Shown here: one piece after another, positions 1 through 64,000 of the stretch
Layout of the letters: each line of letters starts with the position of its first letter
Position numbering within the stretch: the stretch's first letter is position 1
Origin: Yuukianura sp. NJ FZ-2021
Taxonomy: Eukaryota
Direction: 5' to 3'
Length of the DNA stretch: 64,000 nt
Assembly: GCA_046563655.1 (NCBI GenBank)
Contig: CM102286.1
Location: 15,438,001 to 15,502,000 of the forward strand
The notes under the pieces: model-generated
The model's input: only the letters and a program-made list of their open reading frames with translations
Database searches by the model: none
Told to the model about the DNA's origin: nothing
Made by a program: the position numbers and the translations under genes

Positions 1-104
1 CGGCTAGCGTTGCCTCCTCCAATCAGCTATCCAACGAAATTGTCATAACTTCTGCAACTGCAGCACCATCAAACCAAATTTCTTCTTCGTCATCTGGAGC
101 ACAC

Positions 105-1022
105 GTGTCGAACCAGGGTACTACTTCATCAACACGATCTCCGTCAAACCAAATTGCTTCTTTGTCATCTGGAGCACCCGTGTTGAACCAGGTTTCTTCT
201 CAAGCAACACTGACACCATCACACAAGAATGCTAGTTCAACAACAGAAACATCCGTCGAAAATTGGCAACACTCATTTGCTTACGAAGTCACATTGGTTG
301 ATGCAATACCGGGTCCTCCGGAAAAAGGCAAACGTCCAGTGAGAAAAAGCCCAAATCAACAACCTGTCAATCCTGGTGATGTAGCATTCGAAACTGAATT
401 CAAAAATGTGCCGGCAACAAAGTACAATGCCCTTGTTTCTCAATTCAACACAATTAATGCGCAATTTCAAACAATCCAACTGCAGTACAATGACCTCGAG
501 GCAAAGTACAACAATTTAGAAGCAAGCGTTGATGAATTGAAGGCAGAGAATGCGCAACTCAAAGAGGAAAACAAAAAACTGTTTGATGAAAACAAAAGAC
601 TGAGTGAAGAAAACAAAAAACTGTTTGAAGAAAACAAAAGACTGAGTGAAGACAACAGAAAACTGTTTGAAGAAAACAAAAGACTGAGTGAAGACAACAG
701 AAAACTCAGTGAAGCAAACAAAAGACTGAGTGAGGAAAATGAACAACTTAGAGAGGAGAATAGAAAACTTCATCAACGGTTGGACGTCCTCGAAGGAGTT
801 GAGGAACGTTACGCCAATCTACAGCTGTATTGCAATAGACTCGAGGACCGCCTAAAAATCCTCGAAGGAGTCGAGGAACGTTACGCTAAGCTGCAGCTGC
901 ATTGCAATAGACTCGAGGAGCGGCTCAAAACCCTTGAAGGAGTGGAGGAGCGTTACGCTAATCTCCAGCAGGATTACTCTAAACTTGCCGACCGGCTCGA
1001 AGCACTTGAGAATCGAAATTAA
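105..1022 (+). CDS. Terminal exon of an S/T-rich linker + heptad-repeat coiled-coil protein (5' part probably upstream of the window); paralog of 15203..17042
   Basis: Long open frame; 21-nt repeats encoding ENKKLFE/ENKRLSE heptads (~560-770) and 63-nt repeats (LEGVEERYAxLQ); C-terminus DYSKLADRLEALE resembles DYAGLEERLQKLE of the 17042 gene. Confidence 0.75.
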   Translation: MSNQGTTSSTRSPSNQIASLSSGAPVLNQVSSQATLTPSHKNASSTTETSVENWQHSFAYEVTLVDAIPGPPEKGKRPVRKSPNQQPVNPGDVAFETEFKNVPATKYNALVSQFNTINAQFQTIQLQYNDLEAKYNNLEASVDELKAENAQLKEENKKLFDENKRLSEENKKLFEENKRLSEDNRKLFEENKRLSEDNRKLSEANKRLSEENEQLREENRKLHQRLDVLEGVEERYANLQLYCNRLEDRLKILEGVEERYAKLQLHCNRLEERLKTLEGVEERYANLQQDYSKLADRLEALENRN

Positions 1023-1658
1023 TTACATTTATTTCATCTAGTTTATCACCATTTTGTTTAATGTTTTTGAGCTAACGAATTCTTCAGCTTCTTTTAGCAT
1101 TTTGTTGAGTATATACGGATTAGATGTTCTCTAGTAATAGGTTAAGCTTAGTTGAATTATTTGTAAACAAACTAGGGTGCTTTCCAGATTTCTTAAAATA
1201 CATTTTTTTAGTTTAACTGGGATGACTTGTTCAAGTTGAAACAATGACTAAGAGTAGGCACAATCTTAGGTTAGGGTTAGGTTTCTGATGCTGTTAACAT
1301 TTTCGTCTATTCACTACAAATTTTATTATAATAAATTCTACAACACAAACTTTTTGCTATCATTAATTTTTTGGCATTTAAGCAGTTTATACTGACATTT
1401 GGATGTTGACAATGAATTTCCTTAGCTTTGTTTGTTTATTCTATGGTGGGATGGGCATACTTGATTTTGCCTAGTTCTTTTTAATAATTATTTCATCACA
1501 ATTTTGCACATAATAAGTATACATGGATCCTTGTATGCAGCAAATAGATTAGTAGTAGACGCCGAGACGAGAGGACGTGTTTTGTAAAGTGGCTCTCAAT
1601 TTCTTTTTCAAGCAATATCCTGTCACGCGTTGATTTTCCTCAAATTTTGTCAATTGAA

Positions 1659-2713
1659 ATGGAAGGAAAATTTGCAGTGAATTCAATAGTTAAACTTAAA
1701 CCATTTCCACCAGGCATCAGTGGAATTGTTGAGAAGATAATTAATGTCGGTGAGCACTTTTTGGTTTCTTATTTACTTGACATGGCATTCCTTTGCAATT
1801 GTATATTTTCCACTAGGTGGACTTGTAGCATATGGCGTCAGATTTCCGGGCCAAAAAGAACTTTCATTCTTGATGGCACATGAGCTGCGAGTAAAGCCAA
1901 AAGTGCAGCAGACGGAGAACCCATGTGATGTTTCGGCCCATACCGTTCCTACAGTTTCGCCGGCAGCGACTAAGGTTATACACCAAACATTTTTTCGTAA
2001 ATAGTGATGTACAACTACTAACTAGATGCAACTTTTCTGGTACCATTTCCAACGCAATGTTTATGTTGCAGGCAACTTGTCAACCACCAAAGAAAATGGG
2101 AACAACTACATCGAAGTTAGTTGGTCCAGTTGCATCAACATCAACAGCTTCGGCTCAAACCCTGCCGACAGAAAGTGCGACAGTATTCAATTCTGCAACA
2201 CCCACTACGACCCGTGTGCTGAGATCTTCAATGCAAAGAATGCCTGGTACCCCTATCCACCTAACCTTTAAACCACATACCAACATAACTAATGTTCAAC
2301 ATAACTAACCTAACCTATCTTTCACGTTACACTTTCAAATAGGAAAAAGTTCAAGAGGTAAGGACAATGTTGCCGGGTACGAGGCTAAACAAAAGGAGTG
2401 CAATTCCAATGATCAACAGCGTGGGAGGAAACGTACCAAAGAAGTCGCCAAAGTTGCGGGTGCAGCGAAGCCTTCTCGCAAAAATGCGAAGCGAACAAGC
2501 CCGGATGTAGTTGATGGTCCATATGAAGCAAGTCAAGGTCAGGTAGGAACTAGTGCTTTTCGTTCCAACCAACAGCCGAACCGGAATGCTACTCCTACAA
2601 CACCACCCAACTCCGACAACAATTCACAACATGATAATTTGTTTGATGTCCCGTTGATTGATGCAACTATGGGTCCTTCCGCCAAGCTTCCAAAGAAGCG
2701 CCGTTCTAACTGA
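1659..2713 (+). CDS. Multi-exon protein: N-terminal Tudor/SH3-like beta-barrel, S/T-rich linker, basic tail
   Basis: Predicted exons ~1659-1749, 1817-1974, 2072-2247, 2343-2713 with GT/AG. Spliced N-terminus MEGKFAVNSIVKLKPFPPGISGIVEKIINVGGLVAYGVRFPGQKELSFLMAHEL fits a Tudor-like pattern. C-terminal FDVPLIDATMGP resembles YEVTLVDAIPGP of the 105..1022 gene. Confidence 0.6.
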
Positions 2714-3140
2714 TTCGAACATGTTGCCCAATGATTAGTACTACTACAGACTGAACGTCTTTTTAGAATGCATTTCATATTTACTACAAGTATATATTCA
2801 TTGCAAGCGCTCCGTTCTGTGGTTGTTATTAATAAATATCTCAATGAATGACTATGGACCTTGTTGTTACGCGTTACATTTCATGGTAAACTCGTACATA
2901 TTTTTTTTGTTATAAATAACGTTACAATTGACAAGTGTAGTGGCAGTTGGTGTCAAGTTGTGAGGAAGAAAGACGTGTCCCAGCTTATATTGTCAATAAT
3001 TTGATTCTTCCGAAATTTTACAATTTCTAGTGTTTGAGCCCTATAAAAGGTGAGCTTTTCAATCGAATAATTAACAGTTATTAATCATTTAAAACTTTAT
3101 TCGTATTAGGTTTCGTTTGTAATTTGGCGTTGCAGCTGAC

Positions 3141-3716
3141 ATGGAACAGTTTGACGAAGACGGAGTGGTGAGTAGGCTAGTTTTGATTCAAAGTGTTTGT
3201 ACAAGTTATTATATTAGTGTTGTTAGCCAATGTGTGTCCTTGTCTCAATTCTAGATTGCTGTAGTCAAGGATGTCCTTTCACGTGTCACTGCTTTGAAGG
3301 TTGATTTTCCTGAATTGTATGAAAAGTTTGAAGCGCCCATGATGAGGACGATTTTTAAGGCCGTGTTATACGCCGCCGGAGGAAAATATATCTACACCGC
3401 AGAAACGCTGAAACACGCAGTTGACGACAACTTTGGGCGGGAGATGTCGGAATTTGAAAAACTGAAACATATGCTAAACGCCCGCTTTGATACTGATACA
3501 TTTGAGGAGAATCATACGCCAAAAGTAATGGGTTACACCTATGAAAGGGAGGTCAAGAAGATGGAATTACGCTTGAAGGTAATTTCAAACCGCCGTGTGG
3601 ATTTGCAAGATGAAGTCAGTGAATTCCGTCGAGTTTACGACATTTTGGACATGAAGGAAGGAAATATCCCGCTCGGAGTCATTGTTACTTTGTTGGAATC
3701 GATTCTTCTCAATTAA
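3141..3716 (+). CDS. Orphan helical protein, AGGKY family member 1 (2 coding exons)
   Basis: Short exon ATG 3141-3167 (GTGAGT donor), exon 2 from ~3255; motifs AGGKYIYTAETL and YEREVKKMELRLKVISNRR shared with 3 paralogs. Confidence 0.75.
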
Positions 3717-3949
3717 CTTCAACTTAGACAACAAATTTGGAATATTTGTAGTAATTGAGTCTTTGCGTTTTCTTGTAGGCTGAATCACTTGTTTAACAAT
3801 GGCTATAGCATTCGATTGATTTGATTCCAATAATTTTTTTGTTCTTTACTGCTGTTTTGGTAACTGAAGTTAGTAAATGTTATCTCTATAAAAGCTATTC
3901 TTGAATTCAAAGCTTTATTTATTTGTACGACAACCATCTCAGTTCTCTA

Positions 3950-3986
3950 CGCAGTAGTTTTCTAGCTCTTCACCTGAACGGACGTG
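3950..3986 (+). promoter_or_regulatory. Inr+DPE core promoter
   Basis: GCAGT (A=3953) and GGACG at 3980, exactly +28. Confidence 0.55.
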
Positions 3987-4158
3987 TCCAAGAGTAGCTA
4001 GCCTCATTTACCGCTGGTAGGTACTTGTTCAAAAGATTGCAAAGTTCGGATTGTTCATATTGAGTGTCTGATAAAGCAAAACAAAATTCATTGTTCATAT
4101 TTGAGTGTCTTCATTGACATAGTAATTTACAGCAAACCAACAACCACCCGCAAATCTT

Positions 4159-4915
4159 ATGGGAATATCAATAAGTAAGTTTCACTTATAATTGGTTTAA
4201 GGATAGGTTATCAGAACAAGACATTAATTTTACTGGTTGTGTGTTTTAGACATAACAAGTGAGCGGAAAGTATTGCTTGCATATCGCCGAAAGATGAGCG
4301 ACGTTCCGGATATGTCAATCATAGGCAAAATTATTCCTGACTCTGCTGACGTAAATCTTGTTGGAACTTTAACAGTATCTCCAACTAGAGGATTTGTTAC
4401 ATTTTCACACTGTGATCGAGGATTCAACAACTGCATCACCTTCTCAACAATTTCTGAAATGAACGTCGTTGACAACTCCTCAATTCAGTTTATGGACGGA
4501 GACATTCCATACGTTTTCCAGCCCTTGCAAGAAGCAAACGTTACCAGAGCAAACATGAGTAATTTTGTAGCAGTTTATCGGAAACATTGCAAATATGCCA
4601 AACGGCTGGAAACACTACATGTTCAGCAGATGGAGAAGATTACATCTACTTTGAAGATTATTGTGGAAGATTTGATGCAACAAAAGTAAAATAGTTAAAG
4701 TTTTTACACATTGCTAAACACTTATAAATTTGGGTGTTTCTTGTTTTATTAGGTCCATGGCACAAAATCTTTCTCCGGAAATTGTTTCAGGAGTGAATTG
4801 TTTGGAAGAATTGGTGGAGGAAGAAAAAAGCATCCTTCATGAAACACAATCGCGCAAACGTTTGGCTTCGTCTTCTTCTGCTTTGAATGAGAAGAAGAGC
4901 AGAATGGATAAGTAA
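4159..4915 (+). CDS. 3-exon protein of unknown function (possible PH-like beta domain, C-terminal basic NLS-like tail)
   Basis: ATG 4159 with GTAAGT donor ~4175; exon ~4250-4685; exon ~4754-4915; frames join in phase. Confidence 0.55.
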
Positions 4916-5478
4916 AAAAAATTGTTTCAACTACATGTATTAAGGAATTTAGTTCGATTGGCGTTTTCGAAACCAGCTGTTGCATTTTCGCAAAAATTAG
5001 TACTTTATGGATTCTTTCAATTAACGTCAAGTAAAGACAACAATCACTGCGACTTTTCAGTTATTGATTTTGTCTGTTTTTTTCATTTGAATGATTGTTG
5101 GAAATGTTTTTTAGTTCAGCAATGCATATAATATTTGATTAGGTTAAGGTACTAGCTAACCTAACTTAATTTTAGTAACTTTTTTCTTCCACGCTGTATT
5201 GCTGTTTCATAGTTGTAATAAATAAAAATTTGATATTACGTAAAAGCTATTTTTGATTTCAAAACTTTATTTATTTGTGTGAGAACTCTATTTTTCTGCG
5301 AAGTTGTTGCCTAGCTCTTCACCTGGACGGACGTGCTCCGAAGGTTACTATTTTCGTTTGAGGCTGGTACTTGTTTAAACAACTAAGTTATCAAAATTGC
5401 TAGGATTTTGCTTGGACTTTTCAATCGTCATACGTCAGATTTCAGTTGATTTCTGCATATTTTTTGCTACGTGGTGTC

Positions 5479-6037
5479 ATGGAGCCTATGCCTCAGCATG
5501 AAATGGTAATCAACCAATTCAGAAATACATTTGTAGTTGATTGGGGGTTTACAAATATTTAACATTTTTTAGGTGCAAGAGGTCAAGCATGCTATTTCGC
5601 ACGCAATCCGCTTAAAAGAGGGAGTTCCACAGTTGTACTTTAAACTAAAATATGCAATACTCCGGGCAATTTCACATGGAATGATATTTGCTGGTGGCGG
5701 GCTATACATTTACAAGGCTCATACCCTCAAGTTTGAGGTGTACAATCAATTTGGATCTGAGATTATGCATGACTCTGAACTTAAAATTTTTCTCGATTCG
5801 CGTTTGAGTGTGTTAATTTTTGAAGGCGGGAAAATATCAACCAATCTATCAGCTGTGGCTCGCGAAAAATTGAGGATGGAGCTTCGATTAGAGAGAATTA
5901 AGAACAGACGCACAACCTTTGAGACTTCCGTTGCAATTTTGCATTCCGATGTCACTGAATCTGATCCAGGAGGCATTATCTTCGATCTTCGACACATTCT
6001 TGCCCACTTGGATAGTATCCTATCATATAAAATGTAA
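5479..6037 (+). CDS. Orphan AGGKY family member 2
   Basis: Short exon 5479-5505, exon 2 from 5573; FAGGGLYIYKAHTL...KLRMELRLERIKNRR. Confidence 0.72.
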
Positions 6038-6285
6038 GAGAATACTTTACATAATCTTTGTGTTCAGTTACTTTGAGCCTAACTTGATGTACATATTTCT
6101 CCATTTAAAAAGTTTTACTGTACACCATGTTGTTTTGATTGCATAAAAATCAACATGCAATAATTTATTTTCATTTTGGTCATAAAGTTTTGTTTGACTA
6201 TGGTTGTACTTTTTGATTTGTTTAAAAAATTTTCGAGGTCCATTTTAATGTTTGTAATGTAGTAACTTATTATTTGATCATTGTG

Positions 6286-6321
6286 TCAGTCTTGTTGTGA
6301 CTTTGAAACCGTGAGGACGTG
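6286..6321 (+). promoter_or_regulatory. Inr+DPE core promoter (duplicate of the 6890-6925 promoter) with no clear downstream ORF
   Basis: TCAGT (A=6288), GGACGT at 6315 = +28; followed by a GTAAAC donor. Confidence 0.6.
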
Positions 6322-6860
6322 GAAAAGTATAGTTGCTCCAAGTGGTAAAGTGGAAAAGTCTTTTGAGGTAAACATATATTTATACAAGCTTTTTTGTTAT
6401 CACCGTTTAAGTACGTGTGTGATGCCGGTACGTGTAATGCCAGGTTAGGTTAGGTCGCTCCAATCGATTGTCGACAAGTGGAAACAAACGTCGTTCAAAT
6501 AGTAAGAAATGAATGATTCTGTTTTATTTGCAAAGCACCACTGTGAGCATTTTTTTCCTGTAGGCCGATGAGTGGACGAGGATGAATCGAATTAGCCTCT
6601 GTTCATCTCTCATGCGACTTACAATTCTCTTTTGACGTCTATGTAGTTACACAAATCAACTTATAAACTTAGAAATGCAAGATTGCGTTCGTTGTTTTCA
6701 AATTAGAGACATGCAGATGCCTAGGTATTTCATACAAAATACTATTGTATTGGTAATGATAATGCCTAAATAAAATACGAGATCTAATACCAACACAAAA
6801 TTATTTGTATTTACTAATGTCGAGAAGCTTCGTTTGAGGATTGCTGTAGATTTTGTTTTG

Positions 6861-6925
6861 TATAAGAAAAACTTTATATTACAATTGTTTCAGTCTTGTT
6901 TCAACTGTGAAAGTGTGAGGACGTG
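6861..6925 (+). promoter_or_regulatory. TATA-like + Inr + DPE core promoter
   Basis: TATAAG at 6861, TCAGT (A=6892), GGACGT at 6919 = +28. Confidence 0.65.
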
Positions 6926-7052
6926 CACAACTTTTTGCTCCAACTGGTAAAGTGAAAAAGCCTTTTGAGGTAACTTTAGTTTAAGAAACGTTTCTTGGTT
7001 ATTATCGTTTTAGTAGCAGGTAAAGTAGTTTACCTGTTGCCGATAGTCAGCA

Positions 7053-8726
7053 ATGGGAAATTGTTTTGGACGACGTAATTCTCATTTGGAGAAAAAGAAA
7101 AAAACGTTGTCTTCCACTCCAGTTGCACCTGAACTGGATACAGAATTGAGTATAGTACAACGTAGTTGCAATTCCACTTGTACTCAAACTTTCAACGAAG
7201 GAATGTATGCATGCATAAATTTTAAGGAAAACATAGGGTTTTTTTTTCCTTCACTATTGTAATTGGAATTCTGTTCATTACTTTTAGTATTGACATGGCC
7301 TCCTGTATCCCACCAAGCACTGAAAAAGAAGGTACGCTAGTCTTGTGCAATTATTTTACTGTATATGAATTTTTCGAATTTACACTAAAATTTATAAATT
7401 TACAAAAGGTGATCTTTTGGAAAATAAATTGGAAATGGGCTTAAAGATTTGTGAAACTTCCCAGTTGCCTGCAACTACAAGCGCAATGCATATTTCAAAA
7501 GGTAAACGTAACCATTTTCTATATTCTCAAATTCAGCATTAGTTTCTATTGTATTTTATCTTTGTAGTTCACTCCTTGAATTTTTTTTAGGTCCCAACAT
7601 TGTTCAAACGAACATTTGCAATGAAACTATAACGGTAGCATCACAGTCAGAAAACGTTAAGCCTCTACAAGACAATGCTGCACCTGTTGTGGCAATGGAA
7701 CCAAAAGTCAAACACACCGATGTGAACGTGCCGGTGGATATTTCAGCTGTACAAAAAAAGAAGGTGGTACTCAAGGAAGGGACTACGACTGTCCTCGTTC
7801 ATGCTCCAATGGATGATTCACCACAACAAGAGCAACAACCATTGGAAGCTGCAATGGAGGCTACAATGGAGGCACCAACATCGGTTGAACCAACCCTCCG
7901 AAATGTTCATTTCCCGTCTGCAATAAACGACATGTACATGAGCAGCGACGCTTTTTATTATAATACAAAATCCGGTAATTGCACTAAATTTCGTTTTATA
8001 TAAGGTTTAACTCTATGAATTTACTTGTGCTCGTTTTTGATTTTCTAATTTAAGGCATCCCAGTGCCAGCTTATGTCAACGTCTCAAATAAAATTGATGC
8101 TACTCCTGGACCTAGTAATGTGTCTACAATGGACTTGTTGTTGCCCCGAGGTGAGAAACAAATACCCACAGTTTCAGTCTTCAATGCATTTATACTTCTT
8201 CTTTTTTTTTAATTAGAGCCGATTTTTGCTACCATCAATTTGCCGTATTATATTACGGTTTTCCCAACTTTTATTACCCGTTCTGAAACCCAAATGGTCA
8301 TCTTTTACAACAAGCCAATTGCAAGTTCATCCAAAGTGTCTGTCGTCATAACTACCTGTAACGGGAGACGTTTCGCTGAGACTGCAATTATTGCCAATCC
8401 GTTTAGCTTCATTGTTTCTCTTCCAAGTAATTTTCAATTTATTCTTGTTTAGTTTTGTTAAATAATCATTTTTTTTCTATTTAGGATACTTGACTGACGA
8501 TCTTCCACTTTCGCTAACTTGTACTGTGAGCGTAGATGGAGTCGTTGGTGCAGATTTGAAACTAAGTAAAATCAACAGTTACCAAGTTTGGAAGCTCGAC
8601 AACTCTGATGAAGCACGAAAAGCCGGAGGTTACAACTACATTGACAAAGAATATAATCCTGCACCGCGCCCTGAATTGCCAAAAAAAAATCCTCCAAATA
8701 TGGTTTTTGGAAAGGATTTCTTCTAG
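7053..8726 (+). CDS. ~7-exon protein with N-terminal myristoylation/palmitoylation-type motif and C-terminal IPT/TIG (DBB-like) Ig domain
   Basis: Starts MGNCFGRR plus a poly-Lys stretch; series of GT-AG introns; exons ~8218-8427 and 8485-8726 give ITVFPTFI...VSVVI...NPFSFIVSLP...CTVSVDGV, resembling the Dof/BCAP DBB-TIG pattern. Confidence 0.55.
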
Positions 8727-9062
8727 ATACTAGATTACAGTTGATTTAGTTAGTCAGCTGAGAGACGTATAGCCTTATTAACGTGTATTGACCAATAACT
8801 AGTTTTTACAAACTGGTACTTGTTATATTTTTAAGATTATAGGTTTACTAAAACAATTAATGTTGTTGGTTTTTCCACTGCTTTGTTTCACAACTCTTGT
8901 TTTTCACTATACAGCATTATATTCTTTAGATTACACCTCTTTAGTAGATGCGGCAATGCTTTAATCAATATGTATTAAACTTTGTTCACTTGTTACATCG
9001 TGCTTTTAGTTTACTACTTTATTTAATACATTGCTAAAGACAGGCGTGCTTATGCTTTATCC

Positions 9063-9222
9063 TTACTTTCCGTTTCCCGCTACTTGCTGTGGGGAAAATT
9101 TGTCGTACGACTATTATTTGGTGATTATTTGCGTCGTAATTGGATTTTAGTGAGATGTTTTGGCGTTGCCATGTGACCTACGACAAGTTTTTCCCGGGGA
9201 ATGTAGCGGGGAACGGAAAGTA
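9063..9222. mobile_element. Degenerate ~160-bp inverted-repeat element (MITE relic)
   Basis: TTACTTTCCGTTTCCCGCTAC ... GTAGCGGGGAACGGAAAGTAA plus an inner TTGTCGTA/TACGACAA pair; TSD not resolved. Confidence 0.5.
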
Positions 9223-9461
9223 AATACCAGGTATTAGAGGCTGGTTAGGTTAGGTTTACCTACGGCTGGTTTGATTTTTAAGACAATACAAGTTTTGCCT
9301 TACGTCAAGATACACAGTCAAGCTTAAAGTTATTTGAATTAAATAAAGTTTCAATTTAGTAGCTTACTCGAGTCAAAGTCGTTGTGCTACACAGACTTGT
9401 CCAAAGTAACATTTCAATCGATTAACGAAATTGCGTTCAACAACAAGTTGCAACATCAAGG

Positions 9462-9530
9462 TATAAATACGATTGCTACAGACGTTGAATCACATTAGTC
9501 TTCCTCATTCTCTTGCACCGAACAGACGTG
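9462..9530 (+). promoter_or_regulatory. TATA+Inr+DPE core promoter
   Basis: TATAAA 9462, TTAGT (A=9497), AGACGT at 9524 = +28. Confidence 0.65.
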
Positions 9531-9781
9531 TTCCAATACTTTGCACCTTATTCACTTTCCTATCTTTGGGATTTGGAGATTTGGGATTTTAAAGTTACGT
9601 GCCATTCTACACATACTGCTAAATCTGTGATTCTGCTGCAACGGTAAGTCTTAGCCTAAACCCGGATTCATTTATTTAAATTTTAGTGTCAATGTTCACT
9701 TAGTTAGTATTTGAACCCTTTGGCTAGGTGAATGTTTTCCTACTGATCATTCTGCTATTTTTTGGGGTTGTCACTTAAACA

Positions 9782-10378
9782 ATGGATAAATCGGTTGGTA
9801 CACAATGAAGGCATGATGATTTACATAAATAATAACAAATGTGCAATACTTACTAACTGTTGTTTATTTGTTCGTAGGTGAAACAAGTTCATGCGGCCAT
9901 GAGCCGTGTACGAACCATGCAAGAAGGTTGCCGAGTGACATACACAAAAATCAAAGAGGTACTTTGTCGTGCCGTAGCAACTGCAATGTTGTATACAGCA
10001 GGTGGTAAATACGCCTATACCGCAGAAACTCTAGAGCAGGCTATAACGAAAAAGTACAGCATGATAGTCAAGGGCCCGACTGATATCTACATAACGGTTA
10101 AGGCGCTGCTGGATGCCATGGTTTACAAACAAAACGTTACACCAAAAATTCGAGGGTTAAAATATGAACGAGAAGTAAAAAAAATGAAGCATCGGCTTGA
10201 CATAATCAAGAAAAGACGAATTGAATTTCAGCATGCTCTTGATTCTTTGCGTAGCACTGTTGAAGGTTTGCAATTGGAGAAGGGCTACGGGGCGGATTTT
10301 CTTCTTGAGAAGATTCTTGACAACTTGCAACGTTGTCTCGATCCTACATTCAAACCACCTTCACATTTTTGGTTTTAA
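9782..10378 (+). CDS. Orphan AGGKY family member 3
   Basis: Main exon 9878-10378 follows a TAG acceptor; TAGGKYAYTAETL...TPKIRGLKYEREVKKMKHRLDIIKKRR; first micro-exon (ATG 9782) is tentative. Confidence 0.75.
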
Positions 10379-10795
10379 GTATTAATTTTTTTTCCTAAAG
10401 CAGTATCAATTTGCAGTTTTTCTTTACAATTTCATAAAAAATTGTTACTCTGTTTAAAATTAGTAATATTGGTATACTAGATTCCGGCTACGGTTTTTGT
10501 TTATTATAACGTTGTTTTCTAAAAAGGTTAGCATCATGTTAACTACTATGGTTTATTGTCTTGTTGTCTTAGTACTATTGTGTATTAATTAATTTTCCAC
10601 GTTTTGTAATTTAACCTAAACTAAAATATACAGCAAAAAAAATTATCAACAACATTGAAGTTGTTCTTGTACAATTCTTTGGGTTTCAAATTGCGCAACG
10701 GTGATCCTCTGCAGTCCAGGTACAATTTTGACAGAGAGCACTCCTTTATTTTTTGTCTGATTTGAAGAATTGTAGAAAAAAAACGGGAATTGGTT

Positions 10796-10861
10796 TATAA
10801 ATAAGGTCTGCGTATAATTTTATTGTCATTCATCACACAGCTCCAGTACTGAACGGACGTT
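10796..10861 (+). promoter_or_regulatory. TATA+Inr+DPE core promoter
   Basis: TATAAA 10796, TCATT (A=10828), GGACGT at 10855 = +28. Confidence 0.65.
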
Positions 10862-11265
10862 TCCTGGTTATACTCCTCAACAGGAATTCTGTCTACTTTA
10901 CGGATTGTTTTTTGGTTTCGTTGTTTGCCATTTTTTTGCTTTTATTGCTCATCCAAACGTAAGTCCTAAATTCTTTCTCGTAACTCAGCTAATTTTAAAC
11001 ATTAGGTAAGAGTACGGAAAACGATGCCGTTTGTAACATCCCATTGCTACACAAATTGGTCACTTATATAGAGTGTCTGTAGTTTCCAGCGCCGAAGGCG
11101 ATGTGTTAGGTTTTTTAACTTATGTAACATATACTACTCCTTAAAATGTTTGCTTAGTAGGTTATATTCGGCACCATCTTCTTTACTCCAAAATTCATCT
11201 AAAATATTCAACCCTTCAATCGTATTGCTTATTTGTCAAATGGTTTTTCTGTCGTTTGTTATTAG

Positions 11266-13167
11266 ATGTACGGGAATTCACAATGGCGTTACAGAATGGA
11301 TTCATGTTCAATAAACAAGAAGCGATTTAACACGTGGTATCTGGCAAGGGGAATGATGGTCACAATTAACACGTTCAAAAACAAGGCATACGTAGATGTT
11401 CGACACTACGTAGATGTACGTGGGCAGCTGCTGAAAACAAAAAGAGGTAAAGCAATATAATATTCTAAAGCAATGACGACAAATTGGTGGTCAACGTTCC
11501 TTTTCTTCTTTTAATTTGTTTAGGAGTGAGTTTAAATAGATTTGAATGGGCAGAGTTCCAAAAGAATATTCCAAAAATTAACTCTGCCTTCAAAATGGCT
11601 AACGATCGCATAGAAAAATATGGGCAAAAACAACAAAAGAATTTTAACAAGATGAACCAGGAGCAAATGGAGGTTTTTAAAGATAGCAAATTTGCAGCTC
11701 AATTTTTTGATGAAGATGATGATGATGATGACGATGACGGGATTGCCGAACATGACAACTTGGAAAATGGGGATACAACAAAGGACAACGGCTTCACTGC
11801 TAACGAATCAGACACGGAAGAAGACATTTTCGACGAAGGAGATTACACAGAGGAAAATTGTAGTCAGGCTACATTGGAAAGGCGGGAGAAGAGTCGACAG
11901 AAACAAATAAACCCAGGGAAACGTGATCCCTACAAGATTTTAGATGTTTACAAAGAACCCAACGACAAGGCAACTGTAGAACGACTTCAAAGAAATTCAT
12001 TCCATTGTAGAACCATGTTGTGTCAAACTATCACCCAACAATGCATGTCTGTTTTCGGAGATTCTCTTTACTACTATGTTCACCATCAAAATCAACTACT
12101 ACTTACGTTGTGTTCCCAATTACAAAACAACGCTCACATTGAAAAGTTGTTTACGCAGATACTCTCTGGTACTTAGTTTAAACCAAACCACGTAACCTTA
12201 GACCACACTGTACTTACCTTTTTTTTTTTATGAAAAAACTTACTTTGTCGTTCTTTTTAGAAATGAAGCTAGACGAAAATGACATACCTCCACAGTACCG
12301 CGGAGGGTACAGCGATTGGTTCAACCCAATCAGATGTCCTTCAAATTTTCAGTCAGAAACGCCTACAGGCAAGACGATTTCCTCCCAGCAATTTCCTCCC
12401 TTTTATGTGAAGTCGGCTGACGAACCTAGGGAAATTTACGTTAAAAAGACATCGCAAACAGTTGCCACAAGCGGCAGCAATGCTGTACATTCCTGCCTAC
12501 AGAAAATTCAATCAGAAACCCCAACAGGGAAGACAAATTCCTCGCAACAGCACACTCATTTTTATGTGAAGTCGGCTGACGTGCGTAGGGAAATATACGT
12601 TAAAAAATCCTCTAAGGCACTTGCCACCAGCAGCGACAATGCTGTACATTCCCGCCAAATAAAAGGTTAGGTCATTTGGTTATTACATTTACCCTACATG
12701 TCTAACCTATATACCAGCATTCTATATTCGACATTTGTTTTGCAGAAATGGAACTGGATGAGCAGGCTATACCAGAAGAGTACCATGGAGGGCACAGCAT
12801 GCTGTTCAACTCGAAAACTCGCAGAAACTTTCAGCAGGAATCCAAACCAATCAACCCTAGTTCATGTCAACAAAACACAACTCGTGATACAGGACAAGCT
12901 GAAAAGCAAAGAACAATACGATTGGCTACAACTTCATTGGCAATGAAAAGCAACAGCTACAGCACGACTTCAAGGTACCACAAAAAGAAAGGTAAGGGTA
13001 TTTGGGTATTACATACATCCAACATACCGTGCCTATGTTATACACCAGCACGCTAATTGTCTAATCTCTATTTAGATTCGATTATTGCGGATAGGCGTAC
13101 TCGTGCGAAGAAACGAACGTGGGCACATGAATCTTCAACTGAGTTTGAAGTTATTACTTTAGACTAG
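11266..13167 (+). CDS. PC4/Sub1-type ssDNA-binding domain protein with acidic tract, duplicated exon module and C-terminal SIM-like motif
   Basis: Splicing 11447/11524 gives WYLARGMMVTINTFKNKAYVDVRHYVDVRGQLLKTKRGVSLNRFEWAEFQKNIPKIN, a PC4 signature; further exons ~12261-12665, 12746-12991, 13077-13167 ending EFEVITLD. Confidence 0.75.
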
Positions 13168-13501
13168 TAGTTAAACAACTATACTGTGTCGTCATTGAAA
13201 TGCAGAAGGTTAAAACTATGGAGTAAGTCGCTCAAGTATCTGATTCAATTTTTACAACTATAATACCTTTCAATTAATTTTAAATGATGTTATGTCGTGT
13301 TGTACTCAAGTGTCCACTATCGTCCATAAGATATCTACAAAACATTACTTAATGGGGAATTACTGTTAATTGCGTTATTCTAATTACCTAATATTTTTAT
13401 TTGATTTCGTCGATTTGAGATTGTTGAAGTCTAGTAGTATTGCATATTAATAAAATACAGAGCATACTAACACCATTACAAGTTATCTCTGATGGGTGTA
13501 A

Positions 13502-13569
13502 TATAAAAGTTATTATAGCATACGTTGTTATGCTCATTTCCAGTTTGGACGTCCCTCACTGTAGACGTC
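13502..13569 (+). promoter_or_regulatory. TATA+Inr+DPE core promoter
   Basis: TATAAA 13502, TCATT (A=13536), AGACGT at 13563 = +28. Confidence 0.65.
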
Positions 13570-14039
13570 CCGTTTTCTCTCTCGTAGTCTTGTTTACTCT
13601 TCTCCACTCTATTCCTTACCACACCCTATTTGTAATTGTGAGTTTTCGGACTTTTACAAGGCTCGGATATTGGCATTCTGGAGGTAATTGGGATAACCAA
13701 AAATAACTCAAATAAAACCAATAATACAAAGACAGTTTTAGGTGGAAATTTTTTTTCTTTCCAAAAATTACCGTAAATGTCAAACTATTTACATATTTCA
13801 TTTTTGCTGTAATAGTTTTAGCGTTTAAGTTGTTCAACTTGACTATAATTTTACGTTTGGAGTTGATTTTTTGTATATTAATTATTGTTAAGGAGTAGGT
13901 AATTTACAATGTTGCTAGGTTGTTGGTTTGATTTTTTTTTCTTTATGGCATACATTCTAGATTACTTCTGAGAAGGTTCTAAGGAAAACCAGCGAAAAAG
14001 GTTCAATCCGGCAACACTGAAAATTTAAGAAAGGAATAG

Positions 14040-14854
14040 ATGAACGGAATCGTGGGTTTGGTCAATTCCCCAAAAAAACGAAGGAAGTGGGTTAAACACA
14101 AGTATGGAAAGAAACCAAGGATTCAACTTGCGAAACCCACTCCAGCAACAGCGACGGGTCGAGGGTGGTGGGAGAAGTACAAGTCTACACAAGTATTTTC
14201 TTTGGATGTCGAGAAGGTAGAGGTACCAAACCCCATGAGTAGAAAGCGGCGAAAACACTTTCAAGCCGCTGCATCTGTTGCAGTAATAGATGGAAATCGG
14301 AAACTCATTTACTCAACCAAAATTAGACATGCACCTGGATCGTTCATTGTCAATGCGAACAACAAAACTGGATTTGCGTCACATTCACTTATGTATGGAA
14401 CGCCGTTAGTGAAAGTAAAGGATGACTTGCTTCGTTTGTTTAAAGGAAACTTGGTAGTTGGAGTGGCGCTTCGCAATGATCTAGCTTGTCTTGGGCTTAG
14501 CGGACAAAGATTATTTGAGACATTTGATCTTCAGTGGTACTGGTAATGAAAATTACCACTTTATGTTTGTACCTTTTGTATTCCAAATAATATGTTTTTG
14601 TGATGACTTGTAGGTACAGAATGGACATAGATGTCAACCGCCGCCCGGTGAAATCGTTGATTGGCCTACGCTCGTTGTGCAAATATTTTTTCCGCATCGA
14701 TATGCAACCAGATCATCTCTTTCATGACGCTACTGTTGATGCTGCCTGGACCATGGATTTATTTCTAGATGTGTATACTAAGCGTCATACAAATACAAAG
14801 TGGGCTAAAAATCCTAGCAATCACATTGTTCATTTCAAAAATTTATTCAAGTAA
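14040..14854 (+). CDS. DEDDh 3'-5' exonuclease, REXO4/ISG20-like
   Basis: SLDVEK (ExoI), VVGVALRNDL (ExoII), GLRSLCKYFF, FHDATVDA (ExoIII); intron 14543-14613; basic NLS-like N-terminus. Confidence 0.85.
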
Positions 14855-14984
14855 ACACCGTGTACGGAATTAAAATTTCGGAAATGAAAACGCAAAATTG
14901 CAAGTAAATTAGTTGGCGTTAGTAGTCGTCAGCAGTAGTCTTATTACTTTATTAGCACATTACTCTACCCATATAAAAGTAGTA

Positions 14985-15020
14985 TTCAGTGCCAGCTTAG
15001 ACGTCACTGCACGGAGACAC
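14985..15020 (+). promoter_or_regulatory. Inr+DPE core promoter
   Basis: TCAGT (A=14988), AGACAC at 15015 = +28. Confidence 0.5.
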
Positions 15021-15202
15021 GCATGTGCTTCTCGTATTCTCATTCACTTTTGTTATTAAAATCAGAACGTCGTCGTCCAGTTTCACACCGTTCACGTTTA
15101 ATTTATACCCTATTGCGAATCTACAAACTTGTCGGTGAGAAACTATCGGGCAAAATTTTTCGTTAAACGTAATAAACAAAAGTTGTACTTTTGTAGGTGA
15201 TA

Positions 15203-17042
15203 ATGGACACGGGATTCACAGTTGGTGAAGTTGTCAATGCTGTGGAATTTTATGTTACAAACAAACTTCAACAAGCAACCATTGTTGACATTTTTCAATC
15301 AGGTATGCTTGCACAACTTTTTCCCCGCTTACATGTTGCATGACGGTTGTCTAATACCGGTTTTACTTTTTCTTTAGATTCAATGAACGTTTATGTTATA
15401 CGGTATCCAAACAATCAATTTGACGTCAAGCTGCATCGCTTCTTGCACAAGGTACAACATGATTCATCTGCTATACATATGAGCGGAGCAACTTTACAAA
15501 CGGTACAAGTTGATGAACGTAATCAACAAAGCACTGTCCCGGCTCCAACACATGTTTCCAATACCCTTGCGTCTAACACATTGGCGCCATCAGCGAGTTG
15601 TAATGATCAGCCTTCTACTAGCCAACTCGGACGTCCCAAACGTGATGGTCATGTGCAGCCGCTTATTCAACTTCCTCCAAGACCCACACATGTAGATACT
15701 GCTGCAACTACTCTAGCTGCATCTACATTGTCTGTGTCAGTTGCACAAGTGACAGCTTCCGAGACGGATGTAACCAGTTCAGCTACACTTACAACTGCAA
15801 CTACCTTGTCAACTTTTGTTCCACTTGAATTAGTTTTGCCAGGGCAAACTCAAACTACATCTTTAACCGCCGTACCTTCAACTTCTGGATCACATGCTGT
15901 TGTCGCCACTGAAGCCGCAGTCTCTTTACTTATTCCTACTGCTCCTATAACAACAGAGACAGAGTTGCCATCTGCAATTGAAGATTTCGGTATTACGCCA
16001 GATACAACACCTCCAACAGTGACTATACCGGTACAACATCTTACTCCTCCCAACCAGCAAGTTGAAACTAGAAGGACAAGCTCTCCTGCCGTTCCAACTG
16101 CTTCTACCTCAGCTGCATTGGATCCAACAATGGGTGAAGGAAATGCTAATCGGGAAATTGTTACTACTACTACTACTACACCAACTACCGGTAGACGGTT
16201 GAGATCAGCGGGGCGTCCAGATCGTCAAAAATATGGCAAGGAACATGCTACTACTTCGACACGTAAACGCAAAGGTATATTCCAAGCGTTCACTATTTTC
16301 TGTAAGTACCACATTCGCTAATTGTAATGATGTTGTTTATCAAGGAAACCAAGCACCCAGCAGTGATACTAAAAGGACCCGTAGGAATACCGACGACAAC
16401 TTGCCACTCGATGACGCTGACGCCACATCTATGCATCCAAATGAACCAGTTGTAACACCACGACAACGAAATGTTGGGCAAGGATATGTGTTACCAACTG
16501 GATCGGGCTCACTTCCATTGGCCAAACGTAGTGATGTCATTACTGCTCAACAATTCAATACGGTGGTCAAACGTTACAACAGGGCACGCAAGGAATGGCA
16601 AATTAGCTACAATGAACTCAGGGTTGAAAATGAGAATCTCAAGGCGGAACTCTCAGACTTGAAGGAGGAACACGAAGAGCTCAAGATTCAGCACGAAGAC
16701 CTCAAGATTGAACACGAAGACCTCAAGATTGAACACGAAAACCTCAAGGTTGAACACGAAAACCTCAAGGTTGAACACGAAGACCTCAAGAGTAAACACG
16801 AAGACCTCAAGATTGAACACGAAAACCTCAAGATTGAACACGAAGAGCTGAAGGTAAACTACGAAAAGCTCAAAATTGAACACGAAGAGTTGAAGGTTCA
16901 GCATGAAGAGTTGAATGTTAAATACAACAAGCTAGAAGGCAAATACAACACCCTCAAAACTGAACATGAAAAGTTGAAAGTGGACTATGCAGGTTTGGAA
17001 GAGCGTTTGCAAAAACTTGAGGCACGATATGGAACTGAATAG
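15203..17042 (+). CDS. Tudor-like domain + S/T/P-rich linker + His-containing heptad coiled-coil protein (3 coding exons)
   Basis: Exons ~15203-15302, 15379-16274, 16345-17042; N-terminus FTVGEVVNAV...ATIVDIFQSDSMNVYVIRYPNNQFDVK; 21-nt repeats encoding LK(I/V)EHE(D/N/E). Confidence 0.75.
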
Positions 17043-17486
17043 AGATTTATTTCATTTCAAGACAATTTCATTTTTTTTTATGCTAGTATCAAATGTTGTA
17101 GTTTATCTATTTCCTTTTTTGAAACAGCTACTTAGTTAGACCAGTTGTAGTTACAATGGTTGTTATGTCCTTTTGGTTACTGAATAAACCCATACATTTA
17201 TTATTGAATTAATTACACGACGTAGAGAAGGAAATATTGATTTCAGCATATAATTTCACAAAATCATGTTCCGAAACTTTTCATTTGGATTTTGTCGTAA
17301 ATACAATTGTATACTTCGTTTCATCCTGTTGTTGTTGGATATTGTCGAGAGAGGACGCTTTTCACTTGTGCTCAGTTTCATATACCTTTCCATTCTCGAC
17401 AGTCGGACGATATTGCATATAGTTTCTACTTCATACTCCTAGTAGAGTTTTCACCTTCAGTGATTCTAGTTTTGAATTATATTGTC

Positions 17487-18568
17487 ATGTACAACATACC
17501 AACATTTCAAATTGGTGATGTTGTGAATACTTACAAGAACCACAAGGCCAAGCGCTGGGGAGGAACGTATAATCGTGCAGCACGACTCTTTAATGAAAGT
17601 GAGTTGTTGAAATTGAAAGATTTGGTTTGTGTCTTTATGTCTTTATCATTATCTTTATGTCTGGAAATTTTTTTAGGTCTCATGTTTGACTTTTCGTTGA
17701 ATGCACACACAAAGTTGGACGCTCTAATTACCGTTGACGACGTCAATTTACTTAATGACTGGGCTAGAATCATGAACTTTGCGGAAGTTGCGACTGTAGT
17801 TGACCTTTGCAAAGACAGTGCGTATTTTCAAAATTATTAATGCCTAACCACACATAGCTTGTCAACACTCATGTACATGTACACATGTTTTTGTTTTCTT
17901 TTTTTTTTTAGAAAGACATTGCCTAGTCAAGTTTAATGATGGCAGTGTTGATGTCAAGATGATGAAATTCTTGAAACATACTGGCAATCAAAATGCAGAA
18001 TACGCAGAACAACTGCCCAATAATTCAACATCAACCGCCGACAAATACTTGGAAGCTGAAATTCAACAGGAAGCATACGAACCTCGCCACCAACATCTTT
18101 CAGATTCAGGCAAGGAAATTGAACAAAATCAAACTATTCATCTTACAAATCAGGCATGATTTTCTTAAACTTTTTGTTCAAGATGTTCCAGAAACTGACT
18201 CAGAACACACCGACGATAGCATCGAAGTAGAAGACTTAGTGGAGGGCAAAGGACACTTTGTGCCAGGTAAACAAAGAACAGTCGGACAAAAAATTATTTT
18301 ATTGCTTTATCACAATTATTTTATCGCAGACATCGGCGACAAACATGAAGATTGCTCGATGGATGAGTCAGACTCAGATGTAATTTTCATCAATGACGAA
18401 ACGACGTCTTCTACATCATCGTCATTGGAAGAAGAGGAAACTCAGCAACGTTTGAAGCAAAACCGAAAAAGAAAACCAATTAACAAACTTTCTTCTACTT
18501 CAGGCGCAGGAGCTACTAAGAAAAAGTCTCGACTTATAATTATTTCTGAGAGCGAGTCCGACACTTAA
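17487..18568 (+). CDS. Tudor-like domain (with insertion) + acidic/Ser-rich tail protein, ~5 exons
   Basis: FQIGDVVNTY...ATVVDLCKD | RHCLVKFNDGSVDVKMMKFLKH parallels the 15203 N-terminus; tail has DVIFIND and RLIIISESESD SIM-like motifs. Confidence 0.55.
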
Positions 18569-19608
18569 GCTTACCGCCCACCAAAAAAGTGAAACGAACA
18601 ATTGGAATCCCAGCGGCTTCTGCTCCATTTGTTCTTTCTACCCGGCACACCAAAAAAGTGTCGGAAGAAGAAATGGAGCCGACGGCGCAGGGGTTCCATT
18701 TTTTCTGCTCCACTTTTTCTTTTAACCCAGCACACTGGACTTAATGGCACGACAACTTTCTGCTCCACTTTGTCGTTTCATCTGGTCTGCCATAGGAATT
18801 CGTACTCGTCAGAACATGTCAATACAGAATGGCGCCATTCTCTTTTTTCAAATATGAACTTGAGAATCAGTTCATATTCCTACGTCAATAATATTGACCA
18901 GTATTAAGTTACTGATTAGTTGTAGATAAGCTTGTGTCGTAGCTGTTACACTGTTATTATATGTGTCTGGGGTCACTCCTTGGGTTAGGTTAAGATAGTG
19001 GTAACAGCATTTCGTACAAAAACAGCTACGACATATGCTAAACTTGCATTAATTCATTAATACACACTAAGTAAATTGAGTACTGTTGTGAACGTTAATA
19101 AGCATACAGGGTACTGTGTACCCTGTTAAGTATAGGAATTGTTTTCTTATAACAAAAAAGGTATCATTCACTATGAATGATACCAAGCATATTAATTTAA
19201 CGTTAACAGCTGACGTTGTTTACAAACTGCACTTTCTGATCAGAAAGTGCAGTGTGCCATAGGGAAAAAACTGGCGCCGAATATTTTCGGCTCGGAAAGT
19301 TCAACTTTTTGAACTTTCCGGAAAGACAAAATTTTGGCCGCCGAAAGTTTTCTCATTCGGTGTGCCATAGTCTGCGCCAAAAGTGAACCGACAACTTTCG
19401 TTTCACTTTTGTCTGCAGAAAAAGTGGAGCCGACACCGAATCTCGGTGTGCGGGGTGGAAAGATGAAAGTGAGACGAACTTTTTCTTTCCTCTTCGACGG
19501 GAAGAAAAAGTTCGGCGGCTACTTTTTCTGGTGTGCTATAGCAAAGTGAACAGAAAAAGTAGAGCAGACAGCCGCCGACAGTCGGCGCCGTCCAGTGTGC
19601 GGGAACCT
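18568..19608. mobile_element. PIF/Harbinger-like MITE
   Basis: TTA on both flanks (18565-67, 19609-11); imperfect TIRs AGCTTACCGCCCAC / AGGTTCCCGCACAC; many subterminal palindromes, including a perfect 28-bp palindrome at 19226-19253. Confidence 0.6.
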
Positions 19609-20122
19609 TTAAGGTCACGAGGGTAGGAGCTCATCCGCTGAAACCTATTGATAGACGCCTTTAAAGTGCATATGTTTGAAAGAATTCAAAGAGGCAGAAG
19701 ATAGTTCGCCAGATTTAAATCTACAACCAATTAAGGACGCCTATGACAAAGCCCTTGAACCAATGCTTGTTGTTTCTGACCGTTTTACAGAGTTGTTGTA
19801 ATAGTCTTGTATCCCGATCGAACCAAACTGTTATTTATATAGTTACTAACATGGCTACCAATTTCTGTTAAAGGCATTTTCTAATGCATCAAATCTAACT
19901 AGCCCACATTTTGACATATTCCAATTAAACGTACAACTTTGTTGGTTGCTAATAAAAATAATTCAATTCCAAATTATCCAACCCTGTAATTGGCACAAAG
20001 GTGTAGTTTGAATTCTTTCAGTTAGGTTAGGTTTATTTTGAATTTCATTTCAAAGTGTAGCGATACATTTTTTTAAGTTAAACCCCTTCACCTAACCTTA
20101 AATTATTTATAGGTAGTTGTAA

Positions 20123-20158
20123 TCAGTTGTAAAGTAGTTGGTGAGCCGAGCAGACGTT
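20123..20158 (+). promoter_or_regulatory. Inr+DPE core promoter
   Basis: TCAGT (A=20125), AGACGT at 20152 = +28. Confidence 0.62.
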
Positions 20159-20254
20159 CGTAATTGGTGTTCTTGTTTTCGCGCTTGCAATTTTTCCTAC
20201 CGCTTGAGAGAAATATTTTTCGCCTAGTTGTTGGTATTTTCATTCAAGACTTCA

Positions 20255-20950
20255 ATGTCATCCATGGAAGTAGCTCCAAATGAGGTAAGTTTTTGAAGGT
20301 ATACTTTTAAGATGATACTTTTAACCCGTATTGTATGTTTAACCAATCCGTTCTAACGTCACACACGATTATTTGTACAGGAGTTGGGGTTGGTGAGTGA
20401 TATGATGATGTTTGTTCAATATTCAGAGTTGATGAAGGACACTGAGGTTGGGAAGCAGATGTTGGGAAATCGTGCGAAAGAAGAAGTAATCACAATACAT
20501 CAATAACAAACTCAACTAACAAACAAACAAACGCTCAAATAACAAACGTAATCACGTATTCACACTAATAGTCACAGTAACTGTAATTTTTACATAGATA
20601 AAACAAATGGCTTCTACTATCGTGAAAAGGGAGACAACGCTCAACCCGGATTCCATATCCACTGTTAGTGTATCTTATCAAATTTGTATTGCACTTGTTT
20701 ATGTATAAATTTTTTATTCATTCCAACTATCTTTTCCAATTTGCAGTCACCAATGGGCAACTTCAACGCGAGGAATTTTTTGAAACAACTAACGCACTCA
20801 TTTGTCATGTCCTACAACGAACACACGGAACTTATGAAGGCAGCAGAAGAGGTTACACCACAATTTAAACTAACCCCCGTGAAAGACATGCTTGATATGG
20901 CTATGTCAGTGATGATTGTTATTACGGACGGATTCTCAAATATGCTTTAG
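20255..20950 (+). CDS. Small 4-exon helical orphan protein, possibly a distant AGGKY-family relative
   Basis: Exons ~20255-20284, 20381-20485, 20598-20663, 20746-20950 with GT/AG; ELGLVSDMM resembles QVGLVIDVI of the 41367 gene. Confidence 0.5.
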
Positions 20951-21605
20951 GCTGACTTGTTTCTTCAAAGAAACAAATTGTTTAAAGTCGACGTCAATGT
21001 TGCATTAATTTTTCAGATGTAAAATTTTTCCGTAGTAATTAAATTTTGTTTCAAATTTGCGTAATCATATTTATGAAAAACAACAATTTTCTTTTCGCTT
21101 ACCGTTACATACATATGCTTTATTGAATATTTCCTATTCACTATGTGAAATTCTTCCCTAGATGTAACAACCGTACGACTTACTTTTGTGATGATTTAGT
21201 ACAAACTTTGTTGTTGCAACATACATTACGGAAAACTATTTAAAAGGGTTAGGGTATCATCGTAATGTTTTACAAGTTCACAACATACGCGAGTATGCTC
21301 AAAAAATAGCATTACTTTTATTTCAACAAAAGCAGTTTTCAATTGGCCTTCGCTTGACACAGTTCATAGTCACCTGCGCCATTTCTTGGCATTCACATAT
21401 CTCCTTCATCCGATTATCCTTTCCCTGTTGTCCAACAAATTCACCAACACTCAAAAGAGCGAAAACAAAAAACTAACGATTGAAGGATATCGAAAGAAAC
21501 CGGAAATCTTTACACCACAAGTAAGTTCCTCTCGATTGAATACTTCCATATTAGGAGCCCACTTCTTTTCTTACTTTCTTAATTTACTTTTTCTTTAATT
21601 AGAAA

Positions 21606-22237
21606 ATGCCGCAGATAAATGGTTCGGAGATTTCTGGAGATGACGAAAATGATAAACAGTTGTCAGCCTCTGATGTAGAAGACTCTGGGTCTGATTACGA
21701 AGACTCTTGCCCTTATGCACAAGATTCGGACTCTGACCAACCAAGAAGCAAGAAACGTTGCACACGAGTTGACTCTTTTCAAAAAACAAATGAGCTGCAG
21801 GTAACAAGGACCAAAATATTTGAATTAGAATTTTGACACTTTTCTTCATTTATCTCTTTTCCTAACACTTTGTGTTCTTTTTATAGGAAGAATGTTCCAC
21901 CACGGAATCGCAAGTAGAACAGGTCATCAACGAGAGCGATCCTGTCGAGGATAATTTGGAAACCGAATTGAGTCAGAGAGATGTGTCTGATTTCCCACTT
22001 TCACAAGAGGACGCCAAACTTATTGCCATTATTTCTCCATTCCTCAATGTACACCCATTTGGAGCAAGCTTGCAGCGCATTACCTCATTCGTGAAGAATA
22101 TCATGCCGACCGTTACCACTAACGAAATACGAGGTATTCTGCTTCACTACACGGAAATTTTTAAACTGGAGGAGGTAGAGGTGACTGACGACGTCATAGT
22201 GCCTGTATGGTCATTCATTGCGTTGTGTAAAAATTAA
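21606..22237 (+). CDS. Acidic N-terminus + NLS-like motif + ENOX1/2 C-terminal-like domain (2 coding exons)
   Basis: Intron ~21801-21886; DAKLIAIISPFLNVHPFGASLQRITSFV...IFKLE...WSF matches the ENOX C-terminal motif EALLVGIISTFLHVHPFGASIEYI...WKF. Confidence 0.75.
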
Positions 22238-22437
22238 CTACAGACTACTTTTCTGTTTTCATTTCAAATTGAGATAATAAAATGTTTATGACATTTTGGT
22301 TAACCGTTGACAACTTTTTGTGCAGAGTATTATTATAAAATAACCAGCTTCGTTACATAACCGTTGGGTACAGCTGCAACTGATTTTTTTTAGTTGTACA
22401 CTACATTCCATCGTGGAAGGGTGTCTAAGATCTTGAC

Positions 22438-22516
22438 CAAGGTTTCTATAGCAACGGAATAGTTCTTGCTTCATAGGTTAGGTTAGGTTGAAGCAGCGGT
22501 TGCTATAGAAACCTTG
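22438..22516. mobile_element. 79-bp MITE (P-element/hAT-like) with internal TTAGG repeats
   Basis: 18-bp perfect TIR CAAGGTTTCTATAGCAAC; 8-bp TSD ATCTTGAC (22430-37, 22517-24). Confidence 0.8.
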
Positions 22517-22800
22517 ATCTTGACTCTCTTGTAAGTAATTTGTTTTTATCTTACTATTAGCTTTAAATTTTCTTTCAACTTTTATCTTCACATACTTTAC
22601 CGCTAGCATGCGTCTCGTGCTCAAAACGTGGTACCGTCATTCACTGGCAAGCAACAGCGAATACTGCAACAAATAGCAGCATTATCACTATTGGCGAAAG
22701 TGAATACCCGTGGAATCAGCCTATCACAGTATGTAGATCTAAAATGAAGAGATGCGGGAATCATCAAACTGTACTAAATTCAATTATACTGTGACAGGAG

Positions 22801-23289
22801 ATGCCGTGGATTAATGAAGTTGTTGGAGAGGACAATGACGTGGATTTAGCAAATTCGGGTCCAGAAGACAGTGACGTTACCAATTCGGATTTATCAGATT
22901 CTGAGTGGGAACAGTCATACTTTCACGAAGACGCACTGGATGTGTTAGAAAATGAATTAAAACTGCTCATAGATTCTGTTCAAACAGAATTGGATAAGAG
23001 AACTCCAGCGAAGTCTACGGCCGGCAATGATTATTATGGCATTTTCACAGATTCAAGTCCAGACGCAACATTAACTGGAATTATGTCTTCATTCTTAACA
23101 GCTCATCCACTCGGAACAACTCTTGATTGTATCGCAGAATTTGTCAAAACAATTCTACCAACCTTAACGGTACAGGAAATTGAATTCGTTTTAATGCAAC
23201 ATCCAGAAACGTTTACACAACATGCGTCAGCCGAGACAGGAGCAGGTCCAACAAGCACATGGTCAGTTGTCGGGATTTCAGGCAATTAA
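22801..23289 (+). CDS. Second acidic + ENOX C-terminal-like domain protein
   Basis: DATLTGIMSSFLTAHPLGTTLDCIAEFV...HPETFTQ...TWSVVG is paralogous to 21956-22237. Confidence 0.72.
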   Translation: MPWINEVVGEDNDVDLANSGPEDSDVTNSDLSDSEWEQSYFHEDALDVLENELKLLIDSVQTELDKRTPAKSTAGNDYYGIFTDSSPDATLTGIMSSFLTAHPLGTTLDCIAEFVKTILPTLTVQEIEFVLMQHPETFTQHASAETGAGPTSTWSVVGISGN

Positions 23290-25623
23290 GTCACTCTCTT
23301 ACCACTTCTTGTATATTATAGCTTTCCAGGTACATTGACTTTTGAATTAAAACTGCTACTAAAACCTCATGGAACCTGACAAAGTAAATTACAAAGCTTC
23401 TTTTGATATCACTTGAGTAATAAGTGTAGGGAAAGGAACAACTTTTTTTTTGTTACTGCTTGCTACATATCATCACACGTTTAATGTCATAGAGCCATCA
23501 CAACGGTTTGAAAATTTTGTAGGACATTTTTAATTTTTGCAGAAAATGTTCGTCTCAACATTAACGTAGCGTTAAACCTTAAATTATGGTTTACTGCAAC
23601 TTGGAACACTATACATCAGCAACCAACTTAGCAAAATTACTCACACTTCATAGCAATGTATTTAGATGGATGGTGCTGTGATATTTCTTGAGTCATTTTG
23701 TCAACAATATCATCGTTCCATTCATCGAAATTCAATTGCAACTCATCAATACCACCAGCATCCGATTTCTTATTGACAACCACCTATCATTGTAAGGTAA
23801 TGCGGGATATAACAGGTCAGTTTGTTTTTTGTCTCGTTTCAAATTTAAATCAGCAAACAAATTTTCAATTTACTTTTAGTTATTTCATCATTTTGACTTT
23901 CTCTAGACACAACTTGTACTAGCACATCCATTAATTTACATCAATTGACGTACAGTTCTCAACTTAAACTTGTGTAATCTTCACAAATACCATTCGTTGT
24001 CTGAAACCGATGAAACTTAAGGATTTATTGTCATTAAAGAAATCCTTGCGTTTCGTCGTTTGCAGCAACGACATAGTTCGTCAAGTTATTGGCATTACAA
24101 AACAGCTAAAATAAAATTCTCCTTCTTACACCTGCACTTTTTAGGTAAACAAGCATTTTACATTTAACATGCAACTTTGTATTGCGGAGATAGTTCAGGA
24201 TAAAGAAATTTCCAAACAAAAAAAACAATTTTCAAAACCATTTCTCCTGTCATATGACAATGCTCTTAAATCTACCCAATCCTTTTTTTCTTATTTGTTA
24301 GCAAATGTTTCAACATGAACACAAGTTAGTTTGGAAGGTTGATATTTTAGGTTAGGTTGCGGCTGAAGCCAATTCACTTATTACTTATCAACATATGAGA
24401 AAATTAGTAGGTAACTTAAACTTTTTTTTGCTTGAGTTAGGCAACTCACCCCCGATGCTATCCAAATATAACCCTGTGTATTTCAAATTCTGTTAGCCGT
24501 CGAAAATAAACTTTACTGACGGAATGCGTTGCTTCAAATTCCTTTCATTTTTATCATGTCTACTTCATAAGAATCTACTTCGTTAAGGTATATTATGAAG
24601 GGAAATAATTTTTCTTTATTACTCATAAAATATTCTGTAGATATTTCAAAGCTGTCAGTAAACCATTAGTGTCAGCAGGAGAAGGAAACACAAATAAAGC
24701 TGCTCCAGAACTCCCCGTTGAAATAGGGATGATGGGGGTTGTTTGGCGAAATAATAAAGCTTGATATTTTTTCGACAATCGTCCTCTACCCTGCCTTTTT
24801 CAAATCATCTGCAATAAATAAGACTACCTACATTTTTCCAACGTCAACATGGAGGTGCCCCCAGTTTGTTCTAAACTTTACCACTGTTTGTAAAGGTAAA
24901 TTCTTCAAAAAGATGTGTTTTTCATTCAAATGTCGAGTTTAATCTACCTTTTTTTTTATTTTTTTTTTATTTTTTATTACTTTTTGACAGCATACACTGC
25001 AAAACATCACAACCAGTATAAGAAGTCAACCTACTCATATTCGCTGTCCTGTGCAATTTCAATTCTACGAAAACGTAATGGCGACTCAATACTGAGCGGG
25101 CACTACTTATAAATTGTATTAGTTTGCTGCAAATTTGTATATTGTGCCCGCTGGTTGTCGAGTCGTGTATCAACCTGCTCAAAAATGTAATCTGATGCGA
25201 CTTTGAGGAAAAAACGCATTTCCATCATGTCACTAGGATTGCACAAATAATTGACCAGAAAAAAGAGTTTCTGTCTCAAGTTTCAGATTGAACAAACTGG
25301 TCAAATTTCTGTCTGCTTCTTTTGTTACAAGACCAACTGAGTGAAATTGCGTTTACCTTCATGAAGAGTTTCAACAAATTGTAGAGGTAACTTCAACATT
25401 GTTAATTCTCATTTTCCGATGGGTTACCATTTTTTTTTCATTTTCCATGTATTTCTTCATGAGTGCATGAGGAAAAGGTTTACAGATATGTTTCTGTATT
25501 TCTCAATTTTACAAGTAAAACTGCATGCCGGTGGGTTAGAAATTTTTTTTTCAATTCAGGTGATATCGTCCCAGACGTATCATTACTACATTACAAATCT
25601 AAGTTCAGCCACCGTTTTAAGTT

Positions 25624-28569
25624 ATGACAGACTCGGAGACTAGACAGAGTAAGAGAAAAAAGAAGGCTGCAGCACTTCTCAGACTCTACACACCCAACGA
25701 GGAACTGGCAGACACCAAAACCGAAACCGTCATCTCTCTCAAATCAAGTCCACGGAGAATTGTCAATGAACCAGACGACACCCGAAGTGTTACGTCACAC
25801 CTTAGTCACATGTCGGCGATGTCAGCCATTAGAAAGAAGCAGCGGGAGCTGGAATTGGCAGCACGGCTCAAGATGATAGAAAAAGATCGGAAGATTGCTC
25901 AGCTGGAAGCGCAACAACAGAAGAAGATTGCAAACGAAGAGAATCATATCATCGAGATGAAGCTTGAGGTGCAGTTAGCGAACCTCGCGGACGAAGAGCA
26001 GGATATTTTAGAAGAGATGGGACTTGTCGAGTGGCATCCACCGGTGGTAAATTGTCCAGACAGTCAGAACAGGGCTACACAGGATTGGGTCAACAAAGTT
26101 CTCTCAGGTCCACTATCCCCCATTCCTTCACCATCATATTATTCACACAATGTATCTCAACCGCCAGTATCAATTCACCAATCAGAAGTTACATCTGAAA
26201 TTAACCAGCCCGGAGAAGCAATGGACTTGGCCTTCAGTAAGTCATTGGAACAAATGAAACCTGTAGTCACTCCTCCACCGGTAGTTACTTCCTCTACTTC
26301 CAAAAAAGGGTTCGCAAGAAAGGCCTACGAGAATGATCTGCCTCACTTGAGTGGTCGACCAGAAGAATGGCGAGTTTTCCATGAAGCCTATACTCAATCT
26401 ACCGAAAAATGTGAATTTTCTGACTATGAAAATCTAAACCGTCTACGCAAATGTCTAAAAGGGGAAGCCCAGAAAGAAGTCGAGTGCCTGCTACATGACC
26501 CCGAGAACGTCTCTCGGATCATGACTATCCTAGAAAGAAGATTCGGGCCCAACAGTCACATCATTAACTATCATCTTTCGAAACTCCAGAACGTTCCACA
26601 GATGAAGGAGAATGATCTAGAATCCGTCAAGAACTTGGAACGGTACGTTTGTCACCTAGTAGAGATACTGAAGGGATTCAATTTAGAAGCCTATATCGAG
26701 GATTCACAACTACTGTGTCACATCGTTGACAAATTACCCCTTTCCTTAAAAGAGAAATGGATGGAAGCCCACGACGAACGCACGTGTTCTCTCATCCTCT
26801 TTGAGGAATGGATTCGAAAGAAGATCGACGTTGAGGAAAGATCCGTGCATCCGGAGATCAAAAAAGAAAAGGGCAAAAATGACAAACACACTAGCAGGTC
26901 AGTACCCGTTAAAGGACACACATCCCAGTCAAACATGCAGACATCTCAGGGAACATATCTGCCGCAACAGCAGCAGTCTACACTGGTCTACAACGGAAGT
27001 GACCTTCCTCAATTCAATGGTTGTCCGGAAGAGTGGTTGACCTTCCATACCGCCTTTACTCAGACATCACAGAAATGCGAGCTTGCAAACTATGACAATC
27101 TTCACCGTCTCCGTCTATGCTTAAAAGGAGAAGCCCACAAGGAAGTAGAGAGTCTGCTACATGACCCAGAAAACGTACCTCGGATCATAGCAATCCTAAA
27201 AAACAGATTCGGGCGCAAGAAGCACATCATAAACTATCATCTGTCCAAACTCCAGAGTTTTCCACAAATGAGAGAGAATGATCCAGCGTCAGTCATGAAC
27301 TTTGGAATGTACGTCCGCAACTTGGTAGAGATTCTGATGGGTTTCAAATCGCAAGTCTACTTGGAGAATCCACTACTGTTGGATAGTCTCATCGCCAAAT
27401 TGCCGGTTTCTATGCAAAAAAAGTGGATGGAAAAACACGACAACAGCACGAGTTCCCTCATCTTATTTGAGGAGTGGATCAGAGAGAAGGTCGATATTTC
27501 TGAGAGACTCCTGCTGCGAAAACTCACGGATAATAAACAAAAGAGGAAAAAACAGAGTAGCAAATCCGTAGTTACTACGCACCAGGGAAGTCCATCGCAG
27601 CCAACTTCAGGCAGTTCTCAAGCTTCATCTAACACTCAGCAGCAGCAGTCTACAACTCAAGCCAGCCGATGTCATCATTGCCAGACAAACGGCCATCGCA
27701 TTCATGGTTGTGAACAGTTCAAACAGGCAACTTTGGAAGTACGCCTCAACACAGTCAAGATCCGGAAGCTTTGCTACGGATGTCTCAACTTTGGTCACGG
27801 AACAAAAGACTGTCGCTCCAAGAAGAAGTGTACAGTCGGCGACTGCAGTTACTTCCACCATCAGCTTTTACATCGGACCACGGCTCCAGCTACTTACCCA
27901 TCTCAACTACACGGTTCCACTCAAGTCACTTACCCAGTTATTCCTGTCATACTCATGGGCCCGAAGGGAAATGTCTCTACCTATGCTCTGCTGAGTTCGG
28001 GATCCGCCTACACCCTACTGGACGAAGTACTAGCAGACCAACTTCAACTCTGTGGAAACAAAGAACCTCTTCGTTTCACCACAATCACTCACCCTCAGGG
28101 CTCAGTAGTCCTTTCACGGTCAGTCTCTCTCAGTATTTTCAACGTTACTAATGGAGACTCATTCAACATCACCAACGTACGTACTTTCCCATCACTTACT
28201 ATTCGTGCTGGCACCGTGACTCGGGCACAGCTAGCAGAGTGGAAACATCTAGACGGATTGCCTCTTCCATTGTACTCAGATGTCCGGCCGAAGATCCTGA
28301 TTGGAATTCCACACCATAAGCTGATTACCCCTACTGAAATTGTGAAAGGTCCCCCAAACGGTCCACTAGCGTTGAAAACGCCGCTCGGATGGATGGTCTG
28401 CGGGAAGATGGCTCTCCCTGCAGGAAGCAAAACAGCCAACCCCACCTACGGAGTCTACACTGTCCTACAATCTCCACCACAGTTAGTACAGCAATACTAC
28501 CACTGCCAAATTTTTATTCTATCGGATTCTAATCTAATTTACTTTAACTGTTTTCCTGTGTGTTTGTAA
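25624..28569 (+). CDS. gag: BEL/Pao-derived Gag (two DUF1759/capsid-like domains, Zn knuckles) + degenerate aspartic protease; no RT/RNase H/integrase; candidate domesticated gene
   Basis: LP(H/Q)(L/F)xGxPEEW...L(R/K)xCLKGEA occurs twice; CHHC...H...C, CYGCLNFGHGTKDC and CTVGDCSYFHHQLLH knuckles; ALLSSGS in place of ALLDSGS; PKILIG and KTPLGW motifs; AATAAA at ~28856. Confidence 0.85.
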   Translation: MTDSETRQSKRKKKAAALLRLYTPNEELADTKTETVISLKSSPRRIVNEPDDTRSVTSHLSHMSAMSAIRKKQRELELAARLKMIEKDRKIAQLEAQQQKKIANEENHIIEMKLEVQLANLADEEQDILEEMGLVEWHPPVVNCPDSQNRATQDWVNKVLSGPLSPIPSPSYYSHNVSQPPVSIHQSEVTSEINQPGEAMDLAFSKSLEQMKPVVTPPPVVTSSTSKKGFARKAYENDLPHLSGRPEEWRVFHEAYTQSTEKCEFSDYENLNRLRKCLKGEAQKEVECLLHDPENVSRIMTILERRFGPNSHIINYHLSKLQNVPQMKENDLESVKNLERYVCHLVEILKGFNLEAYIEDSQLLCHIVDKLPLSLKEKWMEAHDERTCSLILFEEWIRKKIDVEERSVHPEIKKEKGKNDKHTSRSVPVKGHTSQSNMQTSQGTYLPQQQQSTLVYNGSDLPQFNGCPEEWLTFHTAFTQTSQKCELANYDNLHRLRLCLKGEAHKEVESLLHDPENVPRIIAILKNRFGRKKHIINYHLSKLQSFPQMRENDPASVMNFGMYVRNLVEILMGFKSQVYLENPLLLDSLIAKLPVSMQKKWMEKHDNSTSSLILFEEWIREKVDISERLLLRKLTDNKQKRKKQSSKSVVTTHQGSPSQPTSGSSQASSNTQQQQSTTQASRCHHCQTNGHRIHGCEQFKQATLEVRLNTVKIRKLCYGCLNFGHGTKDCRSKKKCTVGDCSYFHHQLLHRTTAPATYPSQLHGSTQVTYPVIPVILMGPKGNVSTYALLSSGSAYTLLDEVLADQLQLCGNKEPLRFTTITHPQGSVVLSRSVSLSIFNVTNGDSFNITNVRTFPSLTIRAGTVTRAQLAEWKHLDGLPLPLYSDVRPKILIGIPHHKLITPTEIVKGPPNGPLALKTPLGWMVCGKMALPAGSKTANPTYGVYTVLQSPPQLVQQYYHCQIFILSDSNLIYFNCFPVCL

Positions 28570-29022
28570 AGGCGAGACACGAAGTGAACAAAACAAGCAC
28601 CTGATCCCCCGACTAGAAAAAGGGAGATGACTTCCAGCGTGTAGAACGTCAATGCAGGAAACCAAACCCATCGCTCCAACAAACCTCACACCCAACACGG
28701 CGAGGAAAAGGGATTCCATACACTTGTGCCACTAGTACACCCGTCAATAGTCTAAATTTGTAATTGCAACTCCCAAACTTTGACATAACTTCTCTACACC
28801 TCAAATCCAACATTGTCCACACTTCTTGTAAATTAATTAATTCATAATTCATGCAAATAAAAGTTTCTTATTGTTCCTCTCAGCAAAACCAGGAGAGTTT
28901 GCTTTTGTTTACTAAGATTTCCCATTAGATTTTCCATTCTCAGGTGTTTGGCATGTGTTAGACCTGTTTTCAAGACCCCATTAGATTTTACATGCTCAGG
29001 AGTTCAGGTACTCCAAATGTTA

Positions 29023-32000
29023 TTCCCAATTTGGCTCCAAATTGGAATCCCTAATCCACCTCTAAAATGTACGGAAGCTTAAAAGGGTCAAATCACGTCC
29101 CACTTCCCAGTGCTCGGTACTCGATACCCAGTGCGCGGTTCCCAGTACTCGCTACTCGCTTCCCAGTACTCAGTGCGCGGTTCCCAGTACCCGGTACCCG
29201 CTTCCCAGTACTCAGTGCGCGCTTCCCAGTACTCGGTACCCGCTTCCCAGTACTCAGTGCGCGGTTCCCAGTTGTGCTGCGCGGTTCCCAGTTGTCGCTG
29301 CGCGGTTCCCAGTTGTGCTGCGCGGTTCCCAGTTGTCGCTGCGCGGTTCCCAGTTGTGCTGCTCGGTTCCCAGTACTCGATTCCCACTTCTCAGTTCCCA
29401 GTGCGCGGTTTCCGGGTGGTCCTTTTTCTTCAAAAATCCTTATCTCCTTTTTGTTGCCCTTTGGAGCTCGAGCCTTCCTTTCTATCTGCAAAAATGGCAA
29501 TTATGTAAATGCAGTACCGTGAGGATCCCAGTGTAGAAGACCCATGGCTGTTATTTATTACCAAAATGAGAGTAACTAAAAAATTGCACTAATTTCAAAA
29601 AAATACCGTACTGCATCGAGAACATTGACAATTAAAATAACATGCGGATACTTAGGTTCAAAAACTGAACAAAAAATCAACAATAATTAAAAAAAAATAT
29701 TTGAGTTGACGTTCTTTCTCCTTGCAAGTGAATTTTGAACTATTGAATGATTTGATTATTATACCTATTTTTATCTTTTACACTTACAGTTCTGTTGTGT
29801 TAATAAATATTTTAGCGTTCACTAAAAAATTGAATGATCTAACTATTGATTTTTTTTATTATTGATTTTTTGTTCAGTTTTTTATTTTGTTTCACTCCTT
29901 GAAACATTTTGAAGTAATGAATTTTTTTAAGTATTAAATTTTTATGGAAGTATTGCCATTTTATTTTAATTGTTAATTTGTTTGATGCGTTACGGTATTT
30001 TTCTGAAATTAGTGCAATTTTTTTAATTTTGCTCATTTTGGTAATAAATAACAGCCATACGTCTTCTACACTGGGATCCTCACGGTACTTCATTTACATA
30101 ATCGGCATTTTTGCAGATAGAAAGGAAGGCTCGAGCTCCAAAGGGCAACAAAAAGGAGATAAGGATTTTTGAAGAAAAAGGACCACCCGGAAACCGCGCA
30201 CTGGGAACTGAGAAGTGGGAATCGAGTACTGGGAACCGCGCAGCGACAACTGGGAACCGCGCACCGCGCACTGAGTACTGGGAAGCGGGTACCGAGTACT
30301 GGGAACCGGGAATCGAGTACTGGGAAGCGAGTACCGAGTACTGGGAACCGCGCACCGGGTACTGGGAACCTCGCACCGGGTACCGGGAACCGCGCAGCGG
30401 GTACTGGGAACCGCGCACCGGGTACCGGGAACCGCGCAGCGGGTACTGGGAACCGCGCACCGGGTACTGGGAACCGCGCACCGAGTACTGGGAACCGCGC
30501 AGTTAAACTCCAGTGTATTGCTTATGGAGGAGGTAATCGGGAAGCGAGTTGGCCCTTTTACGCTTCCGTAAAAATGGGATCCCTAATTTAACTCAAACTG
30601 GAAGTCCCACATTGACTCGAAAATGGGATTCCCACATTGACTCCAAAATGGAGTTCCCAAATTGAATCCAAAATGGTAGTCTCAAACTGAACCCAAAATC
30701 GAGTTCCCATATTGACTCCAAAATGGACGTCCAATTAGGACTCCCAAAGGTGTTACTTTCAACTCAAAATAAGACTCCAAAATGGAAGTCAAAATAAGAC
30801 TCCAAAATGGAAGTTAAAATGGGACTCAAAAAAGGGTTACTTTCAACTCAAAATGGAAATCAAAATAAGACTCCAAAATGGAAGTTAAAATGGGATTCCA
30901 AAATGGGAGTCAAAATGAGACTCCAAAATGGAAGTCCAAATGGGACTCCCAAAGCTTTCCAACTCAAAATCGATGTCCAAATGGGACTGCCAAATGGAAT
31001 TGAAAATTGGATTCCCAAAGCCCTTTATTTCAACTCAAAATGGAAGTGGAAATGGGACTCCCAAATGGAACTCCAAAAGCCCTTTTTTCCCTCTCAAAAT
31101 TTATTTTTTTAACATGGTGAGAGTCATCATTAAGTATTATCATTTTTTCTAGATTTTGTATTATAAACGCCATTGCCAGGAGTTTGAGAGCATCATAGAA
31201 GGTTAAGGTGTCTGCATACTGTTAAAAAGTTTATGCGACTCCGAAATGGAATTCCCAAATTAACTCCCAAATGGCATGCGAAATGGGATTCCCACATCCC
31301 TTCAACTCAAAATGGAAGTCGAAATGGGACTCCCAAAGCCCTTCATCTCAACTCAAAATGGAAGTCTAAATGGGACTTCAAAATGGAAGTCAAAATAAGA
31401 CTCCAAAATGGAAGTTAAAATGTGACACCAAAAAGGGTTACTTTCAACTCAAAATGGAAGTCAAAATTGGACTCCCAAAGGGAACCCCAAATGAAATCCG
31501 AATTTGGACTCCCAAAGAGAGTCCCAAATGCTATCCAAAATTCGATTCCCAAAAAGAACCCCAAAGTGATTCCCAAATTGGAGTTCCAAATTCAACCCCA
31601 AATACAGTTTCAAATCGGACTCCCAAAGAGAGTCCAAAATGAAATCCAAAATTGGACTCCCAAAAGGAACCCCAAAATGAAATCCCAAATTGGAGTCCCA
31701 AAGAGAGTCCAAAATGAAATCCAAAATTGTAGCCCTAAAGGGAACACCAAAGTGAATCCCAAATTGGAGTCTCAAAGAAAGTCCGTCCCAAATGCTATCC
31801 GAAATTGGACTCCCAAACAGAGTCCCAAATGCTATCCCAAATTGGAGTCCTAAAGAGAGTCCAAAATGAAATCCAAAATTGGAGTCCCAAATTCAACCCC
31901 AAATGGAGTTCGAAATCGGACTCCCAAAGAGAGTCCCAAATGCTATCCAAAATTGGAGTCCTAAAGAGAGTCCAAAATGAAATCCAAAATTGGACTCCCA

Positions 32001-33135
32001 AAAAGAACCCCAAAATGAAATCCCAAATTGGAGTTCCAAATTCAACCCCAAATGGAGTTCGAAATCGGACTCCCAAAGAGAGTCCCAAATGCTATCCGAA
32101 ATTGGAGTCCTAAAGAGAGTCCAAAATGAAATCCAAAATTGGAGTCCCAAATTCAACCCCAAATGGAGTTCGAAATCGGACTCCCAAAGAGAGTCCCAAA
32201 TGCTATCCGAAATTGGAGTCCTAAAGAGAGTCCAAAATGAAATCCAAAATTAGACTCCCAAAGAAAACCCCAAAGTGAATCCCAAATTGGAGTCCCAAAT
32301 GCTATCCGAAATTGGAGTCCTAAAGAGAGTCCAAAATGAAATCCAAAATTGGACTCCCAAAGGGAACCCCAAAGTGAATCCCAAATTGGAGTCCCAAAGG
32401 GAGTCCAAAATGAAATCCAAAATTGGAGTCCTAAAGGGAACCATAAAGTGAATCCCAAATTGGACTCCTAAAGAGTGCCCAAAATAAATGGAATCCGAAA
32501 TTGGATTCCCAAAGAAACCCCTAAACATAATCCAAAATTGTGTCCGAAATTGAAACCCCAAAAGGAATCCGTAATTGGAGTCCCAACGTGAACCCCAAAT
32601 AAAACCCCCAAATTGACTGCAATGGAATTCGAAATGGGGTTCGAAAATGATAGTCCCAACTCGAACCCAAAATGGAATCCCCCAATTCAACTCCAAAATG
32701 GAACTCCCAATTCGCCTCCAAAATTGAATCCCTAATTTAAATCCAAAATTGAATCCCTAATTTAACTCCCAAATGGAAGTCGAAATGGGACTCCAAAAGT
32801 AATGTAAAAAGTAAAAACCTAACCTAATACAATCCCAAATTGGATTCCCAAAGAGAATTCTAAATGGAATTCGAAATTGGATTCCCAAAAAAAAACCCTA
32901 CATGGAAGCCAAAATTGTGTCCAAATTGAAAACCCCAAAACAAATTCTAAATTGCAGTCCCAATGGGAATCCGAAATAAAACCCCCAAATTGACTCCAAA
33001 ATGGAAGTCCCTATTCAACTCCAAAATGGAATCCCTAATTCGACTCAAAAATGGAGGTTGAAATGGGGCTCCAAAATGCAATTCCCAACTTGACTCCACA
33101 ATGGAATCCCTAATTTAACTCCAAAATGGAATCAT
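29023..33135. repeat. Degenerate satellite built on ~10-11-bp CCAAAATGGA/GACTCCCAAA units, with ~110-150-bp higher-order repeats (31790-32400); interrupted by the foldback element and by ~31110-31230
   Basis: Block 31861-31971 recurs near-identically at 32121-32231. Confidence 0.9.
29070..30570. mobile_element. Foldback-type non-autonomous element with ~600-bp internally repetitive inverted arms
   Basis: Termini TACGGAAGC(T/G)TAAAAGGG(T/C)CAA are inverted; arms contain 18-21-bp TTCCCAGTAC.. minisatellite units and a near-identical ~270-bp unique inverted block; AAAATG duplicated on both flanks. Confidence 0.8.
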
Positions 33136-34235
33136 CGATAATCTCTCATTTCAACCTTTTCACTTAACTTCAATTAAGTCATGTCCATGATTTGATTTTG
33201 TAATTTTAATAATTAGTGGGATGGAACAATCGGGCAGGGCACTGGACTGTTGATCGTCGCAACGTGCCGGAGGCTGATGGGGCAGAATATATTGTTGTAC
33301 CGTCGTCCATGATGAATTTTGAATGACTTTACTGAATTTGATTACTATTAACCACCTTAAGTCAATTGTGTACTCGTCATGTAGTCTAAAATTTCAGGAT
33401 CCATTAATCGTTGCACTGTTTGCCCTTCACGGACTTGTCAAAATTTCCTCGCAATTTTAGCATTAAATCCTATTCATATTCGACTGTTTTGCTGTTTTGG
33501 AAGTTATACACAAAAAATAGACTCTGATTTTGTCAAACCTCCCAATTTTTATTCTAAGCATTTTAATCTGATAACTAATAATCTAACCTGATAATCTAAC
33601 CTAACCTAACCTATGGACCTTACTGCAAAGAAACTTACCTTATATAACCTTACATAACCTTAACGAAGGCCAAGTCGTCAGTCAAACTCAGATGATAGAA
33701 ATCCAACTGAAAAGTACAACTCAAAAGCCCTTTTGAGGAATCAAATGGAGATTCACCAATCTCCCCTCCTCCTTGTGTAACCTTCACTATAGTTTATGTA
33801 AAGTGCATTTGTACTCGTAGCGGTCTTCCGACTCCCCTCATCACCTTGAGAGAGGACGAAGTGTCAACCTCACCGGAGGTGACGTGGTCCTGGTCATCGA
33901 GTGTGGGCGGAATCGGCTCAAATGCATATTTAGTTTTAGTTTTAACTCTAAGTCGTCTTCCAGCACTCGCAGCAGAAACTTCTCTGTTATTGCTCATTTG
34001 AGACAATAGTCTTTGTCCTCAATATTGGTGACTCGACTCTAGTATTGTTTGAACTAAAGCTCACTCTAGCAAAGTCTAAGTTTTGATTTGTATTGTGCCC
34101 ACCTCTTTGGAAAGTGTTCTCATTTCTTCTGGTTTTTGCACATCAGTTCATTCCATCCACCTATTACAAGCCCAAGTCGGAAATTCTTCAGTTTCCATTC
34201 AAGTATCATCATCAACCTTTCAACCAGTAGTTAGA

Positions 34236-35716
34236 ATGGCGGAATTCCGAATTAATAAAACCATTATGGACTTACCAAACGAGGTATTTCTACTATACTA
34301 GGCTACTGGTCATTTACACTTTTGTCCTAAGTTTGACTCATCTGTTTCCATTTTGTTTCAGGTTTTGGAAATGATATTGGAAGGTTTACCTACTCGCGAT
34401 CTGTTGCAAGTTCGGTCTGTCTCTAGTTCTTTTCGGCAACAAGGGACGCTTCTATGCAGAAGGCGCAACGTCATGCTACGTCGAAATTGGTTCAACTGCG
34501 TTAATGGGATGACCATTTTCAAAACCTTCGACCCTAGCAGAAACATCGTTCCTTGGTCTGGTGTTCATTTCACCCGGGAATTTGGTGAATATGCCAAGTG
34601 CTTGTTGCCGCCGTTTCTGGAACAGTTCAGTTCATTTATCTTGCATATTGACTTCAACTACTTGCTCGGAAATGAAGAGTGCTTCGCTGCAGTGATGAAA
34701 TTTGGTCATCTTCTACGCATTAAGTCTGCAACCATGCAAACTGTTAGTGACCGTTGTATTCGTAACCTGAGCCTTCTATTATCTTCAGTTCGTTACGGTC
34801 TTTTGAAATTGGATGTTACGTTGGGTCACAACGAAAATCGATGGTACGAGGGCTGGATAACCTTTCCCGTCATGCGCAATTTGTCATACATTAACATAAT
34901 CGTTGAAGGATACATACAAAATGTGGATACGAATGGCACACCTTTTGTTGCTCCAACCGCTACGGTTTTATCAAGTTTGTCGGGAAATCAATTGCCAAAG
35001 CTACAAGAAATGTCACTGAAGATTCGGATGTCCAACCCTACTTTGGGACGTCAGCTGTTTGGTAACACGACCTTTCCAAACGTTTCCACATTGTCTGTTG
35101 CGGGATGTCATCCACTTTTTAACGATCTGTCCAACATATTTCCCAATGCGACCAATGTCACACTTGTATGTGATGCATCCTACATGAAGCAAAACTGGAC
35201 ACTCCCCAAAACACAGTTTTTGCGCTTGGTGGTGGTTAAAAGCGAACGGGAACCCGATGGATGGTATATTCGAAACGAGTTGCAACTCAACGACGCACTG
35301 TTTTCATCACAATATATTTCAAAGTTGATGAGTAAGTCTTTTTTTTTTATCTATATTATTGAAATGTAAATTGACATAACAACCTTAGACAAACATCGTT
35401 TCTAACTTGCAGAGTTGCAACATTTGGAAATCGTTCTCTACCGTGATGAGGATGACTGGGGAAACGCGACGGTTGCAATTACCAATGGTAGTGCTGTTGT
35501 CAACAACTTTCTTCGCCTTCGGAAGCTAGAATGTCTTACACTTGGCGGCATTAGAGTAAGCTTGTCTTTGAAACATTCTACCATTCGTGTTACTACATTT
35601 CATTTTTGGTATTTTAGCCTGATGATGGATCGATGAGTCTCCTTAGCTCGGTTCATGAGAAAGTTGTCATACAAAATCAAGAACAATTTACTCAAGTCTT
35701 ACAACAAACTGCATGA
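34236..35716 (+). CDS. F-box / LRR-like protein (4 exons)
   Basis: MDLPNE|VLEMILEGLPTRDLLQVRSVSSSFR is an F-box; exons 34236-34283, 34362-35331, 35413-35555, 35618-35716; LxxLxL-type repeats (FPNVSTLSV, LPKLQEMSL). Confidence 0.85.
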
Positions 35717-36086
35717 ATTCCTCATCCTTATAAGCTTACGCTTATTTCACTGATTTTTGTAAATTATTCGGAAATTGGTTATTGTTAAGGCTATGTCGTA
35801 AACTAACTGTATTTGATTATTTAGATTAACTTAACCTTCCCTAACAGTAAGTCGTACACTTAGTTTTTCTACTTAACTAATTCAGTTTAGTGAGTATTCG
35901 ACGTTTACAATTACAGTTTGCCGCATCAGTTCCAAATTAATAAGAAAGTTGAATACCAATTTCTTCTATAAACATCGTTATACTTCCCTTTTACTTTTTT
36001 CTTTCGCATTCATCTTTTATTATGTATTTCAAACCATTACTCGTTGGAAGTCTAATTCATAATTCGGTAGGGAGATTGGGTTTTTT

Positions 36087-36657
36087 GGAATGTTGCCAAT
36101 ATTTCATTCCACAGACACTAGTGTATCATGAAAAAGTATTGCCATATCGGGCTATTCAACTTTGAAGCTTAGTTGAGAAAATTGCCTACGAGGGATTTTT
36201 GAAATGTTGCCACTATTTTATTCCTAGTACACTAGTGTATCATGGAAAAGTATTGGCATATCGGGCTGTTCGACTTTGAAGCTTAGTTGAGAAAATTGCC
36301 TACGAGGGATTTTTGAAATGTTGCCACTATTTTATTCCTAGTACACTAGTGTATCATGGAAAAGTATTGCCATATCGGGCTGTTCGACTTTGAAGCTTAG
36401 TTGAGAAAATTGCCTACGAGGGATTTTCCAAATATTGTCACTATATTGTTCCACATACACTAGTGTATCAAGGAAAAGTATTGCCATTTCGGGCTATTCA
36501 ACTTTGAAGCTTAGTTGAGAAAATTGCCTACGAGGGATTTTTGAAATGTTGCCACTATTTTATTCCTAGTACACTAGTGTATCATGGAAAAGTATTGCCA
36601 TTTCGGGCTGTTCAACTTTGAAGCTTAGTTGAGAAAATTGCCTACGAGGGATTTTTG
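36087..36657. repeat. 114-bp tandem repeat, ~5 copies
   Basis: CACTAGTGTATC recurs at 36116, 36230, 36344, 36458, 36572. Confidence 0.95.
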
Positions 36658-37056
36658 ATACAAACATTTTGAGGACCTAAGAAGCAGCATTGCAAAAGTG
36701 ATCGGCCATTCTCACGTTGTTAATAGCGAGGTTGTAGCGAAGTTTCCACTTTACTTTCCGCTTTTGATTTTGAGAAGGGAAACTAAAAGTGAAACTTCAG
36801 TTGTATGGAGTTTAGAAGTTTCACTTTCCGTTTTGCCAAATTAAAGAATTCCGGTTGAAGTAAGGTTTACCATTGTAGCCGCACGGTATAACCGCCAGCG
36901 GCCATCTTGGGTGGCTACACAGTGATTGGCTACGCTTGTGCCGCACAAGTTGTGCGGCAACATTTGTCGCCAGTGACAACACTGTTTTTAGAATAAGGTC
37001 ACTAGATGCAATCTAAATCCAAACAATCTACCCTGATCAAAAACGTAACCAAACAT

Positions 37057-37719
37057 CAGAGATGGGAATGGGCAGCGTTTCCCGGCGCCCGCCCTGTTCA
37101 GCTTCGGAGTTGGGCACCCAAATTGAAAGCTCGCTCGCCCGGCTGAATTTTCAGAAAAGCCCGCTCGCCCAGTTGACCAATTGGTCAGGTCGAACAAAAA
37201 CCCGCCCACCCAATTGAACCCTATACAGTCCAATACAATATAGAGCAATTCATTTTTTTTACTTTTCTACTTTTTTATCTATGAGTTGTGTATGAAAGTA
37301 ATGCTACTGATGAAGGTTGTTAGGAATGAACCCTAGGAATGAAGAAGGAATGCTACTGTTCGCTCAGCTGTGCTCTTTTTGTATTTAAAATAAGTTCCGG
37401 TCGTGGAAAATACTCTTTCATCGGCTGCTTGAGAATTATTGCAATTAGAAGTGAATATTATGAAAGTTTAAATGTGGCGCCGCGAATTTGCTTCTGAGAA
37501 ATGAGAATGGGATTTGAGAAATCAAGAGCCAGTTGGGCAAAAATATTTGAGTTTGGTCCCATTTCGTCTTCCACAAAATACCCTCCCTGTTCACTGAATA
37601 GAGATGAAAAGCTCGCTCGCCCACGCCCAACTCAATTTTCGGCTCGCTCGCCCAAAACCCAGTTGAACAGGGTGAGCAACAGGGCCCCAGTTGGGTACAG
37701 GGTCCCATTCCCATCTCTG
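37057..37719. mobile_element. hAT-like MITE
   Basis: 16-bp TIR CAGAGATGGGAATGGG; 8-bp TSD CCAAACAT (37049-56, 37720-27); subterminal GCTCGCCC motifs. Confidence 0.9.
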
Positions 37720-38425
37720 CCAAACATACAATTACTATTGTCCACAGTGTTGGTGGACGCTTTAACGTCCAGTGGCTTAATTGCCACTTCCACTTGATAT
37801 CCACTGGAAGAAACGCACCCGAAATGGATGAAACTTTTAGTCGATGGAAGAAATGAGGAATTTAGCGCAAAATTCAAAAAAATTCGAATTTAAGATTCCA
37901 AAATAATATGAAAAACACTTTCTCTCATCGTTAAAATTAATTATCTATTTAATACTCATACAAAAACTATATTTACTTCGTTTCTGTACGGTATTTGGAA
38001 TTGTTTATGCTTATTGTATTTAATTAATTCAAACCCGACGGGCAAAGCTCCTCCCCTTTGGATTCATCCATTTAGGACCTAACCTTCGCCTACAACCCAT
38101 AGTTTTAGTTTCAACTTTCAGTAGTCTTCCAGCACTCGCCGCGAAACATTCTCTCTTACTGCTCACTTGAGCATAAGATTTGTTCATAGTAAAGTTCACA
38201 GGAAAACATTGTTTTAAGTCTTGCTGCCTAGCTCTGTCTGTTTTTCCATTTTTTGTGCTCTTCCACTCGGAAAGTTTGGAGCATTAACAGAACAAAATAT
38301 CGACATCTCATCATTCCGTTTTTGCACATCACTTCTTTCCATCCACCCATTTCACAGCCGGATAAGTCCAAGCCTGAGCTCTTACGTATTAGTCCAAGGC
38401 ACCACCCTAACCGCGAGCTCAATCA

Positions 38426-39321
38426 ATGGCAACAAACAAAGGTAGTCTAGGATTTAGATACATTTTTTTTCAATATTGGTATTTGTATTATTTGAATTTT
38501 TATCATATCAGATTTATCAATGAGTTTGAAGACTTTGGGTGATGAGGTAACGCGGAGCGTCGTTGTGATCAACATGCCGAACGACTTTGAATCGTGGCAA
38601 GCAATACTGCAAAGCAATTACGATGATGCTGTCGAGCAATTTACCACCCTGCAACATCTGCATGCTATCTTGGAAGTTGAATGCAAGTCATTGCTTGAAC
38701 TACACGCTCGTCTTGAAGCTGAACTTCTGGCACAAAACGGTCGACATGGTACACTTATTGAAGAATATGCACATGTGTTGATGTGCATTCGTGACTTGGC
38801 ACGCAAAGGCTCCAGTCATCAGTTTTGGCTTAGTTCAGGTAAGTTCTGTTTTCGATGAATTCGAGTTTGCTCAATTTATGTGTTACAACCAATGTATATG
38901 CATAACCTCAACCTAATTCATTCCAGATGACCCTGGTTATATCTCCAAAGTGAAACTGGAGGCCGACTCTAAAGCAAATCCAAAAGCTGATGAAGATTAC
39001 AATTTGGGGAAAAAGGAATCCAGAAGCGACTCGTGCGATCAAATTGCTACTGATTCCGTATGCAACTCGTCATGTACGCCATCGTTCCCAAAACCGGACA
39101 AAACAGACTCGCAAATTACTAATCATGGATGTTTGATTGAAAACTACAACCAATTATTCAACGCATTCACAAAACTCAAGCACCAGAATGAATCTATTAG
39201 GGCAAAAAACAGTACTACATACAGTCTCCTAACCAAACGTGTGCAAGAAGATAACAAGATGTACAGCGATTTCTATGAAATGCGCCAAAAGTACTTCATT
39301 TCATATGAGCAAAGAAGTTAG
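38426..39321 (+). CDS. 3-exon coiled-coil orphan protein
   Basis: Exons ~38426-38441, 38513-38838, 38928-39321 with GT/AG; heptad-like helices; AATAAA just downstream. Confidence 0.55.
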
Positions 39322-39708
39322 GTTATCCCTTACTTTAGAGGTCAATAATAAAATTATCTCTGTACGGAAACGATTGGCGTTTTATGAGAAAAATCAGTGT
39401 TAACTTTAGCGTACAAGTTTGAAAAATTATTTCCATTAACTTGAACTGGTTATCTTGCGTAAATCCTATGAACAAATTTTAAGTAATGGATCTTTTTTGA
39501 ATCAACAGAGTTGGTAGTTCATGAAGAAATTCAGTTTCAATTTTAGCCTTCAACTTTGAAAAAAAAATTTTTCTTCACCTTTGACTGGTTTTCCTATGTA
39601 AACGCTACGAAGAATTTTTGAATAAATTACCTTTTTGTAATCTACAGAGTTGTGTGAGGACTGGGGGAGGGATAAAGAGGGAAACAAAGGACAAGCCAGA
39701 AAAAATAA

Positions 39709-39784
39709 GGAACCGAGTGGGACTCGAACCCACAACCTTCTCCAATCCGGGGAGATTGCTCTAAGCCATTGAGCTATCAGGTCC
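39709..39784 (-). ncRNA. tRNA-like Pol III unit inside the 3' LTR (probably not a functional tRNA)
   Basis: A-box TAGCTCAATGG, D-stem GCTC/GAGC, stem TCTCC/GGAGA, B-box GGTTCGAGTCC, followed by TTATTTTTT; non-canonical anticodon loop and acceptor-stem mismatch. Confidence 0.8.
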
Positions 39785-40011
39785 CAATCTGGCTTGTCAG
39801 GGAAGGGAACTGGTGTATGTGATGGGAGTGAGACACGAGCCACTTCGTACACTCTCCATCTGGCGATTGGCAGTGGGGACTTGCTGACCAATCGCCACAC
39901 CACCCCGCCCCCGAAGTCCTCCGACGGCTCGGAATAACCGTCTTTCGGCACCATATGTGAGGACTGGGGGAGGGATAAAGAGGGAAACAAAGGACAAGCC
40001 AGAAAAAATAA

Positions 40012-40087
40012 GGAACCGAGTGGGACTCGAACCCACAACCTTCTCCAATCCGGGGAGATTGCTCTAAGCCATTGAGCTATCAGGTCC
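40012..40087 (-). ncRNA. tRNA-like Pol III unit inside the 5' LTR
   Basis: Same sequence as 39709-39784. Confidence 0.8.
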
Positions 40088-41366
40088 CAATCTGGCTTGT
40101 CAGGGAAGGGAACTGGTGTATGTGATGGGAGTGAGACACGAGCCACTTCGTACACTCTCCATCTGGCGATTGGCAGTGGGGACTTGCTGACCAATCGCCA
40201 CAGTTGGTGGTTTATGAAAAAATTCAGTTTCAATTTTAGCCTTCAACTTTGAAAAATAATTTTTTTTTCATTTTTAACTAGTTTTCCTGCCTAAACGCTA
40301 CGAAGAATTTTTGAATAATGGACCTTTTTTGAATCTAAAGAGTTGGTGGTTTAGGAAAAAATTCAGTTTCAATTTTAGCCTTTAACTTTGAAAAATTTTA
40401 ATTTTCAACTTTAACTAGTTTTCCTCTCTAGACGCTACAAAGAATTTTTGAACCATCTTAACCATTTACATTAACATTTACTGGTTCACATATAATTTAT
40501 GAACTTCGTTTGAACGAAATGTAACGGACTCAGACTGTTCAAATCCTGCGTTTTCCTACCCCTTAACTTTTCTGTTGGAAACAAAAAATTAATTAGCAAT
40601 ATCTTGGAAAAGACTTGGAAAACACGGTTTCAATTTTGAATGACAGGGAAGTTGAGAAGAATTTTTTTCCATTCGTCGACGTATGAATTTCTTACTCATT
40701 CCTCATTCGTTTGTTGGTACATAGGTCAACACATAATTTGTACAGTTTTAGTATAAATACTGTGCAACTTCCATTTACTAGATTAGCACCTATCATCAAA
40801 GTCGTTGTGTTGAACGGACGTGTCCAAATTTAAATCTTAAAACTCGGTCACCTCTATTTTTCTTTGATTATTTGCTGCCAACTTCCTACAGTGAGCGGAC
40901 GCCTATCTTAAACTTAACAAAATTTACCGTTAACGCAAAGGTAGGTCATTTTTTATAGATATCAACATTACGCTAACTGTGCTGTTTCCTACTGGCTAAC
41001 CCTCTTACTATTTCTCTAGCTGATACGCGATTGGACTCGGTTTGGAAGCAATTTGGGATACCTTGAAATCATTCTCACGGAATAATATTGCAGACTTCAG
41101 AAAAGTGAGACAACATACGCGGGAATTCTGCTTAAAACCCCTACCTTGAGTCACAACTTTATCAGTCTTTGGCTAGACGCGACCGGAGAAGGTTCATCCT
41201 CGCGTGTGCTATTCTTCTAAATTTAGATTTTCTTCCATTGACTTCCAACACATTCATCTCAAAACACAACAGCAACACAATCATTATACAACCGGTAAGT
41301 TGCACCTCATTTACAACTTGTGCACATGTCCCAGACTTGTTGATTTAACTTGACATTGTTCAGGAA

Positions 41367-42332
41367 ATGCCGCGGATCATTGTTTCTGGTGGCGATGAAG
41401 CCGACAAGGAAATGAACTTGTCATGCTCTGATCATGAAGACTCTGATGATGACACTGCTCAAGAAGTCTCTGACCCTTACACTAAACACTCCGACTCTGA
41501 TCAACCAATTAGGAAGAAATGTCGCAAAGAAAATGATGATTCTCAAACACATGGTAATCAGTCGCAGGTAACAAAACCACCAATGTTTGCATTAGAATTT
41601 TGACACTTTTCCTTAGGTTCTTTTTTCCTGAGACTATTTGCTTTTGCAGGAAATATTTTCTACCACGAAATGGCAAGTACAAGACGTCAACAACAAAACT
41701 GATGTAAGTGACGGTGATGTCAAAACACATTTCCTTGAAAGTGATACGTCTGGACCTGCCAAACTTGGACAAGTAAATGCAAAACAAATTTGGTTTTAAC
41801 CTAATCATTCAGACAACTATTGTCAACTTTACCTAATGTGTACTTTACTCAAATTCAGGTTGGTTTAGTCATCGACGTCATTTCCTGTGCCAGGGCTTTT
41901 GAACTTGTAAATCCTGATCTGGAGCAAAAGTGTCATCAAGGCATATTGCAGACAATTCAAAATGCCATGTTGTTTGTAGCGGGTGGAAAATTCATTCATA
42001 CTGCTGCAGCTCTCAAAGAATCATTGTACAAAAAGTTCACTCAGAATTTGTGGTACTGCGGTTTTGCGGAACTCAAGCCTTCATTGGACGCATTTTTTGA
42101 AAAGTCGATTATTATTGATAGCTGCGGACCTAAATTTTCAGAAGACATATACGAAAGAGAGGTTGAGGAAATGCAACATCGTTTGAATGTCATTGCAGAA
42201 CGTAAAAGGGACTTTCAAATCGAACTCAATAATTTGCGTGATACATTTGTCCTTCATCAATTGAATGGAACGAATTCATATGCTGACAAAATTGTCTCTT
42301 TGTTGGAATCAATCCTCTCCAGTAACATGTAA
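41367..42332 (+). CDS. Chimeric gene: acidic/NLS exon homologous to the 21606 gene fused to an AGGKY-family domain (member 4)
   Basis: Exons 41367-41567, 41650-41772, 41859-42332 join in phase 0; VAGGKFIHTAAAL...YEREVEEMQHRLNVIAERK. Confidence 0.75.
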
Positions 42333-42820
42333 GTGTATCGCCATCCCACATTGTAAGTTTTGACTTGTTTGCTGTTTTTTTTTGTAAGTATATCCGCTTT
42401 TTTGATTTTACTCAACAACATTTTTAACAGTTGTTTACTTGGAAGTATGTCATAATCCAAATGCGCGGATCCCTTATCAATTTTATTTTAGGTTAGAAAA
42501 GCGCCTAACAGTTATCCTATTCAATTTCTCCTATCATAATTAAATTTGATTTGTTTTCAGTTCGTTTACTTAACTACATTTAATTAAATAAAAATTGGGA
42601 TCAAATATTCAGAAGGTTTCAAACTAATATTTTGTATGTTCTTCATGTGTTTTCTCGTGCCCGGAGGTTTCAAATTTTATTTTTGAGTTCTACGTATAAT
42701 TTCTATTGTCCGTGGGTTTCAAACTTTTTCTGTTTTATGTATATTCTCGTGCCCGGGGGTTTCAAATTAAGTGTCTCACCAGAATTTTCTCATATCCATT
42801 TTCTTATGCCTTTCCTCAAC

Positions 42821-44176
42821 TCAGTGCACCTACGTGTGATCGTTTTCTCTGAGTTTCGACTTTGAGCTCCGAAATCTCTCAATCTAAACGGATTTTGACA
42901 AATCCAAAGCATCTGTTCTAAAGTGCAACTAGTCCCCAATGGGATAGACTAATTTTTTCTTTGAATCTTGCAGCTTAACTTTGTTTTAACGAATTTTTAA
43001 AAAATTAGAACAGCCAATCACACTTTCCCCCAAAATGGGGCAAGTGTGATTTTTCTGTGGGAAAGTGTGATCTATTGAAAAGCATTATGTATTCAAGTTT
43101 TTTAATTTTACACTAACACAAAACACTGCAATTCACACGTTTAGGTATTCTGTAGGCTGTTTGATTCGCTTGAAATTCCAGTGTAGTATCGGATATTCCG
43201 CATTTCTCGAACCCTTCTTTGATAATGTTCGGACTTACTGCGCTCCATGTTTTCCTGAAGATATAGGCAAAACCTGACTTCGGTAGTAACGTTCTATAGT
43301 TATGCAGTGCCAATTCCGTCATTATCATTTCTAGCCTAACCTATCATTTGCACTTAACACCTTAAAAAACTGTAACGTCGAGCGGTTGAAGGATATACGA
43401 AGTGTGAGGTTGCAATTACAAAATTGCAACATTGACAACTTCCTTCTCAACTCCAAATCTACATTTGCTCATCGTTTTCAGCACGTCCGAAAGTTCTTTT
43501 TCCTTGTCAATTGAAATGCTTGCCAATCTGCCTCCTCCACATACGCTTTCGAGTGCTGACTTCCTGCCTTTCGTAACTTTTGTTTTCAATATGAGTGCAG
43601 TTTTCGGTAGGCCGAATTTGGAACACGGCTTTAGCAATTAGAAGTGCATTTTGTACCGCTTCATGTGTCCAGGCGCCTCCACATCCCCTGTTTGTCTTTT
43701 GTACGTTAATTTCGTAACATTTAGTACAGAATCATAAGTTAGTTTTATCAGTTTTTCCTTCTGGTTTCAGTAATCACACTTCCCCCACTTTTTGAAAAAT
43801 CGGGGGGAAAGTGTGATTCCAGTGCTGTTAAACACTGGAGTATCGTACCACTCGAAACTCGACGTACATTGTTACTTAACGCTTTGGAGAAGAGAATTGT
43901 CGGAACAGCTGATTCCTGACCTCAAGGTTTGACCTTTTAAATTCCAACTCTCTTTGGAAAATGAGAATTAGAAAGTAAAGGTTAGAGTTGGTCCACAAAT
44001 AAAACCCACCTTTTCTTATATGCAAATTAGCTGATAAAATCCCGCGAGCACTAAATCTTGTAGCACATTACCCCCTGAACAACGTGTACTTTTTAGAATT
44101 TTAAAATTCATTACCCCTGTGATGCTATAAGCTGAGATCACAATTGCCCCGCAATCACACTTAGGTGCACTGACCC
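42821..44176 (-). mobile_element. Internally deleted pogo/Tigger-like (Tc1/mariner superfamily) transposon relic
   Basis: Inverted ends TCAGTGCACCTA(C/A)GTGTGAT; subterminal AATCACACTT motifs; minus-strand fragments of psq/CENP-B HTH (EKELSDVLKTMSKCRFG) and the DDE_1 tail (TWSAVSPNIIKEGFEKCGI). Confidence 0.75.
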
Positions 44177-45101
44177 TAATTAAAGTTGAACTGTAGTGGT
44201 AAAATTGAAAATGTTGCGTTTTTGACTTTTGGCCTGATGTTAAGACCCTTGTACACGTTGATTTTTCGAAAATTGATAGCGCTGGAATCAACATTTTCGA
44301 AATCGTAGAAAAAGTTAAATTAAATTGAGGCGTTGACTGAAATTTTTAAATTTTTTTGAAACTGTGAAAATCATATAATGTCCTACCTTTTCAAAATTTG
44401 AATCGTTACTTGTTCATTGAGATACGACGTGATACTCTGTAGCTCTGTCTCCATTGGAACTTCACCAAAACGCATGTAACTTTAATACTATTCTGCAATT
44501 TCCTTTTATAGATCTGTACAACTGCTTCGCAATTTCATGAACCTAACCGAAACTAACCTAATCTGGAGCAAAATATATCAGCACGCTTTGCGCAAGAATG
44601 TTGGTTTTGTTTCGAGGTATTTTTGGGGGCAACACCAGCAATTCTTCAAACATTTGTGCCTCGCCTTTAAGTTGCCGGACGTGATTCACAGAATCAAATA
44701 ATCAAGGCATCTTACTTACTTCATCAGTGTTTTCGTTTTGGTTTATTACGTTTGTATTTGGTTTCAGTAATCACGTACATAGAGGAAAAGCAGTAATTGT
44801 TGCATTACAGTCCACAGGAAGTTGCCTTTACATAAACCGAAAGGCTTTGTTATGACAACTTGTTGTCGACATTGGAAACTAAGCTAATGAGTGTGGTGAA
44901 CAAAGTTAGGTTAGATTGACTTGGGGGCTTGACGCACGGTTAGCATTGCTGTTCCAGTTATTATACTTGTTACTTACGTCGGCGGATGTCTGTCCAGTCT
45001 TCTCAGTGCAGGCCGAGGATGTGACGCGTCAACATCTTCCTCTAAACAGTTATATTTCTAGTCGTTTGACATCTACACAAACTGTCACATTAACAAAGAA
45101 A

Positions 45102-47914
45102 ATGAACAATCTCATCGAATCTTGCGAAGAGGAGCCGGTTGATACAATGTCATCACCAATAAGGGTAAGGTTATTCAACAAACTATCCCAAAGTTTGATT
45201 AATTTTTTCAGTTTTTAAGTCAATTTTCCAAGATGTATTTCTAACTTTGCAGGAATTTTTGAATTTGTGTGAATTTGCTACTGTTGATCCGCACCGTCCC
45301 AGGATCGTGACGACGGCTATGAGCATTCCGACGGATCTTCTTTTATGTATCCTGTCGGATTTGTTGGGAATTGGTTTATCCGGTCAAACCCTTTTGAAAT
45401 TTAGCCTTGAGAAATGGAAGACCCTTCTGGAAAACCCGAACATTGAACCGGCCAAACAGATTTGGTCTCATGTTTTTGTTCACCTGAAGTCCTATGCGTG
45501 TAAAAGAAAAAATCGTCTTTACACGCCACAAAAGAGGTTTATCCTGTCAACTAGGTTTCATTCTGAGGAAGATCGACTACAACTGCCGTCGATGACTTTG
45601 TTCATGTCATCCAGCTACGGTAAAAAACTGATTGGAGCAAAATGTGACACTGCAGAGTTAATTTCGGGCATTAAAACAATGCTAAGCAACGCGTACAACA
45701 AGGGATACATGGCGTTGTTTTTGATCAAACTGTACCGTAAGTTGTGTCATTCATTCCGTTTTTTATACCGACTTTTTTTTTATATCGCAATTTTTTTTCT
45801 AAATTCTGCTTACAGACTCTGTTCCAGCGCAATTGCAGACATTGGGTATTGAAAATCTGATCGGAAAGGACGGCGTTAATGCACTGCACCTAGTGCTCGG
45901 TCAACCTTGCGAATTCAGGAACGGGTTGTGGTTGTTGCCACTAAAGCTACCAAATGTATTTGACGACTTTTTCCAAACGCCTCTGGCTATCGTCCAAGAT
46001 CCTAATGACAATGACAGCGAAGTTTGGAGCATATTTAATCAGCGTATTCTAGCCGGGGAAGCACGTCTCGTCGACATCAGGAAGGCGATGAGATCTAGCT
46101 CTGCCAATTCCACCACTGGGTCAGCAATGGGATCAAAATCTGTGACAAAAAAAGGAAAAGCTCCTATGCTTTCAAAGTCTGCTTTAGTAATTCACAACGC
46201 AGATAACTCTGATGATGGTATGTGTCGTTGGTTTAGAACCTATTTTGCATACAAGTACACCTTTAACTCAATGTTATCTATTTTCGGTTTTCAGATTTAT
46301 CTTCTGGCACATCTGCGCATTATCAGAATGAAACTATGTCTCAGCAAACTGGTAAATCCACTGCAAAGCCAAAAGAAGAGCTCATCATGGAGCAAAAGCT
46401 TGCAGAAGCAAAGATGCGGTTGTCTCAACTTCACAAACAGGATGCAAATTCCAGAGCTCAAATTTTAGAGTTAGAAAACACTCTACAAAAAATTGCCAAA
46501 GAAATCCCGGTTGTAGAAGAAACATTAATGGAATGTGAATTTCAATTGGAGCTTTTCAAGTTGATACAATCCCAAGTGGGAATTCTCAACAATGATCTCT
46601 GCGAAAGCACGGACTTACTACAAGTTTGCAAGACCGAAAAGGACTTAGTCCAACATGTAGCGAAGGAGTACCGGATCCTATTAACTGAGAAAGGGAATTT
46701 GGACATGTCGAACAAACAGTTGATAAATGTAGCATTTCAAAATTGCATTCGGAGTTTACGTCAACATTCTATACCAATTGAGATCGAGCCCACAAGTGAG
46801 CCAACCCCAACTGTGGTTACTTCAAGTACAACATCATCAACTGCAGCATTTGCGTTAGATTCGGATCCCGTGGATCAGGTAAGAACATGTTTGATACCCT
46901 TCAATTTGATCCAAATTAGGTTCACCCTGTTTCCGTGATTTCAGGAATTATCGTCTGCAACTCCGAGATTCATGTCAGAAAAAACTGGATTCACCATACT
47001 TCCATCAACCGAGGTAAATCAAAATTCTTCTGTAGGAATAGGTTTAATTTAAACGTAATTTTTTAATCATTTCTTTCTTTAGAATTTGACTGAGATCAAC
47101 GAACCGGCTAACCCGAGTACTCGTGGAAAAGCTGAAGTCAGTCAGAAAACAAAGGTAATTGCTAATTACATCCAATTGTTGATTCTTATAAGGTTAAGCT
47201 AAAGTGCATGGATTTAGGGAACACGGCGGACACTGAAAGATGTTGACGAACCAGAGCCAAAAAAGAAGTGGAGTTATACCAAGATTCCAACGGGAAAGGC
47301 AAAGAAAACCTTTGATGTAGACGAGCACTACAATTCTAGTATGTTTTCATGTTAAAGATATACTCATATGAATCATGCCAATTAGCGATTAATGATTTCA
47401 TTTTAGTGCAAGATACTGGAGAGACTTCAGTATTGCCAACTCGAGAACGAAATCCTCTCAGTAGTATGCTTGCTCCACAGTCAACACAGGCCGCGTCTCA
47501 CTTGACACAAACCAAAGCAGATGGCGCTGAAAAACCTCCTCCGTTGCTTTCAATCATGCCAGGGTTCCTTTAAGCTTGGAAGCTGATTTACGAAAAAGGT
47601 TCATCAATTCGAGGTAAATTATCATCACTTAACTTACTCTGAAGAAACACAAATTGATTACACGTTTCATGTAGTTCCTGACACACAAAAAAAAAGTGCC
47701 GAGTCAACTGCTAGTTCACAAGATGCAAGGCAAGAGTAAGTTCATGTGACTCTATTATCTAAAGTTGAAGGTGCAGTAAAAGAAATGTTAACTTTCGTAG
47801 TCAACACGACACCTCCGAATTGATGAACGCTCCAGATGAATCCTTGGCTTACGCTATGAAACCAGGTCCACCTGCCGAAAATTCTGGAGTTGAAGATCTA
47901 CTTTGTGGTGATTG
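45102..47914 (+). CDS. Large multi-exon orphan protein (globular N-terminus, coiled coil, low-complexity tail); 3' structure uncertain
   Basis: Consecutive exons ~45102-45164, 45253-45736, 45816-46217, 46295-46878 and further small exons with GT/AG; an in-frame TAA at 47571-73 may be the real stop. Confidence 0.55.
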
Positions 47915-49842
47915 ATGGTCAGGACATTGCATTTGTGATTAACTACTCCATAATACTAGTTAACTGTTTTCAATAGAAGTTGGCCCAATGAATTTTTCAA
48001 AGATTACTCCACGTTCAAATCTTTCTTGTTATATTCGGTTAGGTTAGGAGCTTATGCGTTGCTGATGACAATTTCTCAATTGTTTAGTACTAAGATTCAA
48101 ATAGAATATCACTCAATATTTTTTAGTAGTAGTAAATGAACTGTACTTTGGGCAAAATTGATAAGCTTTTTGCTAAGGATAGTAATAGCAATACTTGTTA
48201 CAGATAAATGCATACAAAGTAAAACAACACGGGTACTTTGAAGCTTTTGCCAGACCTTGTTGTTGATGCTTTGCGTTTCTTATATTCGAATCATTCTTAA
48301 CAATTTATCAATTGTTTAGTGTATTCAAATAGATATCACTTAAGATTTTCCAGTTATAGTGAACGACATGGCTTAAATTTGAAATTCCTTGTAATTTTTA
48401 CTTTTTGACCCCCTCAGGACATCCAATCCTAACACCTAATTCAAGAGAATTTTTTTAAATTTGAAACTTACTTGCAATTTTCAGTCTCAACCTCTAGAAG
48501 AATCTACTCCTAAGACCTAATTTAACAGAAATTGCTTAAATTTAAAATTACTTGCAGTTTTCACTTGGTCGGCTCTTGTCGAAATGTTCCCAAGGAACCA
48601 TACCATGGATTTCTCCAATTAATAAATTTTTAGCGTCACAACAGTTGGTACTTTGTAGGTAAATTGAGTTTGAAGACTGGCGGTCATTTTGAAAGTTCGA
48701 CATTTTTTGAAACTTTGTCGAACTGTTCCCAAGGAACCCTACCTTTCATATATTTTAAAACTTTAGTTTATTTTTCAATCAGCAAACATAGTAAGTAATT
48801 GTATCGCATGTGATTAGATGTCAGACTAACAAACTGCCGCTAACCTAACCTATATCTTGTATTCATGTTGCCCTTAATTTATATGACAGTTTATTTTAGT
48901 TATACCACAACTCCTTTTGTATCAATACCACTAAAAAACTTTCCAACGATAACTATTCTCAGAATCTTTAATTCTTTACAAGTTAGGTTTTGAAGACCTC
49001 AACATTCTTGTTACCACAGGTGTTGTCTCCACTTCCTCCCTGGGTTGCGTTGATTTTCCGCACTCTTCGTATTCATTGAAGAGGTCATCGCACCGCAACT
49101 TTCTTTTCGGCTCCCACGTAGCGCTAAAACAATATAGTTTATGTAACTGACTGTCTTAGGTATGTTTAGGTTCAACGACTAATTTGTGCATAAGTAGCAC
49201 TTAAGGATTAATTTGGATCAGCTATGTACTGTGTTAATGTTTTTAAACTTACGTTGCAAAATGTCTTCGTTCAACTAGGAAATCCACACGCCAAAAACTT
49301 GCCTCTTGTCCAAATCATTTTCAACTTCGTGGTAAATTTTTCTGTTGTATTTTGTAGGATCCACATTGAGCCGATAATCAAAGAGTGTGTGAGATTTGGG
49401 GTTCGTCCAAATTGTGTTTCCAATGTACCTGTGCTCCACTTTCTCTAGAATGTCCATTGTCATTGCAACCAATTCCATGTACAATTCCTGATCTCCACTT
49501 GAGTTGTGGGTTGTCTATCAAAGTAAGTGTCTTGCAACACTGGATATCCATGTAAAAGCCGGCAAAACGCGGACGTTGCAGCGATACCGCAACTATACTC
49601 CCACCTAGCAATGCAATTGCCACGGATGTTTGCGTTTAGCCAATCCAGGTTAGTACAACGTTACATGAAATTGAATATATGTTTTGGTTAGGTTAGCTTA
49701 ATGTGTTACCATGAAAGTTGTTTTGTTAGAATGTCATCCTCCATCTCAGCTGAATCTCCATACTTCTCTATCAGTTTTATCTTTACAACAGATCTTAGGT
49801 TGTTGTACAGTGTTTCTCGCATTGTTTCGACCGATTTCGTCT

Positions 49843-51927
49843 TCATAGTCGTCTGATGTTACGAACTTCAGCTTCGTGGACTTCATCCATGCTTCCATTT
49901 CCCATATTAAAAGTCCTCAATTGAGCCATCTTCGGGACATGAAATTTGACTTGGTTGTCGGGCATGTCCACTCCTTGCCAGTTTCCAGCAATCGTGAAGT
50001 GTCGGAGAGTTAAGGCGAATTTTGACAACTGCGATGTCAGATCCATGGCCTTCACATCCTCCCATATTCCGCAGTTTAATTCTAAACTTGCTTATGCTGA
50101 AAGCTTCACATTGGCAATCGCTAGAATTTGTTTGCGATTGCCAATGTGAATCTCTCAGCAAGAAGTAGTGGTCGAGAGAATTTGTTTGCGATGCAGAGCA
50201 AGTTCTTCCTTGTGTTCATCATCTAGACCTGCTAAAAATATTTACTATCAGCACCCAAAATATTTATTTAAAAATTTACTAAAAACGGCTAAATATTTAC
50301 AAAAATATTTACTAAAACCGTTAATATTTATGAATTTCGCACTAAAATCAGACCGATTTAGTTATAAAAACACTTTACGTAAGTAGAAAAAGACTGGGCA
50401 ACAACCCCAATCACAAGATTCAGCACGCCACTGCACTGTCTTGTCGCTTAATATAACCGTGTGAGAACAATGCTGCTGTAACGGTATTGTGCTCATGATT
50501 CCATTAGTATGGTTTAAAATTTTTGTAAAAATGTACATATACATACGAAAGTATATACGTATTCGTACGTATCTAAAGTACCGAAGCACTTTCATATAGG
50601 TGCCAATCTGATTTTTCGCGTACTTGTACTCAAAGTTTTGTTGTTTCCAATGTTGCATGGGACAAATTTTTAGTTAACTACTGAATTGATGCTACTGAAA
50701 ACGCCGTAGACGTTCTTTTCACGATGTTGTTGTCGAAAAATCAGACAAACACATTGGTTTGTTCACCGAGAGTAGACAAAAAAGTCGAATTTTCGGCAAA
50801 ATAATTATGAAAAGCCAAAATATTTAAAAAATAGTTGCATTTTGTCAAAAAAGCGCCGAAAATTAAAAAAAAATATTTACATTTTTTTAAATCCCGAAAT
50901 ATTTTTTTTAAATATAAAAATATTTAGTATTTAAAAAAACATTTTTAGCAGGTCTAATCATCATCATTATCGTTTATCGTTCGACTCTTTTTTTCTCAAT
51001 AGTTAAGAGTTTCAGACTTTTCAAATTCTGGAGAAGAATTGATTCCATTAAGGAGCTGCTCGACTTCTTGGAGGCTTGAATACGTGTAGGCAAAATGGTC
51101 TACTGTTTTCGGGAGGTTGACCAGTAAGCCGCCACCAAGGTTTGTTGTGTTCTTTAGAAAATGCTTGTTTCCGGTAAACACCACTTTCACAAGCTTTATA
51201 CGTGCAGAGAAAGTGAATTTTGAGCTAGAGTTATCCTCCGCTTCATCGTTTTGGTCACGTGACTCTGGAATCACCAACACTTCCAATTCCTTCAGCCGGG
51301 TGGCTATCTCCTTCAAGATTTCGAAGTTGATTGCTTCTACGTTGATTGTTTTGATTCTTTTTTTCGATTAGTATCGCAGAAGCGAATAAATCTGGGCTGG
51401 TTAATTGGTCTCGATCCAGCAAAATGAACTGTAGTAACCTTGGAGCCAAGCTTTCGGTTAGGATTTTCGTCGACAAACAAAGTACGGCCGTAAATGACTT
51501 TGATTGAGCCCTTCTGTTCCGCTTTCGCTTTTTCTTTGTTTGCTCCGTCTTCGTCATCAATATCCTGTAAACAAATAAAACATTTAATTTTCCACAATCA
51601 ACTTGTTTACATACAAGCGTTGTATTGCATTAGTTTTTCCTACTACCTTGTGCATTATATTGCACACATTGATATTACGTCAGGCGTAATTTTTTTTGGT
51701 ATATAGCTTTGGGTCAAATGTCGCGGTCCAATTTGTACCGAGGTTGGCGAATCCTGCTGCGATGGACCCTGGTGACGGTCGGGTTCATCGTCTGACAAGT
51801 CTACAGCTTCCACAACAGTTTATGGTTCTCGTTCCTGCCTCAGTATTATAACGTCGTCGTCATGGTTGGTATCTCCTTGACGAACGAGGTCAGAATCCTA
51901 AGACGTTCCTGCTGCCGGTCGTGGCAT
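49843..51927 (-). pseudogene. Poly-SIM/LRR-like gene copy A (3'-truncated, frameshifted, MITE-disrupted)
   Basis: Homologous to copies B-D; interrupted at 50224-50956. Confidence 0.75.
50224..50956. mobile_element. MITE (hAT-like TAG termini) inserted in copy A
   Basis: TIR TAGACCTGCTAAAAAT; inserted in an (ATC)n tract, so TSD length is ambiguous; absent from the paralogs. Confidence 0.8.
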
Positions 51928-54900
51928 TGTGCCGATGGAAGGTCTAGCAAGTCGGTTGCTCAGACAAAACAAACTGAGGAGGTTTGTGAGTCGGTGTCCA
52001 ATTGTCATTTCATGCTTCGTTTTGTCAGTTTATTGCCATTGTACCTGTTCAATTTTGGCGTTTCTAGACTCAATTTTCTATCTTTGTACAAGCCGTAAGT
52101 TTGCACGGTCGGCAACATGATTGTGACTGACGTTTCAAGTTTATGACTTGCGTTTTATCAACGCTTTTTATGAGTCATGAAATATGAGCCGACCCCTTGT
52201 CACAATGCGGCATTCTCTTGGAATGCAAAAATTTTCACTGTTCTTACCATTTCAAATGCAACTCTCCAAATTTTTTCCCAAGAGCTTCTGCCGCCACTGA
52301 CATGCATCAAAATGTTGCCATGAATGGTGAGATCATGTTTAGGTATATCCCATTGGGGCGTTCACGGCAAATGTAAAATCCGAAGCAGTTGAAGTTGAAA
52401 TGCAAGCATTTCTTGAATTTGAAATTATGTAATGCACAAACAGCTCCCGACGCTTAAGCCGACCAGGAACGTGCTGAATGCAACAGCAGTCGAAGTTCCG
52501 CCAACACATAACGATGCTGCCCCAGTAGCCAAGGAAGTTGTCACTACAAATGTAAAAAGTATAAGTTAACATGAAACAAATTTACCCGAAGTCGCAACGA
52601 CATTTTTGTGCTTACGGTGAAAACTAATTGATTTAAAACACTAAACACGCCAAGGTCAACACTGCCGACTTCATATTCACAACTGCACATTATATTGATC
52701 AATTCAACCTTTTTGTGAAAACTATACTGGAAATGGAAAAACTATCTTCAAATTCCAACAAATTTAATGTCTATACGTTACTTTGCCATACCCTAATACA
52801 TGCTTCTTTTATGTCATCACGATAGGTTTGACCAAGGCTCCGGGTTGACTCTGAGGGCTCTTGTTTGACCTCATATCAAATTTCGTCCTCGCTTCTTCGC
52901 CCTCGCTTCTTCGCCGTCAGTGGGCTTCTCCTTCTTCAATTTCTTGATTTGTCTGTCCCTGGCAAATTCACGTTTCGCGTTACGCTTCTTTTTCTTAGTC
53001 CTGGATCCAACATCTTGAATTTTGTCACCCCGATTCTTCAAGAAATTGTGGTCAAATGGGTACTGCCGGAATCCGATTCCGCAATGTGGATGAAATGTTT
53101 GCTGTGGATGTTTATGTGAAATTTTGTTATTCAACGGAATTTTGACCGGTTTCTTGCCGAACCATTCCAGGGTCATATTCTTGAGCCCTGTCAAATGCTC
53201 AATGCCATACTCCCGTCTGCGCAGAATGTCATCATCGATGGTCGGCTCTGCCCAAATGGGAAGTTCAATTAATTTGTCACGAATGAATTCCTCAAAAACG
53301 TCTTGGTTTTGAGCGTTTTTTAATTCCAGGAGTTTAGTGAGACTGTAGTCGTCTTCGATTAGTGGAAGGTATCGTTGAGAAAACAACATCTACCAGCATC
53401 CCTTTGAAGTCAAATGCTGTTTTCAATTGTAGTGCTTCCAGGGGAGAATTGGCCATGCCATCAAAAAAATATCGGAGACATTTCGCAGTTGGGTACTTCA
53501 TGGTGATTCGTTTCAAGGCGGGAAACATTTTACGAATGTTAAGCATAAAGAATTGGTCTTGAATGAAATCAGGAACCCGGAGGTCACGAACAAACTTGAA
53601 TTCGTGAAATTCCGAGTTAAAGGCTTCTGGAGACGTTGGGATTTGCATTGTCACTGTCCAGTTGCTGCGAATATGAAGTCGTTAACTTCGGGAACATGGA
53701 TGGCTGCATACTCTCGATGTGAATTGAATTTCCGAGAAACAAAGTTTTCAGAGTTTTGATTGGCGAAAATGAAATTTCCATTTCAGTCGTTCCTATTTTG
53801 TCCAAGGAGATGACCTGGTCATCTTGTACATTCTGTGCGCCATGTCCCCCGGCTGAGTCGTCGTCGCTGTAACTACCGCAGCCTTCATAGTCTGCTGATT
53901 CGACGATTCCTTCAGTTTCTTTGACTTCATACACGCTTCCAATTCCCATGTGAAGAGTCCTCAGTTGAGCCATCTTCGGGACATGATGTTTGAGTTGATT
54001 GTCGGCGGCCATGTCCACTCCTTGCGAGTTGCCGGCAATCGTGAAGTGTCGGAGAGTTGGGGCGAATTTTGGCAAGAGAGTAGTCAGATCCATAGCCTTC
54101 ACGTCGTCCCATATCCCGCAGTTCAATTTTAAACTTGCTAATGCTGCAAGATTCAAATTGGCAATCGACAGACTTTGTTTGCGATGCAGTGCAAGTTCTT
54201 CCTCAGCATCATCCTCGTTCGACTCGATTTTCTGAATACTCAAGAGTTTCAGATTTTTCAAATTCGAAGAAGAATTGATTCCATTGAGGAGCTGATCAAG
54301 TTCTTGAAGACTTGAGTAAGTGTAGAGCAAATAGCTGAGCGTTTTCGGCAGGCTGGCCAGCAAGCCACTGAGGTTTGTGGTGTTCCTCAGAAAATTATTG
54401 TTTCCATTAAGCACAACTTTCACAAGCTTGGTACGTGCAGGGAAAGTGAATTTTGAGCTAGACTTCTCCGCTTCAACGTTTTTGTCACGTGACTCTGGAA
54501 TCACCAATACTTCCAATTCCTTCAGCCGGTTCGCAATCTCCTTCGAGATTTGGCAGTTGATTGCTTCTACGTTGATTGTTTTGATTCTTTTTTTCGATTA
54601 GTATCGCAGAAGCGAATAAATCTGGGCTGGTTAATTGGTCTCGATCCAGCAAAATGAACTGTAGTAACCTTGGAGCCAAGCTTTCGGTTAGGATTTTCGT
54701 CGACAAACAAAGTACGGCCGTAAATGACTTTGATTGAGCCCTTCTGTTCCGCTTTCGCTTTTTCTTTGTTTGCTCCGTCTTCGTCATCAATATCCTGTAA
54801 ACAAATAAAACATTTAATTTTCCACAATCAACTTGTTTACATACAAGCGTTGTATTGCATTAGTTTTTCCTACTACCTTGTGCATTATATTGCACACATT

Positions 54901-56640
54901 GATATTACGTCAGGCGTAATTTTTTTTGGTATATAGCTTTGGGTCAAATGTCGCGGTCCAATTTGTACCGAGGTTGGCGAATCCTGCTGCGATGGACCCT
55001 GGTGACGGTCGGGTTCATCGTCTGACAAGTCTACAGCTTCCACAACAGTTTATGGTTCTCGTTCCTGCCTCAGTATTATAACGTCGTCGTCATGGTTGGT
55101 ATCTCCTTGACGAACGAGGTCAGAATCCTAAGACGTTCCTGCTGCCGGTCGTGGCATTGTGCCGATGGAAGGTCTAGCAAGTCGGTTGCTCAGACAAAAC
55201 AAACTGAGGAGGTTTGTGAGTCGGTGTCCAATTGTCATTTCATGCTTCGTTTTGTCAGTTTATTGCCATTGTACCTGTTCAATTTTGGCGTTTCTAGACT
55301 CAATTTTCTATCTTTGTACAAGCCGTAAGTTTGCACGGTCGGCAACATGATTGTGACTGACGTTTCAAGTTTATGACTTGCGTTTTATCAACGCTTTTTA
55401 TGAGTCATGAAATATGAGCCGACCCCTTGTCACAATGCGGCATTCTCTTGGAATGCAAAAATTTTCACTGTTCTTACCATTTCAAATGCAACTCTCCAAA
55501 TTTTTTTCCCAAGAGCTTCTGCCGCCACTGACATGCATCAAAATGTTGCCATGAATGGTGAGATCATGTTTAGGTATATCCCATTGGGGCGTTCACGGCA
55601 AATGTAAACTCCGAAGCAGTTGAAGTTGAAATGCAAGCATTTCTTGAATTTGAAATTATGTAATGCACAAACAGCTCCCGACGCTTAAGCCGACCAGGAA
55701 CGTGCTGAATGCAACAGCAGTCGAAGTTCCGCCAACACATAACGATGCTGCCCCAGTAGCCAAGGAAGTTGTCACTACAAATGTAAAAAGTATAAGTTAA
55801 CATGAAACAAATTTACCCGAAGTCGCAACGACATTTTTGTGCTTACGGTGAAAACTAATTGATTTAGAACACTAAACACGCCAAGGTAAGCACTGCCACC
55901 TTCATATTCAAAACTGCACATTCTATTGATTAATTCAACCTTTTTCTGAAAACTCTACTGGAAATGGGAAAACTATCTTCAAATTCCAACAAATTTAATG
56001 TCTATACGTTACTTTGCCATACCCTAATACATGCTTCTTTTATGTCATCACGATAGGTTTGACCAAGGCTCCGGGTTGAATCTGAGGGCTCTTGTTTGAC
56101 CTCATATCAAATTTCGTCCTCGCTTCTTCGCCCTCGCTTCTTCGCCGTCAGTGGGCTTCTCCGTCTTCACTTTCTTGATTTGTCTGTCCCTGGCAAATTC
56201 ACGTTTCGCGTTACGCTTCTTTTTCTTAGTCCTGGATCCAACATCTTGAATTTTGTCACCCCGATTCTTCAAGAAATTGTCGTCAAATGGGTACTGCCGG
56301 AATCCGATTCCGCAATGTGGATGAAATGTTTGCTGTGGATGTTTATGTGAAATTTTGGTATTCAACGGAATTTTGACCTGTTTCTTGCCGAACCATTCCA
56401 GGGTCATATTCTTGAGCCCTGTCAAATGCTCAATGCCATATTCCCGTCTCTGCAGAATGTCATGATCGATGGTCAACTCTGCCCAATTGGGAAGTTCAAT
56501 TAATTTGTCACGAATGAATTCCTCAAAAACGTCTTGGTTTTGAGCGTTTTTGAGTTACAGCAGTTTAGTGATACTGTAGTCATCTCCGATTAGTGGATGA
56601 CATCGTTGAGAAAACAGCATCTTCCAACATCCCTTCGAAG
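51251..56640. repeat. Recent tandem segmental duplication, period ~3230 bp
   Basis: ~51330-52620 is near-identical to ~54560-55850 (identical ORF translations offset by 3230). Confidence 0.92.
52871..55157 (-). pseudogene. Poly-SIM/LRR-like gene copy B (several frameshifts)
   Basis: Fragments 52871-53389, 53334-53654, 53617-54516, 54567-54827; LRR-like motifs LKNLKLLSI, LASLKLNC, FPALKRITM. Confidence 0.75.
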
Positions 56641-58210
56641 CACTGGTGCTAATTTAGAGAGCGCCGCTCCAGCGGCGCTCATCAGCTGCTGCAAAAAATT
56701 TTACCGCTCCGCTCCCGCCCAATCCCTCGTCCACATCACTCCCGCTCCGCTCAGAGCGGTCAAAAAACTTTAATGACCGCCCGCTCCCGCTCTCTCATAT
56801 GTTAACATAGGAGCGGGCGGAGCGAAGAGCGGCGCTCTTTATCAATTTTTGGGTTCGCTCCGCTCCCGCCCGCTCTTTCAAAAAGTTTCGGGAGACCGCA
56901 CCGCTCCGCTCTCCGAGCGAAGAGCGGAGCGGTCACCGCTCTTCTAAAGAGCAATCGCTCTCAAAAGAGCGGCGCTCTCTCAATTAGCACCAGTGCTTCG
57001 AAGTCAAATGCTGTTTTCAAGTGTAGTGTTTCCAGGGGAGAATTGGCCATGCCATGAAAAAAGTATCGAAGCCATTTCGCAGTTGGGTACTTCATGGTGA
57101 GTCGTTTCAAGGCGGGAAACATTTTATCCATGTTCAGCATAAAAAATTGATCCTGAACGAAATCAGGAAGCCTGAGGTCACGAACGAACTTGACTTCGTG
57201 CAGTTCGGAGTTAAATGCTTCAGGAGACGCTGGAATTTGCATTGTCAGTGTCCAGTTGCTGCGAATATGAAGTGTCTTTACCTTCGGGACCATCGATGGC
57301 TGGATTCTGTCGATATGAATCGAGGTTCCGAGAGAAACTTTTCAGAGTTGGAATTGCAGAAAATGAAATTTCTATTTGAGTCGTTCCTATTTTGTCCAAG
57401 GAGATGACCTGGTCATCTTGTACATTCTGTGCGGCATTTCCCCCGGCTGAGTCGTCGTCGCTGTAACTACCGCAGCCTTCATAGTCGTCTGATTCGACGA
57501 TTCCTTCAGTTTCTTTGACTTCATACACGCTTCCAATTCCCATGTGAAGAGTCCTCAGTTGAGTCATCTTCGGGACATGATGTTTGAGTTGATTGTCGGC
57601 GGCCATGTCCACTCCTTGCCAGTTGCCGGCAATCGTGAAGTGTCGGAGAGTTGGGGCGAATTTTGGCAAGAGAGTAGTCAGATCCATAGCCTTCACGTCG
57701 TCCCATATCCCGCAGTTCAATTTTAAACTTGCTAATGCTGCAAGATTCAAATTGGCAATCGACAGACTTTGTTTGCGATGCAGTGCAAGTTCTTCCTCAG
57801 CATCATCCTCGTTCGACTCGATTTTCTGAATACTCAAGAGTTTCAGATTTTTCAAATTCGAAGAAGAATTGATTCCATTGAGGAGCTGATCAAGTTCTTG
57901 AAGACTTGAGTAAGTGTAGACCAAATAGCTGAGCGTTTTCGGCAAGCTGGCCAGCAAGCAACTGAGGTTTGTGGTGTTCTTCAGAAAATTATTGTTTCCA
58001 TTAAGCACAACTTTCACAAGCTTGGTACGTGCAGGGAAAGTGAATTTTGAGCTAGACTTCTCCGCTTCAACGTTTTTGTCACGTGACTCTGGAATCACCA
58101 ACACTTCCAATTCCTTCAGCCGGTTCGCAATCTCCTTCAAGATTTGGCAGTTGATTGCTTCTACGTTGATTGTCTTGATTTTTTGTCGATTAGTATCGCA
58201 GAAGCGAATG
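56102..58210 (-). pseudogene. LRR-like gene copy C (5'-truncated, MITE-disrupted)
   Basis: Homology ends ~58210; insertion at 56641-56995. Confidence 0.75.
56641..56995. mobile_element. hAT-like MITE with GCTCCGCTC subterminal repeats
   Basis: TIR CACTGGTGCTAATT(T/G)AGAGAGCGCCGCTC; 8-bp TSD CTTCGAAG; the paralogs show the empty site. Confidence 0.9.
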
Positions 58211-59095
58211 ATTTCATGTAATGCTTTAGCTTTTAAAAGTGACATTAAGCTTGTGACTTGAGAAATTAAAACATTTTCCACTTTTCCACACTAATTGAGA
58301 ACGTTATCCCCTTGAGAAGTCCTGTGTTTAGGTTCATCTCTTGTTTTCATCTTCACAAACAGGAAAAAATAACATCGATTTACCTATTTTTTTTATATGA
58401 ATAACGTGCCTACCATTTTTTAATTAATTCAAATTTACAAAACTAGTCTAAATGTAAACAAAAAAGTGTGAAACTGTAAAAGGAAATGTGGATTTTAGTG
58501 AAGCAATACCGACAGTGATGCAATAAGCGTGTGAATTTGTAGACGTGGCTTGTGGTTTTACAAGTAGCACTGACAAAATATAAAGTTTAGTAATAAGATA
58601 CTATGTATAACTTTTCTGAACATCCAAAATATCAAAACTCTAAAATGCGTTTTAAACTTTCTTATAAGCTATTGTTAAAATCCTTTAAAAATAGTAAAAT
58701 TACAATAAGTCTTATATTTGAATTGTACTAAAAATAGTACCTACTTTTTAATTGATTTGTGAGTGTAAGTTGCTAAATATTGGCGGAGTTAAAAGTGTCT
58801 TATGTGCGTTCTTGCAATTAGTTTAGGTTAGGTGTTGCACAAAACCTTTGCGGTTTTAAAAGCACACGAAACCGACTTCCTTAAGATTTGACTTTATATC
58901 ATTGGCTTACCGCAGTTTAATTAAGGTTTACGATTGGCCTAATTTGTAAATTGAGGTATAATGATGATTAATGCAAAAGTTAAAAGTTGAGTTAGTATTG
59001 AATTCAGTTCTCCACAAAAAGCTTTTACTTTAACATATTTTACTGACCTAGAATTTAACTTAACACATTGAAGGTGCGAATTAGTTCATCTAAAG

Positions 59096-60093
59096 ATGAG
59101 CATTTACTTGATTTGTCTAGGCGTCATTGCCTTCTGCGTCCTACAAGCAGCAACTTCCCACACTGCTGCTGATCCTGAGCAACACGCCGTGGTGGAGGGT
59201 GAACACCACTCTCCGCACGGTGGTAACGGTCATCACGGTGGTAACGGTCATCACGATGGCAACGGTCACCACGGCAGCAACGGTCGCCATGGTGGTTACA
59301 AACGTGGCCATCATAAAGGCAACCGAGACGGATCGGATGAGGAGCATGACGACGAACATAAAAAAAAGAAGAGCTGTACATGCCTAGAAACCAAGGAAAG
59401 CGACTCTGAAAGCCAAGAAGAGGACAGAGTGAGGAGATTTGTGCTGCGACAGCATGGGCACAGGCGACGTCCCTTCCAGCTTTACCACCGTCGTCGTCCC
59501 CAACACGGACATGAGCACGAACGTCACCATAAGTGCGCATGCCCAGAACCTCGGCTGGAAAAGGAGCAGGCGGAAGTGAAGAAAGTGGAGAAAGAAGCCA
59601 AACTAGACGCTGATTCTTCATCCAGCAGCGAAAGTGACGACAGTTCGAGTTCATCCGAAAGCAGTAGCGACGAAAGCGGGAATTCCAAGAACAAGTGTTC
59701 TGGCAGCGACAGTGACGAAAGCAGTAGCAGCGAGGAGGGTGACAAAAGCATTGAATCAAAAGCCCACAAGAAAGGTGACGCTGAACACGAGAAAAAAGCT
59801 GACGCTGAAGCTGAGGAAAAAGCTTGCACCGTTGCAGAGAAAAACGCTGATGCTGATGCTCAGAAAAAAGGTGACACTGAAACTGAGAAAAAGGAGACGC
59901 TGAAGCTGAGAAAATAGCTGACGCTGAAAAAGCTCCTGAGGCTGAAGCTGACAAGGAACCTGCTGAAGGAGCAGTCGGAGCTCCGCCAGCACATGCCGAT
60001 GCTGCTCCACCACATGCAGATGCTGTTCCACTACATGCCGAACCTGCTCCAGTAGCCAAGGAAGTTGTCACTACTGATGTGAAAGAGGTTTAA
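59096..60093 (+). CDS. Secreted His/Gly-rich, Ser/acidic low-complexity protein (single exon; 1-nt frameshift at ~59890)
   Basis: Signal-peptide-like MSIYLICLGVIAFCVLQA; (HGGNGH)n repeats; KKxDAE repeats continue in another frame after the A-run at ~59888 to TAA at 60091-93. Confidence 0.7.
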
Positions 60094-60958
60094 ATTAACA
60101 TTAAAAAAAATTTTCACAAATTACCACTGATATTTTGTGCGTGTATTGAATTTTATTGGATTGAATTAATTGAAAATACTGAACATGATACGGTCAAAAT
60201 TGTAGATTTTCTATGCGAAACTTCAAATTCTATTGATCAATTAAACTGTTTTCTAAAAACTATGCTGGAAAAGGGAAAACTATCTTCAAATTCCCACAAA
60301 TTTAATGTTTATACGTTACTTTCTCATACCCTTACACTTGTTTTGAATCATCACGTTAGGTTTGACCAAGGCTCCTGGTTGACCCTTATGGCTGCTGTTT
60401 GACCTCATGTCTAACTGCGTCCTCGCTTCTTGGCTTGACGTCGACGTGGCCGTCAGTGGGCTTCTCCTTCTTGACTTTCTTGATTTGTCTGTCCCTGGCA
60501 AAGTTGCGTTTAACCCTCTTCTTACGGCTGAATTCAGCCACAGTACTGCCAGCATCTTCAAAGGCATCTCTGGCCTTGCGCTTCCCCTCCTCACTCCTGG
60601 ATCTTTCTGTTCCCAATTTAAAATACCGATTCCAGAACTTGTCGTCAAACGGGTACATCCAGAATCCGATTCTGCAATGTTGATCAAATGTTTGTTGTGG
60701 ATGTTTGTGTGAATTTTTGTTATTTAACGGAATTTTGACCGGTTTCTTGCCGAACCATTCCAGGGTCATATTCTTGAGCCCTGTCAAATGCTCAATGCCA
60801 TATTCCCGTCTCTGCAGAATGTCATCATCGATGGTCAACTCTGCCCATATGGGAAGTTCAATTAATTTGTCACGAATGAATTCCTCAAAAACGTCTTGGT
60901 TTTGAGCGTTTTTTAATTCCAGGAGTTTAGTGAGACTGTAGTCGTCTTCGATTAGTGG

Positions 60959-61302
60959 CAAAGAAAAAAGCATCCTAGTTGAAGCGACAAAGGGTAAGAA
61001 ACACTGTTAATGAAAACTTTCTCTTCCCCCCTCTCCCTCCCCGCGATTTGGAGGAATGGAATTTGAGTTCTTGGGTGGTCGCTGGTATAGCTTAGGCGTA
61101 ATGTGGAGTGATTTTGCTTCCCGCCGTCACCTGATATATGGTGATATACGGAGGCCGATTCTGACGCTTCGATTGGCTGTTGAGGCCGATTCTGACAGCC
61201 TGATTGGTTCTATATCTAAACCTACTTATAAAAACTCTATTACGCGGGAGTACATTACCTTGTCCCTTCAACCTGCGTAGCAGGCCGATGCTTTCTTCTT
61301 TG
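60959..61302. mobile_element. Non-autonomous TIR element with 9-bp TSD (MULE-like)
   Basis: TSD GATTAGTGG (60950-58, 61303-11); imperfect TIR CAAAGAA(A/G)AAAGCATC. Confidence 0.8.
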
Positions 61303-62778
61303 GATTAGTGGAAGGTATCGTTGAGAAAACAGCATCTACCAGCATCCCTTTGAAGTCAAACGCGGTTTTCAAGTGTAGTGCTTCCAGGGGAGAATTGGCC
61401 ATGCCATCAAAAAAGTATCGAAGACATTTCGCAGTTGGGTACTTCATGGTGAGTCGTTTCAAGGCGGGAAACATTTACGAATGTTAAGCATAAAGAATTG
61501 GTCTTTAATGAAATCAGTTTGACGGAGGTCACGAACGAACTTGAATTTGTGAAATTCGGAGTTAAAGGCTTAGGGCGACGTTGGGATTTGCATTGTCACT
61601 GTCCAGTTGCTGCGAATATGAAGAGTCGTTAACTTCGGGAACATGGATCGCTGGATCCTGTCGATATGAATTGAGGTTCCGAGAAACAAAGTTTTCACAG
61701 TTGGAATTGGAGAAAATGAAATTTCTATTTCAGTCGTTCCTATTTTGTCCAAGGAAATGACCTGGCCATCTTGTACATTTTGTATACCATGTCCCCCGGC
61801 TGAGTTGTCGTCGCTGTAACTACCGCTGTCGTATTCATAGTCGTCAGATTCGACGAATCCTTCAGTTTCTTAGACTTCATACACGCTTCCATTTCCTATG
61901 TGAAAACTCCTCAGTTGTGCCATCTTCGGGACATAAAATTTGACTTGGTTGTAGGCCATGTCCACTCCTTTCCAGTTTCCGGAAATCGTGAAGTGTCGGA
62001 GAGTTGAAGCAAATTTTGACAAGTGCGATGTCAGACACATTGCCTTCACCTCCTCCCATATCCCGCAGTTTAATTTTAAACTTGCTAATGCTGCAAGATG
62101 CAAATGGGCAATTGACTGGATTTGTTTCCGATGCAGTGCAAGTTCTTCTTCGTCGTCATCATCGTTCGACTCGATTTTCTGAATACTCAAAAGTTTCAGA
62201 TTTTACAATTTCGGAGAAGAATTGATTCCATTGAGGAGCTGGTCGACTTCTTGGCGACTTGAATAAATGTAGACCAAATGATTCACCGTTTTCGGCAGGC
62301 TAGCCAACAAGCAACTGAGGTTTGTTGCTTTCTTTAGAAAATTATTGGTTCCGTTAAGCACAACTTTCACAAGCTTCGTACGTGCAGGGAAAGTGAATTT
62401 TGAGCTAGCGTTCTCCTCCGCTTCCTCTTCTTGGTCACGTGACTCTGGAATCACTAAGACCTCCAATTCCTTCAGGCGGGTCGCAATCTCCTTCAAGATT
62501 TGCCAGTTGCTTGCTTCTACGTTGATTGTCTTGATTTTTTGTCGATTAGCACCGCAGCTTATAAATCGGGGCAGGTGAATCGGTCTCGATCCAGGAAAAC
62601 GAACTTTAGTGACCTTGGAGCCAAGTTTTCGGTTACGATTTCCGTTGAAAAACGAAGTAAGGCTGCGAATGACTTTGACCGAGCCCTTCTGTTCCGCTTT
62701 CGCTTTTTCCTTTCGTTCACCGTCTTCGTCATCACTATCCTGTAAGTAACAGAACATTTCATTTTCCACAATCAGCTG

Positions 62779-62802
62779 ACCTAACCTAACCTAACCTAAC
62801 CT
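62779..62802. repeat. Interstitial (CCTAA)n/(TTAGG)n telomere-type repeat, the longest of many short copies in the window
   Basis: ACCTAACCTAACCTAACCTAACCT; shorter copies at ~1266, 6443, 9245, 20021, 22474, 33595, 48038, 58822. Confidence 0.8.
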
Positions 62803-64000
62803 GTCAAATACAAGCGTTGTATTGCATTAGTTTTTCCTACCTTACGCATATATTGTACATATTGATATTACCTCAGGCGAAATTGTTTTCGTTATAGAGC
62901 TGCGGGTGAAACGTCGCGGTCCAGTGTGTACCGAGGTGCGGGAATCCTGCTGCGATGGACCCTGGTCACGGCCGGGTTCATCAGCATCGCCAGACAAGTC
63001 TACAGCTTCTACAACGGTTTCCGGTTTTTGTTCCTGCTCCAGTAGTACAACGTCGTCGTCATCGCTGGTATCTGCTTGGCGAACGTTGTCAGTATACGAA
63101 GACGTCCCCGCTGCCGGTCGTGCCATTGTGCTGAATGCTGATGGAACGGAAGCTCTAGTAACAGGAAGTCGGTGTTCCAACAAAAACAAACAAAAGCGGC
63201 ATGGTAGAAAATGCAAAGCAAAGGCAATTGCAATAATCTGGGGTTACAAAATTTCATGAGTCGGAGGGCCAATTGCCATTTCATGTTTCATATTGTCAAT
63301 TTTTATCCCCATTAACTGTTCAAGTTTTGCATTTCTCGAATGGCATAGTTTTCTACTTTATACACGTCGTAACTTGCAGGGTCAGGAACTTACGACATTG
63401 TGACTGACGTTTCAAGTTTATGACTGGCGTTTTATTAACGCTTTATGACTTTTTTATTTTAACTAAAAAGGAATTTTGAGTTTTTGAAAAAAGGGAAAAA
63501 GTAGTGTAATAAGATCAAGAATAAACACGAATACAGGACTACGAGAAATCGTTCTCGATCAATGAAATTCAGAGTACTTTAAGTGTGCCAATTAACCAAT
63601 TGATTACTTTTAATGAAAACTTAATTCAATTTTGTGCTTCCCGTGCAAATATTGTACTTACAATGAAACTAATTGATTGAATTTAATTGAAAATTGAACA
63701 TGTCAAGGTCAACATTGCCAATTTATTCGAACCTCCAAATCCTATCGACCAATTAAACTTTTTCTAAAAACTAAGGTCGAAACTATGTTCACATTAAGAC
63801 AACTTTAAAATTTTACGATTACGGTAGTATTCTTTCCAGTTGGCCAGAGAAGTTGCATACAGCATCTTTAGGTGCATCCACTTCAGGGTGAAACTCAGCA
63901 CAAAGTTTACAACCAAAAACATCTAAAAAGTCTAAATTTTTCTAAATCGGATCTAAAATTTCAAACTACAGAATAAATTTTAAGGCCATTTTCTATGTTC

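Follow-up and report, generated by a model that had tools for sequence, protein, structure and literature searches.

A single-copy gene of BEL/Pao gag-protease origin with a doubled capsid and a lost catalytic aspartate: a candidate restriction factor in Yuukianura sp.

Documented animal co-options of gag are, within the open-access literature, of Ty3/gypsy or retroviral origin. A locus in Yuukianura sp. NJ FZ-2021 raises the question of whether a BEL/Pao gag has also become a host gene and, if so, what the gene does. The window analysed is a stretch of 64 000 nt of contig CM102286.1 (assembly GCA_046563655.1), and all positions given below are positions in this window. The initial annotation had proposed a domesticated Gag with two capsid domains and an inactive protease, acting in Arc-like particles or as a restriction factor.

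Structure and origin of the gene

The annotated reading frame was recovered intact, from an ATG at 25624 to a stop at 28569 (981 aa). The features of the locus are as follows.

25387–25559, + strand: putative 5′ UTR intron, 173 nt, 31 % GC, of non-element origin, with an AG/GTAACT donor and a T-rich CAG acceptor
25556–25623, + strand: last 68 nt of a BEL element leader, retained as 5′ UTR
25624–28569, + strand: gag-protease ORF of 981 codons (an estimated ~958 aa if the 3′ intron is spliced)
25810–26016, + strand: N-terminal long helix (aa 63–131), a predicted coiled coil common to element Gag
26338–26850, + strand: capsid module 1 (DUF1759, aa 239–409), the more eroded copy
27004–27516, + strand: capsid module 2 (DUF1759, aa 461–631), with a predicted two-domain retrotransposon capsid fold
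27670–27873, + strand: three Zn knuckles with metal ligands kept
27940–28481, + strand: domain resembling an aspartic protease, in which Ser (codon 27994–27996) replaces the catalytic Asp by alignment to seven elements
28482–28571, + strand: putative 3′ intron, 90 nt, 31 % GC; contains the end of element homology, at 28498
28575–28917, + strand: degenerate copy of an eIF4B 3′ end, comprising the end of the last exon, the 3′ UTR and AATAAA at 28856

The gene is of BEL/Pao gag-protease origin, lacks LTRs and pol, has its capsid doubled and has lost the catalytic Asp; its 3′ end was taken from eIF4B. The two DUF1759 modules gave separate Pfam matches (E 4e-15 and 9e-15), as expected from the initial annotation, and are 61 % identical. 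Module 2 keeps 45 of 53 family-conserved residues and module 1 keeps 39 of 53, with 47 kept in the related element L016. The capsid assignment was also supported by structural modelling of module 2, which was modelled singly and gave a mean pLDDT of 95.6 with 98 sequences. Its best structural matches were the capsids of dArc1, copia, PNMA2, Drt2, Arc, PEG10 and Ty3, and all of the top 13 rows were capsids, with modest but uniform Z-scores of 5.8–8.5; by Foldseek, E was only 0.07. A single-sequence fold of the full-length protein was uninformative (pLDDT 38.7). The three Zn knuckles comprise two CX2CX4HX4C motifs at aa 683 and 717 and a third Cys/His motif, read from the sequence, at aa 736–750. 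The protease had been called dead from the motif ALLSSGS (aa 788), and this was upheld by alignment: the Ser stands opposite Asp in 7 of 7 related elements, and the column holds Asp in 99 % of aligned homologues (107 homologues collected). Two bases have changed in the codon. Searched alone, the protease-like domain had no Pfam or PDB match.

The two capsid modules differ over their first 50 codons as different living elements do, with the first ~50 codons of module 1 resembling a different element type from its remainder, and the tree of the capsid core is a star that includes L016. Because of these two observations, a joining of modules from two donors is a likelier origin of the doubling than the copying of a single module in place; two derived residues are common to both modules. 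Two separate target specificities are not supported, since both modules are mostly of one element type. The inter-module dN/dS of 0.25–0.35 was rejected as proof of host selection, given the star-shaped tree and the derivation of the 5′ parts from different element types.

At the 3′ side, homology with the elements stops at 28498, where element pol begins, in agreement with the annotated absence of pol. LTR pairs, a PBS, a PPT and target duplications, all of which are seen in the relatives, gave no match above shuffles within the window, and the LTR ends and PBS/leader of four elements scored no higher than shuffles anywhere in it. The gene therefore fails the tests for an LTR element. Signals for the annotated 5′ intron are present at the locus (GTAACT at 25387 and CAG at 25557–25559), and the putative donor fits the consensus at five of six positions. 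Element homology begins at 25556, exactly at the T-rich acceptor, and the putative intron had no alignment to six element leaders. The signals of the annotated 3′ intron, GTTAGT and AAG (28569–28571), were also found, with the donor starting at 28482 and not at 28481 as had been stated; this putative donor is weak (three of six positions). Both putative introns have a GC content of 31 %, compared with 47 % for the ORF, and neither aligned to element or eIF4B sequence. Inside the putative 3′ intron, deletions of 1 nt and 2 nt are present in a contig of runs X2 and X4.

The annotated polyA signal is present (AATAAA at 28856), whereas the eIF4B origin of the piece that contains it (28575–28917) was absent from the initial annotation. 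Its parent was identified as eIF4B (E 4e-23), with 74 % identity to two loci on contig C5. Its start lies 3 nt downstream of the second putative acceptor, and an unassigned segment of 76 nt lies at the junction between element and eIF4B. An in-frame fusion to the eIF4B tail is not supported, as a stop and frameshifts behind the acceptor at 28571 cut the tail off; the 46-codon tail frame of eIF4B is itself open to its native stop. On C5, eIF4B and a neighbour are present twice (L023 and L024, at ~10.61 and 10.54 Mb), inverted and ~65 kb apart. The two eIF4B copies are identical over the 330 nt compared, and the pair is either a recent duplication or an assembly duplicate.

A living source family in the same genome

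The gene is single-copy in the 98.7-Mb assembly. Its nearest relatives are seven BEL/Pao elements with a capsid identity of 49–77 %, followed by matches of at most 32 % (48 matches of 124 candidates); over aligned pieces, the seven have 66–81 % DNA identity to the gene. LTR-flanked near-identical copies, which the initial annotation had named as the mark of a non-autonomous element, were not found in this assembly, in which there is one copy, without LTRs. All of the relatives have a single capsid and the catalytic Asp, and six of the seven are full-length, with ORFs of 1853–1904 aa that encode RT, Peptidase_A17 and integrase. The single ORF of L016 comprises a DUF1759 gag, three knuckles, protease, RT, Peptidase_A17, integrase and DUF5641, which places it in BEL/Pao (Belpaoviridae). 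The LTR pairs of the relatives are 98.4–100 % alike and are accompanied by a PBS and PPT, with 5-bp target duplications in five of five checked. This indicates that the family was recently active. The gene itself is young, as one tract differs from element L021 at only 8 of 112 bases.

Of the globular parts of the elements, the capsid C-terminal domain varies most, with a mean identity of 56–66 % versus 86–99 % in pol and a pN of up to 0.41. Between L016 and L017, pN is 0.009 in RT-integrase and 0.39 in the capsid C-terminal domain; judged by these distances, the pair is a capsid-domain swap within an active BEL family.

Among public proteins, no orthologue above 45 % identity was present in the best 150 of 3451 matches. 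A search with the whole protein returned only four distant BEL proteins, the knuckle-protease part had no match and exact look-ups found none; the same protein sets are also without the source elements themselves. One of the best matches falls into a cluster with a Folsomia candida record, in line with a springtail genome. Three apparent tandem-capsid relatives (P0006, P0013 and P0034) contain exact internal repeats and are probably assembly or annotation artefacts, and a fourth candidate (P0140) has one DUF1759 only.

A satellite of 25/37-nt units extends from 29015 to 33100, and units ~75 % alike occur inside the LTRs of L019 and L021, with different tandem repeats at the same LTR positions in other family members. 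The satellite was not accepted as an LTR remnant because LTR ends do not match there. It contains an inserted foldback element (29070–30576), whose long inverted arms consist of 21-nt units. The family of this element is dispersed in the genome (53 matches), and the insertion appears to be missing from at least one haplotype, to judge from a loose end at 29069 in run X4. Upstream of the gene, two small tandem genes (22010–22234 and 22795–23289) without a Pfam match end in a similar motif, which we take to recall the ENOX C-terminal domain; a 68 % DNA match to them is located on C3. Near the contig end, 49900–63300 is a tandem array of duplicated, partly broken LRR/F-box-like genes in units of 3.2–4.4 kb.

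Evidence for and against selection

Whether the gene evolves as an element, as a host gene or without constraint was assessed from its substitutions. The gene has changed 62–70 of 443–460 columns that are invariant in elements (14–15 %), whereas elements tested in the same way have changed 3–16 of ~360 (1–4 %). This indicates that the gene long ago stopped evolving like an active element. No stops were observed, whereas the spectrum of substitutions in the gene predicts 11.9 (P 7e-6). The probability is still 4e-4 if neutral evolution lasted for only 0.055 changes per site, and it reaches 0.06 only at 0.02 changes per site with frameshifts ignored. Private indels in otherwise gap-free columns were all multiples of three (5 of 5), compared with 1 of 13 gaps in the eIF4B piece (p 7e-4, a contrast that depends on the alignment). 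In capsid 2, knuckles and protease combined, family-conserved residues were changed at 6 of 107 versus 31 of 148 (p 5e-4), and in the protease alone at 3 of 45 versus 18 of 72 (p 0.013), with the catalytic Asp as one of these three. Changes at invariant first and second codon positions numbered 43 of 762 in the Gag parts and 33 of 289 in the protease (p 0.002). ADAR-type hypermutation was rejected as the source of many missense changes without stops, since A>G accounts for only 9 of 100 changes. In thirteen interrupted BEL copies of other families, of which nine were hit, frameshifts (20) outnumbered in-frame indels (11) and stops (3); these copies were chosen as broken and so show the kind of lesion and not its rate, and they have far fewer missense changes than the gene. 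The absence of stops, the in-frame indels and the spared conserved residues together show that frame and fold have been kept by selection after element-like evolution ended.

Estimates of dN/dS set a limit on the strength of this selection. By maximum likelihood, branch values were 0.95–1.0 for the protease, ~0.6 and not significant for the N-terminus, unstable and poorly determined for both capsids, and 0.09–0.18 for the knuckles, the only domain clearly below 1; the terminal branches in this test include time spent as an element, and elements recombine. Capsid 1 showed no sparing of conserved residues (3 of 43 vs 3 of 37; by another count, 8 of 50 vs 17 of 98). By the selection criterion used for co-opted gag genes, selection is thus present for frame and fold and weak by dN/dS. 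The domestication proposed at the outset accordingly stands in part: the single copy, missing LTRs, host-type ends, open frame and spared residues favour it, and the lack of an orthologue in public protein sets and a dN/dS of ~1 in several domains count against it.

The criteria for co-opted gag genes (PMC8321522) also look to syntenic orthologues across species or families; so far, the same locus is present in run X4, from a second study. Among the differences listed, its main haplotype departs from the gene by nine missense changes, four silent ones and an insertion that keeps the frame, and none of them is a null change. The 9 : 4 ratio fits neutrality (p 0.75) and does not reject a dN/dS of 0.3 (p 0.10). 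Other X4 contigs are nearer to the gene, at 5.5 % (27920–28118) and 12 % (26594–26838), in comparison with 21.6 and 23 % for the nearest elements of this assembly. They could represent alleles, a paralogue or an element subfamily closer to the gene; if X4 held a closer, relaxed subfamily, the host phase would be shortened. A divergent haplotype block in X4 (25274–25832) holds 12 of 13 differences over 3.3 kb, and six of its six coding differences are missense. X4 also has a structural variant behind 28671, in the putative 3′ exon.

These observations bear on the strongest rival explanation, in which the locus is the relic of a non-autonomous, Gag-only lineage that was selected while it moved with borrowed pol, later lost its LTRs, came to lie next to an old fragment of eIF4B and now evolves by drift. 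Such a history would account for the dN/dS of ~1 in protease and capsid 1, the nine missense to four silent changes and the closer contigs in X4, the subtelomeric patchwork of the region, and the two element donors of the capsid modules, as template switching would give. However, no second copy, LTR end or PBS was found, and the element homology starts exactly at one acceptor with the eIF4B piece 3 nt behind another. A sense polyA signal inside an element would be expected to cut its genomic RNA, and a cis-acting Gag-only element would gain little from preserving the frame and fold of a dead protease. We consider a Gag-only relic unlikely. Co-option in some role, whichever it is, appears the probable outcome.

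Candidate restriction of the source family

If the gene was co-opted, which function would it serve? Of the two that had been suggested, a restriction factor fits better and an Arc-like particle less well, given a source family that remains active in this genome and swaps its capsid C-terminal domain. Our leading proposal, to which we give slightly less than an even chance, is that this single-copy, LTR-less gene is a host restriction factor whose protein co-assembles with the Gag of the family and poisons its particles. A host promoter would drive transcription through the 5′ UTR intron, with the transcript presumably ending at the eIF4B polyA signal. The two capsid modules, tethered in one chain that does not process itself, would enter the element lattice and distort it, as do the capsid C-terminal domains of yeast Drt2 and p18, and the knuckles would keep the protein on element RNA. 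The active site of a retroviral protease needs one Asp from each subunit, so that an inactive partner could be dominant-negative. The folded but inactive protease would, by pairing with active subunits, lower processing. The retained frame and fold, the freely varying surface residues, the chain that does not process itself and the presence of a live cognate family all suit a decoy, and the cognate family that a decoy presupposes is indeed active in this genome. On this view, the living elements would have swapped and diversified their capsid C-terminal domains in escape; competition among elements would predict such swapping too. A fuller version is unlikely as a whole. It posits a decoy with two warheads, one being the pair of tethered capsids, which would poison the lattice, and the other a protease, selectively inactivated yet folded, which would poison maturation. 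This decoy would drive capsid swapping in the elements, use host splicing and an eIF4B 3′ end and be the first case in an animal of a BEL/Pao gag turned restriction factor, found while young and next to its living target.

The evidence from stops, indels and spared residues would be the same for a co-opted gene whose capsid particles serve a host purpose unrelated to defence, such as RNA carriage or signalling as for dArc, PNMA2 and PEG10. Capsid 2, which keeps 45 of 53 conserved residues and models as a full capsid, and the intact knuckles would suit such a role. However, it would sit poorly with the lack of self-processing and with a second, tethered capsid that has lost conserved residues (39 of 53 kept), and the weak overall constraint, young age and live source family would fit conflict better; we regard a host-particle role as improbable. 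A neutral, untranslated fragment with a frame open by luck, as dN/dS of ~1 in some domains and the fact that a long ORF singled this locus out from at least 148 DUF1759 matches might suggest, is very improbable given the missing stops (P 7e-6), the exclusively in-frame indels, the spared conserved residues and the lesions already carried by 9 of 13 broken BEL copies with far fewer missense changes.

The proposed restriction factor has its closest parallel in yeast. Drt2, a domesticated Ty1′ gag, is described as restricting its own subfamily through its capsid C-terminal domain, which joins particles and poisons their lattice; three residues determine the specificity (PMC10951436, PMC12530519). 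As in the Drt2 and Ty1 p22-p18 systems presented there, a young gag-derived locus stands beside its living source family, a capsid C-terminal domain is involved and the locus is structurally variable; the Drt2 structure (9rxy) matched the module 2 model at Z 7.3. Drt2 and p18 differ in being Ty1/copia-derived, yeast, truncated C-terminal domains with demonstrated restriction (PMC10951436, PMC12530519), whereas the present gene is of BEL/Pao origin, in an animal, with two whole capsids, knuckles and a dead protease, and its restriction is inferred. The retrotransposon capsid fold in an LTR-less gene is common to dArc1/2, PNMA2, PEG10 and Fv1, the last of these also a gag-derived restriction gene; as described, they are old, have one capsid and a Ty3/gypsy or ERV origin, and their expression is demonstrated (PMC10516033). 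If the restriction reading holds, the gene would work like Drt2 or Fv1 without belonging to their families.

Other systems resemble the gene in single respects. Crtg14 is a co-opted Bel-Pao gag, reported as fungal, ancient and present across families, while the present gene is in an animal, lineage-specific and young; the screen that described Crtg14 excluded co-options below family level (Wang and Han 2021, PMC8321522). It is the only Bel-Pao gag co-option found in print (PMC8321522), and no animal BEL gag co-option or tandem-capsid gene was found in the open-access literature. Iris of Drosophila (CG4715) is likewise a BEL-clade host gene with a still active source lineage and a lost processing site, but by the account in PMC1262188 it is env-derived, at least 25 million years old and of demonstrated expression. 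LTR-mediated chimeric retrocopies also fuse element sequence to a sense piece of host mRNA; those described in PMC5131818 have LTR element sequence on both sides, while the present gene is without 3′ element sequence and has the 76-nt junction segment. BEL-type capsids of Atlas viruses are reported to assemble and package nucleic acid (10.64898/2026.03.22.711591).

With the donor family alive in the same genome, the birth of a defence gene and the response of the elements become directly testable, as they are for Drt2 in yeast. If the restriction reading is true, the tandem capsid with a conserved but dead protease would be a new design for capsid-based restriction factors.

What the first reader, a model, noticed from the sequence alone, without database searches (positions are those of the whole stretch)
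39649..40206. Very recent miniature LTR retrotransposon whose LTRs each contain a tRNA-like Pol III gene
Seen: LTR(247)-PBS(Phe)-PPT-LTR(247), only 550 bp in total, with LTRs identical by eye and a 4-bp TSD GTTG. The uninterrupted target (GAGTTGGTGGTTT) is preserved in the neighbouring tandem-repeat copy at ~40340. Each LTR has A/B boxes, a cloverleaf-like fold, a T6 run just downstream, and a terminal hairpin TGGCGATTGG..CCAATCGCCA. Established: Cassandra TRIMs carry 5S RNA and Helenus TRIMs carry tRNA-like LTRs, with 4-bp TSDs reported in animals. Inference: an active SINE/LTR hybrid mobilised in trans, likely by a Gypsy-type element. How full-length RNA bypasses the T6 terminator is an open question.
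Basis: partly seen in the sequence, partly recalled or inferred. Interest (0 to 1): 0.75.

Follow-up and report, generated by a model that had tools for sequence, protein, structure and literature searches.

The report
Miniature retrotransposon with tRNA-like LTRs
This is a 550-base, gene-less jumping element whose two identical end-repeats each carry a decayed tRNA gene; it is a fresh copy of a kind first described in 2024 (Helenus), so it is a neat example and not a new kind of element.

Summary
Two 247-bp repeats (39653-39899, 39956-40202) are 100% identical and end in TG..CA. They enclose 56 bp and are flanked by a 4-bp duplication, GTTG, inside a ~138-bp host satellite. The element reads on the minus strand: 5' LTR, TA, an 11-nt site complementary to the 3' end of tRNA-Phe, a polypurine tract, 3' LTR. 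Each LTR holds a tRNA-like sequence (Rfam tRNA, 43.7 bits) with intact A and B boxes, but it breaks tRNA rules (C33, U37, Ser anticodon without a long arm). A T6 run follows it.

Public reads add three things. An uninterrupted version of the site (554 bp skipped) exists in another DNA data set. A diverged solo LTR is flanked by AGAC on both sides. Many related contigs are present.

It fits Helenus/TRIMp3 (Kojima 2024) by structure. It matches none of the published consensus sequences at its termini or primer site, and tRNA-Phe is a primer type not reported for Helenus. The T-run behind the tRNA-like part is the rule in invertebrate Helenus (22 of 24 consensus LTRs read), which fits Pol III termination defining the RNA 3' end. 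Transcription, the polymerase and the autonomous partner remain untested.

Verdict: new member of a known kind.

The parts
39649..39652 (.). Target-site duplication GTTG, left copy
   Evidence: The same 4 nt recur at 40203-40206. Uninterrupted satellite units carry a single GTTG (39510-39513 region and 40342-40345).
39653..39899 (-). 3' LTR in element sense, 247 bp, TGTG...CACA termini
   Evidence: 100% identical to 39956-40202.
39700..39705 (-). T6 run (Pol III terminator-like), 3 nt after the tRNA-like part of the 3' LTR; proposed 3' end of the genomic RNA
   Evidence: the only run of T>=4 on the sense strand of the LTR, at LTR positions 195-200.
39709..39783 (-). tRNA-like sequence in the 3' LTR (box A TAGCTCAATGG, box B GGTTCGAGTCC)
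39861..39897 (-). Terminal hairpin at the U3 start of the 3' LTR (TGGCGATTGG..CCAATCGCCA)
   Evidence: z = -4.25, 0 of 200 shuffles.
39900..39912 (-). Polypurine tract GGGGGCGGGGTGG, abutting the 3' LTR
   Evidence: read directly from the internal region sequence.
39900..39955 (-). Internal region, 56 bp, non-coding
39943..39953 (-). Primer-binding site TGGTGCCGAAA, 2 nt (TA) after the 5' LTR; complementary to the 3' end of tRNA-Phe(GAA)
   Evidence: the only exact match in the window; the published Drosophila tRNA-Phe capture oligo begins TGGTGCCGAAACCCGG, so 11 contiguous and 14 of 16 positions match.
39956..40202 (-). 5' LTR in element sense, 247 bp
40003..40008 (-). T6 run in the 5' LTR, which any full-length Pol III transcript must read through
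40012..40086 (-). tRNA-like sequence in the 5' LTR; proposed Pol III promoter and R region
39992..40101 (-). 11-bp inverted repeat GACAAGCCAGA / TCTGGCTTGTC enclosing the tRNA-like part and the T6 run. The same pair in the 3' LTR lies at 39689-39798.
   Evidence: 112-nt fold -44.5 kcal/mol, z = -3.23, 1 of 200 shuffles; self-matches of the arms.
40203..40206 (.). Target-site duplication GTTG, right copy
   Evidence: In one search the skip of 554 has 5 letters that fit either side.
39371..40460 (.). Host satellite of ~138-bp units, into which the element inserted
   Evidence: families D2-D6, spacing 137 / 693 / 139.

Best explanation
[quoted passage not shown] Its LTRs contain a tRNA-derived sequence, which makes it a Helenus-type 'TRIMp3' element. 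This copy inserted very recently into a host satellite.

Shown: LTR(247)-TA-PBS-PPT-LTR(247); TG..CA ends; a 4-bp target duplication; identical LTRs; a tRNA-like part with intact A and B boxes but a non-functional anticodon loop; a T6 run directly behind it; an uninterrupted form of the site in another data set; and relatives elsewhere in the genome, including a solo LTR with its own 4-bp duplication.

Inferred: the element encodes nothing. It is copied by the reverse transcriptase and integrase of an autonomous LTR element that primes with tRNA-Phe and makes 4-bp duplications. Going by Kojima's pattern for animals, that partner is a Gypsy-type element; BEL/Pao is not excluded.

The most likely RNA route is also inferred. 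Pol III starts at the tRNA-like sequence of the 5' LTR (LTR position ~117). A minority of transcripts read through the first T6, cross U5, PBS, PPT and U3, and stop at the T6 of the 3' LTR. The LTR would then be U3 (1-116) | R (tRNA-like part to the T-run, ~117-198) | U5 (~199-247), and the genomic RNA would be about 387 nt.

The confidence given (0.85) is for the identity of the element; I give the Pol III read-through route only about 0.3-0.4.
For: Anatomy.

tRNA-like part. Box A lies at LTR position 124 and box B at 170. T6 is the only T>=4 run on the sense strand. Neither LTR strand has AATAAA, ATTAAA or a TATA box.

Primer-binding site: for the Drosophila tRNA-Phe oligo.

Insertion into the satellite: (693 = 139 + 554).

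Public reads:
- X4, record 12, joins 39647 to 40202 (skips 554), with 3 other letters in 111.
- X1, record 2, spans the filled left junction with 0 differences.
- 95 records were laid in X1 and 74 in X4, of which 23 and 18 are >=99% alike.
- X4, record 13, is an ~88% LTR flanked by AGAC on both sides and not followed by the internal region.
- Between that relative and this copy, no listed difference falls in box B, the T-run (one A longer) or either inverted-repeat arm, and box A reads unchanged as far as a loose end shows it. The D-loop and anticodon arm differ at many places.

Class definition and the animal 4-bp duplication: Kojima 2024, PMC10886601 (outline, Results and Discussion read).

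T-run as a class feature: 22 of 24 named complete LTR consensus sequences in part 7 of Data S1 have T>=4 shortly after the B box (counted by eye).
Against: No RNA end, polymerase or partner element was observed.

T6 is a strong Pol III stop, so a full-length Pol III RNA needs read-through that nobody has measured.

The RNA-library contigs that hold the element (X5: 211 nt at 100%; X6: 78 nt at 100%, plus one ~91% internal-LTR-internal contig) cannot show transcription, strand or read-through. DNA carry-over of a multi-copy repeat, or assembly across the shared R region, would give the same picture.

The absence of other T4 runs along U5 + internal + U3 is not significant: 2642 of 5000 shuffles also lack one.

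The isolated tRNA-like sequence does not prefer the cloverleaf (z = 0.04; cloverleaf -20.0 against MFE -21.2 kcal/mol).

The fish Helenus consensus LTRs seen have no T-run.

The empty-site contig could come from a near-identical paralogous satellite unit and not from the allelic site. Units within the window are only 73-86% alike, against 97% for that contig.

The host's own tRNA-Phe was not seen.
Confidence: 0.85

Rival explanations
1. Same element, different RNA route. The TRIM is transcribed by Pol II from U3, like ordinary TRIMs. The tRNA-like part is a passenger, such as a tRNA-derived SINE or tRNA pseudogene once captured in an LTR. It yields at most a short dead-end Pol III RNA that stops at T6, or acts as a processing or structure signal.
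For: T6 directly behind the tRNA-like part should stop most Pol III transcripts. Kojima proposes that Helenus arose by SINE2 insertion into a TRIM LTR. The X5 contig covers 81 nt upstream of the tRNA-like start and runs past T6. The 11-bp inverted repeat needs the arm upstream of the tRNA-like start to be in the RNA.
Against: The LTR has no TATA box, TCAGTY-type initiator or poly(A) signal on either strand. No listed difference falls in box B, and box A reads unchanged as far as shown, in a relative whose D-loop and anticodon arm have diverged. The tRNA-like part followed by a T-run in the 3' half of the LTR is kept in 22 of 24 invertebrate Helenus consensus LTRs, which is hard to explain for a passenger. 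The X5 contig can be an assembly join across R.
Confidence: 0.3
2. Not a mobile element. A 303-bp segment holding a tRNA pseudogene was duplicated in tandem (1.8 copies) by replication slippage or unequal exchange.
For: TRF describes the region as period 303, 1.8 copies, 100% matches. It lies in a tandem-repeat-rich stretch.
Against: A duplication does not explain these features occurring together: TG..CA ends; the 4-bp flanking duplication of a satellite site that is intact in neighbouring units; a tRNA-Phe-complementary 11-mer 2 nt after one repeat and a polypurine run abutting the other; a contig skipping the whole 554 bp; and a diverged single LTR with its own 4-bp flank repeat elsewhere.
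Confidence: 0.02
3. The LTRs carry working tRNA genes, so the element spreads functional tRNA-Ser(GGA) copies.
For: ARAGORN calls tRNA-Ser(GGA). Rfam tRNA scores 43.7 bits, above the gathering score. The T-loop, D-loop GG and both promoter boxes are intact, and a terminator is present.
Against: The anticodon loop reads CCGGAUU: C where U33 is expected and U where a purine at 37 is expected. A Ser anticodon sits on a short variable region (5 nt), whereas tRNA-Ser has a long arm (textbook tRNA rules, recalled). The acceptor stem has a C-U mismatch, marked in the alignment. Kojima finds that most Helenus tRNA-like parts are non-functional.
Confidence: 0.03
4. The autonomous partner is a BEL/Pao element and not a Gypsy element.
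For: A BEL/Pao gag-protease reading frame lies in the same window (25621-28569; DUF1759 twice, E = 7.6e-31). BEL/Pao elements also use tRNA 3'-end primers and make short duplications (recalled).
Against: That fragment has no tRNA-Phe primer site nearby: one search found no exact match elsewhere in the window. It also shares no sequence with the element. For animal Helenus, Kojima found primer-site similarity only to Gypsy elements.
Confidence: 0.25

Closest known systems
Helenus (TRIMp3), Kojima 2024, Biology 13:119 (PMC10886601)
   Same: It is a TRIM with a sense-oriented tRNA-derived sequence in the 3' half of each LTR and conserved A and B boxes. PBS and PPT abut the LTRs, the ends are TG..CA, and the duplication is 4 bp as in animal Helenus. 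The size (550 bp) lies inside the published 311-1263 bp range. A T-run follows the tRNA-like part, as in 22 of 24 consensus LTRs read.
   Different: It shares no sequence with the published consensus set beyond the generic T-arm. The element's LTR start, its LTR end, a D-arm 13-mer and the PBS 11-mer each occur 0 times in the supplement (matches split across line breaks could be missed). tRNA-Phe as primer is not among the reported types (Lys, Leu, Trp, Arg, His, Ile, Pro, Glu, Ser; fungal Tyr, Ile, Asp, iMet, Asn). The host is probably an arthropod outside the listed species: the only arthropod order listed in Table S1 is Hymenoptera. An 11-bp inverted repeat encloses the tRNA-like part and the T6 run.
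Cassandra (plant TRIM with 5S rRNA-derived LTRs)
   Same: It is a non-autonomous TRIM whose LTRs carry a Pol III gene-derived promoter and terminator. According to Kojima's introduction, its transcription starts in the 5' LTR small-RNA part and ends in that of the 3' LTR. Tandem LTR-internal-LTR arrays are known.
   Different: Cassandra's LTR insert is 5S-derived with A/C boxes, not tRNA-derived. It is found in plants and its PBS is TGGTATCAGAGC. Rfam finds no 5S match here.
Ajax (nemertean TRIM with a 5S promoter fragment)
   Same: It belongs to the same TRIMp3 concept.
   Different: Ajax has a 5S promoter, 5-bp duplications and a tRNA-Leu primer.
tRNA-derived SINEs (SINE2)
   Same: They have an internal A/B-box Pol III promoter derived from a tRNA, are short, are mobilised in trans, and are flagged as tRNA genes by tRNA finders.
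   Different: SINEs have no LTRs, PBS or PPT. They end in a LINE-like tail or A-rich tract and are copied by LINE enzymes with variable duplications (recalled). Here the tRNA-like part is embedded inside an LTR.
Retrozymes (TRIM-like elements with hammerhead ribozymes in the LTRs)
   Same: They are small, non-coding LTR elements whose LTRs carry a structured small-RNA motif.
   Different: No hammerhead or other ribozyme family matched, even at E <= 1.

Membership tests
Helenus / TRIMp3 | TRIM architecture: two short LTRs and a short non-coding internal part | tested here: met
   247 + 56 + 247 bp. The single stop-free frame across the element has no protein-family basis and follows from the 303-nt (101-codon) periodicity.
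Helenus / TRIMp3 | tRNA-derived sequence inside each LTR, with box A (TRGCY..YGG) and box B (GGTTC) kept | tested here: met
   RF00005, 43.7 bits; TAGCTCAATGG, GGTTCGAGTCC.
Helenus / TRIMp3 | PBS just after the 5' LTR and PPT just before the 3' LTR | tested here: met
   TA + TGGTGCCGAAA; GGGGGCGGGGTGG abuts the LTR.
Helenus / TRIMp3 | 4-bp target-site duplication (animal Helenus) | tested here: met
   GTTG on both sides; empty-site contig skipping 554; relative flanked by AGAC on both sides.
Helenus / TRIMp3 | Dispersed multi-copy family with solo LTRs | tested here: inconclusive
   95 related contigs laid in X1 and 74 in X4, and one solo-LTR-like relative. No genome is held, so copies could not be counted or their flanks read. 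There is no second copy in the window.
Helenus / TRIMp3 | Sequence kinship with a published Helenus family | tested here: not met
   of 8 element-specific words (11-13 nt), 0 occur in Data S1; only generic T-arm words hit. Helenus is defined by structure and is thought to have several origins, so this does not bar membership.
Helenus / TRIMp3 | Transcription by RNA polymerase III from the LTR | not testable with these tools
   By the paper's own words this is not validated for any Helenus. The RNA-library contigs cannot show it.
Functional tRNA gene | Canonical anticodon loop (U33, purine 37) and an isotype-consistent body | tested here: not met
   alignment: the loop reads CCGGAUU, a Ser anticodon sits on a short variable region, and the acceptor stem has a mismatch.
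Cassandra / Ajax | 5S rRNA-derived sequence in the LTR | tested here: not met
   no 5S rRNA match.
Retrozyme | Hammerhead ribozyme in the LTRs | tested here: not met
   no ribozyme family at E <= 1.

The most novel reading that the evidence does not exclude
The T-run placed directly behind the tRNA-like sequence is not an accident of this copy. It is the working R/U5 boundary of invertebrate Helenus elements. The tRNA-like part would be promoter and R region at once. The genomic RNA would be a Pol III transcript that must leak through the terminator of the 5' LTR and stop at the same terminator in the 3' LTR. That would be a Pol III counterpart of the retroviral problem of ignoring the 5' poly(A) signal. 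The 11-bp inverted repeat around the tRNA-like part and the T6 run is complete only in the 3' LTR of such an RNA, because its upstream arm lies in U3. It could therefore make the two identical terminators behave differently, or tie the two RNA ends together for strand transfer.
Probability: 0.3. Interest if true: 0.6.

Novelty: new member of a known kind. Interest (0 to 1): 0.4.

Why it matters
This is a clean, zero-divergence and probably still polymorphic copy of a TRIMp3 element, in a host lineage and with a primer tRNA (Phe) not in the published catalogue. Copies like this make tRNA finders report false tRNA genes: two were called here. Because the copy is young, every functional part is unmutated, which makes it a good template for the untested question of the class. 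Is the genomic RNA made by Pol III, and how does it pass a strong T6 stop in the 5' LTR yet end at the same signal in the 3' LTR? The count of 22 of 24 published invertebrate consensus LTRs with a T-run in the same place shows that this question applies to the whole group and not only to this copy.

Tried and rejected
1. Whole-genome copy search: no genome is held for this window.

2. Pattern scans of public collections:
- LTR-end 22-mer in metagenome contigs: 0 hits.
- Internal-region 22-mer in metagenome contigs: 0 hits.
- Internal-region 22-mer in viral contigs: 0 hits.
- Internal-region 22-mer in prokaryote genomes: 1 hit, in an Agromyces genome. It shares nothing beyond the 22-mer and is a chance match.

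3. Earlier findings of this scan: nothing for this sequence, this genome or these words.

4. Second copy or partner in the window: none. A word-size-7 blastn gave only 11-16-nt chance hits. Near-matches to the primer site at 11166 and 34431 each carry 1 mismatch and sit beside no LTR.

5. 'No other T4 run on the way' as support for Pol III: not significant (2642 of 5000 shuffles also lack one).

6. RNA-library contigs (X5: 2 records laid; X6: 3 records laid) as proof of transcription or read-through: rejected. Contigs show no ends or strand, DNA carry-over of a repeat is possible, and U3-R-U5 can be an assembly join. The zero cover of the flanks in those runs is only what a repeat would give.

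7. The X4 joint 40204 -> 39652 (LTR end to LTR start) read as a 2-LTR circle: the ~3 letters between do not fit the expected TA next to U5, and the tool marks 'between: not known'. Left unexplained.

8. Depth as copy number: the tool states that summed contig depth is no copy number, so only contig counts are given.

9. Host taxon. Pfam found nothing in 32 further reading frames. The F-box/LRR-like frame has one relative, at 36% identity. Its Atlas neighbours are fungal clusters with low shared-feature counts. The BEL/Pao frame's neighbours are arthropod (mosquito, beetle and springtail, at 29-30% identity). 'Probably an arthropod' therefore stays weak.

10. MFE folding of the tRNA-like part alone: no preference for the cloverleaf.

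11. One paper search failed on a too-short term and was re-sent.
Full report
**What is there**

Two direct repeats of 247 nt, at 39653-39899 and 39956-40202, are 100% identical and lie 303 nt apart (TRF gives period 303, 1.8 copies, 100% matches). They begin TGTG and end CACA. Between them lie 56 nt (39900-39955). GTTG flanks the whole on both sides, at 39649-39652 and 40203-40206.

The surroundings are a satellite of ~138-bp units. Three repeat families (D2, D3, D6) have successive spacings of 137, 693 and 139. Since 693 - 139 = 554 = 550 + 4, exactly one element plus one 4-bp duplication was added to one unit. The neighbouring units carry the uninterrupted target (...AGAGTTGGTGGTTT..., for example at 40340-40352).

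**Orientation and retroelement signals**

The element makes sense only when read on the minus strand. The order is:
- 5' LTR (40202 down to 39956)
- TA
- TGGTGCCGAAA
- 30 nt
- GGGGGCGGGGTGG
- 3' LTR

The 11-mer is the only exact match in the 64-kb window. A published capture oligonucleotide complementary to Drosophila tRNA-Phe(GAA) begins TGGTGCCGAAACCCGG (bioRxiv 10.1101/699934, passage seen). The site therefore pairs with the last 11 nt of mature tRNA-Phe, and 14 of the first 16 positions match. The host's own tRNA-Phe was not available. The purine run abuts the 3' LTR, as a polypurine tract should.

**The LTR**

Its parts, in sense-strand LTR positions, are:

| LTR positions | Feature |
|---|---|
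| 3-39 | Terminal hairpin, -20.2 kcal/mol, z = -4.25, 0 of 200 shuffles |
| 117-191 | tRNA-like sequence |
| 124 | Box A, TAGCTCAATGG |
| 170 | Box B, GGTTCGAGTCC |
| 195-200 | T6, the only T>=4 run on the sense strand |
| 102-112 and 201-211 | Perfect 11-bp inverted repeat GACAAGCCAGA / TCTGGCTTGTC |

ARAGORN calls the tRNA-like part tRNA-Ser(GGA). Rfam's tRNA model scores it 43.7 bits against a gathering score of 29.

The inverted repeat encloses the tRNA-like part together with the T-run. The 112-nt fold is -44.5 kcal/mol, z = -3.23, with 1 of 200 shuffles folding as well.

The tRNA-like part is not a working tRNA:
- The anticodon loop reads CCGGAUU, so it has C at position 33 and U at position 37.
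- A Ser anticodon sits on a body without the long variable arm.
- The acceptor stem has a C-U mismatch (alignment).
- The rules for positions 33 and 37 and for the long arm are textbook knowledge that I recalled.

The cloverleaf (-20.0 kcal/mol) lies close to the MFE (-21.2) but is not preferred. Neither LTR strand has AATAAA, ATTAAA, a TATA box or a TCAGTY-type initiator.

**Evidence from public reads (all four runs are contigs)**

*X1* is a DNA run and possibly the source sample.
- A 148-nt contig spans the filled left junction with 0 differences.
- 95 records lie on the stretch. By likeness (>=99 / 95-99 / 90-95 / <90%) they split 23/24/33/15, and 53 lie only partly on it.

*X4* is a DNA run from another study, with another organism label.
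- 74 records were laid (18/22/21/13 by the same bands).
- Record 12 (158 nt) runs from 39537 to 39647 with 3 other letters and then continues at 40202. It skips 554 nt, and 5 letters fit either side. This is the uninterrupted site.
- Units of the satellite inside the window are only 73-86% alike. A 97% match therefore suggests the same locus, but a near-identical paralogous array elsewhere cannot be excluded.
- Record 13 (1699 nt, summed depth 295) carries an LTR about 88% alike (19 other letters, 9 gaps over 221 nt).
- The loose end before it reads AGAC followed by TGTGAGGACT... The loose end behind position 39899 begins AGAC and does not continue into the internal region.
- I read record 13 as a solo LTR with its own 4-bp duplication. 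That both loose ends belong to record 13 is my inference from their lengths.

Comparison of that relative with this copy:
- No listed difference falls in box B or in either inverted-repeat arm, and box A reads unchanged as far as a loose end shows it.
- The T-run is one letter longer.
- The D-loop and anticodon arm differ at many places.
- A loose end shows a relative whose acceptor 5' strand pairs perfectly with the unchanged 3' strand.

Nine contigs of X1 and six of X4 share only the T-arm region and then diverge into other tRNA-like sequence. The genome therefore holds further tRNA-derived repeats.

*X5 and X6* are environmental RNA libraries that hold pieces of the element.
- X5: 2 records laid, among them one 211-nt contig at 100%.
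- X6: 3 records laid, among them a 78-nt contig at 100% across the LTR/internal junction and a 332-nt internal-LTR-internal contig at about 91%.
- Neither run covers the flanks.
- Contigs show no ends or strand, and a repeat would be the first thing seen from DNA carry-over. I therefore do not count this as evidence of transcription.

Only 22 pieces and 15 loose ends were printed; 156 and 56 more were not shown.

**What it is**

The anatomy is that of a terminal-repeat retrotransposon in miniature with a tRNA-derived sequence in its LTRs. Kojima (2024, PMC10886601; outline, Results and Discussion read) named this group Helenus and placed it with Cassandra and Ajax under 'TRIMp3'.

The paper reports 4-bp duplications for animal Helenus and 5-bp for fungal and plant ones. 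It reports primer-site similarity of animal families only to Gypsy elements. Among arthropods it lists only wasps of the order Hymenoptera (also Table S1).

The reported primers are:
- Lys, Leu, Trp and Arg in wasps
- His, Leu and Lys in vertebrates
- Lys, His, Ile, Pro, Glu and Ser in bivalves
- several anticodon-loop primers in fungi

Phe is not among them.

In the supplement's consensus file, these words of this element each occur 0 times: the LTR start, the LTR end, two tRNA-body words, a D-arm 13-mer and the PBS 11-mer. Only generic T-arm words hit (words split across line ends could be missed). I conclude that this is a new family of a known, structurally defined kind.

Literature searches found no other description of such elements:
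- 'Helenus' with 'LTR retrotransposon' and 'tRNA': 4 papers
- 'TRIMp3': 6 papers, of which only Kojima's is relevant
- 'retrotransposons in miniature' with 'tRNA-like': 4 papers

**Host**

- The window has 39% G+C and holds a BEL/Pao gag-protease frame (25621-28569; DUF1759, E = 7.6e-31).
- The nearest named relatives of that frame are insects and a springtail, at 29-30% identity.
- A family of F-box/LRR-like frames has one relative, at 36% identity. By feature search its weak neighbours are fungal.
- BEL/Pao elements are, from what I recall, confined to animals.
- 'Probably an arthropod' is the best I can say.

**How it most likely works**

*Shown:* the structure, the duplication, the identity of the LTRs, and the existence of an uninterrupted site and of relatives.

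*Inferred from the established LTR-retrotransposon cycle:* tRNA-Phe primes minus-strand synthesis at the PBS, and the PPT primes the plus strand. An integrase that makes 4-bp staggered cuts inserted the copy. All proteins come from an autonomous element that I did not find. None is in the window.

To see whether the T-run is peculiar to this copy, I read part 7 of Kojima's Data S1. Of the 24 named complete LTR consensus sequences there (bivalves, a brachiopod, nemerteans and wasps), 22 have a run of four to six T shortly after the B box, counted by eye. The exceptions are Helenus-1_PeMa and Helenus-5_PeMa. Three rust-fungus LTR consensus sequences printed also have such a run. The fish sequences printed do not. 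The paper mentions terminators only for Cassandra.

A tRNA-like part followed at once by a Pol III stop, and then 15-50 nt to the LTR end, is therefore the normal build. The simplest reading is U3 | R (tRNA-like part up to the T-run) | U5. Pol III would start at the tRNA-like part of the 5' LTR, and a minority of transcripts would leak through the first T-run. They would end at the T-run of the 3' LTR, giving about 387 nt here. This mirrors what Kojima's introduction states for Cassandra.

In the MFE fold of that RNA, the downstream inverted-repeat arm of the 5' copy pairs with the upstream arm of the 3' copy. That could hold the ends together, but it is speculation.

The rival is ordinary Pol II transcription with the tRNA-like part as a passenger. 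I give the Pol III read-through route about 0.3-0.4, the Pol II route about 0.3, and the rest to mixtures or routes I have not considered.

**Rejected readings**

- A plain tandem duplication does not explain the TG..CA ends, the flank duplication, the PBS and PPT, the 554-nt skip or the solo relative.
- A functional tRNA gene is ruled out by the loop and arm defects.
- Cassandra/Ajax and retrozymes fail their defining features: there is no 5S match and no ribozyme match.

**Verdict**

This is a new family of the known Helenus/TRIMp3 kind. It is a very young insertion that is probably still polymorphic. Its points of modest novelty are a tRNA-Phe primer site, a host outside the published list, and an inverted repeat around the tRNA-like part and its terminator.

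Interest is moderate (0.4). The most useful outcome is that the terminator question can now be stated for the whole group, and this intact copy would be a good substrate for testing it.

Noticed in passing
window 25621-28569 (+): A 982-codon stop-free frame of a BEL/Pao-type retroelement. It carries two DUF1759 gag-like domains (internal duplication, 26327-26626 against 26993-27292, 74% identity), a zinc knuckle and the start of an aspartic protease. It then breaks off, with no reverse transcriptase behind it. Nearest relatives are at most 35% identical.
   Followed up: partly
window 29132-29379 and 30223-30501: Two arrays of the same 21-nt unit in opposite orientation (TGCGCGGTTCCCAGTACTCGC and its reverse complement), about 850 bp apart. 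About 3 kb of 25/37-nt satellites follows (30571-33133). They look like the inverted ends of a larger repeat-built structure.
   Followed up: no
window 36078-36658: A 114-bp satellite, 5.1 copies, 92% matches.
   Followed up: no
window ~49960-63260 (-): Four tandem copies of a 3.2-4.4-kb unit, each with an F-box/LRR-like reading frame (for example 53620-54597 and 57223-58290). Only one distant relative exists in the protein collection (36% identity, LRR_4).
   Followed up: partly
window 3-1022 and 16203-17042 (+): Reading frames with long runs of 7-residue coiled-coil repeats (EENKKLF.. and HEDLKIE..), encoded by 21-nt tandem repeats.
   Followed up: no
window 39550-40242 (-): A 230-codon stop-free frame runs through the whole element on its sense strand. 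The 303-nt period is 101 codons, so only ~100 distinct codons need be stop-free. I take it as chance.
   Followed up: partly
window 40204 -> 39652 (run X4): One contig joins the end of an LTR to the start of an LTR with about 3 letters between. It could be adjacent or nested copies, or a circle junction. It does not fit the expected 2-LTR-circle letters and remains unexplained.
   Followed up: partly
window 39700-39734 (runs X1 and X4): Nine contigs (X1) and six contigs (X4) match only the T-arm and acceptor 3' part and then run into different tRNA-like sequence with A-rich tracts beside it. The genome seems to hold other tRNA-derived repeat families, either SINEs or further Helenus families.
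   Followed up: no
Kojima 2024 Data S1, part 7: 22 of 24 invertebrate Helenus LTR consensus sequences carry a T4-T6 run directly after the tRNA-like part. The paper's text does not discuss this feature.
   Followed up: partly
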